In this document: positions 1 to 45,210 of the stretch, one piece after another | Position numbering within the stretch: position 1 is the stretch's first letter | How the letters are laid out: the number at the start of each line of letters is the position of its first letter | Source: a virus | Lineage: Duplodnaviria > Heunggongvirae > Uroviricota > Caudoviricetes | Reading direction: 5' to 3' (one strand) | IMG/VR virus record: IMGVR_UViG_2711768053_000020 | Span: 1-45,210 of that record | DNA length: 45,210 bases | Program-made: the position numbers and the translations under genes | The notes under the pieces: model-generated | Databases searched by the model: none | Seen by the model: only the letters and a program-made list of their open reading frames with translations | What the model was told of the DNA's origin: nothing

Positions 1-834
1 ATGTCATCTTCCATCAAACAACAGATTAGAGATCGCAGCGAGTACATTGGTTTTATCGAAAAATGTTTTGCAAATGCGCATCAATGCTACGTTGTCCATT
101 ATTCATGTGAATCTTTTTATGATGCTGTGGGCGGTAAATCCACAAGGATCACCTCTATTGCTGTCAGAAATTTAGGCAGTGGGCAAACAGATCATTGGGC
201 TCTTAATAGATCCGCAGAATTATTAGGTCTTGATGTTTCAGATGAAAAAAATCTCGATATCCTTGAGCATCATCTATTAGATAACTACTTTACATTCCTG
301 AAAAGATACGCACAATGCACATTTCTGCATTGGAACATGCGAGATAACAATTACGGATTTCAGGCCTTACAGCATAGATTTTCAGTCCTAGGTGGCGAGC
401 CCTTTATACTTACTGATGACAGAAAACTCGATTTAGCGAGAGCTGCCGTTTCTATATATGGACGAAGCTATATTGGGCATACCGCCAAAAGTGGCCGTGC
501 AGGTAGAATGTTAGCTCTTGTTGAAAAAAATGGTATCGCTGATAAAGATGTCTTAGCCGGCGCTGAGGAAGCCGAGGCATATGTCAAAGGTAAGTATAGA
601 GAGCTAGAAATGTCTACATTACGAAAGGTCGACATACTCTGTAATATTGCTGAGCGGATTCATGATCGTACTCTCAAAACTAACAATAAATGGTTTTGGC
701 CAAGAAGCTGGCATCCATATTGGTTAACGATGAGGCTCAAAGAACACCCATTAGTGACTGGATTAATAGTTTTAGGGATTTTCTTAGGTGTAATTACCAA
801 AGGTCTAGATCTATATGCTTGGTGGCAGCAGTAA
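1..834 (+). CDS. hypothetical protein (277 aa) with C-terminal hydrophobic segment
   Basis: ATG at window position 1 and an uninterrupted 277-codon ORF; C-terminal LVTGLIVLGIFLGVITKGL looks like a TM helix. No family recognised by eye. Confidence 0.45.
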   Translation: MSSSIKQQIRDRSEYIGFIEKCFANAHQCYVVHYSCESFYDAVGGKSTRITSIAVRNLGSGQTDHWALNRSAELLGLDVSDEKNLDILEHHLLDNYFTFLKRYAQCTFLHWNMRDNNYGFQALQHRFSVLGGEPFILTDDRKLDLARAAVSIYGRSYIGHTAKSGRAGRMLALVEKNGIADKDVLAGAEEAEAYVKGKYRELEMSTLRKVDILCNIAERIHDRTLKTNNKWFWPRSWHPYWLTMRLKEHPLVTGLIVLGIFLGVITKGLDLYAWWQQ

Positions 835-1046
835 AATGGGGTGTCAGGTCTTTATCGGGACACTGATACGGGGAAAGTTACAATACTGAGGCTGGTTCAC
901 GCTCAGAGCGTCAAAATTGTCCGTCACAGACTCGTCGCATCTGCACTTAATCCATATGACACGGATTGGACAGATTATATCCGATCCCGAACCACGCGTC
1001 TGACTGCACCTGCCGCATCATTTCACAGTGGTGTTTGATAAGGCTT

Positions 1047-1122
1047 GAGCCGTGTGAGCTGGAAACTCTCACGCACGGTTCTTAGAGGGGGCGTTGAAGG
1101 TAACTTCGGTGCCCTACTCGAC
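1047..1122 (+). mobile_element. group II intron 3' remnant (domain V plus domain VI-like hairpin with bulged A)
   Basis: GAGCCGTGTGAG...CTCACGCACGGTTC matches the conserved domain V consensus (GAGCCGUAUG...ACGUACGGUUC) at almost all invariant positions. It is followed by a GC-rich hairpin with an unpaired A near its 3' side. No intact reverse-transcriptase ORF lies upstream. Confidence 0.5.
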
Positions 1123-1170
1123 AAGACCGAAGATAGCAAAAAAACAACCCTACTTCATTCACCGAACTGA

Positions 1171-1476
1171 TGGGTAGCCAATATTCATGGCGGCAATCGG
1201 CAGCGCCCCTTCGAACGTAGTGACGAGGCCGAAGGTTTTTTAATAGTGACGTCTGCGGCCGATGAAGGCTTGGTTGATATACACGACCGACAGCCACTTG
1301 TATTGTCACCGGAGGCAGCCCGGGAATGGGATGCGCCAAGACGCCGAGGCAAGGAAGCAGAAGCGATTACCGACTACGGTGCCGTGCAAGCTGACAAGTT
1401 TATCTGGCATGCAGTTACGCGAGCGATGGGTAATGCGAAAAATCAAGGTGAATATCTTATTGTTTCAATTGAATAA
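1171..1476 (+). pseudogene. SRAP (YedK-like SOS-response-associated peptidase) 3' fragment
   Basis: Frame encodes ...GLVDIHDRQPLVLSPEAAREW..., resembling the C-terminal IHDRMPVIL region of SRAP/YedK proteins. The frame opens only after a stop at 1168-1170 and the N-terminal catalytic part is absent. Confidence 0.45.
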
Positions 1477-1553
1477 TAATGTTTTTACCTCAAATTAGCA
1501 TTATACTATTTCATGCTTTATTTACACCTCTTTAAATTAGGATAACAATTATA

Positions 1554-3302
1554 ATGGAAAACTCTAATAGCAATTTGATTGTAAAAATAGTTCATCTTCT
1601 ACAATCCGAAAGAGATGGACTTATTTTTATTGATGGAAAATGGGGAACAGGTAAAACTTTTTTTATTAAAAATGTATTTCCTCGTTTTTATGATCTTAAT
1701 GTGTTTTATTATATTTCATTACTAGGCGTTAAGTCTCTTGCAGATTTCAAAGCAAAGATTATTGACTGCTACTATCTTCAAGATATAGACACTCTTAAGT
1801 CTGGGTTAGATACTATTTCTGGTTTGGGTAGTGTAAGCAGTGGTTCTCCCGCTAGTGCCAATGTGCTTAATGGTGTGTTCAGTTCCATTGGTTCAAGTGT
1901 AAGAGAGAACATACTCTCCAAACTCAGTGGCATATTTATATTAGATGACATTGAGCGATTAAGCACTCCCTCACTGGCCAATGAAATACTAACTTATTGT
2001 CATTCGTTATATTCAACCTCAAAAATCTCTAGTTTGGATTTTATTGTTATATCTAATACATCTGCCGAATCCCACCTGTCATTAGAACATAAAGAAAAAA
2101 TTATTTCTGATTCACTTCATTACAACCCAAACCCTCGCGACATATTAGATATGAGAATAATTGAAGAAAAACTACAGTACTTCCCCACTGAAGACAAAAT
2201 GATTTTCGAAGAAATAATATCATACCATAACATAGTTAACATAAGAATTTTAATGAGGTGTTTAAATACTGCACTTCCATTATATTTACACGCAGAAAAC
2301 CACCCTGAACTAGAGTGGAAAATCGCCTCTAAAACCATACTAAGCTCAATTTTGTCATATTTTATCTTGTTATTTATCCATAACAAATCCATGGACGAAC
2401 TGATCATTGACAGCATCCAGCATATCCCACCCCAAAATTCCAGCAGCGATGAAAATCCACATGAACCGAGACTTTTGTCTACATTACACAATTATAAAAT
2501 TAATATTCACCTTAAAAATTACTACAGTGGTCATGTTTCTCTTTATGATATATTGGACGATGTTTTTTATGTGCCAACACCTTTAAGTACAATTGATATT
2601 ACAGTTTCAACTCGACCAGAACTACAGGAGACAGATGAAAAAGAATTTTTCCCCACGATTATTGGTTTAATTTCTAGAACAATACCATGTGATTTGCACC
2701 AATGGCTTAGGGCGGTTCAGAACTATGAATATTTGACTTATCATAAATATCTTCCAAAATCATCATTACTAACATTGCAGTTCATGAGTTCTAAATCACT
2801 CGAATTTAGTGACGAGGACATTATTACTTACTTTGAATTTCATAACAACAATCCAATCAGTAGTTGGACTAGTGGCTTTGATGATGGGAAACTTATATTT
2901 TCAATATTATCAGGCCGTCATAATAATATTGAAAAGAGAAAAAACTTAAAGGCAATTAAGGAAATTATTGAAACTGATGGTTGGGCTTTATTTGATGTTA
3001 ACTTATTACTCAAATTAGATCCCATGGGAAACTATAAAACGCTAGAAGTACTTGGCGCACCATTTTTGACCAAGTGCATTTTAAAAGAATGGAGCATTAA
3101 AGATATAGAGCAATTCAACGCTTTTTTAAGAAGTAATTATAGAATTAGTAACATATCTCAGTTTGCCACAAATGAAAAGCAGCGCCTTATATACCTCAAT
3201 CAAAAACTTGACATTTATTTCATAGGTAAGCAAGAAAGTTTTAAATATGGCGCGATATATGATTTAAACAATACAGTAAGACACGCAATTTCTTGCCTAT
3301 AA
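1554..3302 (+). CDS. KAP-family P-loop NTPase (582 aa)
   Basis: Long ORF in visibly AT-rich DNA; N-terminal Walker A within IDGKWGTGKTFF, the GxWGxGKT form typical of KAP NTPases. Confidence 0.75.
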   Translation: MENSNSNLIVKIVHLLQSERDGLIFIDGKWGTGKTFFIKNVFPRFYDLNVFYYISLLGVKSLADFKAKIIDCYYLQDIDTLKSGLDTISGLGSVSSGSPASANVLNGVFSSIGSSVRENILSKLSGIFILDDIERLSTPSLANEILTYCHSLYSTSKISSLDFIVISNTSAESHLSLEHKEKIISDSLHYNPNPRDILDMRIIEEKLQYFPTEDKMIFEEIISYHNIVNIRILMRCLNTALPLYLHAENHPELEWKIASKTILSSILSYFILLFIHNKSMDELIIDSIQHIPPQNSSSDENPHEPRLLSTLHNYKINIHLKNYYSGHVSLYDILDDVFYVPTPLSTIDITVSTRPELQETDEKEFFPTIIGLISRTIPCDLHQWLRAVQNYEYLTYHKYLPKSSLLTLQFMSSKSLEFSDEDIITYFEFHNNNPISSWTSGFDDGKLIFSILSGRHNNIEKRKNLKAIKEIIETDGWALFDVNLLLKLDPMGNYKTLEVLGAPFLTKCILKEWSIKDIEQFNAFLRSNYRISNISQFATNEKQRLIYLNQKLDIYFIGKQESFKYGAIYDLNNTVRHAISCL

Positions 3303-3310
3303 ATTGGCAT

Positions 3311-3347
3311 ACTAAGTCTCAGCCGAATTGTATAACTGAGACTTAGT
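3311..3347. terminator. perfect 12-bp inverted repeat (ACTAAGTCTCAG / CTGAGACTTAGT) between convergent genes
   Basis: Stem-loop with a 13-nt loop located 9 nt after the KAP NTPase stop and upstream of the umuC 3' end; no clean U-tract on either strand. Confidence 0.3.
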
Positions 3348-3425
3348 AATCAAAAATAAGAACATTTGATTTATCGTTTCTAATAAACTCATCCACCGTT
3401 TTCCGAAGAATCTGTCACCGGAAAA

Positions 3426-4700
3426 TCACCTGACAACGGGTAGATCAGAGAATCGGGTGGTGTAACGTGGAGAAAGCATTTCCCGTTTCATCTGCCACTG
3501 CTGCTGGATACCCTGTCCTGCAAAATACAGCGTCCCCCTCCCGCCTTTGGCATTGAGGTGATCCAGCACTTCCATCAGTTTCTCACTGCCCGGGCGCGGC
3601 GCGTTATCATCGAACAAGTTGAGCTGGGCCACGCCCTGACTGAAGAAATCACCCAACATCACCCCGGCTTTCTGATACCGATATCCGTCTTGCCATATGG
3701 CGTCCAGACAGCGGATGGCTGCACTGATGATATCCCGACTGTCCTGCGTAGGCGTCAGAAGCTTCACGGAGGCATTATTGCCATAATAGGGCTCGTTCAG
3801 TGCGAACGGGCTGGTCTTCACAAACGCCGAGATAAAACGGCAATACTGGTGCTCGCCACGCAGTTTCTCTGCCGCCCGCGAGGCATAGCTGCAGATCGCC
3901 TGGCGCATCTCTTCATACTCCGTGATACGACCGCTAAAAGAGCGGGAACAGATAATTTCCTGTTTCACTGGCGCGAATTCTTCCAGTGCCAGGCAGGGTT
4001 CTCCGCGTAACTCACGCACCGTTCGCTCCAGCACGACATTAAAATGTTTACGGATAAAACGGATGTCCGTATCAGCGAGTTGCAGTACGGTCTTGATCCC
4101 CATCGCCTCCAGTTTTTTCGAAATACGCCGACCGATGCCCCAGACTTCATCAACCGGCAGCGCGGCCATCAGTTTGCGCTGGCGATCGACACTGGACAGG
4201 TCTACCACCCCGCCCGTCTGCCGCTGCCATTGTTTGGCCGCGTGGTTGGCCAGCTTGGCCAGCGTCTTGGTCTGGGCAATGCCAACACCCACTGTCAGAT
4301 GCGTTCGCTGCAGAACAGTAGCACGGATTTCACGGCCAAAATCAGTCAGATCACGACAGTTACGTACACCAGTGAGGTCACAAAATGCCTCGTCTATCGA
4401 GTAAATTTCACAGCGCGGCGACATTTCTTCCAGCGTGGTCATCACCCGGTTAGACATATCCGCATACAGCTCATAGTTGCTGCTGAAGCACACCACCCCA
4501 TGGCGCCGGAAAAAGTCCTTCTGCCTGAAGTACGGCTCACCCATTTTGATACCCAGTTTCTTTGCCTCTGTGCTGCGGGCAATAACACAACCGTCATTGT
4601 TGGAAAGCACCACAACCGGCCTACCTTTGAGATCCGGGCGAAATACAGTTTCACAGGAGGCATAGAACGAGTTCACATCACACAACGCGTACATGATCAA
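3426..4700 (-). CDS. umuC: DNA polymerase V catalytic subunit UmuC (Y-family polymerase)
   Basis: 424 aa; N-terminus [20 protein letters not shown]...[15 protein letters not shown] and colinear similarity along the whole length to enterobacterial UmuC; start overlaps the umuD stop (ATGA). Confidence 0.95.
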
Positions 4701-5119
4701 CCCGTCGATTTCACGATGAACGTCACCACACCAAAAACATCGAGCGTTTCTTCGCTCCCGATGATGATAGGCGACCAGGCGCGGTTTTCAGGGTTAAGCT
4801 GGACAGTTGGCCATAACTGTAGGCGCTTAACGGTAAATTCCCCGTCCACCGCAGCAATAACGATATCGCCGTGCTCTGCCTTGCGTGAACTGTCCACTAC
4901 CAGTAAATCGCCTTCGCCGATCCCGGCATCAATCATCGAGTCACCAGATGCCTTAACGAAGTACGTGGCGCTGGGGTGTTGTATCAGTAGCTCGTTAAGA
5001 TCGATACGCTGTTCAACGTAGTCCTGAGCAGGGCTTGGGAAACCACAGGGTACAAGATCGCCATAGAGTGGAAGCGGCTGCACTGCACGCAACCCGGAGG
5101 GAGTGAAAAACTGCATCAT
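4697..5119 (-). CDS. umuD: UmuD (LexA-like self-cleaving SOS mutagenesis protein)
   Basis: Contains [18 protein letters not shown] and [17 protein letters not shown]...[17 protein letters not shown] motifs of UmuD. The track ORF begins at a TTG (5131); the tandem ATG ATG at 5114-5119 is the more likely start. Confidence 0.9.
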
Positions 5120-5135
5120 AATCACCGTCAATTAA

Positions 5136-5155
5136 TACTGATATTATATACAGTA
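5136..5155 (-). promoter_or_regulatory. LexA (SOS) box upstream of umuD
   Basis: TACTGATATTATATACAGTA has the CTG-N10-CAG SOS-box architecture and sits about 17 bp upstream of the umuD start. Confidence 0.8.
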
Positions 5156-5223
5156 GTTTTTATTTAAACGGAGATCAATGGCATTAGCCACCATCAGTCA
5201 TCATCGTCGCATAACTCAATGAT

Positions 5224-5775
5224 TTACCTGGTTGCCGGAAATTTTTTATATAGCGTCGATATCCCAACATCGTAAATTAATGCCACACGCTGTCGTGATT
5301 CACCTGCTGCAACCAACCTTCCTGCCTGCGCCCACTGTTCATCAGTTAGCTTTGATCGACGCCCACCTATTCGCCCTTCTTCACGAGCCGCAGCCAATCC
5401 CGCCCTGGTACGTTCGACTATCAGCTCCCTTTCCATTTCGGCAAGTGCGCCCATGACATGGAAGAAAAAGCGTCCCATTGGTGAAGACGTATCTATGCTG
5501 TCGGTCAGGCTGCGAAAGTTAATACCCTTTTCCCGAAGCTCCTCCACCAAAACGACAAGATGCCGCATGCTGCGACCGAGTCGATCCAGTTTCCAGACCA
5601 CCAGCGTGTCACCTGCCGATAATGTCCTGAGCAGCTTTTTCAGTCCTGGTCTGTCGGACTTTGTACCGCTTATCTTGTCTTCAAAAATCAGCTCACATCC
5701 TGCACAGTTCAGCGCATTACGTTGTAGATCTGTGTTCTGGTCATTTGTTGACACACGTACATAGCCAATAAGCAT
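5224..5775 (-). CDS. serine recombinase, DNA invertase of the Pin/Gin/Hin/Cin family
   Basis: MLIGYVRVSTNDQNTDLQRNAL N-terminus with catalytic Ser, VVWKLDRLGRS and SPMGRFFFHVMGALAEMERELIVERT motifs, C-terminal HTH; likely start is the internal Met (MLIGYV). Confidence 0.9.
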   Translation of the reverse strand: MLIGYVRVSTNDQNTDLQRNALNCAGCELIFEDKISGTKSDRPGLKKLLRTLSAGDTLVVWKLDRLGRSMRHLVVLVEELREKGINFRSLTDSIDTSSPMGRFFFHVMGALAEMERELIVERTRAGLAAAREEGRIGGRRSKLTDEQWAQAGRLVAAGESRQRVALIYDVGISTLYKKFPATR

Positions 5776-5801
5776 GGTAGATCTCCCTGACAAAAGCAGG
5801 A

Positions 5802-6338
5802 ATGATGCCATTTGCTCGTTATTTCTGTATTTTCATAAACGTTGGTTTGGGAGAAGGCTCAGCATTACCTGTTGGGGTGCCTGTTCCGTGGCCTTCAGAG
5901 ACACCTCCAACAGGCTGGCTGAAATGCAACGGGGCGGCTTTTTCTGCTGAAGAATACCCGGAACTGGCAAAGGCTTACCCGACAAATAAATTGCCTGATT
6001 TACGAGGTGAATTTATTCGTGGCTGGGATGATGAACGTGGTGTGGATAGTGGGCGAACTCTGCTTTCAGCGCAAGGAGATGCTATTCGAAACATTACTGG
6101 CGGTTTTGGTCAGTTGCGCGTAAACAGCGAAATTAATGCAATTGTCGATGTTCAAAGCGTGAGTGGGGCTTTTTACGGAGGTACCTCCGTCCGGAATAAC
6201 ATCAATGTATCTATGACATACGCTAATGACCGAAAAATCCGACAAGATGTTCACTTCTCGGCGGCAAATGTTGTTCCAACAGCAAATGAAAATCGTCCAC
6301 GTAACATCGCCTTTAATTATATTGTGAGGGCCGCATGA
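5802..6338 (+). CDS. alternative tail-fibre C-terminal segment (silent orientation, promoterless exon)
   Basis: Frame reads through the crossover site (…NVGLGEGSALP…) so that inversion would fuse it to the constant N-terminus of the tail-fibre gene; WPSETPPTGWLKCNGAAFSAEEYPELAKAYP looks like a tail-fibre receptor-binding tip. Confidence 0.6.
   Translation: MMPFARYFCIFINVGLGEGSALPVGVPVPWPSETPPTGWLKCNGAAFSAEEYPELAKAYPTNKLPDLRGEFIRGWDDERGVDSGRTLLSAQGDAIRNITGGFGQLRVNSEINAIVDVQSVSGAFYGGTSVRNNINVSMTYANDRKIRQDVHFSAANVVPTANENRPRNIAFNYIVRAA
5830..5855. repeat. invertase crossover site (gix/hix-like 26-bp site), copy 1
   Basis: TTTTCATAAACGTTGGTTTGGGAGAA; the half-site TTGGTTTGGGAGAA is the reverse complement of the half-site inside the tail-fibre gene at 7799-7824. 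Confidence 0.6.
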
Positions 6339-6940
6339 TGAATAAAGCCGTATTGAATAGTGAACTCATTGCCATAAAAGCGGGAGACATTATCATTTAT
6401 AATTATGATGGTGAAACGCGGGAATATATTTCTACATCAACTGAATATCTCGCTGTCGGCGTCGGTATCCCGGCATGTTCCTGTTTGGATGCACCAGGTA
6501 CACATAAAGCTGGTTATGCAATCTGTCGCTCTGTAGATTTAAATTCATGGGAATATGTGCCAGACCATCGCGGTGAAGTTGTCTATAGTACCGAAACGGG
6601 AGATACCAAAGAAATCGCAGTTCCGGGTGATTATCCTGAAAATACAACCACTATCGCCCCGTTAACGCCATACGATGAATGGGATGGTGAGAAATGGGTG
6701 ACCGATACTGAAGCACAGCATAGCGCCGCAGTAGGCGCGGCAGAAGCACAGCGTCAGTCACTGATTGATACTGCAATGGCTTCCATTAGTCTGATTCAAC
6801 TGAAATTGCAGGCCGGGCGGAAGCTGACGCAGACAGAAAACACCCGACTTAACGCTGTGCTGGATTACATTGACGCGGTGACGGCAACAGATACCAGCAC
6901 CGCGCCGGACGTCATCTGGCCTGAACTGCCGGAGGCGTAG
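6335..6940 (+). CDS. tail fibre assembly protein (alternative copy, U'-like)
   Basis: 201 aa, follows the alternative fibre segment with a 4-bp overlap; C-terminal ...DYIDAVTATDTSTAPDVIWPELPEA resembles Tfa chaperones. Confidence 0.75.
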   Translation: MMNKAVLNSELIAIKAGDIIIYNYDGETREYISTSTEYLAVGVGIPACSCLDAPGTHKAGYAICRSVDLNSWEYVPDHRGEVVYSTETGDTKEIAVPGDYPENTTTIAPLTPYDEWDGEKWVTDTEAQHSAAVGAAEAQRQSLIDTAMASISLIQLKLQAGRKLTQTENTRLNAVLDYIDAVTATDTSTAPDVIWPELPEA

Positions 6941-7355
6941 GCCATTCAATATCTGGCGCACCGGAAGTATCAACCAGTTCCAGTGCGTCCAGATAATCCA
7001 GCCATAAATTATATTGTTCCAGCTCGTCACCTTTCAGACGACCAATAGCAGCTTTGCCAGGCCACTGATGGGTATTGATGTAGGTATTGACTTCTGAAAC
7101 CAAAGATATTTTTTTCATTTCAGCCGTCAACACCTCATCCTCTTTTGAAGGTGGTGGGGAATTAATCCATACTGGCCGTCCTGAACTGTCAGCGCCAATT
7201 TCTTTCCCTTCTGGATGCAGACCAAGAAATTGCTCATATGTTTCTCTGGTAATTTCAATAACATCATCAGGAAGCGTTCCCGCATCCTCATATTCTGGAA
7301 ACAATTCTTGCAGATAAAAACTTTTACTCCCGGGTGAAAAGAATACTGAGTTCAT
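6912..7355 (-). CDS. tail fibre assembly protein (expressed copy, U-like)
   Basis: 147 aa directly downstream of the tail-fibre gene; C-terminal ...DYLDALELVDTSGAPDIEWPTPP parallels the other Tfa copy. Confidence 0.8.
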   Translation of the reverse strand: MNSVFFSPGSKSFYLQELFPEYEDAGTLPDDVIEITRETYEQFLGLHPEGKEIGADSSGRPVWINSPPPSKEDEVLTAEMKKISLVSEVNTYINTHQWPGKAAIGRLKGDELEQYNLWLDYLDALELVDTSGAPDIEWPTPPAVQAR

Positions 7356-7357
7356 TA

Positions 7358-8101
7358 TTACCGTCCAATGATTAACGCTGAGACGCTGGTATCTGAAGGA
7401 AAGGCTGCATTCAGTGGTTTGTCGACTTTGAACACAATCGTATTATTCCCCCTGACAGCGGCAAAAGAACAAACCGCAGTCGCGTATGAACCTGTAATAT
7501 TACTGGATACACCACCATAAGCTGTTGTTGATACCAGAGGGACAACGCCCAGCACCTTATTAGGAAATACAAAGGGCAATGTGGCTGTGGCAATATAAGA
7601 CTTATTAGAGCCTGTGATGGCATAAGCATTATCAGTCATTCCATTCATCGCCACCGGGCCGCTTATACTTACAGTAACCATCTGAATGATTAGCCCGTCA
7701 GGTTGACGAATCACAAAATTTCCATTGCCACCAGTAACCGTCCAGAAAGACATATCAGGGATTTGGTTTTCCCCGTTGCCCACATTCCGTTTTGCCGCTT
7801 CTCCCAAACCAAGGTTTTCGAGAGCTGTTTTCACCGTGCCATCCGATTTGATATCGCCAAACGGATTCTTGCGGCTTAACAGCAGCGCACGAAGCGCGGT
7901 AAGCAGCTGGTCATGCCGCCCCTTCTCCAGGCTGGCACCGGATGCCTCCACAACGCTGCAAAGCTCCTCCTGCAACATGTCAAAGTAGTCATCATCCAGA
8001 TCGGTGGCAGGCGTGCCGGTCTGGGGGTTACCACGGGTAAAACCGTTCTTACCCGCGCCGAACTTATCCTTCTGCGCGGTTTTCGTGTCTATACGATGCA
8101 T
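7358..8101 (-). CDS. tail fibre protein (constant N-terminus plus currently expressed variable C-terminus)
   Basis: 247 aa ending the tail operon, immediately after the baseplate genes; crossover site embedded at residues about 94-101. Confidence 0.8.
7799..7824. repeat. invertase crossover site, copy 2 (inside tail-fibre gene)
   Basis: TTCTCCCAAACCAAGGTTTTCGAGAG in inverted orientation relative to 5830-5855; falls at codons about 94-101 (LGLGE) of the tail-fibre gene. Confidence 0.6.
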
Positions 8102-8104
8102 GGA

Positions 8105-8689
8105 TTACTCCGGATATTTAAAAATTACGTAGGTATGCGACGGGCAGAGTTTGTTAAGCACACATTCGACGACGGTGTCGCCCCAGATACGCAGTGCGGA
8201 ATCACAGGGATCACCACATGTCATCCAGGTGGTGTTGGTGGCGGATGGCATGTTGACCTGCCAGTAATACCGCCATTCCGGCGCATTCACCGCGTCAGTA
8301 CAGGCCGATGAGCAGGTGAACGTGCTTTTGTCGTATCGCGTGATGGTGGCGTCTGGTCTGCCCAGGGCAGCAAGCTGTGCAAGGTAAAAATCCTCATTGA
8401 TGCCGCCCGCCAGGTTAACCTTCGCATCCAGCCGTTGCTGACGCTGGCGAAGGGTCTGCGTCCCTGCGGGAATACATTCATCCGGCAGGCCGCACAGACG
8501 CTCCCAGCGATTTATCAGTTCAGTGGTGGTACGCGGATCCAGCTCCCGCATCAGGGCATCCGCACGCTTATGAACACGGGTTAATGACGGTGCCGCACCG
8601 GCAATCGCCGGATCGCTGGCTGACCATGCCGGACCGGGCGGCAACAGTGCCGATAACAGGCGGATGTAATCATCGTTTGTCACGTCCAT
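8105..8689 (-). CDS. baseplate/tail protein, Mu gp48-like (DUF2313-type)
   Basis: 194 aa, position between baseplate J-like gene and tail fibre; family assignment is from module position and recollection, not a search. Confidence 0.7.
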
Positions 8690-9738
8690 GAAATCGTCCC
8701 CAGAACCGCCAGTTCATTTTTCGCAATGGAGATATTGTCTGCCGGTGCAAGCAACTGATGGCTGTATTCCCCGTTCGCACCGGAAATCGCTTCACTGATA
8801 CGCGATACCTTCAGTTCTCCCTGCGGATAACCATCACGCAGCAGGAACGAACGCAACTCTGCGGTGATGGCAGCCCGTATTTCCGGTGTGTCCGGCGTCA
8901 CGCGGATATGAAAATCCACCGTATGCGCCACCGGCCTGAACACATACAAATCAGAACCTGCCACCGGGGCCAGTGGCTCGATGTGTTGTCGTACTGCCGT
9001 TTCCGTTGACTCTTCCGGAATGGGATTAATCAGGTCACTGCCGGCAATCATCACACCGACAGTTCCCGTTCCCATCCAGTGGCGGTATGTCCATGCGCGG
9101 GTAATGCCGGGCACTTCTTTAGCCCAGACGACATAGTCCCCGTCAGCCCCGCCCTGCGGCGTCCAGTAATACCGCTCAATGACGCGGGCGCGCCACGTTT
9201 CCAGCTCTTCAGTATCAAATCCGCCTGTCAGAGTGTCAGCCACACCGGAAGACGGCAGACCATTCACCGGCGTGACCAGGATTAATGCCGTACCGTCGTC
9301 AGCGTTACCGACCGCGCCTGCACTTGAGCAGGCGATCGGCACGCGCAGGACACCACCGGAGCTGGTTGCATCGGCAGTTGCCGTGTACTGAACCAGGTCA
9401 TCGCGCTGAATAACACTCCCGGCAGTCACTTTCAGGCCATCGCTGACACCTTCCCAGCGCATATACCCGCTGGCAGCCGTGGCCCCCTTGCGCGGACACC
9501 GTTTCATCGCAGCATGTCGCGCCAGCCAGGACTCATCGCACAGGTCAGGCAGCATGTTCATTGCCAGATAATCGATGTAACCGTAAACCGTATGCAGCGC
9601 CGCCGCATACACCTTTGCCCGCACGTCTTCATCCATGCGCCGGAGCGTGTCGCTGACGTCCAGCCTGGCGAATAAATCGTTACGGAGCATACTGATATTT
9701 TCTGCCAGCGTCGGGCGCTGAAATTCACTGTCCGCCAT
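8680..9738 (-). CDS. baseplate J-like protein (Mu gp47-like)
   Basis: 352 aa, overlapping neighbours in the tail operon; size and position match baseplate wedge protein J. Confidence 0.8.
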
Positions 9739-10153
9739 GCGTTATCGCACTCCACAGATCATCAAAAGAAATCATTACCGGTCCGTCACGACGCCAGAGA
9801 GTGATACTGTTACCCAGTTCATTAATCCCGGTGCGGCGGATATCCAGATCAATACGGGACACCACGCCGTCATCAATCATCCATTGCAGGCATTCGCGGA
9901 TATACCCCCTTACCGTCAGCACCAGCTGATTGGTCAGTTTGCTGCGCTGAAGCAGCCACAGCCGGGAGCCGTAACGGTCATTCTGTACCGCAGGCCAGGT
10001 ATCCCCCCACCATCCCATCGGGACGTCGGCGTTGTCATCAGGCTCCGCCCGCCGCCAGGTAAACAGGGAAATCACCACGGCGCGGGTCAGCGGATCCAGC
10101 GGTGCGCTGGCGCAGGTGCGTTTACCGTTCACCGTCAGCCACAGTTCCATCAT
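9725..10153 (-). CDS. baseplate protein, Mu gp46-like
   Basis: 142 aa small baseplate gene between spike and J-like genes; start overlaps the preceding gene stop. Confidence 0.7.
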   Translation of the reverse strand: MMELWLTVNGKRTCASAPLDPLTRAVVISLFTWRRAEPDDNADVPMGWWGDTWPAVQNDRYGSRLWLLQRSKLTNQLVLTVRGYIRECLQWMIDDGVVSRIDLDIRRTGINELGNSITLWRRDGPVMISFDDLWSAITHGGQ

Positions 10154-10698
10154 GCCTCCATCGCTTTATCAGGTTTGTCGGTGTTACTGCCCTGACCGTT
10201 CTCTCTGTGACGATGCCCGTTATAGGCAAGCCGCATCGCTGACATGGTGGTGCCGCTGGAGTCGCACAGGTCTTTCACCTGTCCTGTCACTTCCAGGTCC
10301 ATTTCAAAACGTGCTTTAGGTGAATTGCGAAACGTAATCGTTTTACCTGCACCGTCCACCACGATCCCCTCCCGGGTCAGCGTCACGGACTGCCCCTGAT
10401 CGTCATAGACAGCCACCTCACCCGTCTGCAGCCCTTTCAGGCGGTAGCGCCGGTCCGACACCGTAACAACCACCGCATGAGAACGGTCGCCATCCGGAAA
10501 CAACACCACCGCTTCCGCACCGCTGTTTGCCCTTGCGGTAAAACCGTAGGGTTCAAGATGTTCAACCCCGGCTTTGGGTTCACCGGCAATCAGGGACACA
10601 TCCACGGTCTGACATTTCGTGGCGGCACTGATGCTTTTCACCACGGCCCGCCCAATCAGGCCGAGGAGTTGTCGCTGCATGGCTTCAATCGTCCTCAT
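10150..10698 (-). CDS. baseplate assembly protein V / spike (Mu gp45-like)
   Basis: 182 aa; position and size consistent with the baseplate spike. Confidence 0.75.
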   Translation of the reverse strand: MRTIEAMQRQLLGLIGRAVVKSISAATKCQTVDVSLIAGEPKAGVEHLEPYGFTARANSGAEAVVLFPDGDRSHAVVVTVSDRRYRLKGLQTGEVAVYDDQGQSVTLTREGIVVDGAGKTITFRNSPKARFEMDLEVTGQVKDLCDSSGTTMSAMRLAYNGHRHRENGQGSNTDKPDKAMEA

Positions 10699-11777
10699 CA
10701 GAACGGGTCCTCCTGTACTCTGGCTTTTTTCTTTTTCCGCGCGCCGGGGGCTTCGGGTTCAGGCAGATAAGCATCAGGCGGGCCGACACGGATTTCCGTC
10801 AGGGTGCCGTTCTGGTCCTGAGTAAACGTGACTTCCGAGACAAGCAGTTCGGTATTGTCGAAACCACAGACCGGATCGAAGACAATCACCCGCTGGTTGG
10901 GCTGCCACAGCGTACCGTTACCCTGTCGCCAGCCCTGCACCACATAGGTGGTTTCATCCGTCCGCGCCGCCCGTTGTCGGGCTTCAAAGTCAGCACGCGC
11001 AATACAGCCTGCCCCCGTAGCCTGCCCTGTCTGCCTGATATACATCGGACGGTAACGGGCAATAAATGCGTCCTCTGTGCGGGCCCGCAGCGCAGTTGTG
11101 GTGGCCTCACCGAAATCATCGTCGTTTCCGGCACGCTGCCCCGCCACCTGGTAAACAGAAAACCGCTCCCGGATACTCTTCTCCGTATCGCAGGAAAGGA
11201 TGTTTTCCCCGAGTACCAGCGCGGTATGTGCCCGCGTTGAGCCAATACCGCCAATCACCAGCCTGCCGTGCGGGTCGTCATAAGCCAGCGCCTGCTGCTG
11301 ACCGAGTATTTTGTTAATCACCTCGATCACCGTTTCACCGTGATCAGGCTGGACATCAGGAATAACACCCGACGGCGCACCGCTGTTCACCACCTCAATG
11401 CCGAAGGGCGCAGCAAGCGTCTGCGCAATCTGTACCAGTGATCGTCCGTTAAACTGTGTCGGTTCGGCTGCACAATCAATCAGGTCAGCGGTCAGACTGC
11501 GTCCGGCAATACCGGTGCTGACCGAACGGGCATCGTAACGAACGGGCGTCGCCTCCACCCAGCCGGTGATCACCAGCTCATCACCAATCAGCGCCTCCAC
11601 TTTTGAACCGTTTTTAATGCGCGGCTGAAGCGTGGTGATACCCTCATCACCCGGCCACTGGCGGGTGATCTCCACACTGAAATCCCGCGCCAGTCGTTCA
11701 ACACCGGCACCGATGCGCACCGATGTCCAGCCATTCCACTCCCGGCCATTTACCCGTAGCGTGACATTGTCGTTCAT
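10698..11777 (-). CDS. tail/baseplate hub protein, Mu P (gp44)-like
   Basis: 359 aa downstream of the DNA-circularisation-like gene, translationally coupled to neighbours. Confidence 0.7.
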   Translation of the reverse strand: MNDNVTLRVNGREWNGWTSVRIGAGVERLARDFSVEITRQWPGDEGITTLQPRIKNGSKVEALIGDELVITGWVEATPVRYDARSVSTGIAGRSLTADLIDCAAEPTQFNGRSLVQIAQTLAAPFGIEVVNSGAPSGVIPDVQPDHGETVIEVINKILGQQQALAYDDPHGRLVIGGIGSTRAHTALVLGENILSCDTEKSIRERFSVYQVAGQRAGNDDDFGEATTTALRARTEDAFIARYRPMYIRQTGQATGAGCIARADFEARQRAARTDETTYVVQGWRQGNGTLWQPNQRVIVFDPVCGFDNTELLVSEVTFTQDQNGTLTEIRVGPPDAYLPEPEAPGARKKKKARVQEDPF

Positions 11778-13102
11778 TGCACTGGCACCTTCAGAGGGAT
11801 CACCGGCACAAAGCCGGGATGCGTAATGGCATTACGCCGGATAATGTCCGCATCACGCGCCGCGTTATCAAACCAGGTCGCCGCCAGCACCAGCGCGGGT
11901 AAAACCTCATCCGGTGTGCGCTGAATGATCCGTGCAGACTGTTCAAGGCGCGTGTTGATATCCGCATTCAGATCTGCTTTCACCCGGCGCAGTGCCAGAA
12001 ACAGCGCATCACTGGTTGTACGGGACAACTCCTTATCAATTGCCGTATTCAGTGTGTCGCGAATGTCAGTCAGTTCTTCCCACGTTGGCAGGTCAACCGT
12101 GTTTTTCACCGCCGGTGCATTGTTCAGTGCCGGATGCGTGACGGAAGGCCAGCCAGTGCTCTGCGCAGGTGTTGTTGCCTGCCCCACTGCGGCATTCTGC
12201 ATCACCGCGGAAGTTGTTGGCGCAGGCAATCGGGTGACGGCATACGCCGCTTCGCTGATTGCGGTCGTACGAAGGGTGCTGGCAACCTCGTTACGCTGAT
12301 GCGTCGCCGTGGCGGTGGTTTTACTGTCCGTTTTCCAGACGCCGCGCGGTTGCAGATCGCTGCCGAGGCTGACACCGGAAAGCGTTTTGATCATGGTGAC
12401 CAGGTCGCTGGCGTTACCATAAAGGCGTTTACCGGTACGCCACATTTTCTGCACCTGCTCAACGAAATTTTTGCCTGACGATGGTGGCGGCAGAAGTACC
12501 GAGATATCCCCCTGCAACAGCCTGGCAGCATCCGATACGGCAGAATCCACCACTTTCATCGCATCAGAAACATACCCAAGCATTGTGCCGGCATTACCGA
12601 CGACGTCGTTCTGCACAAAATCCGCCACGCCATCGATACTGAAACCGCTGAAGCTGTCACTGATGCAGTCATCCAGTGCAGAACAGGATGACATCAGCGT
12701 CTGCGCCGTCGCCGCACCTGATGTGGGGTAAGAGAGTTCTCCCGCTTCGACAAACTTCAGGTCAAAGCGGACAATACGCCCTTCACTCTTCGATGTGCTG
12801 ACCCGAACCTCTCCGTCAACACAGACTTTCAGCTCACCGTAAGTCGGATGGACAAGCGTGCCGGGACCGGGTTTATTCAGCGCGTCAATCAGGCGATCGC
12901 GCTGGTCAAAGCAGTCATCTCCCACCACATAAGCCGTGATGGACGGGCGGAAAGTGATTTTCCCCAGGTCTTCGGTATAGGGTTTGTCGCGGTTCGGGTA
13001 TTCGTGCGTTTCCACACGACGACCGGTTCCCGCACTTTCTTCTTCAACCTTAAACGGCACACCGCGAAATGACGCGTCCTGAAGTCTGTCTTTCCACGTC
13101 AT
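11774..13102 (-). CDS. Mu N-like DNA circularisation / tail protein
   Basis: N-terminal ...WKDRLQDASFRGVPFKVEE motif as in Mu N-family proteins; start placed at the internal Met, the track ORF extends to 13144. Confidence 0.7.
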   Translation of the reverse strand: MTWKDRLQDASFRGVPFKVEEESAGTGRRVETHEYPNRDKPYTEDLGKITFRPSITAYVVGDDCFDQRDRLIDALNKPGPGTLVHPTYGELKVCVDGEVRVSTSKSEGRIVRFDLKFVEAGELSYPTSGAATAQTLMSSCSALDDCISDSFSGFSIDGVADFVQNDVVGNAGTMLGYVSDAMKVVDSAVSDAARLLQGDISVLLPPPSSGKNFVEQVQKMWRTGKRLYGNASDLVTMIKTLSGVSLGSDLQPRGVWKTDSKTTATATHQRNEVASTLRTTAISEAAYAVTRLPAPTTSAVMQNAAVGQATTPAQSTGWPSVTHPALNNAPAVKNTVDLPTWEELTDIRDTLNTAIDKELSRTTSDALFLALRRVKADLNADINTRLEQSARIIQRTPDEVLPALVLAATWFDNAARDADIIRRNAITHPGFVPVIPLKVPVQ

Positions 13103-13162
13103 ATAAACTCCGTACATAAAAAATCCCACCGGAGTGGGACTCATTAACAGATTAATTTTTCA

Positions 13163-14998
13163 TTACCTGCCAAAGCGCGTATAGCCAACATCATGGCTGA
13201 CATCAAAACCGCTGGATCGCGTTTCCATAACCCGCATACCCGGAGGCGAATTCACAAAAGAGACCTTGATCTCACCATCAACTTTTGGCGCAGAAGCTTT
13301 GTTAATCATGAAGGGATTCGGGCCTGTGGCATCGGAGGCGTTGTTTGACTGAGCCGGATCCACCGCCGGATAAGGTGTGTATCCCCGCGCCGGTATTCCC
13401 GTCCCATAAGCATCATAAGCACCCGCGCCCCACTGCGCCGAGTTAATGGCATCGACCGTGTCACCGGAACTGTCGGTAAACCACTCAATAATTGGCTTCA
13501 GCTTGTCCCACATATCCTGAAACCACTTAACAACCGGCCCCCAGTTATTGATCACCATCCCCAGCGGCGACCAGGCAAAAACTTTCTTAAGGAGTTCCCA
13601 GCCAGCCTCAAAATAAGGACCAATGGTTTCCCAGAGCTTCTTGAAATAAGGTCCGACAACATCCCAGTTAGTGATAATTAATCCCGCAGCCAGGGCTATC
13701 GCCGTCGCAATCATGCCAATCGGCGTCATCGACATGATCCTGCTGACAATACTGATGGCACTGCCCACGCCCATCAATCCCAGTTTCAGAATCGCAAGAC
13801 CGGCAGCAAGTCCGACGACGCCGCGAATAACCCGGGGATTTTCATCCGCAAACTTCGTGAATTTTTCCCCCAACTCCCCCAGCCATTGCGTGATATTTTT
13901 GGCGTCACCAGAAAATGCGCCGCCAATAGCCGCAAGGCCGTTAGTTGCGGTCCCCGTCATTGCCTCCCACAAGTTGGACAGCGTACCAAGCTGGGCCTGA
14001 ACACGTTTATTCAGGCTGGCCTGTTTATTCATCTTCTGCTGGATCTGATCGTAGCCATCCTTTCCTTTATCGATCAGAGCATTGACCACCTGAAGGGTTT
14101 CGGCATCATCACCAAATATTGCCTTAAGTACACCTGTTCGCTTAACGTCGGTCAGTTTTCGCAGCTTTGCCAGTTGCTTAAACATGTTATCAAGACCGCC
14201 AAAACTCCCTTTGCTGTCAGTAAAATCGAGCTGCACTCCGAGTTTCTGGCGGGCCATAACTTTATTAACGTCCCTGATTTTCTTAACGCTTAATCCGGAC
14301 TGGATAACTTTTCGCAGGGCATTACCTGCCGACTCCCCGTTCATCCCCATCTGATCCATCATGACGCTGATAGGGGCAAGGCTCTGTGCAGCCTGAAGAC
14401 CGTCCTTGTTCACCATCTTCAGAACAGAACTGGTTTTAGTGAAGAAGGACAACATGTTGGTATCGTCAACGCCCAGATAAAACGCCTTCTGGATAGTGTC
14501 GAACAGCCCCATCATGTCTTCTGACGCCGTTCCGGTAGCATCCTGCATCTTTGCAGCAAACTCAGCAGCCGCTTCCGGTGTTTTTTTCAGTTGTACCGCA
14601 AGATAAGCTGTCGCTTTACCCACACCGCCCAGAATGTTTTCTGCCGGGATCCCCTGACGCACCAGCATCTGCATCATGTTCTGGAAATCAGCCGTTGTAC
14701 CGGGTAGCTGGTTACCCAGGCCAATAGCCAGTTTATTGATGTCCTGAAAGCTCTTTCCAACCTCGCCGTTCGCATCCATCATGGCGACTTTCAGCCCGGT
14801 GGCGGCGTTTTCCTGATCGGCATAAGATTTCAGGGAAAGCGTCAGACCCGCAGCCAGTCCGCCACCAAGCGCCAGCCCACCCTGTGACGCTTCTTCCGCC
14901 TGGCGTTTAAATCCCCGGATTTTCTTTTGCATTTTCGACAGCGCGGGAGAAAGCCTGTCGACACCGGTGATCAACGCCTTAAGCTCAAATTCAGCCAT
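13163..14998 (-). CDS. tail tape measure protein
   Basis: 611 aa, Ala/Gly/Leu-rich with predicted helical N-terminus and hydrophobic C-terminal part, located between chaperone and baseplate genes. Confidence 0.85.
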   Translation of the reverse strand: MAEFELKALITGVDRLSPALSKMQKKIRGFKRQAEEASQGGLALGGGLAAGLTLSLKSYADQENAATGLKVAMMDANGEVGKSFQDINKLAIGLGNQLPGTTADFQNMMQMLVRQGIPAENILGGVGKATAYLAVQLKKTPEAAAEFAAKMQDATGTASEDMMGLFDTIQKAFYLGVDDTNMLSFFTKTSSVLKMVNKDGLQAAQSLAPISVMMDQMGMNGESAGNALRKVIQSGLSVKKIRDVNKVMARQKLGVQLDFTDSKGSFGGLDNMFKQLAKLRKLTDVKRTGVLKAIFGDDAETLQVVNALIDKGKDGYDQIQQKMNKQASLNKRVQAQLGTLSNLWEAMTGTATNGLAAIGGAFSGDAKNITQWLGELGEKFTKFADENPRVIRGVVGLAAGLAILKLGLMGVGSAISIVSRIMSMTPIGMIATAIALAAGLIITNWDVVGPYFKKLWETIGPYFEAGWELLKKVFAWSPLGMVINNWGPVVKWFQDMWDKLKPIIEWFTDSSGDTVDAINSAQWGAGAYDAYGTGIPARGYTPYPAVDPAQSNNASDATGPNPFMINKASAPKVDGEIKVSFVNSPPGMRVMETRSSGFDVSHDVGYTRFGR

Positions 14999-15173
14999 GT
15001 GTGCGTTTCTCCTGCTCTATCCTGTTTGCCTGACTGACCAGCAAGGGAATTTCACTGATCGGCATATTCAGCAATTCGAAGGGATTAATGCGCCAGTAAC
15101 TGGCGCAGTCAAAGAAGCGATCAGTGAGGTATTCAGCCGTCAGGCCTGGAGGAAAAAACCGGCCACAAGCCAC
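14991..15173 (-). CDS. -1 frame extension of the tail assembly chaperone (GT / E+E' analogue)
   Basis: 60-codon ORF in the -1 frame relative to the chaperone, overlapping its 3' end across the slippery heptamer and running into the tape measure start. Confidence 0.5.
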   Translation of the reverse strand: MACGRFFPPGLTAEYLTDRFFDCASYWRINPFELLNMPISEIPLLVSQANRIEQEKRTHG

Positions 15174-15409
15174 GCCGCTGCATTCAGGTCTGCCGGAGAC
15201 ATCTGGTCGACAGAGCTTTGCGGCACTTTCGCCAGCCGCACAATGTATTTCGACACCACATGCGCCAGAAGTCTGACGGACTCATCCTGATTCATCTGGT
15301 AGGGATACCCCAGCTCGCGGACATCCTTCCCGGTGGGTTCATCAAACTCCAGTACGGAGAGTGTCTCGCCATGAGCAATAATCGGTTTCTTTAACTCAAG
15401 CTCTTTCAT
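15140..15409 (-). CDS. tail assembly chaperone (lambda G / P2 E analogue)
   Basis: 89 aa between tail tube and tape measure; ends in a slippery T TTT TTC run. Confidence 0.7.
   Translation of the reverse strand: MKELELKKPIIAHGETLSVLEFDEPTGKDVRELGYPYQMNQDESVRLLAHVVSKYIVRLAKVPQSSVDQMSPADLNAAAWLVAGFFLQA
15152..15158 (-). promoter_or_regulatory. candidate programmed -1 ribosomal frameshift site (T TTT TTC)
   Basis: X XXY YYZ heptamer positioned in the zero frame of the chaperone ORF, 10 nt before its stop; the downstream ORF is in the -1 frame. Confidence 0.45.
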
Positions 15410-15765
15410 TACTGGTAATCCCCTTCTTCACCGTGGAACTCAAGATCGACCGTGCCTTCTTCGGCATTATGGTTCGCTTCACCGTGCAGCCAGGCGGACG
15501 ACAGTACATAGACCTGACCGTTCGCCAGCTCGGCAGTGATGGTCATCTCATCAGACGAGGTGATTTTGCTCACCGGAAAATTCTTCGGCACCTTGAAGGT
15601 CCCTTTGACATAGGGCGCACGGTGAGTTTCCTTGCGGTCCACTGAACCGTCCAGGCCGATGATGTCATCATTGACCGTCCTGTTCATGGGCACCTCAATG
15701 CCGCCAGTCAGCGATAGCTGCTGACCGTCAATTTTGAAATAACAGGTTCCCCCGATACGGGCCAT
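15409..15765 (-). CDS. tail tube protein (Mu gp40-like)
   Basis: 118 aa immediately downstream of the sheath gene. Confidence 0.85.
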   Translation of the reverse strand: MARIGGTCYFKIDGQQLSLTGGIEVPMNRTVNDDIIGLDGSVDRKETHRAPYVKGTFKVPKNFPVSKITSSDEMTITAELANGQVYVLSSAWLHGEANHNAEEGTVDLEFHGEEGDYQ

Positions 15766-17261
15766 TATGCAGACTCCTCTGAATACTGAAGACGGAACTG
15801 GTTAACCACGGCAAAGACACGCAACTGGTTAACATAGTCAGGCGGGAACAGCGTGTTCAGGCGGTTCGGATCGCTGGCATCACGCTCCACAACCAGGTAC
15901 TGCTTAAACAGTTCGTAGTTTTCCACGATCCCCGCACGCTCAAGCTGACGGTAGGTTGCCAGCAGTTCCCCTTTGATCACCGCCGGGGTGACAATCGCCT
16001 GACCGGGACCAAAGCGGGTACCGTCGCTGGCAAGCTTGTGACGCCCGTACTTACTGGTAATGACGGATTTCAGTTTGCGCAGTACATACGCACTGGTATG
16101 CAGCGTCTCGCTGTCGAGGTAGCTGTTATCCGCAACCCCGTAAGCGTTTTTCCTGTACGTGGTGACATCACGCTGAATGCGCAGTACCCCGCTTTCGACA
16201 TACGCCGTTGCCACGCCATGAGACAGCAGGGTCTGTTGTTCGGTCATCGTGAACCGTTTCCCCTTCGGCGCAGGCAGCATACCCACCAGCTCACCGGTCT
16301 GCGTGGGACGTGCCGGATCGTTGCGGATAAACACTGCTGCGCGGGCGGTACGGCTTGCCGCCAGCTCGTCGGCAGGCGTCTGGGTCTCTTTTTCGTACCC
16401 CGCCAGGGTGATGTGCTGCTGGTTAAACTGGTCACCTGCGTTCACCAGTTCTGACAGTGTGCCTGTCTTTGCCGTATACACATGACCATACAGCTGACGC
16501 GCATAGCTCCAGCGACCGCTGGTATCGTTCATCTCGGTCACCAGCGTGTTAACGGAGGCCGTGTCGTTGAACGGCAGGCCGATATAATCAAACGGCTCAT
16601 CCGCCATTGCAGCCACCGCGCCGGTGAGAACAGGAGCGCCCGTTCCGGCGGTACCCGTCGCCACGGCAATCTGTACGCCCGCTGGCAGCACTTCGCCCCC
16701 ACCAAAGCCGTAGTAATTGAGGCTGACAGGAATTTCATTCCCGCAAAGCCCCTTATGACGCGCGGTCAGTGTGACCACGCCTGCCGAAGATGAGGCCGTA
16801 AACGGCAGGGCCGGAACGGCATTGATGGCATCTTTGATACTGCTGGCAATCGTCGTGACGTTATCGCCGTTGGTCACCGGTGCCTGCACGCGGGTACGTC
16901 CCACATAAACATTCACCGTGCCGGTTTCGGTTGCTGCTCCGGTCACCGTCAGCGTAACCGTTGCCGCCGCGCCTGTGGCTTCCGGAACGGCAATCACATA
17001 CAGCTCGCCAAACGGGTCGGTCTGGCGATAAGCCTCGACCATACGCGCCAGCTGACTTCCCGCACCACAAATCTGGCGTGCATAGTCTGCCGACGGCATC
17101 AGCACCAGACTGTTGGCAACAATCTCTGCACCGTTATTGGCGTGACCAATCAGCAACGATGCCCCGCTGTCCTGTGCAGTATTCGCCGCCGAGTTATCCA
17201 TTTCCGCATAAAACAGCGGAACCAGCGTATTCGACGGAATGGTGTTAAAGCTCATCGTCAT
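15765..17261 (-). CDS. contractile tail sheath protein (Mu gp39 / L-like)
   Basis: 498 aa, first large gene of the tail module; composition and C-terminus typical of sheath proteins. Confidence 0.9.
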   Translation of the reverse strand: MTMSFNTIPSNTLVPLFYAEMDNSAANTAQDSGASLLIGHANNGAEIVANSLVLMPSADYARQICGAGSQLARMVEAYRQTDPFGELYVIAVPEATGAAATVTLTVTGAATETGTVNVYVGRTRVQAPVTNGDNVTTIASSIKDAINAVPALPFTASSSAGVVTLTARHKGLCGNEIPVSLNYYGFGGGEVLPAGVQIAVATGTAGTGAPVLTGAVAAMADEPFDYIGLPFNDTASVNTLVTEMNDTSGRWSYARQLYGHVYTAKTGTLSELVNAGDQFNQQHITLAGYEKETQTPADELAASRTARAAVFIRNDPARPTQTGELVGMLPAPKGKRFTMTEQQTLLSHGVATAYVESGVLRIQRDVTTYRKNAYGVADNSYLDSETLHTSAYVLRKLKSVITSKYGRHKLASDGTRFGPGQAIVTPAVIKGELLATYRQLERAGIVENYELFKQYLVVERDASDPNRLNTLFPPDYVNQLRVFAVVNQFRLQYSEESA

Positions 17262-17415
17262 CGGTGTTCACCTTTTTATTCACGCGCCGGATATCTCCCG
17301 CTGCTTCACGGCGCAGCCAGTAGTTGTTCTCGTCAACATTTCGCCCTTCGGTGGGCAAAAGGTCACCGCGGGCAGGGTCAGGCACTGACCGCTCTTTAAC
17401 AGGTTTCACAAACAT
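17245..17415 (-). CDS. small hypothetical protein (56 aa) preceding the sheath gene
   Basis: ATG at 17413-17415 directly after the stop of the upstream gene; my own translation MFVKPVKERSVPDPARGDLLPTEGRNVDENNYWLRREAAGDIRRVNKKVNTDDDEL; stop overlaps the sheath start. Below the track length cutoff. Confidence 0.45.
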   Translation of the reverse strand: MFVKPVKERSVPDPARGDLLPTEGRNVDENNYWLRREAAGDIRRVNKKVNTDDDEL

Positions 17416-17423
17416 GAAGATTC

Positions 17424-17984
17424 TCAGGAAGGAAGGGTTATTTCGGTGTGATGTTCGATATCGCCGTCAGGCCCGTTACCGGGATCGAGATAATCAACAT
17501 CAATCGCCAGCGTTCGCAGTTCATCCAGACTGTTCAGCTCATCCTGCTGGCGGGTATCGTCTTCGGTCAGCTCGCTGATGACCGAAAAATCGAACTGATA
17601 AATCAGCTCATGACGATTCAGATCCAGCAGCGTGCCGCCGTCATAGGTAATCGGGTTACCGCACGCTTCCGGGTTCCAGCCCAGCAGGGCCTTAAAGAGC
17701 ATCTGCCGGACATCGTCCACCACATCATACGAGGCAAACTGACCGCGCTCATCACGCCAGTTACTCAGTATGACAACCACGGAGAAGCCCTCTTTCAGCT
17801 CCTGCCAGTAGTCGGTCTGGCTTTTGTTTTCTCCCGGAGAATCATCCCCCGGTACCACATATGCCGCCGGGAGTTTCAGCTTTCCGACCTCCGGCAGATT
17901 TTTGAACTGGGCCGCGCCTGCCACCCGGTTTTCAAAATACGGGCAGCGGGCACGCAGCGCAGCAATAACAGGCGTCAGTTTCAT
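17424..17984 (-). CDS. phage virion protein, Mu gp37-like
   Basis: 186 aa between the morphogenesis gene and the sheath; assignment by synteny. Confidence 0.65.
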   Translation of the reverse strand: MKLTPVIAALRARCPYFENRVAGAAQFKNLPEVGKLKLPAAYVVPGDDSPGENKSQTDYWQELKEGFSVVVILSNWRDERGQFASYDVVDDVRQMLFKALLGWNPEACGNPITYDGGTLLDLNRHELIYQFDFSVISELTEDDTRQQDELNSLDELRTLAIDVDYLDPGNGPDGDIEHHTEITLPS

Positions 17985-18457
17985 GTTTTTTTCCTTCTTA
18001 CAGGACGTAATGACCGCTGTAACTCACGGGACAGTAACTTTTGTGTCCAGTAACGACGCTGGTCGATGACATCAGCCATAAAGTTATTACGTGGTGCCAG
18101 CCGCCAGCGGGATGAATGCTGCTTTTTCTGGCGCTTATCCTTTTTGCTCATCCCGTATGCGGCATGACGCACACCGTAATACAGAAACGCCGGATAATAC
18201 GCAGAACCTTCAGGAAAACGCCGGTTACCCTGCCCGTTTTTCTGGTTAGGGGAGATCCTGACCATCAGGCCAGAACGACGGGAGCTTTTACGGGGGACGT
18301 AATAACCTATAGAGCGCGCAAGTCGTCCGGTCTGATAGCCGGGGTTTTCACCTGGAGCAGACCGACCACGTCGCATCACCAGCCGCCGGGCATCACGCAT
18401 ATAGACACGCCCGATTTGAACAAATGCCCTTCGGAGCCTGGCACGATTAAACTCCAT
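17981..18457 (-). CDS. virion morphogenesis / tail completion protein
   Basis: Basic, Arg-rich 159-183 aa product; track ORF starts at a GTG (18532) overlapping the upstream gene, internal ATG at 18457 is an alternative start. Confidence 0.55.
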   Translation of the reverse strand: MEFNRARLRRAFVQIGRVYMRDARRLVMRRGRSAPGENPGYQTGRLARSIGYYVPRKSSRRSGLMVRISPNQKNGQGNRRFPEGSAYYPAFLYYGVRHAAYGMSKKDKRQKKQHSSRWRLAPRNNFMADVIDQRRYWTQKLLSRELQRSLRPVRRKKT

Positions 18458-18476
18458 CTCCTCCGGTTGTTTGAAA

Positions 18477-18887
18477 TCAACGTGTAAAAATGCTGTCTGC
18501 TCCACTGCGTCCTCCCATTTGTTCTTCGGCACCCAGTTCCGTACACTCCAGCAGCAGAAAGCGCCGCGCCCCGTTCAGATCACGCTGACGTTTCACCCGG
18601 TACACACTGTCATCACAGACCACCTCATAATCAGCAGTGATCCTCCGGCGGTAGCGAATGGTGATGTAATGGGTGATGGCGTCTCCGATCTGCGCGGTTT
18701 CCTGCCAGGTGGTGGCACTGGTCTGGATAACCTTCGCCCATGCCCGGAACGCAACCGGGTATTGAGGCTCCACGCCAAAGTTATCCGCGGGCATATCCAC
18801 CCGCTGGCGGATCAGGACGCGTTTATTAAGTTCGCCGGGATCCGGCAGAATGTAGGTTGCGCTGGTCTGCGCCTGACGAATTTTCAT
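18477..18887 (-). CDS. head-tail adaptor / head closure protein
   Basis: 136 aa following the connector gene. Confidence 0.6.
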   Translation of the reverse strand: MKIRQAQTSATYILPDPGELNKRVLIRQRVDMPADNFGVEPQYPVAFRAWAKVIQTSATTWQETAQIGDAITHYITIRYRRRITADYEVVCDDSVYRVKRQRDLNGARRFLLLECTELGAEEQMGGRSGADSIFTR

Positions 18888-19207
18888 AGTGGTATAAGGC
18901 GATAAGGAACAACCAACCAGTTAAAACTCATTGGCAACTCCATTTTCTCAACGTCTGTAACCGTTGAGCGGTTTTCGTAGAAATGGCTGACAAGTAGCAG
19001 AAGCGCCAGCTTCACATCATCAGATATCACAAGCCCATCAGGATCATCCGCAGGCCTGTCATCTGCGGTTGCATACAACTTACGGTTAAGGAAGTTTTCC
19101 GTACGACTCTGAGCGGCCTTACCAAGCAGTTCAAGCAACTCATCTTCATCAGAGAAATCATCATCCAGACGGAGCTGAAGCTTAATCTCTTCCATTTTTA
19201 ACAGCAT
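18884..19207 (-). CDS. head-tail connector protein (gp6-like)
   Basis: Acidic about 107-aa product; start placed at MLLKMEEIKL (ATG at 19205-19207) preceded by AGGAGG; the track ORF extends upstream into the terminator hairpin. Confidence 0.6.
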   Translation of the reverse strand: MLLKMEEIKLQLRLDDDFSDEDELLELLGKAAQSRTENFLNRKLYATADDRPADDPDGLVISDDVKLALLLLVSHFYENRSTVTDVEKMELPMSFNWLVVPYRLIPL

Positions 19208-19239
19208 AAAACCTCCTGTGCCCGCCAGAACGCGGGCAC

Positions 19240-19260
19240 AAAAAAACCGCATTACGCGGC
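19240..19260 (-). terminator. putative partial intrinsic terminator after the major capsid gene
   Basis: On the - strand a short GC stem (CCGC-GTAAT-GCGG) is followed by a T7 run, about 26 nt after the capsid stop; a second 8-bp hairpin (19218-19239) lies just before the next RBS. Confidence 0.35.
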
Positions 19261-19285
19261 GTGCTGTATTACGTAAAAAGACTAA

Positions 19286-28327: not shown

Positions 28328-29080
28328 TTATCTTGTCACCTTTCTCAATTGTGTCTCTGCATATGCTTCTTCCTGCCAGCACTTTGTAACCAGTTTATCA
28401 ATGACATCTGCATATCCTTTGTACCACTGATAATCCGTCAGGTCTGGTACCAGCTTCTGGACATGATTCCGCGCCAGTGTGGTTGGTAAACGGCTAAATC
28501 GGTTTCCATTGCAACGCCCACAAATCTTATAAACAGGCGTGCCATGAAGCCGGGTCCTTTTTTCATCCAGGACAATACCTTTACCCTTACACCCTCTGCA
28601 CGCTGTGCTGACTTCTCCCTTACCATGACAATGCTGACATAGTTCCTTCACCCACTCTTCCTTGATAACAGATTCCCCGCTTCTGGAGTGTTTCACCACC
28701 TCGCGCAATACATTATGAAATCCAGTACCAGCACAATGCTCACAGCGAGCCTTACTTGCCGCAGACCTGGAATAATCAGCAAAGGCAAAATTCACAAGGT
28801 AAGGGATGATCTGTAACCGGATTTCTTCACTCAATTTGTTCAATGTCGGGTTATCCAGTGCCATCGCGTAATTGAGCAGACCTTCAATCGCAAACTGAGG
28901 ATCCTGAACACCAACTTTTGCCAGGAATAAGGCAAACCCAAGCGGTGCTTTCGACTGCACCATCCCCTGCGCAGCCATCACATCTGTAATTGTTAAACCA
29001 CCCGAGCCTGTCGCCGGTGCGTCATCACTCAATTTTGGAGATTTTGGGGAGTAATATTTTGGTAAAGCTTCAAGGTTCAT
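28328..29080 (-). CDS. Q: late gene antiterminator Q
   Basis: 250 aa with paired CxxC zinc-finger motifs (CEHCAGTG..., CQHCHGKG..., CRGCKGKG..., CGRCNGN) typical of phage 82/21-type Q proteins; located immediately upstream of the lysis region. Confidence 0.75.
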   Translation of the reverse strand: MNLEALPKYYSPKSPKLSDDAPATGSGGLTITDVMAAQGMVQSKAPLGFALFLAKVGVQDPQFAIEGLLNYAMALDNPTLNKLSEEIRLQIIPYLVNFAFADYSRSAASKARCEHCAGTGFHNVLREVVKHSRSGESVIKEEWVKELCQHCHGKGEVSTACRGCKGKGIVLDEKRTRLHGTPVYKICGRCNGNRFSRLPTTLARNHVQKLVPDLTDYQWYKGYADVIDKLVTKCWQEEAYAETQLRKVTR

Positions 29081-29093
29081 GCTCGTTCTCCAC

Positions 29094-30089
29094 TTACGCC
29101 AGTACGCCTATTGCCAGCGCACGATCGATAAAACGAAATATCAGCTCCAGCTGGGAGCCATACTTCTCTTCAAATGCCACGGTATCCGCATGCAGCTCGT
29201 CGTGATGCTTTCTGCACAAAGGCAACACAAAGAGGTCATGCGCTTTTGTACCCATCCCACCCTGACCGTGGCCTATCAGGTGGTGGGGATCATCAGCAGG
29301 CTTTCCACAACATGCACACGGCTGTGTCTTAACCCAGCGCGTGTACTTTTCATTAACCCAGCGGCGACGTTTTGGGCGTAACATAAAAGACTCCGGCGAC
29401 TCCGGATCCACTTTCAGCGCCAGCACCTTTTTCGCCTTATCCTGGATGATGCTGGTGGCAGGAACCGAAGGCACAAGGTCACTTTCCCGGGTGACAGACG
29501 GCACAACAGGCTTCGGTAATCTCAGTGCCTTACGGGCTGCACTTTCCGGTAAGGCATCCGCCAGGTCATTACGAATCAGCCACCAGCACAGTTCCGGCAT
29601 TGTCACAACGTGACTGTCATCAAAACCGAGATCCCGACGCACAACAGACAACACCCAGCGGGCACAGTTATCCGTTGCCATTGATTCCAGCCGTTCCGTG
29701 AACTGATCGCGCAGCTGGTTATCGCAGTGCCAGCACAGACGGATCGCGCCCGGCGCGTGTCGCATTGTGGTCATGTTCTCGCTGTGCCAGTCGGAATGAG
29801 GCCACTGACAGCCCTTTTCACGAAGTAACCAGCTTTCAAGACATTCCACGCCACCAGCACGACGGATCACTGCCTCATTGCAGAACACGGCTCGAACGGC
29901 AGGATCATCCGCCAGCGGTTGTGATGCCGCGGGAACGGCACCACTGGCGAAAGATGAATAACGTTCCGGCTCAGGCTCCAGCAGGACACGCCCCTGCATA
30001 AACAGGGGCATCAGCTCTGAACCGGGTCTGAACAATACGATCCCCATACGCGGGGCTATTTCAGGGGTCAGTAGTGCTCTCACGGTCAC
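29094..30089 (-). CDS. prophage protein with C-terminal HNH-like zinc-binding motif (DUF968-like)
   Basis: 331 aa; C-terminal CACCGKPADDPHHLIGHG...CRKHHDELH; in the nin-like region upstream of Q. Family name is from recollection. Confidence 0.6.
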   Translation of the reverse strand: MTVRALLTPEIAPRMGIVLFRPGSELMPLFMQGRVLLEPEPERYSSFASGAVPAASQPLADDPAVRAVFCNEAVIRRAGGVECLESWLLREKGCQWPHSDWHSENMTTMRHAPGAIRLCWHCDNQLRDQFTERLESMATDNCARWVLSVVRRDLGFDDSHVVTMPELCWWLIRNDLADALPESAARKALRLPKPVVPSVTRESDLVPSVPATSIIQDKAKKVLALKVDPESPESFMLRPKRRRWVNEKYTRWVKTQPCACCGKPADDPHHLIGHGQGGMGTKAHDLFVLPLCRKHHDELHADTVAFEEKYGSQLELIFRFIDRALAIGVLA

Positions 30090-30090
30090 C

Positions 30091-30900
30091 TCAATGAACG
30101 GTATCGAGCAGCTTTAACAGCTCAGGGAATCGGGATTCGAAGAAATGCGGCTGCGTCTCGCGCGGATTTGCAGGACTGGTGATGTTCTTGCCGAACATGC
30201 AGCCTTTCGCTGTCAGCGACCAGAATTTTTTGATGTTGTTAATCGCGGTACGGCTGTATCGTTCGCGCTGCTCGACGATCCCCAGCTTCACCATCTGGTG
30301 ATATGCCTGATTAGCCGTCAGGCGGATACCATACTGCTTCAGCAGTGCACTCAGTGACAGCGTAGGGCGACTTGAGCCATCGGGTGCATCGGCAGGAGCA
30401 TCAATTGCATAGCGCGGAGCCAGATTCGGTAAGCCAACAGCCTCCTGGAGTTTCTGACAAGCCCCAAGCACAGATGAGTTAGACAGGTTTAATTCCCGAC
30501 GCATAAAGTCCAGCAGAATCACACCAGCCTGCATCTTGTCAGCAGCCTGCCCGGATAATTTTTCCGGTGCGCTGGTTACCATATCGAAAGTACGGATCAC
30601 CTTCAGATGGAATGACGGGCTAATCCACATTGCATAGGCATACACCAGTTCCTTGCAGACATACGTTCCCCGTTCATTTCCCCCATGAATCACACTCACT
30701 GGGTCAACACCCAAATTCTGGGTGTTGGTCAATTCATGAACAAGCTCAACAGTTTGTTGGCTGGAAAGAAACTTTCCTGGCTCCTTGGTTCTGGCATTTG
30801 CACCAGATGCTACTGCTGCGCGATGCAGATCGTTCAGGCTGTAACGCCCATAAGCATCACGACGAACTTCAATACCATCAATGACCATCAGATTATTCAT
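30091..30900 (-). CDS. KilA-N domain protein
   Basis: N-terminal ...RYSLNDLHRAAVASG... resembles the KilA-N DNA-binding domain found in phage antirepressor-like proteins. Confidence 0.7.
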   Translation of the reverse strand: MNNLMVIDGIEVRRDAYGRYSLNDLHRAAVASGANARTKEPGKFLSSQQTVELVHELTNTQNLGVDPVSVIHGGNERGTYVCKELVYAYAMWISPSFHLKVIRTFDMVTSAPEKLSGQAADKMQAGVILLDFMRRELNLSNSSVLGACQKLQEAVGLPNLAPRYAIDAPADAPDGSSRPTLSLSALLKQYGIRLTANQAYHQMVKLGIVEQRERYSRTAINNIKKFWSLTAKGCMFGKNITSPANPRETQPHFFESRFPELLKLLDTVH

Positions 30901-30919
30901 ACTTCGTTTCTCCTCTTAA

Positions 30920-31309
30920 TCAGGCGGCTGCACCCGCCGGTTTCTCATACTTACTGATAGTGATCTCGACCTTTCCTTTCGGGATAACCGGTCCCCACTC
31001 CACCAGCATTCTTTTCACCTGTCTGTCGTCTTCCCACACCCCCGCGTGGGTCAGGGCGTCAAACAGCGCCTTGTTATAGTTGTCCAGATCGCGGATCCGG
31101 TTATCCGGAGGAAACAACACGATCTCCACTGAAGCAGGTGCCGACGTTGGTTTTGGCAGACGACGTAACTGCTCAACTATTGCTGCACACGCCGCGCTCT
31201 GGAATTTGCGCCCCGCCGCGCTTATCAGGCTCTTACCTGCAAACGCCCCTTTGTTGGGGTGTCGCCAGTACGTGTTCACGCTGGGCGGAAAAGGCAGTAT
31301 TAGCTTCAT
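30920..31309 (-). CDS. rusA: Holliday junction resolvase RusA
   Basis: 129 aa; LPFPPSVNTYWRH ... IRDLDNYNKALFDALTHAGVWEDDRQV matches RusA motifs including the catalytic DxD region. Confidence 0.85.
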   Translation of the reverse strand: MKLILPFPPSVNTYWRHPNKGAFAGKSLISAAGRKFQSAACAAIVEQLRRLPKPTSAPASVEIVLFPPDNRIRDLDNYNKALFDALTHAGVWEDDRQVKRMLVEWGPVIPKGKVEITISKYEKPAGAAA

Positions 31310-31632
31310 ACTTTCAGCTCCCTCTCATGTAACCAGTGGGCTGCACGCAGCCTGGCGTTTTCCTCACCGGCAAGCAGTGAGCGGATAATCCCGACCGCCT
31401 CGCTGTCGTCGTCCTTCACCGCGGTATGAAGCGTGATGCCCCGGGCCACGCCACGCTTTATCGTGATGACGCCTTTTTTCTCCAGTGCGCGAAGATGCTC
31501 CACCGCTGCATTCACTGAACGGTATCCCAGCATGGTTGCCACCTCCTGATTGGTTGGCGGGAAACCACGTTCTTTCTGATAAGAAATCAGCATATCCAGC
31601 ACCTGCTGCTGGCATTGAGTTAACGTCGTCAT
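31306..31632 (-). CDS. LexA-type DNA-binding domain protein (no peptidase domain)
   Basis: 108 aa; LTQCQQQVLDMLISYQKERGFPPTNQEVATMLGYRSVNAAVEHLRALEKKGVI resembles the LexA N-terminal winged-helix domain. Confidence 0.6.
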   Translation of the reverse strand: MTTLTQCQQQVLDMLISYQKERGFPPTNQEVATMLGYRSVNAAVEHLRALEKKGVITIKRGVARGITLHTAVKDDDSEAVGIIRSLLAGEENARLRAAHWLHERELKV

Positions 31633-32282
31633 GCCGCCATCTCCCTGACCAGTTTTTCTTCCTGCTGGCGAACCTGCGCCAGAAAGGCCTCACCACATGC
31701 CTCAAGTTCATCGCGCCCGATGTAGCTGATTGCCGGTCCCTTCCAGGTCTTGTCGAAAATAGCAATAGCACCAGCGAAGAAAGCGCCTGTCGGCACCTGC
31801 TTCTCATCCTTCGGGATAAACCAGGCAGGCAGTTCAAAACCAATACGCCCGCGAATAAAAGCAATATGATCTGCATCTTCCGGCCACCACACTTCGCTGG
31901 TGGCAGCTTTGATCAGGAAAACATAGCGCCCGCCTTTATCACGCATGGCACTGGCATGCTTCATGATGTAACGCATGCCGGTGATGTATTGCCCCTCATG
32001 CTGACTGGCGCGGCTGTATGGGGGATTACCAAAGGCAGCACCTTTAAGCTCCGCAAGGCGTTCTGACCAGTCATGCGCCAGCGCGTTGTCTTCCGCCGTG
32101 TAATACGCAGCACATTTGGCGTTATCACCGTCAGTGAACAGATCCAGAACAAACGGGCCAAACAGGGTGTTAATTCCCCAGAAAATGTTGTCCGGCGTGC
32201 GCCACTGATCGCCCACTTCCTTCAGTTCATGGGCTGGTTTGTTCCGCAGTTCCACCAGCGCCTGGCAATATTTATTACTCAT
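31629..32282 (-). CDS. phage DNA N6-adenine methyltransferase (Dam-like)
   Basis: Contains the NPPY catalytic motif (FGNPPYS); start placed at MSNKYCQ, which overlaps the upstream stop (TAATG). Confidence 0.8.
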   Translation of the reverse strand: MSNKYCQALVELRNKPAHELKEVGDQWRTPDNIFWGINTLFGPFVLDLFTDGDNAKCAAYYTAEDNALAHDWSERLAELKGAAFGNPPYSRASQHEGQYITGMRYIMKHASAMRDKGGRYVFLIKAATSEVWWPEDADHIAFIRGRIGFELPAWFIPKDEKQVPTGAFFAGAIAIFDKTWKGPAISYIGRDELEACGEAFLAQVRQQEEKLVREMAA

Positions 32283-32776
32283 TAAGCCCCCACGTAATTC
32301 CCTGAGAGATACCACTCTTCACCTGATGCAGCCCGCTTACTGCTTTTCCGTAAACACCGTTCACGACGCGCCAGAAAATTGTTTCGTTCTGGCTGGGAGT
32401 GGCTTTCACGGAATACCGCCATCCACACCGTTGCAGCACGACGGTATAAGCCCCTGGACTCCAGTTCTTCCGCCTGGCGGGTCAGGCACAAAATCACCCG
32501 CGGGTCGTTAGTGCCGACATAGAAATTGCGCACAGGTCTGGTTTCACGAACTGGTTGTGGTTCCAGATCCTGCGCTCTCTCAGTCAGGCGCGGGAAATGT
32601 CTGTGTGTATCTCCTTCACAACGGTGAGCCACACGCCCACTCTGACGTAACTTGCTTGCTGACTGCAGAACGCGCTGCCGTGAGTAACCTGCAAAAGCAT
32701 CCGCAATGTCTCCGGAAGTACAGCCCGGATGGGCTTCAATGAATTTCTGAACGTCATTCAAAAGACTCATGCTCAC
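32282..32776 (-). CDS. hypothetical phage early protein (164 aa)
   Basis: Translationally coupled between the replication initiator and the methyltransferase; no family recognised. Confidence 0.5.
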   Translation of the reverse strand: MSMSLLNDVQKFIEAHPGCTSGDIADAFAGYSRQRVLQSASKLRQSGRVAHRCEGDTHRHFPRLTERAQDLEPQPVRETRPVRNFYVGTNDPRVILCLTRQAEELESRGLYRRAATVWMAVFRESHSQPERNNFLARRERCLRKSSKRAASGEEWYLSGNYVGA

Positions 32777-33714
32777 CCCCTGAATCCTGCCGGGATCTGG
32801 CTGTAGTCCACATTGTCGTAACTGGCTTTGAAGTACGGGTCTTCGCGTTTTTCTGTGTACGTGCTGACGGACGGCGATAAGCGCAGGGAAAGCTCATCCC
32901 ATTTTTCCCGCAGCTTCGACGGGCTGAGCACGTTACGGCACCAGAACGGATCGCGGCTGACGCGGCTGTACATCTCGCAGATTTGTTTGTGAGTACGACC
33001 ATCCTGCACACACATCAGGCGAATTTCGTTTGCCCAGGCTGTCCAGTTCGGTTCTTTGGGACGAACCACCTCGCCGTCACATTCGGCAGCCTGCTCGTAC
33101 AGGGCGATGATTTTTTTCCAGAACCACTGTGCGCAGGTCAAATCATCCTGCGTTCCCCACTGGCGCTTTTTAGGGCTGAATACAACCGCATCAGGATGGC
33201 GAGTTAAAAAATCCTGTTCATCCGTCTGCGTGTCCGGTTGCGAAGCGTCCGGACGAGAAGGTTTTTTATCTGACGGATCATGTTTTGATTTTACTGACGG
33301 ATCCCCGCCAGATTCTGACGGGTGAAAACCCGCTTTTTTGCCAGATTTCGACGCATCAAATTTTGACGGGTCAGATTTTGATGCGTCAGATTTTGACGGG
33401 TCAGAATCTGACAGTTGAGAAAATGCCGCTGCCTGAAGCTTCGCAACGTTAAGCTGATAAACATTCGACGCATTGCGGTTACCCTGGCGACGCGCCTTAC
33501 GCGTTAACCAGCCTTCTGCTTCCAGCCGTGCGATAGCCGTCCTGACGGTACTCATCCCCGCGCCAATCTGACGGGCAATAGTTTCAATTGATGGCCAGCA
33601 CACACCTTCGTCATTACTGAAATCAGCCAGGCGGGCCATAATTGCCACGCTGGATAATTTCATGCCTGATGCAGCGCAACCATCCCATACATAGCCGGTT
33701 AATTTAGTGCTCAT
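32773..33714 (-). CDS. replication initiation protein (O-like, N-terminal HTH) containing ori iterons
   Basis: 313 aa with N-terminal wHTH-like region (…IETIARQIGAGMSTVRTAIARLEAEGWL…) and a central pentapeptide-repeat tract (SDSDPSKSDASKSDPSKFDASKS) encoded by tandem DNA repeats. Confidence 0.7.
   Translation of the reverse strand: MSTKLTGYVWDGCAASGMKLSSVAIMARLADFSNDEGVCWPSIETIARQIGAGMSTVRTAIARLEAEGWLTRKARRQGNRNASNVYQLNVAKLQAAAFSQLSDSDPSKSDASKSDPSKFDASKSGKKAGFHPSESGGDPSVKSKHDPSDKKPSRPDASQPDTQTDEQDFLTRHPDAVVFSPKKRQWGTQDDLTCAQWFWKKIIALYEQAAECDGEVVRPKEPNWTAWANEIRLMCVQDGRTHKQICEMYSRVSRDPFWCRNVLSPSKLREKWDELSLRLSPSVSTYTEKREDPYFKASYDNVDYSQIPAGFRG
33268..33414. repeat. iteron array (putative phage origin of replication) inside the initiator gene
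   Basis: About eight direct repeats sharing the core TGACGG (tCAGAtTtTGACGgg), six of them at 15-16-bp spacing from 33308 to 33414, preceded by two CTGACGGATC copies in a T-rich stretch. Confidence 0.55.
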
Positions 33715-33723
33715 GACCGACCT

Positions 33724-34062
33724 CTATTTCCCTGAATTTACGACGAAACTGTTCGAGCGGGCTGAAGCACTCATGCTCATAGCCTTCGCGGAGGTAGATA
33801 ACTCGTTGTGTTTCCGGCTCCCAACGAATGACTCTGACGGGCACTCCGTAGTGATCTTTGAACCAGCGGTTAACTTGTCGCAAAGGACTGTCTCCTTCTG
33901 CCGGTTGAAATCACCCACAGCCCACTCAGCAAAGCTGTGGGTTACAATTTCCCTGTCACCTGGTACATTAACTGCATAGCAATACTCCACCTTCGCTTTT
34001 CCACCCGGTACAGGAAGCGCAATCAGTTGCGAGCGACGGTAGTGTGTTGTTAAACTGTTCAT
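33724..34062 (-). CDS. hypothetical early protein (112 aa)
   Basis: Start overlaps the upstream stop (ATGA) in the early-right operon; contains an internal 8-bp inverted repeat (33915-33941), so coding status is uncertain. Confidence 0.4.
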
Positions 34063-34667
34063 GCGTTAGTTTCTCCACAGTCACGACACGCCACGGCGCC
34101 CGGAGCTGCACACTCGCGGGCGTCATTACTTTCTGAAATGCAAAAGATTTTGTAGACCAGTGCTGCATGCTCCTGCAGCTTCGAAATTGAGAGATACAGC
34201 TCGTCGTTAATTGCTGTCTTCTCATGCGGTTCCACCACACCGTCTTCGATTGCCGAACGAATCTGTCTGGAATAACTGCCAATCTGTTCAATGACTTCCA
34301 GCAGGCGCTGGTTAATATCGGCGTTGTCCACATCCTCGACGTCAGGAAGAGACACAAAGACGCCATTTGCAGACTGCGCCACAGCGTCAGCAATGAAGTG
34401 AGTTCCACCAGCACGTTGCAAAATCATTGCCCATCCCAGCGGGAAAATCTGATCGCCATCGGCACGAAGGCGGTTAAATAATGCGTTTTCTGTTACATCC
34501 AGCCAGTCAGCTGCTTCAGCGTAACCACCCGGCAACGCTGCGATAGTTTTTCTGACAGCTTTCACGTACCACTCAGGCTGTTTTTCTACTTTCCAGTGAT
34601 GCTTACCCACGGTTAGCCTCATCGTTCTGTGGTTTCTGTTAATCGATTTATCCATTAGATTTTTCAT
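34059..34667 (-). CDS. putative phage regulatory protein (CII-position gene)
   Basis: About 200-aa ORF immediately downstream of cro; start uncertain (Met at 34667 or 34655); the track ORF overlaps cro. Confidence 0.45.
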
Positions 34668-34848
34668 AAAGCTCAGGTTTAAATGGCAACCGTCCGCAAG
34701 TTCTATATGCAGCTTCTGCTGCACGTCCTTTTGGAATTAACTGGCCCGGACGGTTTCGCCACTGATAAACGGCTTCAGTTGTTATGCCGAAAAAAGCAGC
34801 AACTTTCTCAATACTGCCGAAGTAGCTTTCGATATCGTCAGTTGTCAT
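34648..34848 (-). CDS. cro: Cro-like repressor (HTH)
   Basis: 66 aa divergent from the cI-like repressor; HTH-like KVAAFFGITTEAVYQWRN. Confidence 0.7.
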   Translation of the reverse strand: MTTDDIESYFGSIEKVAAFFGITTEAVYQWRNRPGQLIPKGRAAEAAYRTCGRLPFKPELYEKSNG

Positions 34849-34860
34849 ACGCCCTCCAAA

Positions 34861-34923
34861 CTAAGTTTTATTAGATGCTAATTACAAATCTATCTTTGGT
34901 CAATAAAAACTAAGATTACTTAG
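34861..34923. promoter_or_regulatory. cI/cro intergenic operator region with CTAAG-N4-5-CTTAG palindromes
   Basis: CTAAGATTACTTAG (34910-34923, perfect palindrome) and CTAAGTTTTATTAG (34861-34874) lie in the 97-bp divergent intergenic region. Confidence 0.4.
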
Positions 34924-34945
34924 CAATTCAAGAAATGGTGCTCCT

Positions 34946-35572
34946 ATGGAAACGGTTGGTCAGCGTATAAAAGCTCTGAGAAGAGTTACCGGAACGTCCC
35001 AGAAAGAATTGGGTAAATTTTGTGGAGTAAGTGACGTTGCTGTGGGGTACTGGGAGAAAGACATCAATACCCCTGGTGGGGAGGCACTTTCGAAATTAGC
35101 GAAGTTCTTCAATACGTCAATAGATTACATTCTTTATGGTGCTGAGTTTGAAGGCAAACTCGTCACAAACATGCGCAGAGTTCCTGTAATATCGTGGGTT
35201 CAGGCTGGGCAGTTTACTGAGTGCAGGGCAGCAGAAGTGTTTAGTGAAGTGGACAAGTGGGTAGATACATCATTAAAGATTGGTGATAACTCATTTGCAT
35301 TAGAGGTTAAAGGTGACTCCATGACTAACCCTAATGGCCTCCCAACAATACCAGAAGGCGCAACAGTGATTGTAGATCCAGATGCAGAACCTCGTCATGG
35401 AAAAATAGTCATCGCTCGACTTGATGGAACAAACGAAGCTACAGTAAAAAAATTAGTCATCGATGGCCCTCAAAAGTTTTTAGTGCCATTAAATCCTCGG
35501 TATCCCAACATCCCTATCAATGGTAATTGCCTTATCATTGGTGTAGTCAAAGGAGTTCAATACGAACTCTAA
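34946..35572 (+). CDS. cI: CI-type prophage repressor (HTH plus S24 LexA-like peptidase domain)
   Basis: 208 aa; N-terminal HTH (…QKELGKFCGVSDVAVGYWEKD…) and C-terminal S24 motifs including the catalytic Ser in VKGDSMT and the Lys in TVKKLVIDG. Confidence 0.9.
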   Translation: METVGQRIKALRRVTGTSQKELGKFCGVSDVAVGYWEKDINTPGGEALSKLAKFFNTSIDYILYGAEFEGKLVTNMRRVPVISWVQAGQFTECRAAEVFSEVDKWVDTSLKIGDNSFALEVKGDSMTNPNGLPTIPEGATVIVDPDAEPRHGKIVIARLDGTNEATVKKLVIDGPQKFLVPLNPRYPNIPINGNCLIIGVVKGVQYEL

Positions 35573-35819
35573 GACCTCTCTTCTCTAACTAAGGCACCGA
35601 ACTAAGAAAAGTTTGGTGTTTTCTCTTGCCATAATAACTAAGTTAAGTTAGATTTTATATCAAAAATAACGAACAGGCAGGACGCCCACGAAGTAGCCGC
35701 CTGGGGCATATGAAGTCCAGGATGATTCGTTAGCAACAAAAAAGCGCCCTACAGGACGCTTAGCTCTTTAACAATCTGGTCCCCATCAACAAGTAACTGA
35801 TAACTTGAGGAGATGTGAA

Positions 35820-36026
35820 ATGCACAAAACAGAACCCAAAATCGTCGCGCCTGGCTACACAGATGAGGAAATTTATGAGTGGATGACAAAGAAGCTGGCA
35901 GCTATAAACCAGCTTCGTGAAGTGCTGTCTTATCGACAGGAAACAATAGACTCCTTAAAAAAACTGGATCAGGAAATCACGGTTTTATCACAGGATGTTA
36001 CTTTAGATATTGTGCAGACAAATTAG
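35820..36026 (+). CDS. small hypothetical protein (68 aa)
   Basis: ATG at 35820 preceded by GAGGAG at good spacing; downstream of cI and of CTAAG-containing repeats. Confidence 0.4.
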   Translation: MHKTEPKIVAPGYTDEEIYEWMTKKLAAINQLREVLSYRQETIDSLKKLDQEITVLSQDVTLDIVQTN

Positions 36027-36432
36027 GATCCCATTCATTTTCGTCAAAATCATCAAAGTGATGAATTTGTGATCTCCAGTCTCGATAATCTAAAAATTTC
36101 TGGGCGGTTACGCTTATTTTATCAAGTGTGAGTTCATCCTGAATTGAAAGAAGAAGTTCATCAAATTTCATCTCATTAATCTGTTTTGGCATCCAGTGAT
36201 GCTTCATCAGAATAAGGTGAACCAGAGCCTTTTTCCCATTCAACTGATTATAGGGAGTGCCGAATTTCTTCCGGTGCTCATGTAAGACAAGGTCCAAAAG
36301 AGTAAGTAATGTTGCCCTTGATTCAACTTTGCTTATTTCGACTGATGACACTACCCCACTGATTTCAATGCCCCGATACTTTCCAACATTTTCACAGTGG
36401 GATTTGTACAGCGTATAGATATTACCGGACAT
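35998..36432 (-). CDS. hypothetical protein (144 aa), AT-rich moron between immunity region and xis/int
   Basis: ATG preceded by AAGGAAAAG; no family recognised. Confidence 0.55.
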   Translation of the reverse strand: MSGNIYTLYKSHCENVGKYRGIEISGVVSSVEISKVESRATLLTLLDLVLHEHRKKFGTPYNQLNGKKALVHLILMKHHWMPKQINEMKFDELLLSIQDELTLDKISVTAQKFLDYRDWRSQIHHFDDFDENEWDPNLSAQYLK

Positions 36433-36446
36433 TTCTTTTCCTTTTG

Positions 36447-36496
36447 CGTTGTTGGGGATAACCAGATTAACCGAATCCTTGTTGTTGGGGAATAAC
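36447..36496. repeat. direct repeat TTGTTGGGGATAAC / TTGTTGGGGAATAAC upstream of the 36432 start
   Basis: Two near-identical 14-15-bp copies about 32 bp apart. Confidence 0.35.
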
Positions 36497-36989
36497 TAGG
36501 TCCACCTCGCCTGATGTGGCTAAAAGCAGGCACATAACAGCTAAGTATTTTCAACCAGAGAGAATCCTTAGCGTTGTGGTGAATGCGGCTCAGCGCACGC
36601 GGGTTAAGGTTGAGGCTGACAGTCGACCTTCTGTGGATACCCACCCGCCTGGTGTGCAACCTTCGCCAGGCACCGGGAGGCACCCGGCACCACAACTTTA
36701 TGCTGTGTGTAGTCTTGGCGGTACCAGCTTGTACCCTTGCTTCCGGCTGGTACCGTCATTTTTACAAAACAGAGAAGAGCATCACCGGACGATGGGCTCA
36801 TAACCCAATCCATCCGGCAGTGACTACCGCAGGTGTTCTTCTCTGTTTTGTGGAGAAACTAACCGCCCCTGCAGAGGTGCTCTGGCTGATGCCCGCCCTC
36901 AGGCAAAATATGTTTCTGCTATCTGGCAGAGGTTTATTCCGACAAGATGCACTGAAATTTGATATTACTGCCCGTGTGCAGCGGGCTAA

Positions 36990-37208
36990 GTGGAGAAACA
37001 TATGCTGAACCTCGATTGTGTTCCTATCTCAACTTATTGCAAAGAAACTGGCGAAACTACTGAAGCTATAAACAAACGTGTACAGCGCGGTGTTTGGCGT
37101 GAAGGCGTTCAGGTTTTAAAGGTTGAAGGCGTTAAGGAGAGGTGGATTGATCTTAGTGAGGTTGCAAAATGGGCCAGACAAAACTGCTCAAACTACCGCG
37201 CGGCGTAA
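36990..37208 (+). CDS. xis: excisionase (Xis-like)
   Basis: 72-aa basic protein immediately upstream of and overlapping the integrase gene. Confidence 0.65.
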   Translation: MEKHMLNLDCVPISTYCKETGETTEAINKRVQRGVWREGVQVLKVEGVKERWIDLSEVAKWARQNCSNYRAA

Positions 37209-38344
37209 CAATCAGGAAACACCGCCAGGACGAAACGATCAATATAACTTTCACCTACAAAGGAGTTAAATGCCGTGAGCCTCTTTCCAATCTGGAAGTA
37301 ACACCAAAGAACATTAAATACGCTGAGCGTACACTCGGCGAAATTCATAATAAGATCGAAAGGGGAACATTCATTTATGCGGAATATTTTCCCCGTTCTG
37401 CTCGTTTGAAAATTTTTGGTAATGCTGCCGCAGGCAAAACGGTAAAAATGTATCTGGACGAATATCTTGAAATCTGCGAAACGAGAAAACTTTCTCCCTC
37501 TACGATTGGTGGTTATAAAAAATGCCGTAGTGCGTTAGCCTCACTTCACATTTGTCCTGCAAGTGAATTAACACCAGCAATCCTGAAAGCGTGGATTCAA
37601 AATCAGAAAACGACCTTAAAAACAATTCGCAACCAGTTATCTTTCCTGCGGTCAGCACTTGATGAAGCCGTAACCGATGGGGTACTTCAAATTAACCCCG
37701 TATCGTTAGTAACTGCTTCACGCTACCAAAGTGATAAGTCAGAAGCAGAAAGCAACTACGTGGTTGATCCGCTATCACCAGCAGAAGTTGATGCATTACT
37801 AGCAGCTGCTGGAAATAAACAATGGGAGAATCTGTTCCGGTTCGCCATACATACAGGCCTGCGTAGTTCTGAATTATGTGCCCTTAGATGGCGTGATATC
37901 GACTTTGTTGGAAAAACTGCCCATGTCCAGAGCGCAAGTGTTGTCGGTGTTATCAAAGGAACAAAGACAAAAGCCGGTACTCGTAAAGTTGAACTGACAG
38001 AAGAGGCAATGTTGGCGCTGATAAATCAGAAGCCATTTACATTCATGAAGGATGCTACTGTCTTTGAAGATCCAAAGACAAACAAACCGTGGGCCAGCGC
38101 CGATGCGATAAGGAAAAAAGCGTGGATACCAACCTTACGTAAAGCAGGTATCCGGTACCGTAACCCATATCAGACCAGGCATACTTTCGCCACCAGCCAT
38201 ATCAGCCGTGGTGCGAACCTGTTCTGGCTTGCAGGCCAGATGGGCCATAAGGGACCAGAAATGCTATTTCGTCACTATGGCAGTTACCTTGCTGCATATG
38301 ACGGACATACCGCTAAAAATACTAATGATACAAAACAGGCATGA
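37169..38344 (+). CDS. int: tyrosine integrase (lambda-type site-specific recombinase)
   Basis: 391 aa; C-terminal catalytic region with R...HxxR...Y pattern (NPYQTRHTFATSHISRGANLFWLAGQMGHKGPEMLFRHYGSY). Confidence 0.9.
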   Translation: MGQTKLLKLPRGVTIRKHRQDETINITFTYKGVKCREPLSNLEVTPKNIKYAERTLGEIHNKIERGTFIYAEYFPRSARLKIFGNAAAGKTVKMYLDEYLEICETRKLSPSTIGGYKKCRSALASLHICPASELTPAILKAWIQNQKTTLKTIRNQLSFLRSALDEAVTDGVLQINPVSLVTASRYQSDKSEAESNYVVDPLSPAEVDALLAAAGNKQWENLFRFAIHTGLRSSELCALRWRDIDFVGKTAHVQSASVVGVIKGTKTKAGTRKVELTEEAMLALINQKPFTFMKDATVFEDPKTNKPWASADAIRKKAWIPTLRKAGIRYRNPYQTRHTFATSHISRGANLFWLAGQMGHKGPEMLFRHYGSYLAAYDGHTAKNTNDTKQA

Positions 38345-38639
38345 TGCTGCCCGAACAAATAGCCACTGAAACCTGATAAAAAGTTATTTGTGATGTGGTT
38401 ATGTTCGTCATATCCACATCATACATACTTAAACATAAGGCACTTTTTACCTTGCAAAAATTCGAACCAAGCATATATGTTATAGGTGAACTTGGTACTC
38501 AGGCAGCTGTCCTAGTACTAGGAACACGCGGGAAATCTTGGAGCCAGTACGTAGATTATGGTAAAATCCCGCGCCCCGTTTTGCGGGGAGCAATAAATGC
38601 CTCAAAAGGATACATTGGGGGGACTGAAAGGAGGTCTTT

Positions 38640-38888
38640 ATGTCAGAACTAGTCATGAAGATGTTTGGGCTGAATGATTTGGTCAAAGGCGGACAAGCCA
38701 TGGCCGATCGTTTGAACAAATCTGGTGTTAAAAACATCAAGGTCGTAGGGCGTGGTGCAGTTATTGTAGACCCATCTACTGACCCAGAAAAAATCACTCA
38801 GCTTAGGAAAGCAGCTAGAAAATTCGTCGAGCAGGATGCAAAAGCTGTTGCAGCCGCTAAAGCTAACTCAATGGACAATGACGACTAA
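38640..38888 (+). CDS. hypothetical small protein (82 aa)
   Basis: ATG preceded by AAGGAGGT; first gene of a two-gene AT-rich cassette. Confidence 0.5.
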   Translation: MSELVMKMFGLNDLVKGGQAMADRLNKSGVKNIKVVGRGAVIVDPSTDPEKITQLRKAARKFVEQDAKAVAAAKANSMDNDD

Positions 38889-38891
38889 CAA

Positions 38892-39710
38892 ATGTTTGCA
38901 TTGCTGATCATTCCACTTTTAGTAAGTGGATCCTTACTGGTTACATCGCCCCATAACATCAAATTATTCTATCGACTCCACCGTTACGACGGCCAGCTTC
39001 TCTATATGAAGGTGGCCACGTACGGTGTGTACTCGTTCATTGTTGCAGTCGTGCTGGCGTATGCAACCAAGTACTTTATACCAAGCCTTACACTGGTCAC
39101 ATGGGTATCACATCTTATTGATGGTAGTGCAGACCCTAAAGAAAACAGGATAACATCATGGCTCATCCTGCTATCAGTGGCGACTTGTGGAGTTGCTTTT
39201 ATTTGGTTGCAGATATGCAAATTTCGTATGTTTGTGGCAGCAAAAACTATTAGTTCTGCATCCAATAATGCAATTTCTATCAATTTCGCAAAGCAACTAA
39301 TCAGGCTTAATGAGTTGGAAAAACTGTTGTCTGATGGCTCACTTGGTCAGCTATTCTTTGATTCAGCGACTACAAACAGACCGGTACTGATAAGCCTGAA
39401 ATGCCGCAAAGTATATGTCGGAACAGTTAACATGATTAGTGAGCCAAACGAAAAACAAGGCCCTAACCTTGAAATTTCTATTAGCCCAATCATGTCTGGT
39501 TACAGGGACAAGGACACACTAAGGGTCCTGTTTTCAAATGATTACAACGATCTTGATGGAGTTGATACCAGTATCATATTTCCATTAAGTGAGGTTTCGC
39601 ATGCTTCTTGGTTCAATATGGATATACATGAAAAAGTAGACAATAACCGAGAGAAGAAACCAGAAACAAACCGCAAGAAAAAACGTAAATATGGCAGGAC
39701 TACGAATTGA
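38892..39710 (+). CDS. hypothetical membrane protein (272 aa)
   Basis: Starts 4 nt after the upstream stop; N-terminal half with several hydrophobic helices, C-terminal half soluble and basic at the end. Confidence 0.55.
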   Translation: MFALLIIPLLVSGSLLVTSPHNIKLFYRLHRYDGQLLYMKVATYGVYSFIVAVVLAYATKYFIPSLTLVTWVSHLIDGSADPKENRITSWLILLSVATCGVAFIWLQICKFRMFVAAKTISSASNNAISINFAKQLIRLNELEKLLSDGSLGQLFFDSATTNRPVLISLKCRKVYVGTVNMISEPNEKQGPNLEISISPIMSGYRDKDTLRVLFSNDYNDLDGVDTSIIFPLSEVSHASWFNMDIHEKVDNNREKKPETNRKKKRKYGRTTN

Positions 39711-39784
39711 TAGTAAAATATCCGCAAAAGAGCCGTAAGAACCAACTTTAAATTTTATTCGTTATAAATCAATGCATTGCAAAT

Positions 39785-39820
39785 ATTCGGACACGGGTTC
39801 AACTCCCGCCAGCTCCACCA
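39785..39820 (+). other. ssrA: tmRNA (ssrA) / tRNA-like 3'-end fragment ending in CCA; probable att remnant
   Basis: ATTCGGACACGGGTTCAACTCCCGCCAGCTCCACCA has T-arm, acceptor 3' strand and CCA, and from memory matches the 3' terminus of enterobacterial ssrA with one mismatch; no 5' portion of the RNA gene is present upstream. Confidence 0.55.
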
Positions 39821-39985
39821 CTTTTTAGTTGTTTGAAGTTCAATGAAGTCTACTAAGCCCACACAGCACAAGCTCTGCGGGCTTTTTTACGTCTATTGTC
39901 GTCCAGTGAGAATTGCTGAGAACTACGAGTTATGGCACCCTGAATGGGACCCATTAAGAAGGGTCCAAAAACCGAGGGTCCCAAA

Positions 39986-41215
39986 ATGGCAAAAATCGCT
40001 AAGAAGCTCACTGACACTGAAATCAAAAGCACCAAGCCAGCCGATAAAGAAATCAACTTGTTTGACGGTGATGGTCTGATTCTACGAATCGCTCCTTTGG
40101 CGAAAGGAGGCAAGAAAAATTGGTATTTCAGGTATGCAGTACCAGTGAGCAAGAAAAGAACCAAAATGAGCCTTGGGACATATCCTCACCTTACCCTTGC
40201 AAGAGCCAGAGCCTTACGTGATGAATATCTCTCCTTTCTGGCAAATGGTGTTGATCCCCAAATCCATAACAACGATAAGGCGAAGGCATTAAAGAGTGCT
40301 ACTGAGCACACTCTCCAAGCCGTAGCGCGGAAATGGTTAGATGAGAAGGTAAAGACATCAGGTATCTCACAAGACCATGCAGCAGACATCTGGCGCAGCT
40401 TAGAGAGAAATGTCTTTCCCGGTCTGGGTAATGTCCCTATCAATGAGATCCGACCTAAGCTCTTAAAACAACACCTTGATCCTATTGAGCAACGAGGCGT
40501 ATTGGAAACTCTACGCCGTATCATTTCACGTCTGAATGAAATCTTCCGGTGGGCAGCTACTGAAGAACTTATTGAGTTCAACCCGGCTGACAACCTTGGT
40601 CAAAGATTCAGTAAACCAAAAAAGCAAAATATGCCTGCCCTTCCCCCAAGCGAATTGCCAAGGTTTATGGAATCTTTGACGAATGCGTCAATCCGGTTGG
40701 AAACACGTATGCTAATTGAATGGCAATTGTTGACATGGGTTCGTCCGGGTGAAGCCGTTCGCGCAAGGTGGTCTGATATTGATACAACCAACAGCATTTG
40801 GAACATTCCTGCTGATTTCATGAAAATGAAAAAGCTTCACAAAGTTCCTTTGAGTAAAGAAGCTTTGCGCATCCTTGAATTAATGAAATCAATAAGTGGG
40901 CATAGAGAATGGGTTTTCCCCAGCATAAAAGCGCCTCTTAATCATATGCATGAACAAACAGCCAACGCAGCTATCATCCGAATGGGGTTCGGAGGCGAGC
41001 TTGTAGCTCACGGTATGCGTTCTATTGCACGAACAGCGGCAGAGGAGTCTGGTAAATTCAGAGCTGAAGTTCTTGAGGCAGCGCTTGCCCACTCGAAAAA
41101 AGATGAAATTATCGCAGCATACAATCGTGCAGAATATCTGATAGAGCGACAGAGTTTGATGCAATGGTGGAGTGATTACGTTCAAGCTCAAAGATCAAAT
41201 GCTCTGGTAGCCTAA
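39986..41215 (+). CDS. P4-type tyrosine integrase
   Basis: N-terminal MAKIAKKLTDTEIKSTKPADKEINLFDGDGLILRIAP...NWYFRY is the characteristic P4-integrase N-terminus; C-terminal ...AHGMRSIARTAAEESG...AALAHSKKDEIIAAYNRAEY catalytic region; directly downstream of the tmRNA-like fragment. Confidence 0.9.
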   Translation: MAKIAKKLTDTEIKSTKPADKEINLFDGDGLILRIAPLAKGGKKNWYFRYAVPVSKKRTKMSLGTYPHLTLARARALRDEYLSFLANGVDPQIHNNDKAKALKSATEHTLQAVARKWLDEKVKTSGISQDHAADIWRSLERNVFPGLGNVPINEIRPKLLKQHLDPIEQRGVLETLRRIISRLNEIFRWAATEELIEFNPADNLGQRFSKPKKQNMPALPPSELPRFMESLTNASIRLETRMLIEWQLLTWVRPGEAVRARWSDIDTTNSIWNIPADFMKMKKLHKVPLSKEALRILELMKSISGHREWVFPSIKAPLNHMHEQTANAAIIRMGFGGELVAHGMRSIARTAAEESGKFRAEVLEAALAHSKKDEIIAAYNRAEYLIERQSLMQWWSDYVQAQRSNALVA

Positions 41216-41253
41216 GTATCAGAATAGCTAATATAATCCTGAAGGTAAAGAAA

Positions 41254-41670
41254 ATGGAAACCCTATTCAAAGTTTTTGAAAAATTTAGTTCCAGACCACT
41301 TTTTTTTATTTTTTTCGGACTCTCACTTTGTGAATTTTTTCAGAAACAATCTGTTCTGATGAATCCATCAGCAGATAACATCGCGAAATTATTCGCAGCC
41401 ATGATATTAGTTGTTTTTTTTACTTGGGGATTTGAATGGCTAATCTTCAAGTTCAATGTAAACCTTGAACCTCATGATCAAGGCGATATTGGACCAACAA
41501 TTGGAACGGCTACTTTAGCTGTATACTTAGTTTATGCCTTTCACTTTCTCAGTGAAAATCCTGAAGCATTAAATTTAAAGTTATTAACTAACTCTGGCTT
41601 TATATACAGCACAACTCTATTATTATTCTCATTAGAATGCATGAAGCTTAGAAGACTTAAACAAAAATAA
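41254..41670 (+). CDS. hypothetical small membrane protein (138 aa)
   Basis: AT-rich ORF with about four hydrophobic segments, immediately after the integrase. Confidence 0.5.
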   Translation: METLFKVFEKFSSRPLFFIFFGLSLCEFFQKQSVLMNPSADNIAKLFAAMILVVFFTWGFEWLIFKFNVNLEPHDQGDIGPTIGTATLAVYLVYAFHFLSENPEALNLKLLTNSGFIYSTTLLLFSLECMKLRRLKQK

Positions 41671-41741
41671 ACAACATCATTGTGATGATAAATATAAAAT
41701 AGGCATGGCGAAAAAAAATCACCACGCCTAAAATATAATAA

Positions 41742-43508
41742 TTATGGTAGCATCATTGATACATAATCCACACCAATCCTTGAGCTATACTGAGACGCTA
41801 TAGCCTGATATCTTTCTGCATAACCAGTTCTCAGTTGAGATTTAAGTTTGAGTCGGACAGGAACATTTTGCACGTTGCCATCCATATTACTTAAAAACAC
41901 GGCAGAAATAATATTTTTTTCTTCGCCATCAACTGTTGTTCCATGATTCAACACCACCATATAATCAACAACAGGAAGCGTTTTATCCCCTTCGAAAATA
42001 GAGAGATATTTTCTTTGATTTTTATGCATTACATATATATATTTCGAATGTTCAGCAAATGGCAATGCTTTACTCTGACTGGCGTTAAAAAGCTCCAGAA
42101 CTTTAATGAGCCTGTGCGGACTTAATCTTACATGGTGAGGGTCGTTACCCTGAGTAGGAACCAAATCACATGCCGCAGATACACATAAATACCATTTGTT
42201 CGACTCTGTATCAAAGAAAATAGTGCCAGTAGAAATATGACCATCTTCAAAATTCTTTGAAGACAAATTCATATTTAAAGCATGATACATTTCGTGATAA
42301 GTATCATTATTTGATGGCAGATCCATTTTTGAAGAGCAATATTGGAGCAATGCAGCAACTCCGCTGTTAGCGTATTCATTTGAATAGCTATCAAAAACAC
42401 TTTTGATAAATTCATCCAGCGTATTATTATTTTTAAGTCTTTGATAAAGCTCTTCTGATAAATTACCAAATACAAAGTCAATATTTCTACATCTAATATC
42501 AGGCGAGTCTGATTTTAATATCTCATTTAACCACGCAGCTTGACCGTAATGATCGTTAGCCAAATGATTTACAAAAGATAAAGCCTCAGCTTCGATTGCA
42601 TTCTGAATTTCAGATTTTATTAACTGATAATAAGATGGTTTCCATTCAATGAGAGAATCATTGAGAGTTTGCCAAATCCTATCTCCATCGTTTTCATGAT
42701 CATCTTGAACCTTATGAAATAGGGAGACAAAGATATTACCACATTGAATCCATTTTACTCCGCTTTCATCACCCCGAATGACATTGCCAGATGTGTTGCT
42801 AGAAATAATTGCATTTCTAGACACAGCATATTCTGCAATCATTTTTGCAATGAAGTTTTTATCCTTTTGATCCTCCAACACAGCATCATCATGTATTAAT
42901 CTTTTAATTCTTCTACAAGGCTTACTGTCTTTAATATAGGCTATTGTTTCATCTCTTGTGAGAGCTTTATTACCATTATCATTTAAGTTCGGTAATACAA
43001 CGTCTTCCCAATAACTTTGGACATCTTCATTATCGTAGTCAATGATCAAGCTGTTGATATCCAGAGCACCTTTGAGAGTCGATGATATCTGCATCCAAAC
43101 CGTTTCTAAATTCTCTCTAGTATATATTACAATCATATTTAAATGATCGGAGTCTTTCAAATCTTGTAATAGTTTAAGTGTTTTATCAGGTGCATTATTA
43201 TCAAGATGATAATCTACAATAATAAGATCTGATTTTCTAATCCGATCCACATCGAAATTAACAGAACCATTGTCAACATCACAAATCATATTTTTAGATT
43301 GAAAAAAGCTCTCAAGAGTAGCGGCTCGTTTAGATGAGTCAATTTTGTTGTAGTCTAAATCAACTTCGTTATTCAACGCCCTGATTGATTCAGAATACGT
43401 CAGAAAATCGTCATCAATCATGACAACGGAACGAATTGCATTTTCGCAGAAAGTTTTCTGGACAAGAGAATTATAATTTGCCACTGTCATATTAGAACTC
43501 CACTCCAT
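41742..43508 (-). CDS. receiver (REC)-like domain protein with unassigned C-terminal domain (588 aa)
   Basis: N-terminal region has REC hallmarks in order: acidic pair (VVMIDDDF), putative phospho-acceptor Asp (DLIIVDYHL), conserved Thr (MIVIYT); about 400 further residues unrecognised. Start overlaps the upstream kinase gene by 17 nt. Confidence 0.7.
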   Translation of the reverse strand: MEWSSNMTVANYNSLVQKTFCENAIRSVVMIDDDFLTYSESIRALNNEVDLDYNKIDSSKRAATLESFFQSKNMICDVDNGSVNFDVDRIRKSDLIIVDYHLDNNAPDKTLKLLQDLKDSDHLNMIVIYTRENLETVWMQISSTLKGALDINSLIIDYDNEDVQSYWEDVVLPNLNDNGNKALTRDETIAYIKDSKPCRRIKRLIHDDAVLEDQKDKNFIAKMIAEYAVSRNAIISSNTSGNVIRGDESGVKWIQCGNIFVSLFHKVQDDHENDGDRIWQTLNDSLIEWKPSYYQLIKSEIQNAIEAEALSFVNHLANDHYGQAAWLNEILKSDSPDIRCRNIDFVFGNLSEELYQRLKNNNTLDEFIKSVFDSYSNEYANSGVAALLQYCSSKMDLPSNNDTYHEMYHALNMNLSSKNFEDGHISTGTIFFDTESNKWYLCVSAACDLVPTQGNDPHHVRLSPHRLIKVLELFNASQSKALPFAEHSKYIYVMHKNQRKYLSIFEGDKTLPVVDYMVVLNHGTTVDGEEKNIISAVFLSNMDGNVQNVPVRLKLKSQLRTGYAERYQAIASQYSSRIGVDYVSMMLP

Positions 43509-45210
43509 TGAACTGGATCACAAAATTAGCGCCATCTTTTATTAAATAGTTATCGCCTTCATCAGGTTCTGAATACCATATTTTATGATGTGCAACAGCA
43601 AGGTTTTCTCGACATAGATACAGACCTACCCCATGTCCATTTGCTCTTTTGCTATAAAATAGTTCAAATAGTCGCGGGATATCATCGGTATCAATTGCCG
43701 GACCAGAATTTGCTATGATAACCAAAGAATTCACAAAACCAATCTTTATGAGCCTATTATTTGACAGACTGACCCAATACATTGCATTGTTGATAATATT
43801 AGTAAAAACAGGATAGATCCTTGATGGTATATCTGTTATTGCGATTTGCTTAAACTCTTCACTAAATTCAATAGTTATTCGTTGCCGTTCGAAACGCTCC
43901 CCAAAGAACTTCAGGACATAATCCATGATATTTTTTCCAGTTATTCTCTGCCTGGATTGATAACCTGATATTTTCAAAGGTGATAAGAAACGTATTTGTT
44001 GAGTAAGCGATCTGTGAGCATTTAACGCCAATGAAAAACCAGGGTGTTCTTTTACAGAAGTAGGAAGAGAGTTTAGTCCTCTGGTTACCATAGAATCCAT
44101 TTCTTCAAGTTCATGAGATATTATCTCAACACTAATACCTAACTGTGCAAGCGCGTTTAAACTTTTAGCTTTTTCTTCAAAATATGAGCGTTCTTCTTCA
44201 GATAATGAGAATGCTGAATCTAAGTTTATACCTTCAAATAATCTATCGAGACCTTTTATTATTGATTGATATTTGAAAGTTAGGGTATCAACTGACTCAA
44301 CATATAAACTATCGAGCAAATTAAACACATTTTCAATTTGTGAATCATTATCTATTGAATCAACAACTGATATAGTTTTAGCATAATAATCACTTCGATC
44401 AACCTTTATTTCATCGGCCCATTTTTTTAAAAGAGAATGTATCTTCTCCTCTATCGTGTTATTAAACTTAGTTAGTTTAGAATTAATAATACCTTGATTT
44501 TTTTCAAGGTGATTTTTCGCTGACAATGAAGGCTCAAGTTTATTTAATTCAGAATCAAGTTTATTAATTGCTAACTTCATTTGTAGAATATACGCAGAGA
44601 ACTCATTAAATTTATCTCTGTAGTCTCTATATTTCTCTTCATACATTCCAAGTTTTGGAGGTTTGATAGGCGTTTTAATTTCACTGCGCAACGCATCTAA
44701 GTTTGTAAGATCACTGTCTATAATTTTAAGATAGTTTAAATCTAACGAACCATCAGTTTTATCAAGCTTAGTTTTCAGCCTTTTAACAGCCTCCAAGGAA
44801 GCATCAAGAACTGGTGTCTGATTCTTCAAAGCTTCTGAAAAACTTTTTTGTGTTGATTTTCGAGCTTGTTGTTGAGCAGATTTTCTTAACTCTTTTTCAC
44901 GCTTAACTTGTTCTAAAAGCTCTTTACGGTCATCAGAACGTGAACCAAAAAATCTATCAGCAAGTTCAGTTAACAAATTAGATATAATAGTTTTCAGTTC
45001 TCTTGCAGCCTGGTTTCTTATGAATCCCTCTCTCCCCGACTTATCTTTCAGCTCTTTATTACTGGATTGAGTAATTCCAATATAACCAAAAATCCTTCTA
45101 TTAGACCAATAATATCGCCCTGCATTCCATGAACGTCTTTCTTCTATCTGGAAGAAATCATTATCTACTCGACCATAAGGTAATACTCTCAAGCTATCCC
45201 TAAAAATCAT
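43492..45210 (-). CDS. cytoplasmic histidine kinase-like protein (572 aa)
   Basis: C-terminal core with H-box (ISHELEEMDSMV), N-box (NIINNAMYW), G1 (ANSGPAIDTDD) and G2 (GHGVGLYLCRE); about 380-aa N-terminal region is coiled-coil-rich with no TM segment. ATG coincides with the last window base. Confidence 0.75.
   Translation of the reverse strand: MIFRDSLRVLPYGRVDNDFFQIEERRSWNAGRYYWSNRRIFGYIGITQSSNKELKDKSGREGFIRNQAARELKTIISNLLTELADRFFGSRSDDRKELLEQVKREKELRKSAQQQARKSTQKSFSEALKNQTPVLDASLEAVKRLKTKLDKTDGSLDLNYLKIIDSDLTNLDALRSEIKTPIKPPKLGMYEEKYRDYRDKFNEFSAYILQMKLAINKLDSELNKLEPSLSAKNHLEKNQGIINSKLTKFNNTIEEKIHSLLKKWADEIKVDRSDYYAKTISVVDSIDNDSQIENVFNLLDSLYVESVDTLTFKYQSIIKGLDRLFEGINLDSAFSLSEEERSYFEEKAKSLNALAQLGISVEIISHELEEMDSMVTRGLNSLPTSVKEHPGFSLALNAHRSLTQQIRFLSPLKISGYQSRQRITGKNIMDYVLKFFGERFERQRITIEFSEEFKQIAITDIPSRIYPVFTNIINNAMYWVSLSNNRLIKIGFVNSLVIIANSGPAIDTDDIPRLFELFYSKRANGHGVGLYLCRENLAVAHHKIWYSEPDEGDNYLIKDGANFVIQFNGVEF

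Follow-up and report, generated by a model that had tools for sequence, protein, structure and literature searches.

The occurrence, in a 45,210-nt stretch of DNA (hereafter, the window), of a group II intron 3' end next to an incomplete DNA-repair gene of the SRAP (YedK) type raises the question of whether the two are traces of separate events or parts of the same one. The original prediction regarded the locus as a scar of successive insertions. We found instead that full-length relatives of the intron fill the same site in otherwise intact SRAP genes, which indicates that the stub and the SRAP fragment form one unit, the latter being the intron's own 3' exon from the 1122/1123 junction onward. 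Our reading, to which we assign a probability of roughly 0.88, is that ~843..1476 represents the defunct right-hand portion of an accessory SRAP gene that an intron had interrupted, and is a non-functional scar.

The intron 3' end was recognized in an Rfam scan, in which RF00029 (Intron_gpII, domains V-VI) matched 1045..1122 on the plus strand over the complete model (1-77 of 77) with 53.6 bits (E = 7.2e-08; gathering score, 40). This is the sole above-threshold Rfam match in the whole 45 kb window, and its score rules out chance similarity as the origin of the match. Folding of 1040..1125 yielded 2 hairpins with a minimum free energy of -35.8 kcal/mol and a z-score of -3.2. The first corresponds to domain V (1047..1080, plus strand; Rfam, fold), a 34-nt catalytic hairpin with the AGC triad at 1048-1050 and a 2-nt bulge, and the second to domain VI (1085..1119, plus strand; Rfam alignment, fold), with a single bulged branch-point A at 1116, 6 nt upstream of the intron end at 1122. 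Both hallmarks of a group II intron are thus present at 1047..1119, and the intron 3' end with domains V and VI that had been predicted from the letters of the window is borne out by the covariance match and the two-hairpin fold with its bulged A. The former 3' splice junction (1122..1123, plus strand) separates an intron ending in ...CUACUCGAC from an exon starting with AAG, the 3' flank reading AAG ACC GAA GAT.. from 1123, and the same junction is found in the Klebsiella variicola plasmid pBM374-1 (L001), the IMG/VR contig L036, and Enterobacter bugandensis (L039).

Intron homology reaches upstream of 1047, to ~843-847 and possibly to 837, as determined by BLAST and local alignments to full-length relatives. 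It is unbroken from 847 onward in alignments to the introns in L001 and L038/L039 (both from E. bugandensis), and TCAG at 843-846 may be intron sequence too, with a 2-nt deletion. Together with the BLAST limits, these alignments place the breakpoint, at which the upstream gene (stop codon 832-834) gives way to the intron remnant, within 835..846 on the plus strand. Hence, 276-286 nt of the ~2169-nt intron are kept, that is, its last ~13%. This portion includes the tail of the intron-encoded protein gene (841..1038, plus strand), namely the last 65 codons, C-terminal to the maturase/X domain, the product of which shares 77% identity with residues 433-497 of the intron protein of K. variicola, which is 497 aa long (E = 8e-35). 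Pfam detected no domain in this open reading frame (ORF), neither RVT_1 nor GIIM. The original statement that no reverse transcriptase is evident upstream therefore holds for the reverse transcriptase domains but not for the end of the protein, which is present. Ribozyme domains I-III with the exon-binding sites and the reverse transcriptase/maturase ORF are absent from the locus, in agreement with the proposed decay or 5' truncation of the intron; the window has no Rfam match to D1-D4, the K. variicola plasmid copy giving RF02012 at 104.9 bits. The 5' exon is also absent and 1..834 is an unrelated gene, so that there is no continuous exon-joined gene. The rest of the intron or of the SRAP gene was not found elsewhere in the window by Rfam or by homology to L036.

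From 1123 to 1476 (plus strand), the window carries a SRAP (YedK-type) 3' exon pseudogene corresponding to residues ~107-222, as delineated by Pfam, alignment to the L036 exon, and RefSeq. The ORF 1246..1473 matches Pfam PF02586 (SRAP) at profile positions 152-213 of 214 with 31.4 bits (E = 1.7e-07; cut-off, that is, gathering score, 27.1 bits), and 1123..1476 is ~75-76% identical at the DNA level to the second exon of the intact intron-containing SRAP gene in L036. These 2 results exclude chance similarity as the origin of the SRAP frame, which had been named as a possible objection. The predicted SRAP fragment without its catalytic N-terminus is accordingly genuine, but it amounts to about the C-terminal half of the protein rather than a third. 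Like intact SRAP/YedK genes, the remnant matches the PF02586 profile and lies beside a umuDC-like pair, as in E. coli XJ55 and on plasmid pSB89A. Unlike them, it lacks residues 1 to ~106, including the catalytic Cys2 (MCGR..), and its reading frame is not intact. Compared with the L036 exon, it bears a +1 frameshift at ~1133, an in-frame TAG at 1174-1176, a -1 frameshift at ~1205, and a +1/-1 pair at 1328/1341; RefSeq, too, calls it a pseudogene that is frameshifted, has an internal stop, and misses its N-terminus.

What the locus has lost can be read from intact relatives of ~2169 nt, which split SRAP genes precisely behind the W codon of a conserved ..DG(F/W)(Y/F)EW motif. The intact intron of pBM374-1 (3108..5276) contains the RF02012 D1-D4 match and encodes a 497-aa protein with RVT_N, RVT_1, and GIIM domains. 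It is flanked by ..YAPGWWDKAPLINARMETAASSRMFKPLWQHGRALCFADGWFEW on the 5' side and KKEGDKKQPYF.. on the 3' side, representing a SRAP gene split after the W codon (..GWFEW). In L036, a 2169-nt intron lies inside an intact SRAP gene, the exons of which, when joined in silico, give a 225-aa frame starting with MCGRF and yielding a single Pfam SRAP match (1-213 of 214, E = 2e-51). Further full-length introns in SRAP with the same junction are present in Erwinia, Pantoea, and E. bugandensis (L039).

To these can be added 26 loci containing the 35-nt domain V word, which were retrieved in a scan of one genome per species and which form, with the window and 2 plasmid copies (L001 and L004), the basis of the flank counts. 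A SRAP-like 3' flank (..K(Q/K)P(Y/F/H)..FAGLW..) follows the intron in 24 of the 27 assessable copies, the exceptions being L007, L024, and L030. All 15 assessable 5' flanks stop at the SRAP motif ..(C)(L/I)(I/V)PA.G(F/Y/W)(Y/F)EW, immediately before GUGCGAC, with ..EW as the ending in 14 of them and ..YER in the decayed copy L027. Joining the exons in silico produced intact SRAP frames of ~225-280 aa in 7 copies (L008, L012, L016, L018, L022, L029, and L036); Pfam analysis of 4 of these joined frames gave a single full-length SRAP match in each case, and exon continuity is found in the relatives L036, L008, L016, and L022. The hosts include Acidobacteriota metagenome-assembled genomes (MAGs), Halomonas, Janthinobacterium, Erwinia, and Scandinavium, as well as a Nitrospira MAG, whose short contig leaves the flanks not assessable; the Klebsiella, Pantoea, and Enterobacter copies stem from searches other than the domain V scan. 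Copies retrieved by their intron protein, without recourse to the domain V word, again lie in SRAP (L040 and L041), and SRAP ORFs lie downstream of the intron encoding a 66% identical protein (P0012) and on both flanks of that encoding a 61% identical one (P0046). As judged from these sequences, an endonuclease-less, provisionally chloroplast-like group II intron lineage keeps to a single position in the SRAP genes of Acidobacteriota, Halomonas, Janthinobacterium, and Enterobacterales, and splicing and mobility are predicted for this lineage. The uninterrupted form of the site is widespread: at least 4265 E. coli genomes have a single BLAST piece crossing the junction, and the site in yedK is empty in nearly all E. 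coli. The intact target gene and the intact intron, for which a search had been suggested, thus both exist in relatives (L001, L036, and L039), but no full-length intron copy was found among 5426 complete E. coli genomes.

Several members depart from the common form. Scandinavium sp. (L027 2877..3628) carries a 752-nt intron derivative without the protein gene at the same SRAP site, the flanking SRAP gene being decayed, with ..YER replacing ..YEW and its 3' exon containing an early stop. In 3 Acidobacteriota MAGs (L012, L025, and L029), the otherwise full-length intron starts with UCGCGAC rather than the near-invariant GUGCGAC, and 2 of these introns are still inside SRAP genes with intact joined exons. 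The E. bugandensis chromosome harbors a full-length copy of the window's intron variant outside SRAP (L038 3410..5579), at the 3' end of a rhodanese-domain gene whose last stretch, ..VYDGGWYEW (GGCTGGTACGAATGG), mimics the SRAP target; this insertion is apparently ectopic and may hint at the nucleotides that are recognized.

The protein of the full-length relatives has its best PDB match in 6me0 chain C ("Maturase reverse transcriptase"; 531 bits, E = 2.8e-158, residues 12-490), which we take to be the Thermosynechococcus T.el4h ribonucleoprotein. The DIII-DIV region is ~72% identical at the DNA level to an ltrA-carrying intron on plasmids of O157:H7 strains, such as EDL933; we infer that this plasmid is pO157 and the intron E.c.I5. 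Both E.c.I5 and Th.e.I1 have been classed as CL1A (chloroplast-like class 1A; PMC3552965), and on this best-hit evidence the full-length relatives are provisionally assigned to chloroplast-like class 1 / IIB1. They share with introns of this class, such as E.c.I5 and T.el4h, the 5' GUGCGAC, a canonical domain V, and a branch A located 7 nt from the 3' end. They differ from chloroplast-like class 1 introns in that their 497-aa protein lacks an HNH endonuclease domain; homologues of the protein at ~59% identity and below mostly possess HNH (PF01844). By analogy with other introns that lack an endonuclease, the SRAP lineage would retrohome from replication-fork primers. Domain I contains a conserved CCAUUC, a candidate EBS1 with complementarity to the exon end GA(G/A)UGG and with 2 candidate positions in some copies; no convincing EBS2 candidate was found in the full-length relatives. 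With respect to E.c.I5, the homing site of which is described as unknown (PMC3522654), the SRAP lineage differs in homing inside SRAP genes, and the window differs further in its reduction to the intron's 3'-terminal ~13%.

A parallel to the arrangement of the intact relatives concerns residence in a gene. Ll.LtrB is a group II intron that resides in the relaxase gene ltrB, a conserved protein-coding gene, and, as in that case, the intact relatives interrupt a functional gene at a conserved motif, with removal of the intron restoring the frame. Unlike Ll.LtrB, they target a SRAP/YedK-type gene, and the same site is filled across distant phyla.

The window corresponds to the E. coli chromosome directly downstream of ssrA, being identical to strain SZQ1 and 99.8% identical to CP55_Sichuan, and its arrangement is found in 3 of 5426 complete E. 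coli genomes as well as in one gut metagenome contig and one IMG/VR contig. The last 35 nt of ssrA are repeated directly at 39786..39820 (34/35 identical), and tail, head, terminase, repressor, and integrase genes are located between ssrA and this repeat. Based on the repeat and the enclosed phage genes, the locus can be placed at the prophage's accessory end, with the attachment site on one side and the tail-fiber invertase on the other. A second, P4-type integrase is encoded right after the repeat (39944..41215), which, together with the repeat, suggests a second element in tandem at ssrA.

The intron remnant is preceded by an intact, conserved hypothetical gene for a protein of 277 aa (1..834, plus strand), the stop codon of which lies within ~10 nt of the intron breakpoint. 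The protein has no Pfam or PADLOC match; its homologues, at 41-47% identity, are plasmid-encoded in Bacillus, Legionella, Calothrix, Agrobacterium, and Robbsia, among others. Truncation or fusion of the gene was excluded, since the similarity to the plasmid homologues of the first 4 genera extends over residues 1 to ~265 of the 277. On the other side, between the SRAP remnant and umuDC, lies a gene for a KAP-family P-loop NTPase of 582 aa (1554..3302), which matches the PADLOC candidate defense family PDC-S49 (E = 8e-14). It is followed, on the minus strand, by genes for a UmuC-like Y-family polymerase (3426..4700; Pfam IMS and IMS_C) and a UmuD-like S24 peptidase (4697..5131; Pfam Peptidase_S24). 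This pair (3426..5131) lies outside the intron and represents the partner genes of the accessory SRAP-umuDC module that carried it. SRAP/YedK genes are often linked to SOS mutagenesis genes, and in the few copies with surroundings examined, SRAP lies beside mutagenesis genes of the umuDC or dnaE2 type. A SRAP-umuDC module with an uninterrupted SRAP, ~74% identical, occupies another chromosomal site in E. coli XJ55 (L037), and one with the full-length intron is found in E. bugandensis (L039), where it adjoins a gene encoding a domain of the phage tail-spike type (Peptidase_S74). In a metagenomic relative (L041 1..2646), the intron-bearing SRAP directly follows a gene for a DnaE2-like polymerase (PHP and DNA_pol3_alpha domains).

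A second remnant of the window's intron variant is located on plasmid pSB89A (L004 4994..5277), ~2 kb downstream of 3 to 4 tandem tyrosine-recombinase genes resembling a "recombinase in trio" (L004 47..2922). The intron parts of the 2 remnants are 96.4% identical (266/276 positions), whereas the SRAP exons share only 62.5% identity and the upstream flanks are unrelated. Identity that falls so sharply right where intron and exon meet is expected from independent homing into 2 SRAP alleles. The pSB89A exon is in frame, and downstream of it lie a LexA-box-like sequence and umuDC. E. bugandensis has this variant in full length, in 2 copies that are identical over 2169 nt and match the pSB89A remnant at 100% over 284 nt. 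Mapped onto the L038 reference, the breakpoint of pSB89A falls at 5296 (ATTCAGCGG..) and that of the window at 5298-5303, that is, 2-7 nt apart. If breaks were uniform over ~2170 nt, a coincidence of this kind would be expected in well under 1% of cases; thus, 2 independent truncations so close together are not expected by chance, and random later deletion does not predict them. A shared upstream flank was rejected, the proteins being unrelated and the flanks showing no DNA similarity. A search for the "empty site" of the pSB89A upstream flank was equally unproductive, its sole other match, on an E. cloacae plasmid, diverging after 206 nt into an unrelated context. No plasmid, E. coli genome, viral contig, or metagenome searched yielded a further remnant with the same cut: a variant-specific 29-mer recovered only copies of the window's island in metagenome and viral scans, a plasmid search for distant matches returned only K. 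variicola, Pantoea, and pSB89A, and a protein search with the 65-aa tail gave no match. Other truncated copies of the lineage end elsewhere, with ~670 nt kept in L010 and ~1250 nt in L028.

The near-coincidence of the cuts has to be weighed against our reading, because it could mean that the stub was truncated at birth. In such an abortive retrohoming, the intron RNA would be cut, for example by RNase E at AU↓AUU in ..GGAUAUUCAGCGG.., the reverse transcriptase would run off ~280 nt in, and repair would join the short cDNA to resected upstream DNA, thereby deleting the SRAP 5' exon. Cuts 2-7 nt apart in SRAP alleles as divergent as 62.5% identity, behind unrelated upstream flanks, speak for this scenario, as does the co-orientation of the upstream gene with the intron in both loci. 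Furthermore, AUUCAG forms the exact start of the pSB89A remnant, in keeping with the RNase E consensus, RN↓WUU, which ~1/64 positions match by chance. RNase E is reported to hinder retrohoming through the degradation of intron RNA, and extracts contain incomplete cDNAs (PMC3636086), which is compatible with the proposed steps. Nevertheless, the pattern consists of 2 cases, to which plasmids, E. coli genomes, viral contigs, and metagenomes added no more examples; L010 and L028 break elsewhere; and no SRAP 5' exon or microhomology is visible in the alignments at either junction, in the window or in pSB89A. Truncation at birth is, in our estimate, unlikely. The stricter claim that the stub is the product of a recurrent, site-specific retrohoming failure, with an RNase E-like cut in domain IV (AU↓AUU), a ~280-nt cDNA, and destruction of the SRAP target, we consider quite unlikely; if it were true, a host RNase would convert an insertion that is silent and can be spliced out into a scar that kills its gene, with a predictable breakpoint.

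The position of the break can also be read in another way. Natural organellar trans-spliced group II introns are split in domain IV, where the break falls here too, and the stub might then be the 3' half of a split intron whose 5' half, comprising SRAP exon 1 and domains I-III, is encoded elsewhere. The intact frame of the pSB89A 3' exon would suit such an arrangement, but the exon in the window is frameshifted and contains a stop codon, and sister strains carry an IS element within domain V. Moreover, a query composed of the SRAP 5' exon and domains I-III detected no 5' half in complete E. coli genomes, the best intron matches (72% identity, 36% of the query) being to a different intron. When the first part of the intron-protein gene was added to the query for plasmids, none of the matches listed was to pSB89A, and at least 80% of the query was covered in only 2 of the plasmids among them, neither being pSB89A. 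We therefore regard trans-splicing as extremely improbable. A role for the stub as a co-opted RNA element, which might serve 1..834 as a 3' stabilizer or terminator or else regulate the NTPase gene downstream, is suggested by the 2 stable hairpins that immediately follow an intact gene's stop codon. It appears very unlikely, given that 700..1700 contains no terminator-like site and promoter-like sites only at background level, that the insertion in domain V is tolerated in related strains, and that no more than 3 of 5426 complete E. coli genomes have the arrangement.

We thus favor the reading of ~843..1476 as the remains of an intron-interrupted gene, and propose the following history, the order of events being inferred. 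As suggested by the relatives, a mobile, ~2169-nt chloroplast-like/IIB intron encoding a 497-aa reverse transcriptase/maturase without an endonuclease domain would have retrohomed into its lineage-specific site in SRAP, directly after the W codon. The interrupted gene would have been part of a SRAP-umuDC cargo module at the accessory end of the prophage at ssrA. A later rearrangement would have cut away the SRAP 5' exon (~318 nt) together with the first ~1.9 kb of the intron, that is, domains I-III and nearly all of the protein gene, and fused the leftover to the end of the unrelated intact gene 1..834; the fused structure is directly visible, the event itself being deduced. The SRAP exon would have acquired its frameshifts and stop codon afterwards, as a neutral scar. 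One intron insertion and one later event suffice to explain both truncations, that of the intron 5' part and that of the SRAP 5' part. An ancestral intact version of the window's own allele was not found.

With no ribozyme core, no reverse transcriptase, no Cys2, and a broken exon, the stub cannot splice, move, or make SRAP. Its dispensability follows from the tolerance of an IS3-family element inside domain V in sister strains: the element splits the domain at ~1074-1079 in strain Res13-Sevr-PER07-33 (L003 4775..6000), and the same insertion is present in an IMG/VR contig of the same island (L033 1080..2305). No function is expected of the feature in the window, which is best annotated as a pseudogene or scar.

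The stub itself is ordinary, fragments of group II introns being common in mobile elements of Enterobacterales (PMC3522654). The survey of this order by Leclercq and Cordaux (2012) reported 111 intron fragments, which represent 55 distinct copies, the fragments residing mostly in mobile elements and being mostly distant from described active introns (PMC3522654). The window's stub resembles these fragments in its location, in the accessory region of a prophage, and in its rarity (3 of 5426 E. coli genomes). It differs from them in that its host gene and homing site can be reconstructed and that a 96.4%-identical full-length copy exists in E. bugandensis. In the literature accessible to our search, which is incomplete, no paper linking group II introns to SRAP, YedK, DUF159, or COG2135 was found, the SRAP/umuC hits having been judged irrelevant by title or abstract, and the SRAP-specific intron lineage is probably undescribed.

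The wider value of the stub lies in what it points to, namely, an endonuclease-less intron lineage at a single conserved site in SRAP (YedK-type) genes. In bacteria, group II introns mostly reside in mobile DNA or behind terminators, so that a lineage tied to one conserved site within a protein-coding gene in different phyla offers a natural system for studying target recognition, intron-host coexistence, and horizontal spread. The empty yedK site in nearly all E. coli and the lack of a full-length copy in 5426 genomes fit the picture of selection-driven extinction that has been drawn for the introns of Enterobacterales (PMC3522654).

What the first reader, a model, noticed from the sequence alone, without database searches (positions are those of the whole stretch)
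1554..3302. Stand-alone KAP-family P-loop NTPase in AT-rich DNA next to umuDC
The GKWGTGKT Walker A is a strong KAP NTPase signature. The gene is visibly AT-rich relative to the flanking umuDC and lies beside mobile-element debris (intron and SRAP fragments), consistent with horizontally acquired cargo. KAP NTPases recur in defence islands but their function is poorly defined.
Basis: partly seen in the sequence, partly recalled or inferred. Interest (0 to 1): 0.5.

Follow-up and report, generated by a model that had tools for sequence, protein, structure and literature searches.

The report
Prophage-borne KAP-like ATPase, probable phage defence
An intact, AT-rich 582-codon gene for a KAP-like ATPase with a helical-repeat tail sits as swappable cargo between two conserved DNA-damage genes of an E. 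coli prophage, a slot that holds recognised anti-phage genes in other species, so it is most likely an untested single-gene phage-defence protein of a recently described kind.

Summary
ORF 1554-3302 (+) is intact and encodes 582 aa with Walker A GKWGTGKT. Its GC is 0.33, against 0.54 for umuC.

The protein is a KAP-like P-loop NTPase. Pfam KAP_NTPase scores above its cut-off, but only over 33 residues. The KAP-type Walker A, DDxER Walker B and EK motifs are invariant across the family. The C-terminal half has an alpha-solenoid fold with no enzyme or membrane domain.

It belongs to a large uncharacterised family of about 580 aa, distantly related to PADLOC candidate PDC-S49.

The gene lies inside a roughly 40-kb prophage at ssrA, in a slot between an SRAP gene and umuC. 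That slot is empty in some Enterobacteriaceae. In others it holds unrelated, mostly AT-rich cargo, including PD-T4-3 and a UG17 defence reverse transcriptase.

NTPase alleles in this slot are 36-60% identical, while the flanking genes are 75-95% identical. Relatives also sit alone at lambdoid prophage ends, next to the integrase of a P4-like satellite, and inside a type I R-M operon.

Best reading: an autonomous, ATP-dependent phage-sensing defence protein. This is untested. It is a new member of a known kind.

The parts
1554..3302 (+). Intact gene for a 582-aa KAP-like P-loop NTPase with a C-terminal alpha-solenoid (stop codon included)
   Evidence: ORF listing. Pfam KAP_NTPase 28.9 bits against a cut-off of 20. 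PADLOC PDC-S49 E=8e-14. phrog_4740 E=7e-17. AF2 pLDDT 82.7. dN/dS 0.11-0.38.
1554..2408 (+). N-terminal NTPase module (aa 1-285): ASCE/AAA+-like core plus helical lid
1635..1658 (+). Walker A, GKWGTGKT (aa 28-35), in the KAP-type GxWGxGK[ST] form
   Evidence: Invariant in A1 and A2. Aligns to GAWGSGKT of PifA.
1785..1877 (+). Gly/Ser-rich, low-confidence insert (aa 78-108) between Walker A and Walker B; not hydrophobic
   Evidence: pLDDT below 50 over residues 78-108. The hydropathy scan finds no TM-grade segment here.
1932..1958 (+). Walker B and following arginine, IFILDDIER (aa 127-135)
   Evidence: D131 D132 R135 invariant and E134 at least 90% conserved. Aligns to VVMDDLDRL of PifA.
2451..3299 (+). 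C-terminal all-helical alpha-solenoid (about aa 300-582); putative sensor/specificity domain
1477..1553 (+). AT-rich upstream spacer of the cargo segment, with a promoter-like site (1521-1549) and AGGA 11 nt before the ATG
   Evidence: Sequence. Consensus scan, 9 of 12 matches, not above shuffle expectation. Inference only.
3311..3347 (+). Perfect 12-bp inverted repeat (ACTAAGTCTCAG / CTGAGACTTAGT, 13-nt loop) directly after the stop codon; possible terminator between the convergent NTPase and umuC genes
   Evidence: Read directly from the sequence. Not called by the terminator scan, so it is tentative.
1139..1476 (+). SRAP (YedK-like) pseudogene remnant: the conserved left flank of the cargo slot
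   Evidence: PF02586 profile positions 152-213 only. RefSeq pseudogene annotation. Intact 205-225 aa SRAP genes occupy the same position in L002, L005 and L019.
847..1122 (+). 3' fragment of a group II intron (end of the maturase ORF plus domain V/VI RNA) that truncated SRAP
   Evidence: Rfam RF00029 at 1045-1122, 53.6 bits. 84-96% nucleotide identity to ltrA regions.
3426..5131 (-). umuC and umuD (Pol V-type cassette): the conserved right flank of the cargo slot, convergent with the NTPase
   Evidence: Pfam IMS, IMS_C, DUF4113 and Peptidase_S24. 81-95% and 75-91% amino-acid identity among loci whose NTPase alleles are only 36-60% identical.
5138..5153 (-). LexA-box-like site (CTGTATATAATATCAG on the - strand) upstream of umuD; no such site upstream of the NTPase
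   Evidence: Pattern search allowing 1 mismatch. The window as a whole is not enriched for this pattern.
39796..39820 (+). Exact 25-bp repeat of the ssrA 3' end (attR): right boundary of the roughly 40-kb prophage that carries the gene
   Evidence: Pattern search, 0 expected by chance. ssrA lies 172 bp left of the window start in strain SZQ1.

Best explanation
The gene encodes an autonomous, single-protein anti-phage (superinfection-exclusion type) defence carried as prophage cargo. Shown here: it is an intact gene under purifying selection, a KAP-like P-loop NTPase with a complete nucleotide-hydrolysis motif set, fused to a faster-diverging alpha-solenoid, with no nuclease, protease, TIR, pore or transmembrane domain. 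It lies inside a prophage, in a slot (SRAP|umuC) that is empty or filled with unrelated cargo in other species, and that cargo includes full-length matches to recognised defence gene families. Its relatives recur in other defence-type positions. Inferred mechanism: the C-terminal solenoid binds a protein of an infecting phage. Binding switches the N-terminal ATPase into an ATP-dependent, probably oligomeric, active state of the AAA+/STAND kind. N168 would act as sensor 1, K182 at the arginine-finger position and R231 at the sensor-2 position. Because there is no separate effector domain, the ATPase-solenoid assembly itself would block infection. It could do so by sequestering or remodelling the bound phage protein, or by ATP consumption or membrane perturbation as reported for Tmn and PifA. 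Whether the cell survives (direct immunity) or dies (abortive infection) is left open.
For: Gene reality and constraint. KAP-type motifs and profile hits. Distant relation to the PADLOC candidate PDC-S49 (61 of 62 relatives, best E=1.3e-35) and to phrog_4740. Fold: AAA+/ORC-like N-half and HEAT/ARM-like C-half with no enzyme fold. The C-half diverges faster. Prophage cargo position. Hotspot evidence: among 80 species carrying the prophage-type SRAP, about 35 have the SRAP->/<-umuC pair. The gap between them ranges from about 10 bp to 5.9 kb. The 26 filled gaps carry 55 ORFs in 49 unrelated clusters, mostly AT-rich. This cargo includes PD-T4-3 (E=1.3e-135), RT_UG17 (E=2.1e-156), a PIN_12 protein and an Mrr_cat-like protein. 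Allele swapping: NTPase alleles are 36-60% identical inside flanks that are 75-95% identical, with discordant relationships (L002 against L019: umuC 95%, NTPase 38%). Other contexts of relatives: alone at the ends of lambdoid prophages in 71 E. coli genomes; directly after the integrase of a P4-like satellite at ssrA in Yersinia; inside a type I R-M operon between HsdS and a Schlafen gene in Clostridium tertium; in a Shewanella island with HsdR, HepT, RadC and a resolvase; next to an nSTAND3 gene in Hydrogenophaga; and on 57 IMG/VR viral contigs. Precedent: KAP NTPases fused to C-terminal regions of unknown function are experimentally validated single-gene defences that need both Walker B and the C-terminal region (PMC13552941). 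PifA is a KAP NTPase that excludes T7.
Against: No experiment exists on this protein or its family. PADLOC finds no match to a validated system, only N-terminal-half similarity to a candidate. The Pfam KAP match covers 33 of 293 profile positions, and profile-profile comparison with the PifA family gives only short segments at 83-86% probability. No homologue is present in 50,697 sequenced phage genomes. Some relatives sit alone among metabolic genes. The slot also carries non-defence cargo, namely an autotransporter and oxidoreductases, so location in the hotspot is suggestive rather than diagnostic. There is no recognisable effector domain, so the killing or blocking step is pure inference. 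dN/dS shows no gene-wide positive selection.
Confidence: 0.6

Rival explanations
1. The NTPase is an accessory of the SOS / DNA-damage-tolerance cassette (SRAP, UmuD, UmuC, DinI). On this reading it is an ORC/clamp-loader-like ATPase that loads, regulates or guards Pol V or SRAP-DNA crosslinks.
Against: 71 E. coli genomes, and Cronobacter, Pectobacterium, Yersinia, Vibrio, Shewanella and Clostridium, carry relatives with no umuDC or SRAP nearby. Eighty species have the same SRAP, about 35 of them with umuC, but none has the NTPase, and the slot is empty or holds unrelated genes. SRAP is a pseudogene in this window while the NTPase is intact. The NTPase is convergent with umuC, differs in GC by 20 points, and has no LexA-like box upstream. 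The ORC/Cdc6 NCBIfam score is 16 bits against a cut-off of 181.
Confidence: 0.08
2. It is prophage cargo with a function other than phage defence, for example plasmid or satellite exclusion, an addiction or toxin-like module, or a lysogenic-conversion factor. It could also be a largely silent, H-NS-repressed passenger.
For: The same slot holds an autotransporter and metabolic genes in other species. The very low GC is typical of xenogeneic DNA (own knowledge). The BASEL paper suggests that phage immunity may not be the primary function of PifA, and PMC13552941 says the same. The gene is retained in the decayed prophage of strain SZQ1, which fits any host-beneficial or selfish role.
Against: Purifying selection over saturated synonymous divergence argues against a neutral passenger. 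No cognate antitoxin-like small partner is conserved. The positions of distant relatives (inside a type I R-M operon, at a P4 satellite integrase, next to nSTAND3) are those typical of anti-phage genes.
Confidence: 0.22
3. It is a mobile-element ATPase (TnsC/MuB/IstB-like target-selection or transposition helper) belonging to the element that delivers the cargo.
Confidence: 0.03

Closest known systems
KAP P-loop NTPase + C-terminal 'region of unknown function' single-gene defences (EF_KAP of Enterococcus faecalis and three gut-metagenome ORFs; PLoS Biol 2026, PMC13552941)
   Same: One gene, with a KAP-type NTPase followed by a roughly 300-aa C-terminal region that has no known domain. Located on mobile DNA, often near a small serine recombinase. 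Here a Hin/Gin-type invertase lies 1.9 kb away at 5224-5811, and resolvases lie next to the Shewanella and Clostridium relatives. The published proteins need both Walker B and the C-terminal region.
   Different: EF_KAP is modelled with two transmembrane helices, one of them inside the NTPase domain. The window protein has none. Hosts are Firmicutes versus Enterobacterales. The window protein is untested.
PifA of plasmid F (T7 exclusion; founding KAP member)
   Same: GxWGxGKT Walker A, hhhDDh[D/E]R Walker B and a downstream (E/Q)K-I-I motif align colinearly. It is encoded on a mobile element. It lacks TM helices (statement in PMC13001434). A weak profile-profile match links the C-terminal regions (aa 366-486 against 483-595, probability 86%).
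   Different: PifA is 741 aa and matches the whole Pfam KAP profile (148 bits, positions 2-290), while the window protein matches positions 9-41 only. BLASTP similarity is limited to the motifs. PifA sits in an operon with pifC.
PADLOC phage-defence candidate PDC-S49
   Same: Best defence-database hit. The window protein scores E=8e-14 over aa 24-295, and 61 of 62 family members hit it, best E=1.3e-35. Model lengths of 619-629 aa are similar.
   Different: Only the N-terminal half aligns and the scores are far below family-member level, so this is a sister family rather than a member. PDC-S49 is itself an unvalidated candidate, and no paper mentioning it was found.
STAND/Avs-type and AAA+ sensor ATPases of bacterial immunity (Avs3, RdrA of RADAR, QatA)
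Prophage and satellite defence hotspots (P2/P4 hotspots, Rousset et al. 2022, PMC9122126)
   Same: A short variable slot between conserved phage-borne genes holds mutually unrelated, AT-rich cargo, including defence-family genes. The Yersinia relative lies next to the integrase of a P4-like satellite.
   Different: Here the frame is SRAP|umuC, an SOS-type accessory cassette carried by several prophage types (lambda-like, P2-like, the myovirus in this window) and one plasmid. I found no description of this slot in the papers searched. That absence is not proof of novelty.

Membership tests
KAP family P-loop NTPase (Pfam PF07693; Kidins220/ARMS-PifA) | Match to the family profile above the curated threshold | tested here: met
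   28.9 bits against a gathering score of 20. 28 of 28 close and 52 of 62 distant relatives also match. Caveat: only profile positions 9-41 of 293 are aligned, whereas PifA aligns over positions 2-290.
KAP family P-loop NTPase (Pfam PF07693; Kidins220/ARMS-PifA) | Walker A of the form GxWGxGK[ST] with the conserved tryptophan (motif form recalled from Aravind et al. 2004, which could not be opened, and checked against the PifA family alignment) | tested here: met
   G28 W30 G31 G33 K34 are invariant in 62 sequences. The PifA family has G53 W55 G56 G58 K59 T60 invariant.
KAP family P-loop NTPase (Pfam PF07693; Kidins220/ARMS-PifA) | Walker B hhhhDD-h-[D/E]-R, and a downstream (E/Q)-K-I-I motif before the last core strand | tested here: met
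   ILDDIER with D131 D132 R135 invariant, and E181-K182 (K182 invariant). These align to DDLDR (D203-R207) and Q258-K259-I260 of PifA.
KAP family P-loop NTPase (Pfam PF07693; Kidins220/ARMS-PifA) | Full-length homology of the NTPase domain to bona fide KAP proteins by profile-profile comparison | tested here: inconclusive
   hhalign of A2 against the PifA family gives three short colinear segments. The Walker A segment has probability 83% and the Walker B segment E=0.011. The third, C-terminal segment has probability 86% with realignment but only E=0.42 without it.
KAP family P-loop NTPase (Pfam PF07693; Kidins220/ARMS-PifA) | Transmembrane helices associated with the NTPase domain (present in many KAP members, absent in PifA) | tested here: not met
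   There is no TM-grade segment between Walker A and B. The only hydrophobic window (aa 257-275, KD 1.89) is an amphipathic lid helix that is not conserved as hydrophobic in distant relatives. This is not disqualifying, since PifA also lacks TM helices. A 70-residue insert with a disordered Gly/Ser stretch lies between Walker A and Walker B.
PADLOC candidate PDC-S49 | Full-length match to the PDC-S49 models | tested here: not met
   The match covers aa 24-295 against model positions 27-301 of 624, E=8e-14. The C-terminal half is unmatched. The best score in the whole family is 1.3e-35.
Validated KAP-NTPase + C-terminal-region antiphage proteins (PMC13552941) | Confers phage resistance that depends on Walker B and on the C-terminal region | not testable with these tools
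   Requires plaque assays. Only the architecture (NTPase plus a roughly 290-aa region with no known domain) could be shown.
STAND NTPases (NACHT / NB-ARC / Avs) | NACHT or NB-ARC-type profile match, plus an effector domain and a repeat sensor | tested here: not met
ORC/Cdc6-type AAA+ initiators | Family profile match and a C-terminal winged helix | tested here: not met
Prophage defence hotspot (in the sense of the P2/P4 hotspots) | Conserved flanks, empty and variably filled states, and cargo that includes validated defence systems | tested here: met
   Flanks are 75-95% identical. Six empty sites were found (about 10 bp apart) and 26 filled sites with 49 unrelated protein clusters. PD-T4-3 and RT_UG17 are present in L156. 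Statistical enrichment over background was not computed.

The most novel reading that the evidence does not exclude
The SRAP|umuC junction of an SOS-type accessory cassette, carried by several unrelated prophage types and a plasmid across Enterobacteriaceae, may be a previously undescribed exchangeable defence hotspot. The KAP-like ATPase family found in it (TM-less, alpha-solenoid tail, more than 240 diverged lineages) may be a new effector-less class of phage sensor whose ATPase is itself the effector. A further possibility is that placement between a LexA-controlled umuDC operon and SRAP is not accidental. Convergent SOS-induced transcription, or DNA-damage signals, could gate the cargo, which would link prophage induction and SOS to defence. 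The recurrence of umuDC, SRAP, nSTAND3 and a family member together in a betaproteobacterium hints at this.
Probability: 0.15. Interest if true: 0.65.

Novelty: new member of a known kind. Interest (0 to 1): 0.45.

Why it matters
If it is confirmed as a defence gene, three things would follow. First, it would add an Enterobacterales representative that can be studied directly in E. coli to the newly recognised class of KAP-NTPase single-gene defences, which has been validated experimentally only in Enterococcus (PMC13552941). Second, it has no transmembrane or enzymatic effector domain, which makes it a clean case for asking how an ATPase plus a repeat sensor alone can stop a phage. Third, the natural series of alleles (36-80% identical) sitting in an otherwise conserved frame is a ready-made set for mapping specificity to the C-terminal solenoid. 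The SRAP|umuC slot could also serve as bait for finding further defence genes in enterobacterial prophages.

Tried and rejected
1. Sequence search of the PDB found nothing relevant (best E=0.24 to a circadian protein).
3. NCBIfam gave no family.
4. A literature search for PDC-S49 found nothing. The original KAP paper (PMC416466) is not held, so the family's motif definitions were taken from memory and checked against a PifA-family alignment built here.
5. LexA-box search: a site lies upstream of umuD only, and the pattern is not enriched in the window. The conserved TATACTTTCAGT upstream of SRAP in L002 and L005 has the wrong spacing for a LexA box (read).
6. A transmembrane KAP architecture was rejected.
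7. Obligate partnership with SRAP or umuDC was rejected.
8. Gene-wide positive selection was not seen. The large divergence between alleles in conserved flanks is better explained by replacement of old allele lineages than by fast evolution in place.
9. tblastn against 50,697 deposited phage genomes gave no hit.
10. The promoter and terminator scans were not above shuffle expectation.
Full report
OBSERVATION. The ORF at 1554-3302 (+) is exactly as described. It has an ATG start, encodes 582 codons and ends in TAA. Residues 28-35 read GKWGTGKT, and a Walker B-like ILDDIER lies at residues 129-135. Its GC content is 0.326 (GC3 0.285). The adjacent umuC is 0.542 (GC3 0.626), umuD is 0.529, and the window as a whole is 0.483. 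umuC and umuD lie on the minus strand (Pfam IMS/IMS_C/DUF4113 and Peptidase_S24). A C-terminal SRAP fragment lies at 1139/1246-1476 and is annotated as a pseudogene in RefSeq. The 3' end of a group II intron is present: Rfam RF00029 matches 1045-1122 at 53.6 bits, and 847-1203 matches ltrA regions of plasmids. The ORF is a real gene. It has 45 homologue clusters by word search and 243 representative clusters at E<=1e-30 by exhaustive profile search, most of them 555-615 aa and matched end to end. Pairwise dN/dS among alleles is 0.11-0.38.

WHERE IT SITS. The window is Escherichia coli. In strain SZQ1 the window's first base lies 172 bp downstream of ssrA (tmRNA). An exact 25-bp copy of the ssrA 3' end lies at 39796-39820, with none expected by chance. 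The first roughly 39.8 kb is therefore one integrated element. It encodes terminase, sheath, tape measure, baseplate, tail fibres with a Hin/Gin-type invertase, a cI-like repressor and an integrase. The NTPase lies inside this prophage, between attL and the tail-fibre module. The region is rare. Only 3 of 5,426 complete E. coli genomes carry it, and 74 of 5,426 carry any allele of the gene, always as a single chromosomal copy.

WHAT THE PROTEIN IS. Pfam KAP_NTPase is the best profile hit and scores above its curated cut-off (28.9 against 20 bits), but it covers only residues 10-42. AAA_22, ATPase_2, NACHT and NCBIfam ORC/Cdc6 models all fall below their cut-offs. All 28 close relatives and 52 of 62 distant relatives hit KAP_NTPase. 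In an alignment of 62 sequences that are 17-58% identical to the query, the invariant residues are G28 W30 G31 G33 K34, S55, D131 D132 R135, K182, R231 and W513. T35, E134, N168, E181, N229, W384, F521, E541 and G566 are conserved in at least 90%. The three N-terminal motifs (GxWGxGKT, DDxER, EK) align colinearly with GAWGSGKT, DDLDR and QK-I-I of PifA, the F-plasmid T7-exclusion protein that gave the KAP family its name. PifA, however, matches the whole Pfam profile at 148 bits. Profile-profile comparison of the two families yields only short segments at 83-86% probability. I therefore call the protein KAP-like: the motif-level tests are met and the full-domain test is inconclusive.

DEFENCE DATABASES. 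PADLOC gives no hit to a validated system. The best hit is the candidate PDC-S49: E=8e-14 over aa 24-295, with 61 of 62 relatives matching and a best E of 1.3e-35. PHROGs gives phrog_4740, of unknown function, again over the N-terminal half. The family is thus a sister of PDC-S49 rather than a member.

THE SLOT. In Citrobacter amalonaticus (lambda-like prophage), C. freundii (P2-like prophage), an unnamed enterobacterium, an Enterobacter plasmid and several IMG/VR prophages, the gene sits in the same frame. That frame is SRAP -> NTPase -> <-umuC <-umuD, followed by DinI or an invertase. Across four such loci umuC is 81-95% identical, umuD 75-91% and SRAP 86-90%, but the NTPase is only 36-60% identical. 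The relationships are discordant: for L002 against L019, umuC is 95% identical and the NTPase 38%. All NTPase alleles have GC 0.32-0.33, against 0.47-0.55 for the flanks. I then searched one genome per species with the SRAP protein. Eighty Enterobacteriaceae species carry it at 78-91% identity, about 35 of them with the convergent umuC, and none has the NTPase. The distance between the SRAP and umuC ends is about 10 bp in six genomes, which are empty sites (sequence). It ranges from 0.4 to 5.9 kb in 26 others. The inserts are mostly AT-rich (GC 0.32-0.45) and encode 55 ORFs that fall into 49 unrelated clusters. Among the cargo in other species:
- Buttiauxella sp. B2 carries a full-length PD-T4-3 homologue (E=1.3e-135) and a UG17 defence-associated reverse transcriptase (E=2.1e-156).
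- Raoultella carries a PIN_12 protein.
- One genome carries an Mrr_cat-like protein.
- One genome carries a large serine recombinase.
- Non-defence cargo is also present, including an autotransporter and oxidoreductases.

SRAP|umuC therefore behaves like the variable hotspots described in P2 and P4 (PMC9122126), and the NTPase is one of its interchangeable cargoes. In the window, SRAP has since been truncated by a group II intron while the NTPase stayed intact. This shows that the NTPase does not need SRAP.

AUTONOMY AND OTHER CONTEXTS. Relatives occur in many settings without a conserved partner.
- The roughly 58%-identical allele in 71 E. coli genomes stands alone after the tail-fibre genes at the ends of lambdoid prophages, at different chromosomal sites.
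- The Cronobacter and Pectobacterium genes stand alone in the chromosome.
- The Yersinia gene follows the integrase of a P4-like satellite at ssrA.
- The Vibrio gene lies in an integrase/GPA-replicase element.
- A Shewanella relative, named 'KAP family NTPase' by NCBI, lies with HsdR, HepT, RadC and a resolvase.
- A Clostridium tertium relative is embedded in a type I R-M operon, in the order HsdM-PIN_12-HsdS-KAP-Schlafen-HsdR, with a resolvase upstream.
- A Hydrogenophaga relative lies next to an nSTAND3 gene and, notably, again near umuDC and SRAP.
- 57 IMG/VR contigs encode relatives, the close ones mostly at contig ends.
- No deposited phage genome does.

INTERPRETATION. The best-supported reading (confidence 0.6) is an autonomous single-protein anti-phage defence carried as prophage cargo. 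The inferred mechanism has three parts: the solenoid senses a phage protein; this switches a KAP/AAA+-like ATPase into an active, probably oligomeric state; and, because there is no separate effector, that assembly itself blocks infection. Precedent comes from PifA. It also comes from the 2026 demonstration that KAP NTPases fused to C-terminal regions of unknown function are potent single-gene defences that require both Walker B and the C-terminal region (PMC13552941).

The main rivals are as follows.
- A non-defence cargo function, confidence 0.22.
- A role in the SOS cassette, confidence 0.08. This is disfavoured by the many contexts that lack the cassette, by the empty or otherwise-filled slots, and by the SRAP pseudogene here.
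- A transposition-type ATPase, confidence 0.03.

Nothing here is experimental, and the blocking step is inference.

COMPARISON AND NOVELTY. The protein works like the KAP-plus-unknown-C-terminus defences and like PifA. It passes the motif-level KAP tests, fails full-length membership of PDC-S49, and lacks the TM helices of many KAP proteins, as does PifA. I rate it a new, untested member of a known kind. I did not find that slot described in the papers searched.

Noticed in passing
window 41742-45210 (- strand): Two overlapping AT-rich genes (GC 0.34) lie just beyond attR, after a second P4-type integrase (39944-41215). One is a 588-aa protein with Response_reg_2 (PF19192, E=3.7e-31). The other is a protein of at least 572 aa with HEF_HK and HATPase_c (PF19191, PF02518). 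This looks like a separate two-gene conflict or defence-type module in the next island at ssrA.
   Followed up: partly
window 1-834 (+): A 277-aa ORF directly after ssrA/attL has GC 0.40 and a hydrophobic C-terminal helix. It has no Pfam, PADLOC or NCBIfam family, but matches phrog_8766 (unknown function) strongly (E=2e-54). It is conserved together with the NTPase in the three E. coli genomes and one IMG/VR contig. It may be another cargo gene.
   Followed up: partly
L081-L160 (80 species); e.g. L156:7657-12101, L152:7657-9151, L094:1215-2660, and empty sites such as L081:7657-7668: The junction between the prophage-type SRAP gene and the convergent umuC gene is a variable cargo slot. It is empty (about 10 bp) in six genomes and holds 0.4-5.9 kb of unrelated, mostly AT-rich genes in 26 others, including PD-T4-3, RT_UG17, PIN_12 and Mrr-like proteins. 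Several cargo proteins of 310-355 aa have no family at all.
   Followed up: partly
L161:667-9737 (Hydrogenophaga flava): In a betaproteobacterium, umuC-umuD, a divergent SRAP gene, a 1,322-aa nSTAND3 protein and a 578-aa member of this NTPase family lie side by side. This repeats the umuDC/SRAP/defence-like association far outside the Enterobacteriaceae.
   Followed up: no
window 847-1476: The SRAP gene was cut by a group II intron, of which only the 3' end survives (maturase C-terminus 841-1038, domain V/VI RNA 1045-1122). Both the intron's 5' part and SRAP's 5' part are gone, which implies a later deletion.
   Followed up: yes
L001 (E. coli SZQ1) 25224-31042, compared with window 5224-39820: In strain SZQ1 the same prophage is largely decayed, with tail-fibre genes joined to a yfdR fragment and an integrase. 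The cargo block (orf277, NTPase, umuDC, invertase) is retained at 99.9% identity.
   Followed up: partly
L002:9251-9290: The SRAP gene of the Citrobacter amalonaticus locus has an in-frame stop after codon 12 (MCGRFAQAQTRE*). SRAP is therefore also inactivated, or restarted downstream, in a second locus that keeps an intact NTPase.
   Followed up: no
window 5224-8101: A Hin/Gin/Cin-type invertase (195 aa) sits next to oppositely oriented tail-fibre and tail-fibre-assembly gene pairs. This is a typical invertible host-range segment. It is also the 'small serine recombinase' that a 2026 study uses as bait for defence genes.
   Followed up: no
window 38892-39710 (+): A 272-aa ORF lies between the prophage integrase and attR and has no Pfam family. 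It is another possible cargo gene at the opposite prophage end.
   Followed up: no

Follow-up and report, generated by a model that had tools for sequence, protein, structure and literature searches.

The region at positions 5224-8101 of the window, by which we mean the whole 45,210-nucleotide stretch of DNA analysed here, very probably carries a functional site-specific inversion switch of the Pin type (Gin/Cin/Hin/Pin family) that belongs to the class of the e14 P segment. It comprises an invertible segment of ~1.97 kb (1969 bp between the centres of the two sites) that is adjoined by a gene for a serine invertase on the minus strand. We establish here the anatomy of this locus, its family membership, the in-frame alternative product that inversion generates and the natural occurrence of this same element in both orientations. 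The switch type is already known, and the find is correct but ordinary. Indeed, invertible tail-fibre segments, such as the G segment of Mu, the C segment of P1 and the P segment of e14, have been textbook examples since the 1980s.

The switch resides in what appears to be a complete SfV-like myovirus prophage, integrated at ssrA of Escherichia coli. The prophage has genes for an integrase and a CI-like repressor as well as for the terminase, portal, capsid, sheath and tape measure proteins, and its structural and early regions match SfV at 97% identity across 89% of 24.8 kb. In the late operon, a baseplate wedge gene (8105-8689) directly precedes the fibre gene. The ssrA attachment site is located about 170-200 bp beyond the left edge of the window and is separated from pin by ~5.2 kb of cargo genes. 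An earlier placement of the switch at the prophage end is therefore roughly right, with the reservation that this cargo lies between pin and the end itself. On the far side of pin are umuDC and a gene resembling those of KAP NTPases. A search with the exact LexA box pattern returned no matches, and a LexA-type box with one mismatch is present upstream of umuD.

Invertase, crossover sites and alternative fibre ends

The features of the locus are collected in Table 1. The earlier note had recognized a Pin/Gin-family invertase beside the segment, and matches to domains, structures and homologous proteins all confirm this assignment. Specifically, Pin carries the Pfam domains Resolvase (E 4.5e-51) and HTH_7, can be aligned along its whole length with the Mu Gin structures 3uj3 and 4m6f (E 1e-93; 1.9e-93 for 3uj3) and matches the DNA invertase family phrog_125 (E 1e-96). 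The protein is about 80% identical to Gin and 90.6% identical to PinE of e14 (blastp), and RefSeq gives the name pinE to a closely related invertase at the same position in other E. coli genomes. Searches against NCBIfam yielded sub-threshold recombinase matches only, and none for the fibre or chaperone proteins. The open reading frame (ORF) of pin reaches position 5811 by way of an upstream in-frame ATG; translation probably begins at the ATG at 5775, which has a GGAG 7 nt upstream.

Table 1 Features of the switch region and its upstream neighbour, with positions in the window
Feature	Position	Strand	Basis
pin, DNA invertase (small serine recombinase), 183 aa	5224..5775	-	Pfam, Gin structures, e14 PinE, PHROG
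Putative Fis-dependent recombinational enhancer	5691..5754 (pin nt +22 to +85)	-	Conserved Fis-like core
Silent alternative fibre end, ORF	5802..6338	+	Pfam Collar E 6e-16; phrog_523; e14 StfE
Pin-proximal 26-bp crossover site, TTTTCATAAACG TT GGTTTGGGAGAA	5830..5855		Identical to e14 pinE-proximal site
TfaE-like tail-fibre assembly chaperone of the silent end, 201 aa	6335..6940	+	Caudo_TAP E 1.2e-30; 89% identical to e14 TfaE; phrog_105 E 1.3e-96
Tail-fibre assembly chaperone of the expressed end, 147 aa	6912..7355	-	Caudo_TAP E 2.7e-27; 56% identical to e14 TfaP
Expressed tail fibre, 247 aa	7358..8101	-	Constant part matches e14 StfP; PHROG split
Fibre variable C-terminal part, residues 102-247	7358-7798	-	No similarity to e14 StfP end
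Fibre constant N-terminal part, residues 1-101	7799-8101	-	97% identical to e14 StfP
Fibre-gene crossover site, minus strand CTCTCGAAAACC TT GGTTTGGGAGAA, encodes ..LENLGLGE	7799..7824		Identical to site within e14 stfP
YmfQ / Mu gp48-like baseplate wedge gene	8105..8689	-	Pfam Phage_Mu_Gp48; 97.4% identical to e14 YmfQ

The catalytic residue Ser9 is present in Pin, and R7, D64 and R65 are likewise conserved with Gin. Pin also carries K46, K47, R50, Q150, R153 and L154 at the invertase-specific positions for contacts with Fis and the enhancer, where Gin has K46, R47, K50, Q150, R153 and L154. In Hin, these contacts are made by K47, R48 and K51 of helix B and by Q151, R154 and L155 of helix 1 of the DNA-binding domain (PMC3798978).

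Two crossover sites in inverted orientation flank the segment, as had been proposed, although the perfect repeat extends over only ~20 nt of the claimed 26 bp and the outer half-sites differ. The repeat arms (5837-5856 and 7798-7817) are 20 nt long, 95% complementary and separated by 1941 nt. The inner half-site and the core dinucleotide are common to both sites, and the outer half-sites agree at only 7 of 12 positions. The core is TT/AA in both sites, read in the same sense, and the half-sites resemble those of gix, such that an alignment to gix reproduces the half-site and core architecture. Furthermore, both sites are base-for-base identical to the functional sites of e14 in strain MG1655. 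A 19-nt site pattern, searched with up to 2 mismatches allowed (<=2), has exactly two matches in the 45-kb window versus 0.01 expected, and at least two matches arose in 0 of 100 shuffled sequences. A multi-site shufflon was ruled out, as only two sites exist within the window. Our definitions of the sites and of the enhancer rest on our own comparison with e14 and Mu DNA, together with published work (PMC3798978).

The second of these sites lies inside the fibre gene at the junction of its constant and variable parts, in agreement with the earlier proposal that the junction is marked by the residues LGLGE. These are residues 97-101 of the fibre, and their codons span the crossover site. PHROG family matches of the fibre split at residues ~100-102, and residues 1-106 are 97.2% identical to e14 StfP with no similarity beyond (blastp). 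A match to Gp53-like_C in the fibre is weak and falls under the Pfam cut-off.

Within the segment are two alternative fibre C-termini, each accompanied by its own chaperone gene, again as anticipated: the Collar-domain end is paired with the TfaE-like protein and the expressed end with the 147-aa Caudo_TAP protein. The convergent chaperone genes overlap by 29 bp at their 3′ ends. The silent ORF consists of a 17-codon leader, MMPFARYFCIFINVGLGE, which lies outside or across the crossover site, followed by a Collar-domain C-terminus (5856-6338). This end matches the C-terminal part of the profile for the tail collar fibre protein phrog_523 (E 5.5e-79) and is 61.5% identical to e14 StfE; a PADLOC search gave no match for the silent fibre ORF. 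All ORFs of the segment are uninterrupted, and inverting the segment in silico fuses the Collar end in frame to the constant part, creating a 261-aa fibre. Both copies are thus intact, as the earlier note had judged them to be. Along its entire length, the predicted 261-aa hybrid shares 99.6% identity with a fibre annotated in E. coli LR-03, where the same segment lies inverted.

The 5′ part of pin may also contain a recombinational enhancer, which is where this element resides in gin, hin and cin. We scanned the 5′ parts of pin, pinE and gin for Fis motifs (G-N13-C with an A/T-rich centre, in pairs 48 bp apart), which uncovered one conserved core and no pair. The Fis-like G-N13-C core of pin is GTGTCAACAAATGAC at +22..+36, and e14 pinE and Mu gin both carry GTATCAACAAATGAC at this place, with one difference from the sequence in pin. 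No second Fis site in the 5′ part of pin passed the motif scan. The first 120 nt of pin are identical to e14 at 116/120 positions, including 36/40 third-codon positions, and beyond nt 240 the identity is about 63-87% per 30-nt bin. This strong 5′ conservation could alternatively reflect protein constraint or a mosaic junction.

Orientations of the segment in public data

The earlier note had called for a search for both orientations, and public data supply the answer: the same prophage is found in its native and its inverted state. These observations concern the same element in other samples, and not the data of this isolate. For example, a metagenome scaffold in ENA (L016) matches the flanks in the window without a single mismatch across 4557 and 1978 nt, and its 1981-nt segment is inverted relative to the window, with 2 mismatches. 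An isogenic pair of E. coli genomes, fS25a and PRO_A-1443, exhibits flanks that are 99.97% identical around a 1996-bp middle that is inverted; the breakpoints lie inside the repeat, and the pair shows no other difference than the inversion. The inversion breakpoints of L016, L010 and this isogenic pair (L011/L012) map within the fibre-gene site. Assemblies that carry an identical Pin and the same cargo have either a 247/147/200/177-aa or a 261/200/147/163-aa layout, and complete E. coli genomes matched at >=80% coverage comprise 19 with the native layout and 34 with the inverted one.

Many E. coli genomes already contain annotated copies of the cassette alleles of the window. A non-E. coli origin of the window was ruled out, given that its flanks are 99.8-99.9% identical to E. 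coli. The best matches in the native orientation are only ~92% identical because the closest relatives have the segment inverted. The identity to related elements falls exactly at the crossover sites.

The orientations recorded in databases could conceivably have arisen by RecA-dependent homologous recombination between the repeats, or by assembly errors, rather than by site-specific inversion. Short-read assemblers can set a segment flanked by inverted repeats either way, and the breakpoints are resolvable only to within the 20-nt repeat. However, efficient RecA recombination needs a repeat longer than 20 nt. Complete closed genomes show both orientations (the 19 and 34 noted above), a dedicated invertase with matching sites adjoins the segment, and experiments show pinE- and pinQ-dependent inversion at identical sites (PMC12529663). 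We therefore consider such an origin extremely unlikely.

A different concern is that the switch might be a locked relic in this particular strain, with Pin unexpressed or inactive and the orientation fixed. The source assembly runs through the locus as one contig that is continuous at the repeats, which would fit a fixed orientation. So would the lack of a convincing promoter for pin: in a scan of 5100-8300, no sigma-70-like promoter for this gene rose above chance, and the number of sigma-70 promoter and terminator sites was no higher than in shuffled sequence. Nevertheless, every catalytic and Fis-contact residue is present in Pin, and its sites are identical to those that flip in K-12 (PMC4272514). 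A flank-identical element is inverted in an independent sample (L016), and other Pin-like enzymes can act in trans at these sites (PMC12529663). These points make a locked relic highly improbable and favour a functional switch, for which Pin is presumably the acting enzyme in this strain.

Proposed mechanism and biological role

In a functional switch of this class, Pin dimers would bind both 26-bp sites and, together with a putative enhancer that lies in the 5′ part of pin and is occupied by Fis, would assemble into a synaptic tetramer. The switch would presumably require Fis and this enhancer. The tetramer would cleave both sites at the central TT/AA dinucleotide, and subunit rotation would then swap the strands before religation, leaving the 1969-bp segment inverted. 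Because one site falls at codons ~97-101 within the fibre gene, flipping the segment would swap the C-termini carried on a constant N-terminus, such that the 101 constant residues are joined to either of two ends. The present state would provide the 247-aa fibre and the 147-aa chaperone, and the other state would provide the 261-aa Collar-domain fibre and the 201-aa TfaE-like chaperone. By analogy with Mu and P1, inversion is expected to change receptor specificity and host range, and a lysogen population would release virions of two receptor specificities. The e14 P segment, whose sites are identical to those of the window, undergoes phase variation in K-12, as revealed by whole-genome sequencing and PCR (PMC4272514), and qPCR measurements demonstrate that PinE and PinQ drive inversion at the e14 sites (PMC12529663).

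Inversion of the e14 P segment is also reported to create a chimera called StfE2, which blocks adsorption of phage T2 (PMC12529663). With this precedent, one could propose that the switch chiefly serves the host, wherein the pin-proximal ORF is translated as a free receptor-binding domain that masks a surface receptor and provides phase-variable phage exclusion. Consistent with this proposal, a leader with an ATG is kept here, in e14 (MPFACYFFIFINVGLGE) and in LR-03, and the pin-proximal ORF is intact in both orientations (178 or 164 aa). In contrast, the variable domain that makes up e14 StfE2, namely the C-terminus of StfP, bears no relation to the one in the window, the Shine-Dalgarno-like AGGA is poorly spaced at 0-3 nt from the ATGs, and the scan of 5100-8300 revealed no promoter-like site facing the silent ORF. 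The leader overlaps both the crossover site and sequence upstream of pin, which in any case forces it to be conserved. Furthermore, a role in the virion suffices for a complete prophage, and the host-serving function would be an added one that is compatible with the main explanation. A switch that chiefly serves the host is decidedly improbable on this evidence. We also think it unlikely that the silent ORF (178 aa now, 164 aa when inverted) is expressed in the lysogen as a free receptor-binding domain with its chaperone, which would make the switch a phase-variable receptor-masking (superinfection-exclusion) device in addition. If true, receptors would be masked as has been claimed for e14 StfE2 and T2, and the other cassettes would imply other target phages.

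For the preferred reading, a tail-fibre switch of the prophage, the discovery value is slight, and the locus shares the crossover sites of e14. Its annotation value is that an e14-type switch is present in an apparently complete SfV-like prophage, and not in a defective remnant. The role of the P segment in host range was never settled for e14 because this element, to our knowledge, makes no virions, and the question has gained new interest with a report from 2025 of host protection against T2 by e14 inversion. By inducing a complete prophage, one could find out how the P-segment alternatives affect host range.

Comparison with known systems

Among the small serine invertases, the Hin system of Salmonella resembles the window locus at the protein level, where the residues matching Hin K47, R48, K51, Q151, R154 and L155 are conserved in Pin (PMC3798978), and it differs in that the H segment flips a flagellin promoter rather than fibre coding ends. 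Cin of P1 flips a larger C segment of 4.2 kb.

Within the SfV group (SfV, SfII, SfI, SfIV and SKA5), the fibre N-terminus and chaperone genes of SfIV and SKA5 match those of the window at ~92-93%, but in the matching records of the group the coverage is confined to fibre and chaperone genes and does not extend to pin. No phage record covering >=80% of the switch region was found; records such as CP019275.1 and pro483 do include an invertase.

The G segment and Gin of Mu share more of the architecture. In both systems, 12-bp half-sites with the pattern TTNTCNNAAACC surround a 2-bp core, and the genes follow the same layout, which in Mu is gp47, gp48, the S constant part, [Sv, U, U′, Sv′] and gin. 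Mu-like baseplate genes lie upstream in the window prophage. However, the Mu segment is ~3 kb and its constant part spans ~170 aa of a 504-aa fibre, compared with ~2 kb and 101 aa in the window. The core is TC/GA in gix and TT/AA in the window sites, and the rest of the window phage is SfV-like and not transposable.

The closest counterpart is the P segment with PinE of the cryptic prophage e14 in E. coli K-12 (Plasterk & van de Putte 1985, as cited in PMC4272514). The gene order is the same, namely ymfQ, the constant fibre part, [variable end, tfa, convergent tfa′, variable end′] and pin. The convergent chaperone genes overlap by 29 bp in both elements, and the segments are similar in length, with repeat arms separated by 1797 nt in e14 versus 1941 nt in the window. 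In contrast, e14 is a defective remnant that resides at icd and has mcrA on the far side of pin, whereas the window prophage is apparently complete and resides at ssrA. The cassette alleles also differ, and the expressed variable end of the window (102-247) is unrelated to the StfP end. Judged by sequence, whole cassette pairs may have been exchanged between prophages at the crossover sites. The differing alleles leave membership in the e14 class unaffected and, from the same sequence comparison, the e14 P-segment/Pin label is more exact than ‘G-segment-like’, the term used in the earlier note.

Crossover sites, fibre alternatives and invertase

An inverted-repeat search of the window returned a single outstanding repeat, 5837–5856 and 7798–7817, which is 20 nt long and 19/20 complementary. 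Extended to 26 bp, the sites read TTTTCATAAACG-TT-GGTTTGGGAGAA (5830–5855) and CTCTCGAAAACC-TT-GGTTTGGGAGAA (7824–7799, minus strand), each consisting of a 2-bp core flanked by two imperfect 12-bp half-sites. The cores are equal when both sites are read in one direction. A 19-nt pattern of the part shared by the sites, searched with up to two mismatches tolerated, occurs exactly twice in the 45-kb window (0.01 expected). Thus, of the inverted 26-bp crossover sites described in the earlier note, the two sites are present, with the repeat itself confined to 20 nt.

Features of the window
Feature	Position	Strand	Remarks
Prophage-end gene	1–834	plus	no Pfam domain; PHROG unknown-function family (phrog_8766)
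KAP-family P-loop NTPase-like protein, 582 aa	1554–3302	plus	PADLOC PDC-S49, E 8e-14
umuD/umuC pair of prophage	3426–5116	minus	~75% DNA identity to chromosomal umuDC
Serine recombinase ORF (pin)	5224–5811	minus	ORF call
Alternative fibre ORF	5802–6338	plus	Collar-domain fibre C-terminus from crossover site onward (Pfam, PHROG)
Caudo_TAP chaperone, 201 aa	6335–6940	plus	opposite to fibre gene
Caudo_TAP chaperone, 147 aa	6912–7355	minus	downstream of expressed fibre gene
Expressed tail-fibre gene, 247 aa	7358–8101	minus	holds site 7799–7824
Prophage-end gene	38892–39710	plus	no Pfam domain; PHROG unknown-function family (phrog_3630)
attR, second attachment site of prophage	39786–39820		35-bp copy of ssrA 3′ end
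P4-type integrase, second island	39944–41215
Response_reg_2 protein, second island	41742–43508
HEF_HK/HATPase_c protein, second island	43492–45210		reaches window end

The site within the expressed fibre gene falls at residues ..LENLGLGE (97–101). PHROG assigns residues 1–102 to an N-terminal tail-fibre family and residues 101–247 to a different one, and this split at residues ~100–102 places the crossover at a module boundary, as expected from the proposal that the site marks the constant/variable junction (LGLGE). In-silico inversion of 5843–7811 yields an uninterrupted, in-frame 261-aa hybrid fibre. Therefore both fibre alternatives, each with its own chaperone, are intact, as had also been claimed.

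The convergent chaperone genes share a 29-bp overlap (6912–6940). They also carry an 18-nt internal inverted repeat (6859–6876 and 6985–7002) that encodes a common LDYIDA/LDYLDA motif and is likewise found in e14, a cryptic prophage of Escherichia coli K-12. Homologous recombination between the repeat copies could occasionally cause secondary inversions.

Translation of pin probably begins at the ATG at 5775, which has GGAG 7 nt 5′ of it, and a 183-aa product is annotated at the same place by RefSeq (strain SZQ1) and by gene callers (L005). This protein carries Pfam Resolvase (E = 4.5e-51) and HTH_7 domains, retains the catalytic residues of this invertase family and aligns over its full length with crystallised Mu Gin (3uj3 and 4m6f; E ~1e-93, ~80% identity). 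Its residues K46, K47, R50, Q150, R153 and L154 correspond to Hin K47, R48, K51, Q151, R154 and L155, which are specific to Fis/enhancer-dependent invertases (McLean et al., PMC3798978). One Fis-like core, conserved in e14 and Mu, lies at pin +22 to +36. The first 120 nt of pin match e14 at 116/120 positions, including 36/40 third-codon positions, versus ~63–87% identity per 30-nt bin beyond nt 240. From sequence, we infer a putative Fis-bound enhancer in pin.

In the established scheme for the Hin/Gin/Cin/Pin family, Pin dimers would bind the two crossover sites, a Fis-bound enhancer in cis would assemble the invertasome, double-strand cuts staggered by 2 nt would be made at the core, and subunit rotation would precede religation of the ends. 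Analogy with Mu and P1, together with the nature of the domains, suggests that the progeny would have two receptor specificities.

Both segment orientations in public data

Complete E. coli genomes were queried with the locus as it lies in the window (native layout) and with the locus after in-silico inversion of the segment. At coverage of at least 80%, the native layout was found in 19 genomes (top match 92.4%, two pieces) and the inverted layout in 34 (top match 95.9%, one piece, 97% of the query). In LR-03, the best inverted-layout match, the segment is 99.0% identical to that of the window and inverted relative to its flanks, and its 261-aa fibre, as annotated, shares 99.6% identity with the predicted hybrid. 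The isogenic pair fS25a and PRO_A-1443 carries one prophage with 99.97% identical flanks and an inverted 1996-bp middle, whose breakpoints fall inside the repeat. Looking up the exact Pin protein turned up the prophage of the window, accompanied by the same umuDC and KAP genes, in each of the two layouts. An ENA metagenome scaffold (L016) matches the window flanks with 0 mismatches over 4557 and 1978 nt and carries the 1981-nt segment in the opposite orientation, with 2 mismatches. Public data thus served as an approximation of the refuting test in the earlier note, a single orientation, and both orientations were found, L016 providing an inverted example.

RecA recombination or assembly artefacts might also produce both orientations, but this is unlikely given that the repeat is only 20 nt, that closed genomes show both states and that inversion at these sites experimentally depends on pin genes (PMC12529663). 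The identical e14 sites flip in K-12 cultures, as seen by whole-genome sequencing and PCR (PMC4272514), and qPCR measurements show PinE and PinQ driving their inversion (PMC12529663). The switch is also unlikely to be a locked relic, because its parts are intact and an identical element occurs inverted elsewhere. These findings confirm the observation made in the earlier note and support its interpretation as an invertase-driven fibre switch.

Assemblies whose Pin and cargo are identical to those of the window (L014, L017 and L018–L021) share 99.9% identity with it as far as the crossover site. Within the segment, identity falls to 88–93% or the cassettes are unrelated. Prophages seem to exchange cassette pairs as units bounded by the crossover sites (5837–5856 and 7798–7817).

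Prophage setting and cargo

By sequence identity, the window is E. coli DNA: its flanks are 99.8–99.9% identical to E. coli chromosomes, and it matches contig CXXT01000043.1 of GCA_001268445.1 at 100%. Its left edge lies ~170 bp beyond ssrA (3 complete genomes). The prophage between the ssrA attachment sites is apparently complete, with integrase, CI-like repressor, terminase, portal, capsid, sheath, tape measure and Mu-like baseplate genes, and shares 97% identity with SfV across 89% of 24.8 kb. Cargo comprising umuD, umuC, a KAP-NTPase-like gene, an SRAP pseudogene and a gene of unknown function separates pin from ssrA, and thus the switch, previously placed at the prophage end, is the last virion module rather than literally the end.

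An exact LexA-box pattern had no match; a LexA-box-like element, TACTGTATATAATATCAGTA directly upstream of umuD (5136–5155), has 1 mismatch to CTGT-N8-ACAG. PDC-S49, to which the KAP-like protein is assigned, is a candidate defence family in PADLOC. Elsewhere, the slot beside pin holds a different KAP NTPase (next to pinE in fS25a and PRO_A-1443) or mcrA (in e14). The site on the far side of pin thus seems to serve as a slot for cargo or defence genes. The two prophage-end genes may be morons. A second, separate island lies past attR (39786–45210); it and the prophage are tandem integrations at ssrA.

The left 5.2 kb of the window recurs at 99.9% identity in three complete genomes, E. coli SZQ1 (L002, 11224–16221), L003 and L004. 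The fibre regions beside pin in L002–L004 are different or decayed relative to the window, and SZQ1 has lost most of the prophage, such that its fibre gene directly adjoins early genes and the integrase.

Relation to e14 and Mu

Because RefSeq names related E. coli loci pinE, tfaE and YmfQ, the window was compared directly with e14 of MG1655. Site alignment, a check proposed in the earlier note, found both crossover sites identical to those of e14, base for base, with a design common to gix. The e14 proteins are also close: YmfQ is 97.4% identical to its counterpart, StfP 97.2% to the first 106 residues of the window fibre and TfaE 89% to the plus-strand chaperone. At 90.6% identity to PinE and ~80% to Mu Gin, the invertase belongs to the Pin/Gin family, as first proposed. 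Gene order is shared (ymfQ, constant stf part, then the segment of variable end, tfa, tfa′ and variable end′, then pin), as is the 29-bp overlap between chaperone genes. In contrast, the variable ends are not shared: the expressed one has no relation to that of StfP, and the silent one shows 61.5% identity to StfE.

Like e14 StfE2 (PMC12529663), the silent-side ORF could possibly have an added function in host defence. However, the window lends this role no support: the variable domain of the ORF differs from that of StfE2, its ribosome-binding-site spacing is poor and a promoter search found none for it.

As for the fibre switch itself, identical sites, orthologous proteins and shared gene order place the locus, on sequence evidence, with the e14 P segment and Pin within the Hin/Gin/Cin/Pin family, though its cassette alleles are different ones. 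Mu has the same design, although its gix site (TTATCCAAAACC-TC-GGTTTACAGGAA) has a TC rather than a TT core and its segment is larger. Such systems are established, and annotations of related copies elsewhere in E. coli already use the names pinE and tfaE. The locus is of little value as a discovery, being a well-formed example of a known switch in an apparently complete SfV-like prophage.

What the first reader, a model, noticed from the sequence alone, without database searches (positions are those of the whole stretch)
14991..15409. Candidate programmed -1 frameshift in the tail assembly chaperone
The chaperone ORF ends 10 nt after a T TTT TTC heptamer in its zero frame, and a 60-codon ORF in the -1 frame overlaps it and runs into the tape-measure start. 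This matches the conserved G/GT (lambda) and E/E+E' (P2) arrangement.
Basis: partly seen in the sequence, partly recalled or inferred. Interest (0 to 1): 0.45.

Follow-up and report, generated by a model that had tools for sequence, protein, structure and literature searches.

The report
Tail chaperone programmed -1 frameshift site
This is the usual programmed ribosomal frameshift that tailed phages use to make a short and a long tail-assembly chaperone from one gene, here in an SfV-like prophage of E. coli/Shigella; it looks real and conserved but is not annotated in the public records I inspected, and it is biologically ordinary.

Summary
On the minus strand, an 89-codon chaperone gene (15409-15140; Pfam PF10109, the P2 gpE / Mu gp41 family) lies between the tail tube gene and the tape measure gene. 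It carries an in-frame T_TTT_TTC heptamer (15158-15152) 9 nt before its stop. From that heptamer the -1 frame stays open for 53 codons. It ends in a TGA (14993-14991) that overlaps the tape-measure ATG (14998).

Comparative evidence supports a programmed -1 frameshift:
- All 29 distinct related sequences analysed (27-100% chaperone identity, several bacterial orders) and 4 of 5 more distant phages keep an in-frame T_TTT_TTY/G at the same codon.
- All of these keep a 50-64 codon -1 extension with conserved motifs.
- 20 of the 29 have no start codon from which the whole extension could be translated on its own.
- Wobble-position variation switches from frame 0 to frame -1 at the heptamer.
- The three wobble bases inside the heptamer never vary.
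- The fusion aligns end to end with P2 E+E', and the shift sites coincide.

No stimulatory structure was found at the canonical spacing. The window is about 98% identical to phage SfV. None of the five records whose annotation I read marks the frameshift. This is a new, unannotated member of a well-known kind, and interest is low.

The parts
15409..15765 (-). Tail tube gene (118 aa). Its stop overlaps the chaperone start codon (ATGA).
   Evidence: PF10618 Tail_tube E=2.4e-33; phrog_185 tail tube protein.
15140..15409 (-). Frame-0 tail assembly chaperone gene (89 aa), the counterpart of P2 gpE and lambda gpG.
   Evidence: PF10109 Phage_TAC_7, E=2.4e-15, 56.7 bits against a cutoff of 25. phrog_166. 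RefSeq/PGAP names it 'phage tail assembly protein'.
15152..15158 (-). Slippery heptamer T_TTT_TTC (X_XXY_YYZ in frame 0; codons Gly-Phe-Phe 84-86).
   Evidence: Read directly. Conserved as in-frame T_TTT_TTC or T_TTT_TTT in 29/29 distinct related sequences, and intact in 80/80 near-identical IMG/VR loci. The wobble bases at offsets 0, +3 and +6 are invariant, while the flanking wobble sites vary by 0.62-0.80.
14991..15152 (-). -1 frame extension: 53 codons (PPGLTAEY...EQEKRTHG) plus TGA, the counterpart of P2 E' and the lambda T domain. The full fusion product is join(15409..15152, 15152..14991) and is 139 aa.
   Evidence: phrog_32181 E=3e-41. 50-64 aa extensions with the motif [YF]-[WF]-x-[ILMV]-x-P ... 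A-x-R-[IL] in all relatives. Wobble variation shifts to the -1 frame here. Aligns with P2 E'.
13163..14998 (-). Tape measure protein gene (611 aa). Its ATG (14998-14996) overlaps the stop of the -1 extension by 8 nt (ATGGCTGA). An AGGAG at 15013-15009 lies 10 nt upstream of the ATG.
   Evidence: PF10145 E=3.5e-27; phrog_28 and phrog_17727 tape measure. Sequence read. P2 E+E' and T show the same 8-nt overlap.
15052..15127 (-). Predicted mRNA structure inside the extension coding region. A 10-bp stem (15127-15118 with 15061-15052) encloses a 7-bp hairpin GCGCCAG-TTA-CTGGCGC (15106-15090). It starts 24 nt 3' of the heptamer. Whether it belongs to the frameshift signal is doubtful.
   Evidence: MFE -32.4 kcal/mol, z=-3.7. 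The hairpin is kept in close relatives without compensatory changes; the outer stem is 67% paired. It is absent in the SfIV/ST64B/phiP27 clade.

Best explanation
What it is: a programmed -1 ribosomal frameshift in the tail assembly chaperone gene of an SfV-like prophage (Mu-type contractile tail).

How it works:
- Most ribosomes translate the 89-aa chaperone and stop at the TGA at 15142-15140.
- A minority shift back one base when tRNA-Phe occupies the P site on UUU and another tRNA-Phe occupies the A site on UUC of U_UUU_UUC. Both tRNAs re-pair with UUU UUU.
- The shifted ribosomes continue for 53 codons and make a 139-aa fusion (...VAGFF-PPGLTAEY...). Its stop overlaps the tape-measure start codon.

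Inferred function, by analogy with lambda G/GT and P2 E/E+E':
- The shared N-terminal part binds the tape measure protein.
- The rarer C-terminal extension recruits the tail tube subunit.
- A fixed short:long ratio supports tail assembly, and neither protein stays in the virion.

Shown here: the anatomy, the homology, and nucleotide- and protein-level conservation of the site and the extension. Inferred: the frameshift event itself, its efficiency, and the binding partners.
For: (1) Gene identity and position. PF10109 (the family of P2 E and Mu gp41) lies between PF10618 tail tube and PF10145 tape measure, with sheath upstream and the DNA-circulation protein downstream.

(2) Conservation of the site.
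- An in-frame T_TTT_TTC/T sits at chaperone codon 82-88 in 29/29 distinct sequences from Enterobacterales, Derxia and a Methylococcales MAG. Chaperone identity to the window ranges from 100% down to 27%.
- The same holds for Burkholderia phage BgVeeders33 and Pseudomonas DVM-2008.
- T_TTT_TTG is found in Pseudomonas PG1, Bordetella PBb002 and P2.
- The codon before Phe-Phe encodes six different amino acids (GGT, CGT, AAT, AGT, CCT, GAT) and always ends in T. The first Phe codon is always TTT.

(3) The frame-0 tail after the heptamer varies from 9 to 63 nt and is not conserved. The -1 extension is always 50-64 aa, is conserved in sequence, and ends at or on the tape-measure start.

(4) Start codons. 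20 of the 29 sequences have no ATG/GTG/TTG in the -1 frame upstream of the extension, and 6 have none anywhere in it.

(5) Codon-phase switch, measured in 12 sequences of equal length. Mean pairwise difference at frame-0 wobble sites against -1 wobble sites:
- upstream of the heptamer: 0.52-0.54 against 0.06-0.13;
- in the extension: 0.10-0.29 against 0.41-0.46;
- in the tape-measure gene: 0.59 against 0.09.

(6) An HHalign profile of 15 fusions against P2 E+E' aligns columns 5-133 with residues 6-136 (probability 80%, E=1.4e-5). GFF| lines up with GFL|, and the extension lines up with E'. P2 has the same sizes (91 and 142 aa) and the same 8-nt overlap with its tape-measure gene.

(7) U_UUU_UUC and U_UUU_UUU are experimentally shift-prone in E. 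coli: 0.12% and 0.33% bare, 7.6% and 10.2% with a pseudoknot. Both are among the under-represented heptamers (PMC4066793 and its Table S3).
Against: - No fusion protein has been observed for this phage group. None of the five records whose annotation tables I read marks the shift. No paper in the searched library describes it.
- No stable structure lies at the canonical 5-9 nt spacing, only a 4-bp hairpin. No Shine-Dalgarno-like element lies upstream.
- The bare motif gives only about 0.1% shifting in a reporter. The efficiency here and what sets it are therefore unknown.
- One homologue, Paraburkholderia phage IPK (an 'UNVERIFIED' record), has GGC TTC TTC and no slippery run.
Confidence: 0.88

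Rival explanations
1. The long product is made by transcriptional slippage, not ribosomal slippage. RNA polymerase would add one extra U while copying the T6 run (T7 in the SfIV/ST64B clade). A fraction of mRNAs would then encode the same fusion (GGU UUU UUU CCU ...).
For: - The site is a homopolymer run.
- An extra U gives exactly the same protein, so conservation of the run and of the extension cannot separate the two mechanisms.
- UUUUUUU runs are avoided in E. coli genes in all three frames, and transcriptional slippage is one suggested reason (PMC4066793).
Against: - Six or seven residues is short for efficient polymerase slippage. Known programmed cases use about nine or more (my own knowledge of the literature, not tested here).
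- The run always sits in the X_XXY_YYZ phase, and the homologous P2 site is treated in the literature as a translational frameshift.
- U_UUU_UUC is a measured ribosomal -1 shift motif.
Confidence: 0.06
2. The -1 ORF (15173-14991) is an independent small gene translated from its own GTG start. One phage record and PHROG family 32181 treat it this way.
For: The window has an in-frame GTG at 15173. Record ON470584 annotates the ORF as a separate hypothetical protein. phrog_32181 holds such ORFs.
Against: - 20 of 29 related sequences have no start codon upstream of the conserved extension, and 6 have none in the whole -1 ORF.
- I see no Shine-Dalgarno-like sequence before the GTG.
- Conservation in the -1 frame begins at the heptamer, not before it.
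Confidence: 0.02
3. The heptamer and the open -1 frame have no recoding function. On this view the T-run simply encodes Phe-Phe, or belongs to a weak intrinsic terminator, and the 141-nt stretch before the tape-measure gene is untranslated spacer.
For: A consensus scan flags a terminator-like site: a 5-bp stem at 15172-15160 followed by the T-run. Public annotation leaves the stretch empty.
Against: - The scan found 2 sites where 0.9 +/- 1.0 are expected by chance. The stem is weak, and upstream hairpins are no more stable than shuffled sequence in 20 loci.
- A spacer would not show protein-level conservation and a codon-phase signature in the -1 frame across orders of bacteria.
- It would also not show six different amino acids all using T-ending codons before the run.
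Confidence: 0.03

Closest known systems
Bacteriophage P2 gpE / gpE+E' (-1 frameshift at T_TTT_TTG; Christie et al. 2002 and Xu, Hendrix & Duda 2004, as cited in PMC3091744)
   Same: - Same Pfam family (PF10109) and the same position before the tape-measure gene.
- Same sizes: 91 and 142 aa in P2, 89 and 139 aa here.
- Slip site at the homologous codons: GGT TTT TTG in P2, GGT TTT TTC here.
- The extension is homologous over its length (hhalign). P2 has FHWPPSEL where this phage has YWRINPFEL.
- Same 8-nt overlap between the extension stop and the tape-measure ATG.
- No obvious downstream structure.
   Different: - The last base of the heptamer is C (T in the sister clade), so the A-site codon is Phe UUC rather than Leu UUG.
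- Only 22% identity in the profile alignment.
- The tail module is Mu/SfV-type (sheath, tube, DNA-circulation protein), not P2-type.
- No Pfam-A family matches the extension.
- No experimental proof for this group.
Bacteriophage lambda gpG / gpGT (-1 frameshift at G_GGA_AAG)
   Same: Same logic. The chaperone gene lies between the major tail and tape-measure genes. A low-level -1 shift near its end sets a fixed ratio of short to long product (30:1 in lambda; PMC5009743). Neither protein is in the virion.
   Different: No detectable sequence similarity. The heptamer and tRNAs differ (Gly/Lys against Phe/Phe). Lambda has a non-contractile tail, and in lambda the T domain binds gpV. The partner here is presumed to be the tube protein but is untested.
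Bacteriophage Mu gp41 (tail assembly chaperone with a -2 frameshift)
   Same: Closest tail module overall: Mu L, M, gp42 and N homologues flank the gene. PF10109 is described as the family of 'E, or 41 or 14'.
   Different: - Mu gp41 is 144 aa.
- Its extension lies in the +1/-2 frame and there is no T-run. The literature reports -2 frameshifting in Mu (PMC2628397; PMC5009743).
- The SfV-like group keeps the P2-type -1 site instead.
E. coli dnaX and IS911/IS3-type -1 frameshift signals
   Same: An X_XXY_YYZ heptamer decoded by tandem slippage of two tRNAs. U_UUU_UUC occurs in IS elements.
   Different: Those signals rely on an upstream Shine-Dalgarno-like element, a hairpin or pseudoknot 5-9 nt downstream, or both. 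Neither is found here.

Membership tests
Tail assembly chaperone frameshift (lambda G/GT - P2 E/E+E' class, Xu et al. 2004) | Gene located between the major tail (tube) gene and the tape measure gene | tested here: met
   Tube 15765-15409, chaperone 15409-15140, tape measure 14998-13163, all on the minus strand, each with a Pfam/PHROG assignment.
Tail assembly chaperone frameshift (lambda G/GT - P2 E/E+E' class, Xu et al. 2004) | A second ORF overlaps the 3' end of the chaperone gene in another frame, fills the gap up to the tape measure start, and has no conserved start of its own | tested here: met
   The -1 frame is open for 53 codons from the heptamer to 14991 and overlaps the tape-measure ATG. 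20/29 relatives lack any upstream start codon.
Tail assembly chaperone frameshift (lambda G/GT - P2 E/E+E' class, Xu et al. 2004) | Slippery sequence in the correct phase within the overlap | tested here: met
   T_TTT_TTC at 15158-15152 in frame 0. The motif is experimentally shift-prone in E. coli.
Tail assembly chaperone frameshift (lambda G/GT - P2 E/E+E' class, Xu et al. 2004) | The site and the trans-frame extension are conserved among homologues beyond what frame-0 coding requires | tested here: met
   33/34 distinct loci keep T_TTT_TTN. The wobble bases of the heptamer are invariant, the codon phase switches at the site, and the extension is conserved.
Tail assembly chaperone frameshift (lambda G/GT - P2 E/E+E' class, Xu et al. 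2004) | The fusion protein is actually made at a low, fixed fraction and is required for tail assembly | not testable with these tools
   Needs protein detection and mutagenesis. No report was found in the searched literature.
Pfam PF10109 Phage_TAC_7 (P2 gpE, Mu gp41) | Score above the curated gathering threshold over the full domain | tested here: met
   56.7 bits against a cutoff of 25, residues 4-86 on profile positions 2-78 of 79. All 15 diverse fusions also match.
P2 E' extension (trans-frame C-terminal domain) | Detectable homology of the extension to P2 E' | tested here: inconclusive
   No Pfam-A or NCBIfam family matches the extension as such: the only row at E<=10 is an unrelated sub-threshold match, PF02744, E=0.15. 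The profile alignment to P2 E+E' runs through the extension, but probability is only 80% with E=1.4e-5 for the whole alignment.
Mu-type -2 frameshift chaperone | Extension encoded in the +1/-2 frame relative to the chaperone | tested here: not met
   Here the extension is in the -1 frame. In Mu it is in the +1/-2 frame.
Stimulated -1 PRF cassette (dnaX / IS3 / IS911 type) | Stable hairpin or pseudoknot starting 5-9 nt 3' of the heptamer, and/or an SD-like element 6-17 nt 5' of it | tested here: not met
   - Only a 4-bp hairpin lies 5 nt downstream.
- The strong structure starts 24 nt downstream and is not conserved outside the closest clade.
- The upstream 24 nt fold no better than shuffled sequence, and I see no SD-like motif.
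- Pseudoknots were not searched for explicitly.
Programmed transcriptional slippage | Long homopolymer run (typically 9 or more A/T) and heterogeneous transcripts | not testable with these tools
   The run is T6 here and T7 in the sister clade, shorter than known programmed cases (own knowledge). Transcript heterogeneity needs RNA sequencing.

The most novel reading that the evidence does not exclude
The SfV clade may reach a useful frameshift level without any canonical nearby stimulator. The candidate element would be the unusually stable structure that begins 24 nt downstream: a 10-bp stem enclosing the GCGCCAG-TTA-CTGGCGC hairpin, z=-3.7. Some other context feature, such as the nascent peptide or the flanking bases, could also serve. 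This would be a distal or non-canonical enhancer of -1 frameshifting, and it could explain how tail chaperone sites whose bare motifs give only about 0.1% shifting reach percent-level efficiency.
Probability: 0.1. Interest if true: 0.35.

Novelty: new member of a known kind. Interest (0 to 1): 0.13.

Why it matters
The main value is for annotation. This prophage family is present at 80% or more query coverage in 896 of 5,426 complete E. coli genomes, and related sequences occur in Shigella, Citrobacter, Edwardsiella and Pantoea among others. Yet the 139-aa trans-frame chaperone is missing from the RefSeq/PGAP and GenBank records I read. In those records the 141-nt stretch is either left empty or, in one case, called a separate hypothetical protein.

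The result also shows that the P2-type T-run site is shared by Mu/SfV-type contractile tails, while Mu itself uses -2. That is a neat example of recoding-site turnover within one protein family. It does not open a new biological question.

Tried and rejected
- **Downstream stimulator.** I folded 112 nt and 91 nt around the site and folded 17 homologues. I counted pairs of the window's MFE structure on 15 aligned relatives. The stable element is too far from the site, clade-restricted, and confounded with the coding of C-A-S-Y-W-R.
- **Upstream hairpin or terminator reading.** Prompted by the consensus scan. Rejected because upstream folds equal shuffled sequence in 20 loci.
- **Naturally fused single-ORF versions.** The three full-length database hits (P0001-P0003) are singletons on short contigs with indels at scattered positions. 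These are assembly errors, not real fusions.
- **Independent initiation of the -1 ORF.** Rejected.
- **Plus-strand ORFs antisense to the region** (14967-15290 and others). No PHROG match. The longest shares its wobble phase with the chaperone and looks like a shadow ORF.
- **Family assignment of the extension.** No meaningful Pfam or NCBIfam match. No homologue among solved structures: best E=0.009, unrelated.
- **IMG/VR scan.** It returned only near-identical copies. These were useful only to show 80/80 intact sites.
- **Literature.** The primary papers could not be read: Xu et al. 2004, Christie et al. 2002, and Allison et al. 2002 on SfV. I therefore cannot say whether SfV is already listed there.
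Full report
**1. What is in the sequence**

All relevant genes are on the minus strand. In order they are:
- tail sheath, 17261-15765 (PF04984/PF17482);
- tail tube, 15765-15409 (PF10618);
- an 89-codon ORF, 15409-15140;
- a tape measure gene, 14998-13163 (PF10145);
- a DNA-circulation/baseplate hub gene, 13144-11774 (PF07157).

The 89-aa protein matches PF10109, 'Phage tail assembly chaperone proteins, E, or 41 or 14', with E=2.4e-15 and 56.7 bits against a cutoff of 25. Its 3' end reads GCC GGT TTT TTC CTC CAG GCC TGA.

- The heptamer T_TTT_TTC occupies 15158-15152 in the X_XXY_YYZ phase.
- The stop codon follows after 9 nt.
- From the heptamer the -1 frame is open for 53 codons (PPGLTAEYLTDRFFDCASYWRINPFELLNMPISEIPLLVSQANRIEQEKRTHG).
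- It ends with TGA at 14993-14991, inside the sequence ATGGCTGA that also holds the tape-measure start.

**2. Where the window comes from**

- Positions 7751-24786 are 97.8% identical to the first 17 kb of Shigella phage SfV. The rest matches lambdoid early regions of related phages.
- The 601-nt region around the site is 98-99% identical in SfV, SfII, SfI and two E. coli phages.
- It is found at 80% or more coverage in 896 of 5,426 complete E. coli genomes.
- In five records whose annotation tables I read (SfV in GenBank, a RefSeq/PGAP E. coli chromosome, and phages vB_EcoM-689R6, EPP-1 and AH07), no frameshift or joined CDS is annotated.
- In those records the 141 nt between the chaperone and the tape measure are empty, or in one record called a separate 'hypothetical protein'.

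**3. Is it more than chance?**

Within the window, a greedy set of 56 long ORFs contains 74 in-frame X_XXY_YYZ heptamers. That set happened to replace the chaperone with an antisense ORF. For none of the 74 would a -1 shift extend the protein more than 47 nt beyond its own stop. The comparative evidence below is what decides the matter.

*Conservation of the site.* I collected homologous loci from annotated phages, from one genome per species and from IMG/VR.
- In 29 distinct sequences, an in-frame T_TTT_TTC or T_TTT_TTT sits at chaperone codon 82-88 in every case. Chaperone identity to the window falls as low as 27%. The hosts span Enterobacterales, Derxia and a Methylococcales MAG.
- Burkholderia phage BgVeeders33 and Pseudomonas DVM-2008 have T_TTT_TTC.
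- Pseudomonas PG1, Bordetella PBb002 and P2 have T_TTT_TTG.
- The codon before Phe-Phe encodes Gly, Arg, Asn, Ser, Pro or Asp in different lineages, and it is always the T-ending codon. The first Phe is always TTT.
- All 80 near-identical IMG/VR copies keep the heptamer.
- The single exception is Paraburkholderia phage IPK, an 'UNVERIFIED' record, with GGC TTC TTC.

*Conservation of the extension.* The frame-0 tail after the heptamer is 9-63 nt long and unrelated between clades. The -1 extension is always 50-64 aa, ends at or on the tape-measure start, and has invariant Ala, Pro, Ala and Arg positions within a [YF]-[WF]-x-[ILMV]-x-P ... A-x-R-[IL] pattern.

*No independent start.* 20 of 29 sequences have no ATG, GTG or TTG in the -1 frame upstream of the extension. 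6 have none at all.

*Codon-phase switch.* I used 12 equal-length sequences and measured mean pairwise difference by codon phase.

| Region | Frame-0 wobble sites | -1 wobble sites |
|---|---|---|
| Upstream of the heptamer | 0.52-0.54 | 0.06-0.13 |
| Extension | 0.10-0.29 | 0.41-0.46 |
| Tape-measure gene | 0.59 | 0.09 |

The frame-0 wobble positions immediately upstream of the heptamer vary by 0.62-0.80. The three inside the heptamer are invariant.

**4. Relationship to known systems**

*P2.* A profile of 15 fusion proteins aligns with P2 E+E' from residue 6 to 136 (probability 80%, E=1.4e-5).
- GFF| lies over GFL|, and the extension lies over E' (YWRINPFEL against FHWPPSEL).
- P2's annotated arrangement is E at 91 aa, E+E' at 142 aa, and a -1 shift at GGT TTT TTG, with the E+E' stop overlapping the T start by 8 nt. 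The geometry here is nearly identical.

*Mu.* Its tail genes are the closest overall relatives, but it differs. Gp41 is 144 aa, and the conserved extension lies in the +1/-2 frame. This matches the -2 frameshift reported in the literature (PMC2628397; PMC5009743).

The SfV-like group therefore combines a Mu-type tail module with a P2-type chaperone frameshift site.

**5. Mechanism**

This step follows from established knowledge of tandem-slippage frameshifting and was not shown here.
- With tRNA-Phe on UUU in the P site and tRNA-Phe on UUC in the A site, both can re-pair one base upstream on UUU UUU.
- Sharma et al. measured -1 shifting in E. coli (PMC4066793, Table S3):

| Heptamer | Bare | With IS911 stimulators | With the IS3 pseudoknot |
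|---|---|---|---|
| UUUUUUC | 0.12% | 0.89% | 7.6% |
| UUUUUUU | 0.33% | 0.45% | 10.2% |
| UUUUUUG | 0.12% | 0.25% | 0.77% |

- They rank H_HH.U_UU.Y among the efficient classes.
- The function of the two products is inferred from lambda. There, G and GT bind the tape measure, the T domain recruits the major tail protein, the ratio is 30:1, and neither protein is in virions (PMC5009743).

**6. Search for a stimulator**

*Downstream structure.*
- The 112 nt downstream fold to -32.4 kcal/mol, against -21.7 +/- 2.9 for shuffled sequence (z=-3.7).
- The structure is a perfect 10-bp stem (15127-15118 with 15061-15052) around a perfect 7-bp hairpin (15106-15090). It starts 24 nt after the heptamer, well beyond the usual 5-9 nt.
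- At 5 nt there is only a 4-bp hairpin.
- A fold that includes the site itself is no better than shuffled sequence (z=-0.74).

*Conservation of that structure.*
- Similar folds occur in the closest relatives (z about -2 to -5) but not in more distant ones.
- On 15 aligned sequences the inner hairpin is 91% paired with no compensatory change. It encodes the conserved C-A-S-Y-W-R.
- The outer stem is 67% paired.

*Upstream.* There is no SD-like element, and no hairpin more stable than shuffled sequence. This also disposes of the terminator-like hit from the consensus scan.

Lack of a nearby structure is reported for P2 as well (PMC3091744). What sets the efficiency remains open.

**7. Rivals**

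- Transcriptional slippage on the T6/T7 run would give the same protein and cannot be excluded from sequence. The run is short for that mechanism, so I give it about 6%.
- Independent translation of the -1 ORF (about 2%) and a non-coding spacer or terminator (about 3%) are contradicted.
- Apparent single-ORF fusions in the protein database are error-ridden singletons.

**8. Verdict**

It is a programmed -1 frameshift of the P2 E/E+E' type in an SfV-like prophage.
- I found no annotation or open-access description of it for this phage group.
- I could not read Xu et al. 2004, which may already list it.
- It is a new member of a thoroughly known kind. Its value lies in correcting annotation, and it holds little surprise for a specialist.

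Noticed in passing
window 15052-15127 (minus strand): A perfect 7-bp hairpin GCGCCAG-TTA-CTGGCGC (15106-15090) is nested in a perfect 10-bp stem (15127-15118 / 15061-15052) inside the extension coding region. The 112-nt fold has z=-3.7. It is conserved only in the closest clade and shows no compensatory changes in the hairpin. Its role, if any, is unknown.
   Followed up: partly
L119:1420-1540 (Paraburkholderia phage IPK, PV588664, 'UNVERIFIED'): The homologous chaperone encodes Gly-Phe-Phe as GGC TTC TTC, with no slippery run. The conserved extension frame opens only 9 nt before the frame-0 stop. Either the recoding site is different or the record has a sequence error.
   Followed up: partly
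L116:2553-3132 (phage Mu) against the window and L117 (P2): Within one chaperone family (PF10109) the extension is reached by -1 at a T-run in P2, SfV-like, Pseudomonas, Burkholderia and Bordetella phages. In Mu it lies in the +1/-2 frame with no T-run. This is turnover of the recoding site within a conserved tail module.
   Followed up: partly
window 14967-15290 (+ strand): A 107-codon ORF runs antisense to the chaperone and its extension. It is longer than the real gene and displaced it in a greedy longest-ORF gene call. It has no PHROG match and shares its wobble phase with the chaperone, so it is most likely a shadow ORF.
   Followed up: yes
L115 (IMGVR_UViG_2541047860_000003), about 90 nt after the heptamer: In one of the 80 near-identical viral contigs the extension diverges after ...FELLN into unrelated sequence, and the -1 frame runs on for 508 codons. 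This suggests a rearrangement or insertion that disrupts the extension and the tape-measure start.
   Followed up: no
L048 and 8 other IMG/VR loci, tape-measure start: A variant reads ATGGCGGAATTTGA instead of ATGGCTGA. This moves the extension stop two codons downstream (55 aa) while changing only a synonymous site of the tape-measure gene.
   Followed up: no
L007 (Salmonella phage 118970_sal3, NC_031940): The record splits the sheath into three CDSs and the tape measure into at least two, and its chaperone ORF has an aberrant tail. These look like sequencing indels, so I left it out of the comparative counts.
   Followed up: no

Follow-up and report, generated by a model that had tools for sequence, protein, structure and literature searches.

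A probable replication origin embedded in the initiator gene of a lambdoid prophage of the SfII/SfIV type

Origins of replication that lie within the gene of their own initiator are a well-known arrangement. In phage lambda, oriλ consists of four 18-bp iterons and a 38-bp A+T-rich region in gene O, and the O protein combines an N-terminal DNA-binding part with a C-terminal part that binds P. Phage phi80 carries four annotated gp15-binding sites in gene 15, followed by a stretch of 68% A+T, and has a P-like gene 14. Plasmid iteron origins (RepA, RepE, Pi) have direct repeats of ~17-22 bp at about two helical turns, and their Rep proteins contain tandem winged helices. In the Gram-positive phage SPP1, gp38 binds direct repeats in its own gene 38 (oriL), beside an A+T-rich unwinding element (PMC6316719).

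We analyzed a 45,210-nt phage sequence (IMG/VR record IMGVR_UViG_2711768053_000020; hereafter the window), for which an earlier note had proposed a lambda-like phage origin in an initiator gene. This proposal is supported by selection acting at the DNA level, by the modularity of the gene, by a positional match to the annotated origins of lambda and phi80, and by analogous repeats in sister initiators. Taking sequence and analogy together, we conclude that positions 33255-33416 are probably the replication origin of this SfII/SfIV-like lambdoid prophage, located in the DNA that encodes the linker of its own initiator. The arrangement is the known one, here in a different initiator family.

As in lambda, dyad-symmetric repeats lie mid-gene, between two domains, and transcription passes from them into the stretch of the gene with the lowest stability. 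The gene itself, again as in lambda, comes after cro and cII in the early rightward operon. The repeats occupy codons 102-149, compared to codons 117-144 for the annotated iterons of lambda O and 122-147 for those of phi80 gene 15. The least stable 40-mer after the repeats has a z of 3.1 here, 3.0 in lambda and 2.7 in phi80; at 70% A+T, the stretch is weaker than that of lambda (78%) and comparable to that of phi80. Unlike in lambda, the N-terminal domain is of the HTH_36 rather than the Phage_rep_O type, no P gene follows, and the melting-prone part contains two conserved GATC sites. The sites differ as well: 11-bp palindromes spaced exactly 15 bp apart (~1.4 helical turns) in one reading frame, whereas the 18-bp lambda sites are spaced at 20, 24 and 23 bp in three frames, and lambda and phi80 together use 18-19-bp sites at 20-24 bp. 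The phi80 sites are TTCCCGAAAACGGGAA-like at 21 bp, and its N-terminal domain, unlike the one here, is Phage_rep_O; the module here also lacks a counterpart of gene 14. A plasmid-type iteron origin was rejected given the 11-bp palindromes at 15 bp and the single winged helix; the sole Rep-family profile match of the initiator is to the RP-C N-terminal domain, at 17.2 bits against a cut-off of 24.4 bits.

The initiator gene and its protein

The initiator gene belongs to the early operon, where cro- and cII-like genes precede it, and is followed by genes for a PerC-like protein, a Dam methyltransferase, a LexA-like DNA-binding protein and RusA. Among the neighboring genes, the ORF list and Pfam revealed no P-like helicase-loader gene directly downstream; homologues of the initiator adjoin DnaC-like or DnaB-like genes in phiP27 and ZF40. 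Over its full length, the gene is 98.0-99.4% identical in nucleotide sequence to genes annotated as "O protein / primosomal protein" in 14 phage records, these being the records that cover the whole gene and including SfII, SfIV and Kati. SfIV, a phage that has been isolated and characterized, carries the same gene at 98.9% nucleotide identity. A whole-protein scan of IMG/VR returned 80 loci with at least 98% identity, each of 313 aa, a set that gives no information on variation. Our comparisons are based on 55 diverged prophages from different Enterobacterales, of which 53 lineages enter the statistics for the conserved block described below.

The full-length protein matches PHROG 391, "replication initiation O-like" (E 6e-135), and has an N-terminal winged helix and a helical C-domain, joined by a disordered linker, with a short tail at the C terminus. 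Pfam HTH_36 (PF13730) matches residues 23-70 (E 4e-11; 42.9 bits, cut-off 25), and the AlphaFold2 (AF2) model gives this domain helices and a beta wing, at block-mean pLDDT values of 62-86. The model contains one winged helix only. A Foldseek search with it returned only generic MarR/ArsR-type winged helices, and a sequence search of solved structures gave only weak MarR-type matches. The initiator, for which HTH_36 is the top Pfam match, has no match to PF04492 (Phage_rep_O) at E ≤ 0.01, whereas phi80 gp15 matches this family at E 6e-25.

In the linker, pLDDT falls below 50 (residues 102-164), and the repeat stretch itself scores 29-39. Its length differs among relatives through gain and loss of repeat units, mostly in 5-aa steps. 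The C-domain is modeled at pLDDT 85-94 over most of its length and aligns by BLASTP with residues 176-275 of phi80 gp15 (36% identity, 112 aligned columns, E 6e-25), which is the closest characterized relative of the initiator protein. It also matches the PHROG families "DnaD-like helicase loader" and "replisome organizer," a likeness to SPP1 gp38 at the level of family annotation; SPP1 differs in having a dedicated loader, gp39, the helicase gp40 and a second origin, oriR. The C-domain is presumably a recruiter of replisome or helicase-loading factors. Eight of the nine residues of the C-terminal tail SQIPAGFRG are identical to the last nine residues of K-12 DnaT, and a GFR[GST] tail is present in 35/55 relatives, spread over three C-domain types.

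Repeat array, palindromic cores and conserved block

The earlier note had placed a repeat array at 33268-33414, with about eight copies of a TGACGG core, six of them at a periodicity of 15-16 bp. Repeats are indeed present in this interval. Tandem Repeats Finder (TRF) reports 33342-33405 with a period of 15, 4.3 copies and 81% matches, and also a period of 30 with 88% matches; a repeat search finds copies starting at 33342, 33357, 33372 and 33387, exactly 15 bp apart, and a remoter copy at 33294. The count of eight holds approximately if the variants CGACGC, TGATGC and TGACAG are included, exact TGACGG occurring five times in 33271-33399, always on the plus strand. The periodicity is likewise real but narrower than proposed: only five copies keep a phase, which is 15 bp throughout, while a sixth full copy is 33 bp away.

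TGACGG proved a poor marker and was rejected as the defining motif, as it is over-represented throughout the window (54 matches vs 20 expected) and its copies outside the linker are unconserved. Two such copies in the N-terminal coding part, at 33543 and 33569, are kept in only 2/55 and 8/55 relatives and are therefore taken to be chance occurrences. The better-defined unit is an 11-bp palindrome, TCARAWTYTGR, with nine matches (five sites, both strands), all within 33308-33411, whereas the expectation for 45 kb is 0.86; in 100 shuffles, the count never rose to nine. No second cluster of the palindrome exists elsewhere in the 45-kb window, and in the 55 relatives it is confined to gene nt 297-449. 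Table 1 lists the features.

Table 1. Features of the initiator gene and the candidate origin (coordinates in the window)
Feature	Position	Strand	Basis
Replication initiator gene, 313 aa	32773-33714	-	ORF list
C-terminal tail SQIPAGFRG, E. coli DnaT C-terminus-like	32776-32802	-	residue comparison
Helical C-domain, aa 166-280, homologue of phi80 gp15 C-domain	32875-33219	-	BLASTP, pLDDT
Disordered interdomain linker, aa 102-164, holding all repeats	33223-33411	-	pLDDT < 50
40-mer of lowest stability in the gene, 70% A+T, immediately past the repeats; candidate DNA-unwinding element	33255-33294		nearest-neighbor profile
63-bp nucleotide-conserved block, coding strand GGTTTTCACCCGTCAGAATCTGGCGGGGATCCGTCAGTAAAATCAAAACATGATCCGTCAGAT; core 6 and two GATCCGTCAG copies	33268-33330		invariant third positions
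GATCCGTCAG copy with conserved Dam site, GATC at 33276-33279	33270-33279	-	
GATCCGTCAG copy with conserved Dam site, GATC at 33300-33303	33294-33303	-	
Palindromic core 6, CCAGATTCTGA (coding strand TCAGAATCTGG)	33308-33318		palindrome search
Tandem array, five 15-bp units	33339-33416		TRF period 15, matrix scan
Degenerate core 5, CCAGATTTCGA	33341-33351		15 bp from core 4, in register
Palindromic core 4, TCAAATTTTGA, perfect palindrome	33356-33366		
Palindromic core 3, TCAGATTTTGA	33371-33381		
Palindromic core 2, TCAGATTTTGA	33386-33396		
Palindromic core 1, TCAGAATCTGA, perfect 5+1+5 palindrome	33401-33411		
N-terminal winged-helix DNA-binding domain, aa 1-98, presumed iteron reader	33421-33714	-	AF2 model

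On the coding strand, the array unit reads TCT GAC NNN TCA AAA, encoding S-D-x-S-K. The description of the linker as a pentapeptide repeat is thus literally correct for (S-D-x-S-K)n, the 5-residue period of the peptide following from the 15-bp period of the DNA. It does not extend to a Pentapeptide-repeat protein with an A(D/N)LXX beta-helix: the Pfam matches include no Pentapeptide family, and the stretch is predicted to be disordered. As the earlier note had stated, the repeats lie inside the initiator ORF, where the six palindromic cores and two half-site copies all fall within the stretch of pLDDT below 50.

Core 6 stands apart from the array, in the 63-bp block, and its form YCAGAATCTGG is exact in 48/53 relatives. 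The block codons GAT CCG TCA GTA are invariant in 53 lineages, except for the middle base of TCA, and two GATC sites are found within the block in 46/53 relatives. There is no overall enrichment of GATC (11 vs 11.8 expected in relative L094), the conserved sites being the two in the block only. Every length variant that we examined retains the block except for its first codons. The comparisons point to this block as what is probably the origin core.

The T-rich stretch with two further repeat copies that had been said to precede the array is present at 33261-33303; because the gene is on the minus strand, the stretch follows the array in the direction of transcription. The least stable 40-mer corresponds to gene nt 420-459 (codons 140-153) and begins just past the sixth palindrome. 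Window-wide its instability is modest, within the least stable 6-8%.

Several other searches covered the region. Rfam returned only a sub-threshold mir-5880 match (30.7 bits vs a gathering score of 97), attributable to the palindromic repeats, and an RNA element was rejected. No DnaA boxes were found near the region, the two TTWTNCACA matches in the window both being far away, and 33000-33800 contains no promoter-like site. A terminator-like hairpin on the non-coding (+) strand at 33319-33332 is within chance expectation. Neither the literature open to searching nor the GenBank record of SfII yielded a description of the origin.

Selection on the DNA and inheritance of the repeats

Across the 55 prophages, the N-terminal domain has a mean pairwise nucleotide identity of 0.73 and its synonymous sites are saturated, the third positions of invariant 4-fold codons carrying 0.47 bit. 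In the block, third codon positions are invariant (2.0 bit) at 11/21 codons in 53 lineages, with 2.0-bit positions at the codons TTT, SAC, YCA, TCT, GAT, CCG, TCA, GTA and TCA. Five of its nine 4-fold-degenerate codons are invariant, and their mean is 1.64 bit compared to 0.45 in the N-terminal domain (Mann-Whitney p = 1e-5). Codon usage in the linker is skewed as well: TCA and TCT make up 84% of Ser codons (35% elsewhere in the gene), AAA 97% of Lys codons (66%) and GAC 70% of Asp codons (43%), and the preference for GAC means that the bias is more than plain A+T richness. The Ser codon further depends on its position in the unit, with TCT at position 1 and TCA at position 4. A matrix scan of the 55 relatives gave 366 unit matches with 235 spacings of 15 nt, in which the third codon positions are T in 94% and A in 92%. 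In phiP27 (FDPSDSG and VLTLQNLD) and the relatives L163 and L179 (VLTRQNLG), the 20-nt motif is read in a second frame.

The invariant synonymous sites, the position-specific codons and the motif in another frame in three relatives argue for selection on the DNA, indicating that the repeats are conserved as DNA and not as protein. We also considered whether an overlapping gene could account for the constraint on synonymous sites and rejected this, as no alternative frame stays open through the linker in every lineage; a +1 ORF in the linker has an upstream ATG in only 26/53 lineages.

The repeats could instead be a feature of the protein only, a low-complexity Ser/Asp/Lys/Pro spacer grown by slippage, with the DNA itself having no function. 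Nearly all unit matches are in frame (361/366), the repeats encode a predicted disordered stretch, and the 5-aa steps in copy number among close relatives are what slippage would produce. However, a spacer of this kind would not explain why synonymous positions are invariant in 53 lineages when other synonymous sites are saturated, or why the residue at unit position 1 varies (S, F, I, P, T, N) while its third base is kept as T in 94%. Reading in the other frame yields an unrelated peptide in phiP27, L163 and L179, and palindromic symmetry is meaningless for a protein. We consider a protein-only origin of the repeats very improbable.

The inheritance of the repeats follows the N-terminal domain. 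The same N-terminal domain and repeats are joined to at least four unrelated C-domains, and, conversely, mEp460_4F5 combines this C-domain with another type of N-terminal domain and lacks such repeats, its nucleotide similarity to the window ending at 33272, the edge of the repeats. These combinations indicate that N-terminal domain and repeats are passed on together, as an exchangeable specificity module. Sister initiators with 39-45% identity (ST64B, mEp460, Min27, ZF40, Vibrio D62) have palindromic repeats of their own in the same place. In the sister subfamily of SfV, ST64B, mEp460, Min27 and ZF40, the Pfam domain (HTH_36) and the gene position are the same as here, and the linker likewise holds 3-5 palindromic repeats followed by a short nucleotide-conserved block. 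The subfamily differs in its N-terminal domain, which shares only that 39-45% identity, in its phage-specific repeats of ~16-21 bp spaced 21/24 nt, and in its block, which consists of two to three copies of GAACCAGTCA rather than of GATCCGTCAG.

The DNA-level constraint shows that a cis element exists; a role as origin, and the initiator as its reader, would go beyond that constraint, which by itself does not identify the function. The element might therefore serve as a set of operators through which the initiator, another phage protein or a host protein autoregulates or blocks the early operon, or as a packaging, partition or recombination site. The stretch prone to melting is no more than moderate, most winged-helix proteins with this fold regulate transcription, and PerC-like and CII-like regulators flank the initiator gene. 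Against this, the repeats go with the N-terminal domain of the initiator and not with the neighboring genes, their position in the gene matches that of the iterons annotated in lambda and phi80, with the segment of lowest stability coming next, sister initiators each carry repeats of their own there, and the 45-kb window offers no second motif cluster as an alternative origin. We regard a non-origin element as unlikely. It partly overlaps with the origin reading, as in iteron systems autoregulation and origin function commonly go through the same sites.

Copy number, which the earlier note had suggested comparing across related prophages, varies. Most lineages have 4-7 cores, but the array ranges from zero to ~10 copies: a Salmonella variant found in at least 128 contigs, with full synteny of the module, has only two cores, directly abutting the block, and P0017, a single contig, has no tandem units. 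Either most of the array is dispensable or these prophages are defective. In another reading, the origin would be located here with the 63-bp block (core 6, the two GATC half-sites and the A+T-rich stretch) as its essential part, and the tandem array would be a number-variable accessory of extra, weaker sites for firing, titration or incompatibility. Conservation over most of the block far exceeds that of the array units, the block minus its first codons persists in every variant examined while the array varies, and the two cores of the Salmonella variant abut it. There is also precedent in lambda, where two iterons and the A+T-rich region are reported to be enough for unwinding and in vitro replication (PMC7466680). 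The presence of 4-7 cores in most lineages, on the other hand, implies selection for several, and the short-array variants may be defective prophages. We hold an essential block with an accessory array as a tentative possibility.

Matches in a plasmid collection come from prophages that reside in large replicons or in chromosomes wrongly labelled as plasmids, together with ~15-kb circles of e14-like content in which the initiator gene is truncated; no minimal replicon built on this initiator was found there.

Proposed mechanism and implications

For the origin at 33255-33416, we infer the binding protein, the melting site and the helicase-loading route from sequence features and by analogy. 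The N-terminal winged helix, probably as a dimer, would bind the TCARAWTYTGR palindromes, five of them phased at 15 bp and a sixth 33 bp downstream. The two GATCCGTCAG copies are probably bound too, which would give a multi-protomer complex like the lambda O-some. This complex, together with transcription from the early rightward promoter through the gene, could lead to melting of 33255-33294, whereupon the phi80-gp15-like C-domain and the DnaT-like tail may recruit the host helicase-loading machinery. The (S-D-x-S-K)n peptide would then be a by-product of 15-bp sites in phase with the reading frame of a tolerant, disordered linker.

A more specific version, which we regard as doubtful, would have a Dam-gated origin licensed by the 63-bp block, with the array of 0-10 copies tuning firing or incompatibility, and an initiator that needs no phage loader, its DnaT-mimic tail SQIPAGFRG leading to the host primosome and DnaB-DnaC loading. 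If this were true, the GAACCAGTCA-repeat core in the Vibrio, Pectobacterium, Klebsiella and Salmonella sisters would point to a mechanism common to the whole HTH_36 family.

The general picture of lambdoid replication is unchanged by these results. They provide a precise, testable origin map for prophages that are very common in E. coli, Shigella and Salmonella, a group that includes the serotype-converting phages SfII and SfIV, for which searchable records and papers hold no origin annotation. The locus is also an example of a sequence that codes twice, in which an array of binding sites would impose a peptide repeat on the disordered linker of its own reader protein; the synonymous-site and frame-shift evidence for double coding is of textbook quality. 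Finally, the cassette of N-terminal domain and repeats defines a replication-specificity type, which is of use for typing prophages, for building phage-derived replicons and for forecasting whether prophages in one host will be incompatible or activate each other.

Repeats in the linker of an O-like initiator

As the earlier note had observed, the repeats at 33268-33414 lie within the O-like initiator ORF, which encodes 313 aa and is read from the minus strand. It shares 98.9-99.4% identity with the genes annotated "O protein / primosomal protein" in SfII and SfIV (Shigella) and Kati (Escherichia). The protein carries an HTH_36 winged helix at aa 23-70 (Pfam), is spanned in full by PHROG 391 ("replication initiation O-like"), and matches the "DnaD-like" and "replisome organizer" families (PHROG) in its C-terminal half. 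Its setting is a lambdoid early operon, in the order cI-like repressor (other strand), cro-like, CII-like, DUF4222 ORF, initiator, PerC-like, Dam, LexA-like DNA-binding protein, and RusA, and there is no P-like loader gene downstream of the initiator.

An AlphaFold model, built from an alignment of 57 homologues, places a winged helix at aa 1-98 and a confidently modelled helical domain at aa 166-280, separated by a stretch of pLDDT <50 (aa 102-164); on this model, the repeats occupy, and fill, a predicted disordered linker. Foldseek with the model returned only generic MarR/ArsR-type winged helices, which typically bind palindromes as dimers.

The coding-strand unit, TCT GAC NNN TCA AAA, encodes S-D-x-S-K, the pentapeptide repeat previously proposed. 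The periodic array is real, but five units are phased rather than six, and the spacing is exactly 15 bp (Tandem Repeats Finder period 15) instead of 15-16 bp. The T-rich stretch, with its two additional copies, is present as well; with the minus strand being the coding one, it comes after the array along transcription rather than before it. The TGACGG core on which the array had been defined is a weak descriptor because it is common all over the window (54 matches versus 20 expected). An 11-bp palindrome, TCARAWTYTGR, describes the unit better, with no match elsewhere in the 45 kb (0.86 expected). A small hairpin sits between the array and the sixth core; the number of such sites fits what chance predicts, and its coding strand is part of the conserved GGTTTTCACCCG.

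Features of the initiator region and related loci
Feature	Position	Strand or detail
Initiator ORF	32773-33714	minus
Tandem repeat (Tandem Repeats Finder)	33342-33405	period 15, 4.3 copies; also period 30
In-register copies (repeat search)	33342, 33357, 33372, 33387	starts
TGACGG	within 33271-33399	5 exact copies
TCARAWTYTGR (motif search)	33308, 33356, 33371, 33386, 33401	exact, n=5
Degenerate palindrome	33341	n=1
GATCCGTCAG	33294, 33270	two copies beyond the palindromes
Conserved block	33268-33330	63 bp, directly past the array
GATC sites	33276-33279, 33300-33303	most conserved part of the element
G+C-rich hairpin, then T run	33319-33332	+ (non-coding) strand; CGGGTGAAAACCCG CTTTTTTGCC
Least stable 40-mer of the gene	33255-33294	gene nt 420-459
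DnaT-like tail	32776-32802	minus
Dam-type methyltransferase gene	31629-32315	minus
Similarity to phiNP	33236-33713	N-terminal domain + repeats
End of nucleotide similarity to mEp460_4F5	33272	edge of repeat region
Sister block	L089:1811-1851, L090:1811-1851	same place in L086, L087, L088, L091, L092
phiP27 locus (L181, AJ298298.1)	4335-7538	gene L17

Selection on the linker DNA

Scanning the N-terminal-domain alignment against one genome per species yielded 80 Enterobacterales prophage loci, 55 of them non-redundant, with a mean pairwise nucleotide identity of 0.73 in this domain. N-terminal synonymous sites are essentially saturated, with 0.47 bit at the third positions of invariant 4-fold-degenerate codons. 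In the array, a matrix scan of the 55 relatives in all frames found 235 spacings of 15 nt; within the unit, T fills position 3 in 94% and A fills position 12 in 92%, both of them third codon positions, and the middle triplet is free. Linker codon usage, counted without reference to any motif, departs from the rest of the gene for Ser TCA+TCT (84% versus 35%), Ser AGC (3.6% versus 29%), Lys AAA (97% versus 66%), Phe TTT (90% versus 28%), and Asp GAC (70% versus 43%). Because the GAC bias opposes A+T, this is not a simple A+T preference.

In the block, compared across 53 lineages, third positions are invariant in TTT, SAC, YCA, TCT, GAT, CCG, TCA, GTA, and TCA, and third-position information averages 1.64 bits, compared to 0.45 bit in the N-terminal domain (Mann-Whitney p = 1e-5). 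A ~20-nt motif, TTT(S)ACCC(G/T)TCAGAWTCTG, is read in two frames, within or between genes, giving unrelated peptides. In phiP27 (L084, gene L17) these are FDPSDSG and VLTLQNLD; relative L163 also translates the motif in another frame, and L179 reads it as VLTRQNLG with compensating indels (the set among the three comprises these peptides and VFTRQNLT). As natural frame shifts retain the motif, the DNA rather than the peptide is conserved. Two TGACGG copies in the N-terminal coding part, an internal negative control, are kept in only 8/55 and 2/55 relatives. These comparisons indicate that selection acts on the linker DNA, with the peptide repeat as its consequence. An overlapping gene was considered and rejected: no other reading frame stays open through the linker in every lineage.

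Core block, GATC sites, and modular exchange

Comparison of iteron number across relatives, as the earlier note had suggested, gave 4-10 units per gene in the matrix scan, but the overall range among close relatives is 0 to about 10 (protein variants P0015-P0017, P0034, P0047, and P0049). P0017 (282 aa), an E. coli variant, has none of the tandem units; the Salmonella variant P0034 (L178), present on at least 128 contigs where module synteny is complete, retains just two cores, joined directly to the conserved block; and P0047 has about ten. Because array number is highly variable, the invariant block may act as the essential core, with the array as an accessory.

Two E. coli chromosomal loci near 1.2 Mb (L147 and L171) fuse the first 79 initiator codons, 99% identical, to unrelated sequence in a 455-aa ORF. 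In a 15.2-kb circle filed as a plasmid (L175, OR902851.1), the N-terminal match is 80% identical and the ORF ends at about 113 aa; the circle also has an icd fragment, mcrA, an invertase gene, and tfaE. This content fits e14, a defective prophage, with its ymfN fusion; the e14-like form would be a relative that has lost the repeats and C-domain.

Both block GATC sites are present in 46/53 relatives, with no overall enrichment of GATC. Their Asp codon is always GAT, whereas the array prefers GAC. The module has its own Dam-type methyltransferase gene, and methylation control of the candidate origin is possible; SfIV is reported without that gene (PMC3851460).

The N-terminal domain and repeats are joined to at least four unrelated C-domains: Phg_2220_C-like (36 of the 55), phi80-like (9-11), "VLxHFN" (5), and "EYSPEFE" (1). 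The phiNP match covers this N-terminal domain and the repeats. In the reverse case, mEp460_4F5 combines the window's C-domain with another N-terminal domain and lacks such repeats. The initiator's last nine residues, SQIPAGFRG, match the K-12 DnaT C-terminus, SQIPPGFRG, at 8/9. A GFR[GST] tail occurs in 35/55 relatives on three C-domain types, and the 76-nt 3′ end is the one stretch of the gene that matches SfV, mEp460, cdtI, and Stx2 phages at 96-97% nucleotide identity, probably explaining "primosomal protein I" annotations. These observations suggest that the tail is a portable short motif contacting a host primosome or helicase-loading partner.

Sister initiators (ST64B, mEp460, Min27, ZF40, and Vibrio D62; 39-45% identity) each carry, at the corresponding point in the gene, 3-5 palindromic repeats spaced at 21/24 nt and with a sequence of their own. 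Past these phage-specific repeats lies a block, AGAACCAGTCAC-TCTTTT-GAACCAGTCAA (peptide PRTSHSFEPVKEP), compared in ST64B, mEp460, SF6, Min27, RAH1, ZF40, and Vibrio D62. Phages of Vibrio, Pectobacterium, Klebsiella, Salmonella, and E. coli agree at its synonymous positions, a rare AGA codon among them, and the block resembles the window's GATCCGTCAG copies, which suggests a common core element throughout the initiator family.

In the deposited phiP27 genome, the initiator-like gene lying between Q and the repressor region is L17, an HTH_36-type gene annotated "unknown" that shows 60% identity to the N-terminal domain in the window. DnaC-like and helicase genes follow it, and a DnaB-like helicase gene follows the ZF40 homologue. 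An O protein and lambda-like origin with six iterons are described for "P27" (PMC7466680), which may differ from the phage of AJ298298.1.

Comparison with known origins

In lambda O (annotated iterons, 20/24/23-bp spacing) and phi80 gene 15 (four annotated gp15 sites, 20/21/21 bp), the gene's least stable 40-mer lies directly past the last site (z = 3.0 and 2.7). Its counterpart in the window gene (70% A+T, z = 3.1) lies directly past the sixth palindrome, about as far from the start codon as in those two genes; window-wide it is modest, only in the top 6-8% least stable.

The initiator has no PF04492 match and so falls outside the lambda O N-terminal family; by sequence, it is placed in the HTH_36 / PHROG 391 group with a phi80 gp15 C-domain (36% identity, E 6e-25). 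As gp15 has a Phage_rep_O N-terminal domain instead of HTH_36, the window gene looks like a phi80-type initiator with a swapped cassette of DNA-binding domain and sites. In its arrangement the element parallels oriλ, which lies in gene O, and the origin that phi80 has in gene 15 (PMC7466680, PMC3349717; phi80 record), and it resembles SPP1 oriL in gene 38 (PMC6316719), but the window has 11-bp palindromes at 15 bp, whereas classical sites are 18-19 bp and about two helical turns apart.

The element is carried by SfIV, isolated and characterised as a phage, so the repeats are present in a functional relative. The SfIV paper, the SfII GenBank record, and full-text searches (older subscription papers being beyond reach) held no description of this origin. 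Strong comparative evidence supports the element as a candidate replication origin, in line with the lambda parallel drawn by the earlier note: the modular pairing of N-terminal domain and repeats, the positional agreement with lambda and phi80, the C-domain held in common with gp15, the co-varying repeats of sister initiators, the helicase genes beside homologues, and the presence in SfIV. Points that count against it are the modest melting-prone stretch, the unusual size and phasing of the sites, the variable array, and the lack of a P-like loader gene.

An origin inside the initiator gene is already known as a kind of arrangement. Some features are the element's own: its 15-bp phasing is in frame and thereby produces a peptide repeat, its 63-bp core has mostly invariant third codon positions and two conserved Dam sites, and its "solo" initiator ends in a DnaT-like tail.

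What the first reader, a model, noticed from the sequence alone, without database searches (positions are those of the whole stretch)
35998..36496. Third moron (144 aa) near the immunity region with upstream direct repeats
An AT-rich ORF of unknown family, convergent with a small ORF downstream of cI, has a good RBS and two near-identical 14-15-bp repeats (TTGTTGGGGATAAC) in its upstream region. The cI-to-int interval is a known cargo slot in lambdoid prophages.
Basis: inference. Interest (0 to 1): 0.45.

Follow-up and report, generated by a model that had tools for sequence, protein, structure and literature searches.

The report
Prophage cargo gene with portable leader
The 144-residue ORF is a real prophage accessory gene of unknown function. 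Its upstream repeats belong to a roughly 100-base leader that sits in front of many unrelated cargo genes, one of them the phage-exclusion gene sieB, at the same spot in related prophages.

Summary
ORF 35998-36432 (-) is AT-rich (37.9% GC against 48.3% for the window). It has an AAGGA ribosome-binding site and two near-identical repeats upstream.

The family is not unknown. It is the catalogued but uncharacterised 'ECs1072 family phage-associated protein' (NCBIfam NF033230, PHROG 5286). The model is a confident all-alpha fold (pLDDT 93) with no solved or viral relative.

1. The gene lies antisense inside the early-left (pL) operon of an SfV/SfIV-like prophage, in a slot whose content differs between close relatives.
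2. It travels with the convergent, 3'-overlapping small ORF, which is a YdfC-family protein. The pair recurs in 12 of 13 divergent loci and in three different phage genome positions.
3. The repeats are part of a ~100-nt leader. It is far better conserved than the coding sequence (84-92% against 66-67%) and precedes at least ten unrelated cargo families in IMG/VR. It occurs in 1113 of 5426 complete E. coli genomes. An inverted partial copy brackets the cassette.

The most likely reading is a self-contained, lysogen-expressed cargo unit (a 'moron') run from a shared promoter-leader. The protein's function is unresolved; phage exclusion is an inference from position.

The parts
35998..36432 (-). 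ECs1072-family protein gene, 144 aa (the ORF of the finding)
   Evidence: ORF list. NF033230 157.8 bits. phrog_5286 1.5e-90. AlphaFold2 model pLDDT 93.4, all-alpha. 76 family clusters at 50% identity, nearly all about 145-155 aa apart from fragments.
36439..36443 (-). Shine-Dalgarno sequence AAGGA, 6 nt before the ATG
   Evidence: Read from the sequence.
36448..36462 (-). Proximal repeat GTTATCCCCAACAAC (read on the - strand)
   Evidence: Conserved in 58 unique IMG/VR leaders. The junction with the variable cargo lies immediately 3' of it.
36481..36496 (-). Distal repeat GTTATTCCCCAACAAC (read on the - strand)
   Evidence: Both repeats read CCCCTACAG in the Hafnia phage leader.
36464..36469 (-). 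Candidate -10 hexamer TAATCT between the two repeats (inferred)
   Evidence: It aligns with TATAAAAT in the homologous leader in front of sieB in Hafnia phage Pocitis76. The consensus scan did not call it.
36475..36482 (-). ACAAGGAT motif directly after the distal repeat (CsrA-type GGA site is a lead only)
   Evidence: Sequence. The motif is kept in L005, where the flanks diverge and one stem pair changes U-A to G-C.
36433..36540 (-). Conserved portable leader. Distal element GTGCCTGCTTTTAGCCACATCAGGCGAGGTGGA at 36501-36533, then the two repeats, then the SD.
   Evidence: 84-92% identical in loci whose CDS is 66-67% identical. Profile hit 36551-36447, E 5.5e-35, single copy in the window. Precedes at least 10 unrelated cargo families. 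Present in 1113 of 5426 E. coli genomes.
36448..36470 (-). Right arm of the inverted repeat that brackets the cassette (TTAATCTGGTTATCCCCAACAAC)
   Evidence: Inverted repeat I2. Arms listed for 25 locus types and shown to co-vary within loci.
35768..35792 (+). Left arm of the inverted repeat (TTAACAATCTGGTCCCCATCAACAA), also the leader of the YdfC-like gene
35820..36026 (+). YdfC-family small protein gene (68 aa from the ATG at 35820), convergent with the ECs1072 gene and overlapping it by 29 nt
   Evidence: phrog_1744 7.8e-35. tblastn and database names 'protein YdfC'. Co-occurs with ECs1072 cargo in 53 of 53 leader-bearing loci and with 0 of 51 other cargo.
35742..35761 (-). Intrinsic terminator of the cargo transcription unit (AAGCGTCCTGTAGGGCGCTT followed by TTTTTGTT)
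   Evidence: The same terminator follows the unrelated cargo of PhiR29_1.
35891..35916 (-). Second terminator-like hairpin on the cargo strand, inside the YdfC-like ORF
35626..35654 (+). Putative pL (TTGCCA-17-TAGATT), overlapping operator-like AACTAAGTTAAGTTAG
   Evidence: The same motif occurs in the cI-cro intergenic region (families D2 and D5).
36543..36766 (+). STnc100/PasD-like sRNA element of the backbone, ending in a + strand terminator (hairpin 36716-36758). Divergent neighbour of the cargo gene.
   Evidence: RF02076 42.5 bits (gathering score 47), E 1.7e-7. 46.2 bits in L095. Present in relatives that lack the ORF.

Best explanation
The ORF is the protein-coding cargo of an exchangeable slot in the early-left (pL) operon of an SfV/SfIV/CPS-53-like lambdoid prophage.

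Shown:
- It is a real, conserved gene of the ECs1072 family, with a confident all-alpha fold.
- It lies antisense to the operon that starts at the putative pL just downstream of cI.
- It is followed on its own strand by a strong terminator.
- It is preceded by a ~100-nt leader that is far better conserved than the gene and that fronts many unrelated genes in the same orientation, with the start codon at a fixed distance. One of those genes is sieB, in a Hafnia phage.
- Within this leader, the two repeats flank a short stretch that in the Hafnia version reads TATAAAAT.
- The gene is inherited together with a convergent, 3'-overlapping YdfC-family gene that points in the pL direction.

Inferred:
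- The leader is a shared promoter plus 5' untranslated region. The distal repeat lies over the -35 region, TAATCT is a weak -10, and the proximal repeat lies at the start of a short C/A-rich leader.
- The two repeats are sites for one regulator, because both copies changed together between E. coli and Hafnia.
- In the lysogen, cI keeps pL off and the cargo gene is transcribed. Its mRNA runs antisense across the whole YdfC-like gene to the terminator at 35761-35742.
- On induction, pL transcription collides head-on with it and produces complementary RNA. This switches the cargo off while the YdfC-like protein is made.

The biochemical function of the protein is not known. From its sieB-like position and antisense orientation, the most likely role is a lysogen-expressed factor that excludes or aborts superinfecting phages, or otherwise modifies the host. 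I put that last step at about 0.3.
For: Gene reality and family. The allele is 95-100% identical in 421 of the 422 complete E. coli genomes that carry it.

Operon context:
- cI, cro, xis and int are identified.
- The pL-like promoter overlaps operator-like repeats shared with the cI-cro region.
- Annotated relatives are SfIV, NCTC11129, SfV and PhiR29_1.
- Architecture matches the Qin dicBF operon, ydfA-ydfB-ydfC-long UTR with sRNA-dicB (PMC5069750).

Slot variability and cassette limits: boundaries are 35731|36502 against SfV, SfII and mEp460_4F5, and 35779|36448 against PhiR29_1. The cargo differs in each.

Terminator. The same terminator follows the PhiR29_1 cargo.

Leader:
- It is conserved in loci whose proteins are 51-58% identical.
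- Leader identity is 84-92%, CDS 66-67%, far upstream 54-56%.
- Of 119 IMG/VR stretches with the exact 23-mer, all but one (start at +85) have the chosen start codon 57-66 nt after it, always on the same strand, and more than 10 unrelated cargo families are represented.
- It is near-invariant across 58 unique segments.
- It is found in 1113 of 5426 complete E. coli genomes and is unannotated there.

sieB link and promoter inference.

Other slots: homologues also lie antisense between Q and holin (ST64B, Klebsiella phage) and between the cII-like and O genes (Sakai Sp4 and L013).

Expression hint: the family namesake ECs1072 was among the genes with a significant growth-phase change in uninduced O157 Sakai (PMC2241611).
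Against: - No canonical sigma-70 promoter is called anywhere in the leader or within 800 nt upstream on this strand.
- The proposed -35 (TTATTC/TTCCCC) is poor, and the scan did not call the Hafnia leader either.
- No transcript, transcription start site or protein data for this allele were available.
- No match to any PADLOC defence model or any Pfam family.
- None of the sister cargo families matches a known defence protein.
- SfV keeps only the distal leader element, without the repeats, in front of another minus-strand ORF. The repeats are therefore not indispensable for expression from this side.
Confidence: 0.55

Rival explanations
1. The ECs1072-family protein and the YdfC-like protein form a functional two-protein system. 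The ECs1072 protein would be an effector made in the lysogen. The YdfC-like protein would be a small antagonist or partner made from the lytic operon, giving self-immunity or a toxin-antidote-like relation. On this reading the convergent overlap is part of the circuit, not just compact packing. This is compatible with the best explanation and adds a protein-protein step.
For: - A convergent, 3'-overlapping YdfC-like ORF is present in 12 of 13 divergent loci. These span 25-72% identity of the large protein and three genome positions: the pL side, the pR side and the Q-holin slot.
- The sb50-like partners are homologous to YdfC-like ones by profile comparison (87% probability, E 4e-6).
- Among leader-bearing IMG/VR loci, 53 of 53 with ECs1072 cargo have the partner and 0 of 51 with other cargo do.
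- Overlaps range from 29 to 317 nt.
Against: - YdfC-family genes are common without any ECs1072 homologue: Qin, PPompW, PhiR42_1 and 19 of 25 phage records.
- L005 has the large gene without a partner.
- Physically overlapping genes are co-inherited whatever their function.
- Many of the 53 loci are near-identical copies.
Confidence: 0.3
2. The repeats act in the mRNA, not in DNA. Each C/A-rich tract is followed by a GGA (ACAAGGAU, and AAAAGGA which is the SD). The leader would then be a platform for a translational regulator such as CsrA (two GGA sites about 40 nt apart, one covering the SD) or Hfq (AAC/AAG triplets).
For: - ACAAGGAU equals the core of the CsrA high-affinity consensus RUACARGGAUGU (from my own knowledge, not tested here).
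- The motif survives in L005 although its flanks diverged, and there it sits in a hairpin with one U-A to G-C exchange.
- L097 and L013 also have two GGA motifs before the start.
- A phage-borne csrA gene lies next to the homologue in L097.
- The leader is less structured than shuffled sequence (z +1.6), as expected for a single-stranded binding platform.
Against: - If transcription starts between the repeats, as the Hafnia comparison suggests, the first GGA is not in the mRNA.
- The Hafnia leader replaces ACAAGGAUU by GCGAAAAGU, so it has no GGA there.
- L007 and L012 lack a GGA at the SD.
- The motif was found post hoc.
- RNAalifold finds no supported structure: covariation term +0.73.
Confidence: 0.2
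3. The inverted repeats that bracket the cassette are its essential feature. Either they are the ends of a DNA cassette that is exchanged or inverted by recombination, or they pair in RNA to form a ~20-bp stem around the insert. Such a stem would be processed, for example by RNase III, in the pL read-through transcript or in the cargo mRNA.
For: - Arms TTAATCTGGATATCCCCAACAAC and TTAACAATCTGGATATCC.CAAC flank cargo of many kinds. The junction with variable sequence lies directly inside the arms.
- Arms are more alike within a locus than between loci: 8.18 against 6.97, and 0 of 5000 permutations reach the observed value.
- The predicted duplex of the two arms in the window is -26.8 kcal/mol, against -12.8 +/- 3.3 for shuffles.
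Against: - There is no recombinase in or next to the cassette. The int/xis genes are an ordinary attP-type module.
- No empty site (AATCTGGATATCCAGATT) was found in a related context.
- No locus was seen with the cassette inverted.
- The outer parts of the arms belong to the conserved backbone, so ordinary homologous recombination between flanks explains the exchange.
- The left arm is also simply the leader of the YdfC-like gene.
- The 25 locus types are not independent.
Confidence: 0.12
4. The conserved sequence upstream of the ORF serves the + strand. It would be the promoter or 5' flank of the STnc100-like sRNA, or a processing or antitermination element of the pL transcript. On this reading its position in front of the ORF is incidental.
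For: - The distal element (36501-36533) is kept in relatives with no minus-strand cargo, such as mEp460_4F5.
- It occurs on the pL strand directly upstream of ydfC in PPompW.
- A weak promoter-like CTGATG-16-CATAAC ends a few bases before the 5' end of the sRNA model at 36543.
Against: - This can hold only for the distal element. The part with the two repeats (36433-36501) is absent from relatives that lack minus-strand cargo.
- That part always has the same orientation and distance to a minus-strand start codon.
- It is not accompanied by the sRNA in L006, L007 and L096.
Confidence: 0.07
5. The ORF is not a functional gene: a chance ORF or a decaying remnant.
For: There is no experimental evidence for the protein. 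Some database members are truncated or fused.
Against: - Full-length homologues go down to about 22% identity, with conserved columns L50, R54, L64, G66, H72, W80 and W134.
- 46 clusters reach E below 1e-10.
- The model has pLDDT 93.4.
- Curated NCBIfam and PHROG families exist.
- The allele is 95-100% identical in 421 of the 422 genomes that carry it.
Confidence: 0.02

Closest known systems
sieB of phages lambda and P22 (superinfection exclusion B, Pfam PF14163)
   Same: Both are single accessory genes inside the early-left region of a lambdoid prophage, oriented against pL. By established knowledge, sieB is expressed from its own promoter in the lysogen. In Hafnia phage Pocitis76 a genuine SieB gene (PF14163, 3.7e-21) sits behind a homologous leader. 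That leader has the same distal element and its own pair of C-rich repeats.
   Different: There is no sequence or fold similarity. SieB is a membrane protein, by established knowledge. For the ECs1072-family protein no membrane-protein family or fold was matched; transmembrane segments were not predicted here. The ECs1072 gene also has a convergent YdfC-like partner, which sieB lacks.
Morons of lambdoid phages (promoter-gene-terminator units, as defined for HK97/HK022)
   Same: It is an extra gene present in some close relatives and absent in others. Its GC content is lower than its surroundings. It has its own terminator and an orientation independent of the flanking operon.
   Different: The upstream control region is not private to the gene. 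It is a highly conserved element shared by many cargo families. The unit holds two convergent genes. The promoter is not a recognisable sigma-70 consensus.
dicBF operon of the Qin prophage (ydfA-ydfB-ydfC-dicF-dicB)
   Same: It is a repressor-controlled early-left type operon. It has a YdfC-family gene followed by a long untranslated stretch that holds an sRNA ending in an intrinsic terminator (PMC5069750).
   Different: According to the published operon description (PMC5069750), K-12 Qin has no antisense gene after ydfC; I did not inspect the K-12 sequence here. The sRNA here resembles STnc100/PasD and not DicF (the DicF match is 16 bits, not significant).
[quoted passage not shown]
   Same: A fixed genome position between conserved flanks holds many alternative, mostly small, cargo genes that are exchanged between related elements.
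   Different: This is a different phage group and position. Here the conserved flank runs right up to the ribosome-binding site and seems to supply expression signals. None of the cargo found matches known defence systems.
Integron cassette arrays (one resident promoter, exchangeable promoterless cassettes)
   Same: This is a functional analogy only. One conserved upstream expression platform precedes interchangeable cargo, and imperfect inverted repeats lie at the cassette borders.
   Different: There is no integron integrase, no attI/attC architecture and only one cassette per site. Exchange is more simply explained by homologous recombination in conserved flanks.
BstA of Salmonella phage BTP1 and rexAB of lambda (immunity-region defence genes)
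   Same: These are prophage genes next to the repressor gene that are expressed in lysogeny. BstA has a built-in way to spare its own prophage (PMC8585504, abstract).
   Different: There is no homology. rexAB are co-transcribed with cI, whereas this gene lies beyond pL and is antisense. Defence activity is untested here.

Membership tests
ECs1072 family phage-associated protein (NCBIfam NF033230) | Whole-protein HMM score above the curated cut-off (70 bits), with an end-to-end match | tested here: met
   157.8 bits, E 1.7e-46, residues 4-144 on profile positions 2-142 of 142. RefSeq annotates the identical protein WP_000016389.1 under this name.
PHROG 5286 (phage protein family, function unknown) | Profile match over the full length | tested here: met
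   E 1.5e-90, residues 1-144 on 1-144 of 144.
Moron (lambdoid phage accessory transcription unit) | Present in some closely related phages and absent or replaced in others at the same position | tested here: met
   Flanks are 92-98% identical in SfV, SfII, mEp460_4F5 and PhiR29_1, while 35732/35780-36447/36501 is replaced.
Moron (lambdoid phage accessory transcription unit) | Base composition differs from the neighbouring phage genes | tested here: met
   37.9% GC against 48.3% for the window.
Moron (lambdoid phage accessory transcription unit) | Own terminator downstream | tested here: met
   Eight-pair G+C-rich stem followed by TTTTTGTT at 35761-35742 on the gene's strand. This is a prediction only.
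Moron (lambdoid phage accessory transcription unit) | Own promoter upstream | tested here: inconclusive
   No consensus promoter was called. A weak TAATCT aligns with TATAAAAT of the Hafnia sieB leader.
Moron (lambdoid phage accessory transcription unit) | Expressed from the repressed prophage | not testable with these tools
   The only hint is that the distant namesake ECs1072 changed significantly with growth phase in uninduced O157 Sakai arrays (PMC2241611).
YdfC family (for the convergent small ORF 35820-36026) | Significant sequence similarity over the full length to proteins named YdfC | tested here: met
   tblastn 39-41% identity over 97% of the query, E 2e-9 to 3e-9, to annotated ydfC genes. 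Profile search returns 'protein YdfC' clusters at E about 1e-23 to 5e-25.
STnc100 sRNA (Rfam RF02076), for the neighbouring element 36543-36766 | Covariance-model score at or above the gathering score (47 bits) | tested here: not met
   42.5 bits, E 1.7e-7, full-length match including the terminator. 46.2 bits in L095. It is best called STnc100/PasD-like.
Known anti-phage defence systems (PADLOC-DB v2) | Match to any defence-protein model | tested here: not met
   No hit at E up to 1 for the ORF, its partner or the neighbouring unknown ORFs.
Type III toxin-antitoxin (ToxIN-like), considered because of repeats upstream of a small ORF | Tandem array of structured RNA repeats followed by a terminator and an endoribonuclease toxin gene | tested here: not met
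   Only two short repeats. No stable or conserved fold. No toxin family match. The same repeats precede unrelated genes.
Type II toxin-antitoxin pair (ORF plus YdfC-like) | Two co-directional, co-transcribed genes with a DNA-binding antitoxin | tested here: not met
   The genes are convergent and overlap at their 3' ends. Neither matches a TA family.
CsrA-controlled leader | Two or more GGA sites, one at the SD, bound by CsrA | tested here: inconclusive
   Two GGA motifs are present, 36475-36482 and 36439-36443. The first is absent from the Hafnia leader. Binding is not testable here.

The most novel reading that the evidence does not exclude
The ~100-nt leader with its paired C-rich repeats marks a previously undescribed cargo-exchange site in the early operons of enterobacterial lambdoid prophages. 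It is present in about one in five complete E. coli genomes. One shared, regulated promoter-leader would drive whichever gene is inserted: sieB in one phage, and more than ten uncharacterised small-protein families in others. The ECs1072-family protein with its convergent YdfC-like partner would then be a new two-gene phage-exclusion or host-control module. It would be switched off, and possibly neutralised, by the prophage's own lytic transcription.
Probability: 0.25. Interest if true: 0.7.

Novelty: new variant of a known kind. Interest (0 to 1): 0.5.

Why it matters
If the leader is a shared expression platform, a short DNA signature would point directly to a large set of uncharacterised lysogen-expressed prophage genes. 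It occurs in 1113 of 5426 complete E. coli genomes and is also seen in Klebsiella, Salmonella, Cronobacter and Hafnia phages. These genes are candidates for phage exclusion, host manipulation or virulence modulation, and homology-based defence finders miss them.

The ECs1072/YdfC pair would also give a first functional handle on YdfC, an unexplained gene of the well-studied dicBF operon. It would be a clean model for control of a prophage gene by head-on transcription from the lytic promoter.

If none of this holds, the finding is still a correctly delimited, ordinary moron of a catalogued hypothetical family.

Tried and rejected
**Function by homology**
- Pfam, PADLOC and NCBIfam gave nothing beyond the hypothetical family.
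- A profile search of PDB sequences found nothing at E up to 10.
- Foldseek against BFVD found nothing.
- The AFDB library was unavailable.

**Ideas considered and dropped**
- Type III toxin-antitoxin, with the repeats as antitoxin RNA: rejected. There are only two repeats, no fold, and the repeats are shared with unrelated genes.
- The GC-rich stretch 36500-36990 as a retron or other large structured RNA, or as the 5' part of a yfdP-like gene (SfIV_34; the PGAP 'frameshifted' call). It is better explained by an STnc100-like sRNA with a terminator plus a long hairpin. It belongs to the backbone and not to the ORF.
- svsR, the sRNA of prophage NC-SV (PMC12803456), lies at the 3' end of cI and is unrelated to this ORF.
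- A conserved RNA structure in the leader is not supported: z +1.6 and covariation term +0.73.
- An H-type pseudoknot in the distal element (GCCUG/CAGGC and CCAC/GUGG) was noted by eye. Both stems are invariant, so it cannot be tested.
- An 'empty site' palindrome gave only unrelated hits.
- The proximal repeat resembles a DnaA box (TTATCCCCA against TTATNCACA). This comes from memory, was not tested and is not relied on.

**Searches that were blocked or thin**
- The genome-contig scan returned only two identical loci.
- The first IMG/VR scan returned only identical copies. Divergent loci had to be fetched protein by protein.
- Literature searches for the accession, SfIV_36, the PHROG and NCBIfam identifiers found nothing. 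'ECs1072' occurs in one microarray table only.
Full report
**1. The observation**

The window holds an ATG-initiated ORF of 144 codons at 35998-36432 on the minus strand. Its GC content is 37.9%, against 48.3% for the window and 53.4% for the stretch just upstream of it. An AAGGA lies 6 nt before the ATG.

TTGTTGGGGATAAC is at 36449-36462 and TTGTTGGGGAATAAC at 36482-36496. The exact shared core GTTGTTGGGGA starts at 36448 and 36481, 33 nt apart.

The ORF converges on a small plus-strand ORF (35805/35820-36026) and overlaps it by 29 nt. That small ORF lies downstream of a LexA-like repressor gene (34946-35572; HTH_3 plus Peptidase_S24). Within this window alone, a pair of 11-mers is not beyond chance, and the motif is not enriched elsewhere. 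What makes the repeats meaningful is their conservation, described in section 6.

**2. Where the ORF sits**

The region is the immunity and early-left part of an SfV/SfIV/CPS-53-like lambdoid prophage.
- cro is at 34648-34848 (-) and cI at 34946-35572 (+).
- An excisionase (36990-37208, phrog_2917) and an integrase (37169-38344) lie on the plus strand.
- Window 35580-36878 is 97-99% identical to Shigella phage SfIV, to several Escherichia phages and to hundreds of E. coli chromosomes.
- In the closest of those chromosomes listed, RefSeq names the ORF 'ECs1072 family phage-associated protein'.

Immediately after cI there is a promoter-like site on the plus strand (TTGCCA-17-TAGATT, 35626-35654). 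It overlaps AACTAAGTTAAGTTAG, a motif that recurs twice between cI and cro (families D2 and D5). I read this as pL with its operators.

The ORF is therefore not between cI and pL, as rexAB is in lambda. It lies inside the leftward early operon and is antisense to it. That is the position sieB occupies in lambda and P22 (established knowledge).

Downstream of the ORF on its own strand is a strong intrinsic terminator, 35761-35742. A transcript of the ORF would thus run antisense across the whole small ORF.

**3. The slot is variable**

Pairwise comparison with relatives gives sharp borders.
- SfV, SfII and mEp460_4F5 share 35664-35731 and 36502-36874 at 92-98% identity but have other sequence in between.
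- PhiR29_1 shares 35664-35779 and 36448-36874.

The replacements are all of unknown function:
- a 98-aa plus-strand ORF and a further minus-strand ORF in SfV;
- a 63-aa minus-strand ORF in SfII;
- a 122-aa HTH protein in mEp460_4F5;
- a 138-aa minus-strand ORF in sal3;
- a ~171-aa coiled-coil plus zinc-ribbon protein in PhiR29_1.

This presence/absence pattern, the composition and the terminator fit the classical description of a moron.

**4. The protein**

It matches NCBIfam NF033230 (157.8 bits, cut-off 70) and phrog_5286 (1.5e-90). It matches nothing in Pfam or PADLOC.

An exhaustive profile search found 76 clusters at 50% identity. Apart from fragments, nearly all are about 145-155 residues, and none is part of a larger multidomain protein. 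The family's few conserved positions are L50, R54, L64, G66, H72, W80 and W134.

AlphaFold2 with a 52-sequence alignment gave a confident model of seven helices (pLDDT 93.4, pTM 0.88). No relative was found:
- Foldseek against viral models: nothing.
- Profile against PDB sequences: nothing.

The protein is near-neutral (pI 6.4). This allele is present in 422 of 5426 complete E. coli genomes and is 95-100% identical in 421 of them. It is a real gene of unknown biochemical function, and homology gives no mechanism.

**5. The partner gene**

The convergent small ORF (68 aa from the ATG at 35820) belongs to phrog_1744 and to the YdfC family. ydfC is the third gene of the Qin dicBF operon (ydfA-ydfB-ydfC-dicF-dicB). 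Its product is uncharacterised, and a long untranslated stretch containing the sRNA DicF follows it (PMC5069750).

I fetched loci for family members ranging from 72% down to about 25% identity. A YdfC-like ORF was present in the same convergent arrangement, overlapping the 3' end by 29-317 nt, in 12 of 13 loci:
- Next to the repressor on the pL side: the window, L095, L006, L007, L008, L096, L012 and L097.
- On the pR side, between cII-like and replication genes: L013 and Sakai Sp4. In Sakai the namesake ECs1072 is now ECs_5703 and its partner is unannotated.
- Between Q and the holin gene in ST64B and a Klebsiella phage. There the family member itself is unannotated, and the partner is Sb50.

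Profile comparison supports homology between Sb50-like and YdfC-like proteins (87% probability, E 4e-6). L005 is the one exception.

Among IMG/VR loci that carry the leader, all 53 with ECs1072-family cargo have the partner, and none of the 51 with other cargo does. Conversely, YdfC genes are common without an ECs1072 homologue.

The two genes thus form a cassette. Whether the proteins work together, or are merely locked together by their overlap, is open.

**6. The repeats belong to a portable leader**

In L006, L007 and L096 the protein is 51-58% identical to the window's and the coding DNA is 66-67% identical. The 90 nt before the ribosome-binding site are nevertheless 84-92% identical, while sequence further upstream is at background level, 54-56%.

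PhiR29_1 has the same leader in front of its unrelated cargo. I scanned IMG/VR for the exact 23-mer spanning the distal repeat (CCCCAACAACAAGGATTCGGTTA). In all but one (start at +85), the chosen start codon lies on the same strand 57-66 nt after the pattern. The encoded proteins fall into more than ten unrelated groups:
- the ECs1072 family;
- several variants of the coiled-coil plus zinc-ribbon protein;
- proteins of 78, 167, 96 and 75 aa;
- a 104-aa protein with hydrophobic stretches that look membrane-spanning;
- a 176-aa protein with what looks like an N-terminal signal peptide;
- 25-29-residue peptides of the type MSYDYEERHMPPFKRP.

None matches Pfam above threshold or any PADLOC model convincingly.

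Across 58 unique segments the element is almost invariant from GTGCCTG (about -105) to the end of the proximal repeat (about -15). Variable sequence begins directly after that repeat. The leader occurs once in the window. It is found in 1113 of 5426 complete E. coli genomes, where it is unannotated. It is also seen in Klebsiella, Salmonella, Cronobacter and Hafnia phages.

The fixed orientation and spacing relative to a start codon show that the element serves the gene downstream of it.

**7. What the leader probably is**

As RNA it is no more stable than shuffled sequence (z +1.6), and RNAalifold finds no supported structure. No consensus sigma-70 promoter is called in it.

The most informative relative is Hafnia phage Pocitis76.
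- A bona fide sieB gene (PF14163, 3.7e-21), antisense to the N-cIII operon, is preceded by the same distal element (GCCTGCTTTTATCCACATCAGGCGAGGTGG).
- It has two direct repeats at the same two places, but both read CCCCTACAG instead of CCCCAACAAC.
- Between them is TATAAAAT, where the E. coli leaders have GGTTAATCT.

From this I infer three things. The stretch between the repeats holds the -10 element (TAATCT, 36469-36464). The distal repeat covers the -35 region and the proximal repeat covers the transcript start. The two repeats are sites for a single regulator, because both copies changed together.

This is an inference. The E. coli -35 is poor, and the scan did not call the Hafnia site either.

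An RNA-level alternative exists. Each repeat is followed by a GGA: ACAAGGAU, which equals the core of the CsrA consensus as I remember it, and the SD. One distant homologue has a phage csrA gene next to it. The Hafnia leader lacks the first GGA, however.

The distal element alone also occurs where there is no minus-strand cargo (mEp460_4F5) and on the pL strand upstream of ydfC in PPompW. It may therefore have a role of its own, for example in the promoter of the neighbouring sRNA.

**8. Inverted repeats around the cassette**

The proximal repeat with its 5' flank (TTAATCTGGTTATCCCCAACAAC, 36470-36448 on the minus strand) has an inverted, imperfect copy at 35768-35792 on the plus strand (TTAACAATCTGGTCCCCATCAACAA). 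That copy lies between the terminator and the YdfC-like start (pair I2).

The same pair of arms brackets the cargo in 25 distinct locus types, whatever the cargo. Arms within a locus resemble each other more than arms of different loci: 8.18 against 6.97, with no permutation of 5000 reaching the observed value. The caveat is that the loci are related. As RNA the two arms could pair: -26.8 kcal/mol against -12.8 +/- 3.3 for shuffles.

I found no empty site, no inverted cassette and no recombinase. I therefore treat 'mobile or invertible cassette' and 'RNase III stem' as minor rivals. Homologous exchange between conserved flanks is sufficient to explain the pattern.

**9. Neighbouring RNA**

Window 36543-36766 (+) matches Rfam STnc100 over the full model at 42.5 bits. 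That is just under the gathering score of 47, with E 1.7e-7. It ends in a plus-strand terminator hairpin (36716-36758) followed by a T run.

STnc100 and the related PasD are prophage sRNAs (bioRxiv 10.64898/2026.05.13.724894). The element belongs to the backbone. It is present in relatives without the ORF and absent next to more distant family members.

The layout is pL, then the YdfC-like gene, then the antisense cargo, then the sRNA with its terminator, then yfdP-like genes in relatives. This mirrors the dicBF operon.

**10. Most likely mechanism and its limits**

The architecture is shown and the logic is inferred. While cI represses pL, the cargo gene is transcribed from the shared leader, and its mRNA covers the YdfC-like gene in antisense. 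When pL fires, head-on transcription and complementary RNA silence the cargo, and the YdfC-like protein appears.

The only expression hint concerns the distant namesake. ECs1072 was among the genes that changed significantly with growth phase in uninduced O157 Sakai (PMC2241611).

That the protein excludes superinfecting phages is suggested only by the sieB-type position and by sieB sharing the leader. No defence model, fold or literature supports it directly.

**11. Verdict**

The gene belongs to an already catalogued hypothetical family. It is half of a conserved convergent pair with a YdfC-family gene. The repeats are part of a widespread, unannotated leader that marks a cargo-exchange site.

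I found no description of this leader or of the ECs1072/YdfC pairing in the searchable literature. Many subscription papers were not searchable. I rate the finding a new variant of a known kind, of moderate interest, with a clear and cheap experimental path.

Noticed in passing
window 1045-1122 (+), with ORF 1-834 (+) upstream: Group II intron domain V/VI match (RF00029, 53.6 bits, above the gathering score). The truncated ORF before it could be the 3' part of the intron-encoded protein. The window therefore starts inside a group II intron.
   Followed up: no
window 36543-36766 (+): STnc100/PasD-like prophage sRNA with its own terminator (42.5 bits, gathering score 47, E 1.7e-7). It is divergent from the ORF and is a backbone feature shared with SfV, SfII, PhiR29_1 and mEp460.
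   Followed up: partly
window 35664-35731 (+): The stretch just downstream of the putative pL is 87-98% identical in SfV, SfII, PhiR29_1 and Salmonella phage sal3, although the sequence after it differs. It folds into two stem-loops closed by a longer stem (-26.8 kcal/mol for 35660-35765). It is a possible nut- or put-type antitermination element. No Rfam family matched.
   Followed up: partly
window 36764-36851: A long hairpin with 25-nt arms (84% complementary, -47.9 kcal/mol) lies after the sRNA terminator. L006 has a hairpin at the corresponding place with different but still complementary arms.
   Followed up: no
window 36874-38344: Homology to SfIV-type phages stops at about 36874-36878. 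A different excisionase/integrase module follows (Arm-DNA-bind_2 integrase), and the yfdP-yfdT genes of the relatives are missing. This looks like a recombinant or deleted early-left region.
   Followed up: partly
window 38640-39710 (+) and 39944-41215 (+): Two ORFs of unknown function (82 aa, phrog_35771; 272 aa, phrog_3630) lie between the prophage integrase and a second integrase-like ORF of 423 aa. No tRNA gene was found in the window.
   Followed up: no
L101 (phage ST64B) 2845-3279 and L102 (Klebsiella phage KPP5665-2) 2818-3291: An unannotated ECs1072-family ORF lies between the Q/late-regulator region and the holin gene, antisense to the late operon. It converges on Sb50-like genes that are distant YdfC homologues. 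Both genes read W-D-P from the same palindrome TGGGATCCCA in the overlap.
   Followed up: yes
L228 (E. coli O157:H7 Sakai, prophage Sp4) 6117-6852: The family namesake ECs1072 is now ECs_5703. It lies antisense between the cII-like gene and the replication gene. An unannotated plus-strand ORF with the YdfC-like N-terminal motif overlaps it by 317 nt.
   Followed up: partly
L229 (Hafnia phage Pocitis76) 1995-2110: The sieB gene is preceded by the same distal leader element and by its own pair of direct repeats (ACCCCTACAG, twice, about 36 nt apart) that flank TATAAAAT. The annotated sieB start (2038) lies inside this leader and is probably too far upstream.
   Followed up: partly
L097 2-169: A phage-borne CsrA homologue (PF02599) lies directly upstream of, and divergent from, a distant ECs1072-family gene.
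   Followed up: no
L012 4759-4832 (-): A tRNA gene (71.3 bits), which by my reading of the anticodon loop is tRNA-Arg(UCU), lies in the early-left operon next to the family member. It sits at the place where this window has the sRNA-like element.
   Followed up: no
L230 (E. coli CFT073) 2001-2616: The well-studied strain CFT073 carries most of the same leader (the match covers 77% of the 96-nt query at 96% identity). It fronts a different cargo, C_RS15210 (170 aa, weak LprI-like match), next to a LexA-family repressor. This makes CFT073 a convenient strain in which to test the leader.
   Followed up: partly
L103 (PPompW_EH2246) about 2440-2500: The distal leader element occurs in the opposite orientation, on the pL strand directly upstream of ydfC (CCACCTCGCCTGACGTGGTTAAAAAGCAGGC). 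It may therefore have a function independent of minus-strand cargo.
   Followed up: no

Follow-up and report, generated by a model that had tools for sequence, protein, structure and literature searches.

A displaced ssrA 3' end between an SfV-like prophage and a P4-type island is very probably the prophage's right attachment site

Williams's 'Traffic at the tmRNA gene' of 2003 reportedly described tandem island arrays at tRNA and tmRNA genes. Islander uses the regenerated tDNA and a displaced 3' fragment of it as the marks of an island's ends, and the tmRNA gene is its most enriched target (PMC4383910). Phage LLS (PQ299149) was deduced from a 29-bp identity to integrate at the 3' end of ssrA (Genome Res 2025, PMC12315714), and CP4-57, a cryptic prophage of E. 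coli K-12 with the P4-type integrase IntA, lies at the same gene (Kirby et al. 1994, cited in PMC12315714 and PMC10107115). When CP4-57 excises by way of its distal copy, U357 is lost (PMC10107115). Tandem occupation of ssrA, CP4-57 and integration of the LLS type have all been described before, and the sharing of ssrA by unrelated integrases is textbook knowledge; beyond the bookkeeping of boundaries, the junction described here adds nothing new.

The window, by which we mean the whole stretch of 45,210 nucleotides analysed, contains a piece of ssrA between a prophage integrase gene that ends at 38344 and a P4-type integrase gene that starts at 39986, where an earlier note on this DNA had placed it. 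On the plus strand, positions 39786-39820 read TTCGGACACGGGTTCAACTCCCGCCAGCTCCACCA, and E. coli ssrA ends in the 35 nt TTCGGACGCGGGTTCAACTCCCGCCAGCTCCACCA (8794-8828 of comparison locus L005; also in L006). Comparison of the two, which the earlier note had proposed, gives 34/35 identical positions. They differ only by a G→A substitution at position 39793, within the first T-stem pair, which leaves an exact block of 27 nt (39794-39820) and four of the five T-stem pairs in the fold. The fragment comprises the T-arm, the 3' acceptor strand and ACCA, with nothing further 5'. ARAGORN found no tRNA and no tmRNA in the window and Rfam at its gathering threshold found no tmRNA there; a permissive Rfam scan returned a 5'-truncated tmRNA match that ends at 39820 and scores 22.8 bits against a gathering threshold of 47. 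As a tmRNA gene, which by RF00023 or ARAGORN would carry both acceptor strands of the tRNA-like domain and a tag reading frame, the fragment does not qualify, and the earlier description of a T-arm, acceptor and CCA piece of 35 nt lacking the remaining RNA gene holds. With up to 3 mismatches tolerated, its 26-mer matched the window at a single place and no second copy of the core turned up (expected by chance: 0.00 in 100 shuffles). In its near-identity to the gene it has the character of the displaced 3' tDNA fragments that Islander recognises.

We consider it very probable that this fragment is the attR (P-O-B') of a phage of ~40 kb whose LLS-type integrase recombines at ssrA, and that it lies upstream of an older P4-type island. 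The phage would be temperate, its structural genes SfV-like and its early genes lambdoid, and its integrase would recombine attP with the last 27-29 bp of ssrA. In this reading attP brings in a second copy of the ssrA 3' end, and integration would therefore regenerate a complete ssrA at the left junction, so that attL would consist of the regenerated gene followed by a phage-supplied terminator. A copy of the 3' end would be displaced ~40 kb downstream, behind phage DNA, where it would now be seen as the fragment. The target ssrA would already have adjoined a P4/CP4-57-type island that had earlier used the same gene, and because of this prior occupation the displaced core would double as the island's left junction. 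The resulting array would read ssrA, prophage, fragment, island.

Alignment of attB-like, attL, attR and attP junctions carries this reading. The common core O, CGGGTTCAACTCCCGCCAGCTCCACCA (39794-39820, plus strand), equals the last 27 nt of ssrA and is invariant among the four, and judging from the alignment strand exchange must fall inside these 27 bp. The T at 39814, equivalent to tmRNA U357, is retained. To the left of the core, 39711-39793 (plus strand) forms the phage-derived P arm of the prophage attR: it is the same in other lysogens regardless of the DNA to the right and is unlike the sequence upstream in ssrA, although its positions 39786-39792 are still ssrA-like. The A at 39793 is phage-specific, being present in all attR copies and in no intact ssrA gene. 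The B-O-B' arrangement, ssrA joined directly to the leader of the P4-type island, is found in phage-free strains such as AMSHJX01 and was recovered from 1,206 of the 5,426 E. coli genomes (junction query covered to at least 80%), many of them with 100% identity. SZQ1, TA8571 and CP55_Sichuan carry B-O-P', ssrA followed by the other phage arm; the window carries P-O-B'; and free phage LLS has an uninterrupted P-O-P', which bears the annotation 'tmRNA pseudogene / attP'. The arms thus swap around the 27-bp core as recombination predicts. The homology breakpoints agree. Where genomes combine the same prophage with different right-hand DNA, homology to the left-hand element runs exactly to the CCA (39820) and no further, and homology to the right-hand element starts within the fragment, at or before 39794, in phage-free genomes with an intact ssrA-island junction. 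At the level of sequence, these comparisons establish the anatomy of the junction, the empty site, the filled sites and the attP of the free phage.

Further marks of such an element under Islander's definition, an empty site in relatives (AMSHJX01 and others) and a matching attP in a free element (LLS), were present, as was a tyrosine integrase gene within the interval (37169-38344, with the excisionase gene at 36990-37208). The earlier note's proposal that the fragment is a duplicated att core left by integration at ssrA is supported by the four-way alignment and the exact breakpoints. Its further proposal that the two elements were acquired separately, in tandem, gains support from the genomes that carry one of the two without the other, in which homology breaks at or within the fragment. 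The uninterrupted locus with which it had suggested comparing the region is that of the phage-free genomes, in which this same island directly adjoins an intact ssrA. Within the reconstructed attP, no exact 9-mer repeats that could be arm-type integrase binding sites were found. A GGACA(C/A)C motif recurs; it was seen by eye only, and we attach no claim to it.

The body of the prophage occupies 1-37168 and comprises accessory genes beside the P' arm, SfV-like tail, head and terminase genes, and lambdoid lysis, replication and immunity genes. Its structural genes are 96-98% identical to those of SfV and vB_EcoM-689R6. By gene content the prophage is a hybrid of lambdoid regulatory and early genes with an SfV-like myovirus structural module; the label 'lambdoid prophage' in the earlier note fits the former and not the latter. 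For a group II intron remnant, no full-length relative was found in E. coli genomes. The 72-aa excisionase (36990-37208, plus strand; phrog_2917, E 1e-44) overlaps the start of the 391-aa LLS-type tyrosine integrase (37169-38344, plus strand), which has the Pfam domains Arm-DNA-bind_2, Phage_int_SAM_5 and Phage_integrase, and the xis-int order is that of phage LLS. The integrase is 85% identical to that of LLS, and its likely target is the 3' end of ssrA. LLS also has the same order of xis, int, cargo and attP, and its attP shares the core and the P' arm with the phage of the window (89.8% over 194 nt). The two differ in that LLS has a 29-bp identity to ssrA whereas the phage of the window has a 27-bp exact core and an A mismatch, in the P arm and in the cargo gene between int and attP, and in the virion genes, which are lambda-like in LLS and of the SfV-like myovirus type here.

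The left junction was placed from near-identical lysogens, since this combination of cargo and island is absent from the genomes compared (5,426 complete E. coli genomes and the GTDB representative genomes) and the window starts inside the prophage. In SZQ1, CP55_Sichuan and TA8571 an intact ssrA, in the same orientation, lies 172 nt to the left of the equivalent of position 1; position 1 itself corresponds to 9001 of L005, 172 nt past the end of ssrA. The prophage of CP55_Sichuan is collinear with the window from ssrA to the fragment, and homology stops exactly at 39820. From these relatives we infer that in the source genome, too, ssrA lies 172 nt before the window begins and that this regenerated gene, beyond the window's left edge, is attL. 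The junction would be expected to contain smpB, then ssrA ending ...GGACGCGGGTTCAACTCCCGCCAGCTCCACCA, then atcatgattggacggtg.... The prophage att sites, which the earlier note could not identify by eye, are now assigned to the fragment (attR) and to the intact ssrA (attL, by way of the relatives). On this comparative evidence the fragment is part of the prophage's att pair as much as it is part of the island.

To the right of the core, 39821-39985 (plus strand) is the left arm of the island, and B' for the phage. In AMSHJX01 and many other genomes the stretch that immediately follows intact ssrA matches it at 100% identity, and it is conserved after ssrA in 17 species; the island with the identical leader follows intact ssrA in ~12 other enterobacterial species and fragments in 4-5 others. 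This arm holds a predicted rho-independent terminator at ~39855-39888 (hairpin dG -15 kcal/mol, z -4.1), and in phage-free strains the predicted terminator serves ssrA. The 409-aa integrase that follows (39986-41215, plus strand) is of the P4/CP4-57 type, with Arm-DNA-bind_3 (PF13356; DUF4102), central Phage_int_M (PF22022) and catalytic Phage_integrase (PF00589) domains, and matches NCBIfam NF007246 at 440.6 bits (cut-off 434). It shares 47% identity with the CP4-57-like integrase encoded by CP55_Sichuan; with the prophage integrase the figure is just 26%, over 130 aa. The island cargo (41254-45210) consists of a 138-aa ORF (plus strand), a Response_reg_2 protein at 41742-43508 (minus strand) and a HEF_HK/HATPase_c protein at 43492-45210 (minus strand), with Pfam matches PF19192, PF19191 and PF02518. 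The same island genes follow ssrA in AMSHJX01 at 99.9% identity.

The island survives in relatives as a 5.5-kb remnant, which ends at an IS3 element and a truncated ygaQ. The second core copy that the earlier note expected at its far end was not found in related genomes: searches with a 17-mer (up to 2 mismatches) and a 26-mer (up to 4 mismatches) gave no further copy over 20 kb downstream in AMSHJX01 and over ~13 kb in WP2-S18. Truncation by IS3 accounts for its loss. CP4-57 resembles this island in integrase family and in its position directly after the ssrA core. It differs in that the island here has a different leader, HEF_HK/Response_reg_2 cargo and, in relatives, this truncated state without a distal att copy; the fragment in the window also keeps T357. 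As in other tandem tDNA arrays, each member has its own integrase, the LLS-type and the P4-type following one tDNA in series. There is no difference in principle, except that the second member appears without a distal fragment of its own in AMSHJX01 and WP2-S18 (the window ends at 45210) and would therefore fall outside Islander's strict tandem definition.

That the phage came first and the P4-type island later entered the displaced fragment is, in our view, highly unlikely. The structure of the junction is by itself compatible with either order, its anatomy being identical under both, and the full 27-bp core kept in the fragment might suffice as a target. However, the island is in the same IS3-truncated state, without a distal att copy, in phage-free and phage-bearing relatives, and is therefore old and immobile. 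The phage-free ssrA-island junction is present in 1,206 genomes, against at most 137 with the P arm. The same int-cargo-fragment module of the phage also precedes at least five different right-hand sequences, namely the native backbone carrying csiD, a CP4-57-type integrase, an AAA island that lacks an integrase, P' scars and the island of the window. Moreover, it is established that the newest element in a tandem tDNA array normally adjoins the regenerated gene, in keeping with Islander logic (PMC4383910). These observations point to the island having arrived first and the phage second.

It is very improbable that the fragment is instead a functional RNA, either an IsrM-like sRNA or the tRNA-like 3' end of a cargo transcript that stops at the terminator 35 nt downstream. 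Positions 39744-39888 give a partial Rfam match to Salmonella IsrM (E 1e-15), which in LT2 lies directly upstream of an integrase gene (PMC2330248), as the fragment does here; the terminator at ~39855-39888 is strong, and the cargo genes are co-oriented with the fragment, with no terminator before it. However, the IsrM match scores 58.5 bits against a gathering threshold of 376, and an IsrM gene (RF02763, a 329-nt model) was rejected on this score. Only the last ~70 positions of the model match, and they correspond to the island arm and terminator: the 3' ~70 nt of IsrM, a decayed ssrA core, island arm and terminator, are homologous to 39818-39888, whereas 212 central model positions are replaced by 38 nt and nothing in the window corresponds to the first ~250 nt of IsrM. 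The 35-mer folds no better than shuffled sequences (z -0.9) and has lost one T-stem pair, the only promoter-like site upstream is weak (39691-39719), and the conservation of the fragment is fully explained by its service as an att site. IsrM itself appears to have arisen from a decayed ssrA junction of this kind, which likewise precedes a P4-type integrase. It is doubtful in the extreme, though conceivable, that the cargo operon is read through the T-arm/acceptor half to ~39888, yielding an IsrM-related transcript or a processed small RNA; such a read-through RNA could be recruited for regulation or interact with tmRNA-processing factors.

Hardly credible is the reading that the fragment belongs solely to the P4-type island, as its attL or a remnant, with the true att sites of a nearby prophage elsewhere: the fragment does precede the P4-type integrase by 165 nt, where a P4-type attL is usually found, with island DNA to its right, but 39711-39793 travels with the prophage and not the island, P arm and core run directly into the other prophage end in free LLS, whole ssrA and not a fragment precedes the island in phage-free strains, and prophage homology stops precisely at the CCA.

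With the fragment read as the phage's attR, the boundaries of the prophage are fixed at the ssrA CCA 172 nt before the window on the left (as placed from relatives) and at 39820 on the right, and the tmRNA gene would stay intact in the lysogen. The prophage is probably able to excise by attL x attR recombination with Int and Xis. Because the core of the fragment is wild-type, with T357 kept, excision should restore a normal ssrA, unlike that of CP4-57.

Three units become separable for annotation: the prophage, the int-attP cargo slot and the older, decayed island. The slot had gone unmentioned in the earlier note, which was right about the location of the integrase-fragment-integrase interval and passed over the two ORFs in it. 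These form a cassette at 38640-39710 (plus strand), with an 82-aa ORF at 38640-38888 and a 272-aa ORF at 38892-39710, both on the plus strand. They match phrog_35771 and phrog_3630, both of unknown function, and neither has a Pfam or PADLOC match. LLS gp31 was considered as a homologue of the 272-aa protein and rejected as not homologous. An AF2 model of the cargo predicts membrane-like N-terminal helices and an Sm/LSm-like barrel at the C-terminus. The contents of the slot differ in LLS, WP2-S18 and SZQ1, and the cassette is kept as a pair beside other integrases in Klebsiella and Serratia.

The fragment at 39786-39820 (+) reads TTCGGACACGGGTTCAACTCCCGCCAGCTCCACCA, and the final 35 nt of E. 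coli ssrA, the tmRNA gene, read TTCGGACGCGGGTTCAACTCCCGCCAGCTCCACCA in annotated tmRNA genes of related genomes. In the comparison with ssrA proposed by the earlier note, the sole difference is a G to A change at 39793, affecting the first T-stem base pair; positions 39794 to 39820 (27 nt) are identical. The 26-mer core has a single match in the window when as many as three mismatches are tolerated, and 100 shuffles gave no matches. ARAGORN and Rfam at gathering thresholds detected no tRNA or tmRNA gene in the window, and a permissive Rfam scan returned a tmRNA match only in 5'-truncated form, ending at 39820 (22.8 bits against a gathering threshold of 47). The prophage tyrosine integrase lies to the left (37169-38344) and the P4-type island integrase to the right (39986-41215), and the interval between them also contains two unannotated cargo ORFs. 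The sequence, the ARAGORN and Rfam results and the integrase positions confirm, as written, the claim of an ssrA-like 35-nt fragment between two integrases. A functional-RNA reading of the fragment would draw on the co-oriented cargo genes and on a partial IsrM match (58.5 bits vs 376), which falls on the island arm with its terminator; the 35-mer folds no better than shuffles.

An attachment site is what the junctions in other genomes point to. In complete E. coli genomes with other DNA on the right, the left element (int, cargo and fragment) remains homologous up to 39820, the final A of CCA; the exception is a subset in which the fragment is without the T corresponding to tmRNA U357 and homology ends at 39813. 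Of 5,426 E. coli genomes, 1,206 contained a match covering 80% or more of a chimeric query in which the final 99 nt of genuine ssrA were joined to window sequence from 39821 onward; in many of these genomes the match was end-to-end at 100% identity. In AMSHJX01, for example, smpB and ssrA are followed by the P4-type integrase gene and the Response_reg_2 and HEF_HK genes seen in the window. This arrangement is the locus without the prophage, so that the uninterrupted locus sought in related strains was found, with ssrA joined to the island. Intact ssrA is followed by atcatgattggacggtg... in the lysogens SZQ1, CP55_Sichuan and TA8571; sequence identical to window position 1 begins 172 nt past ssrA in the first two, and in CP55_Sichuan a collinear 40-kb prophage spans ssrA to the fragment. 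An attP reconstructed from the window's P (phage) arm, the core and the P' arm found after ssrA in these three lysogens matches the free phage LLS across the junction, at a site annotated 'tmRNA pseudogene / attP' directly after xis, int and one cargo gene; the LLS and window prophage integrases are 85% identical. When attB-like, attL, attR and attP sequences were aligned, the core was invariant and the arms were swapped exactly as site-specific recombination predicts. Because of this four-way alignment, the fragment is the prophage attR (P-O-B'), and its partner is probably the regenerated ssrA just beyond the window. The alignment and the LLS attP bear out the earlier proposal of an att core left by integration at a tmRNA gene.

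Elements that target tDNAs carry in attP a copy of the 3' end of the target gene; integration splits the tDNA, element sequence restores the gene, and the original 3' end moves to the far side of the element (Islander, PMC4383910; LLS, PMC12315714). The A at 39793 is a one-base difference of the phage copy from ssrA, outside the 27-bp core, and was present in all attR examined and in no intact ssrA; strand exchange must therefore fall within 39794-39820. The phage P' arm provides a terminator for the regenerated ssrA, and the terminator from the island (~39855-39888; dG -15 kcal/mol, z -4.1) stays with the displaced core. Int (37169-38344) and Xis (36990-37208) would be able to reverse integration, and excision should leave a normal ssrA because the fragment core is wild-type, T39814 (= U357) included. 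This predicted outcome differs from excision of CP4-57, which deletes tmRNA U357 (PMC10107115).

The island integrase matches Pfam PF13356, PF22022 and PF00589, and NF007246 above cut-off, and is 47% identical to a CP4-57-like integrase; these comparisons place it in the P4/CP4-57 family. It is essentially unrelated to the phage integrase; unrelated integrases use ssrA convergently, according to the LLS authors (PMC12315714). The phage int-cargo-fragment module precedes at least five different right-hand sequences, including native backbone to csiD, a CP4-57-type integrase, an integrase-less AAA-ATPase island, P' arm scars and the window's island. The island leader directly follows intact ssrA in ~12 other enterobacterial species and follows fragments, in tandem arrays, in four or five further species, among them Superficieibacter, with the same GGACAC fragment. 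The unrelated integrases, together with the occurrence of each element beside other neighbours, uphold the claim that the two were acquired separately. A second core copy at the island's far end, also anticipated by the earlier note, was not found in relatives, in which the island is a 5.5-kb remnant ending in IS3 and truncated ygaQ. The island is probably old and immobile, and we infer that the phage, adjoining regenerated ssrA, was probably the later arrival. The reverse order, phage first and island later, would give the same junction structure but is made less likely by how the elements are distributed and by the island's decay. Assignment of the fragment to the island alone is contradicted by the LLS attP and by the P arm, which travels with the phage. 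The pairing of this cargo with this island, absent from 5,426 complete E. coli genomes and GTDB representative genomes, simply combines common modules in a new way. Williams reportedly described ssrA in 2003 as an integration hotspot with tandem arrays. The window junction matches such arrays, CP4-57 at ssrA and LLS-type integration at ssrA (PMC12315714); the fragment is a real feature, correctly interpreted at the outset and already known.

The two cargo ORFs between int and attR (38640-39710, +; 82 and 272 aa; phrog_35771 and phrog_3630) form a conserved cassette with a spacing of 3-4 nt, as also in comparison loci L036-L041. They have no Pfam or PADLOC match, and the 272-aa protein is predicted to combine N-terminal membrane-like helices with a C-terminal Sm/LSm-like barrel (pLDDT 80). 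In Klebsiella and Serratia, homologous pairs (32-38% identity) neighbour mobile-element genes or unrelated integrases, and in related phages other genes occupy the same slot. These features suggest that the cassette is a mobile moron, with exclusion or defence as possible roles.

Accessory genes also fill the prophage end adjoining ssrA (1-5131), encoding a 277-aa phrog_8766 protein of a function-unassigned family (1-834) and a KAP/P-loop NTPase similar to PADLOC candidate PDC-S49 (1554-3302); a umuD/umuC-like gene pair for an error-prone polymerase lies on the minus strand (~3426-5131). Group II intron domains V-VI at 1045-1122 (+) gave a gathering-level Rfam match (53.6 bits), with no reverse-transcriptase ORF nearby. 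This match, present in only three of the 5,426 E. coli genomes, adjoins a truncated SOS-response-associated-peptidase pseudogene (~1139-1476); probably a deletion removed the rest of the intron and left this 3' stub. Next to an invertase gene (5224-5811, minus strand) are tail-fibre and tail-fibre-assembly genes in opposite orientation, an arrangement that suggests a host-range segment capable of inversion, as in Mu, P1 and e14; the window and its closest relatives differ most in this region (5224-8101). Island cargo at 41742-45210 (minus strand), in low-GC DNA (32-36%), encodes HEF_HK/HATPase_c and Response_reg_2 proteins. Predicted conflict systems have been described with this pair of domains; the pair matched no PADLOC model except one weakly.

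The partial Rfam match to IsrM, a Salmonella virulence sRNA, extends over 39744-39888 (+) and was considered together with comparison loci L020 and L032. Only the 3' ~70 nt of IsrM match, comprising a decayed ssrA core, the P4-type island leader and the terminator; the decayed core reads CGCCAGCCACCA in the S. diarizonae locus L032 and GACGCCAGCCAC in the Rfam consensus. From this resemblance, IsrM seems to have arisen from an att junction at ssrA with an integrase downstream, an origin for which no statement was found in the literature examined. Displaced fragments without the U357-equivalent T, reading GCCAGCCCACCA, occur in some strains (L005 20082-20107; L013 7902-7928; homology ending at window 39813) and carry the same lesion as reported for ssrA after CP4-57 excision; the window fragment, unlike these, keeps the T at 39814. 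Several strains also have a fragment followed by another P' arm, an attP-like P-O-P' junction, before the chromosomal csiD region (L013, L014, L015 and L018, ~7900-8100; L005, 20082-20300). The core is sometimes decayed, and these junctions are scars that earlier or tandem phages from the same family left at ssrA.
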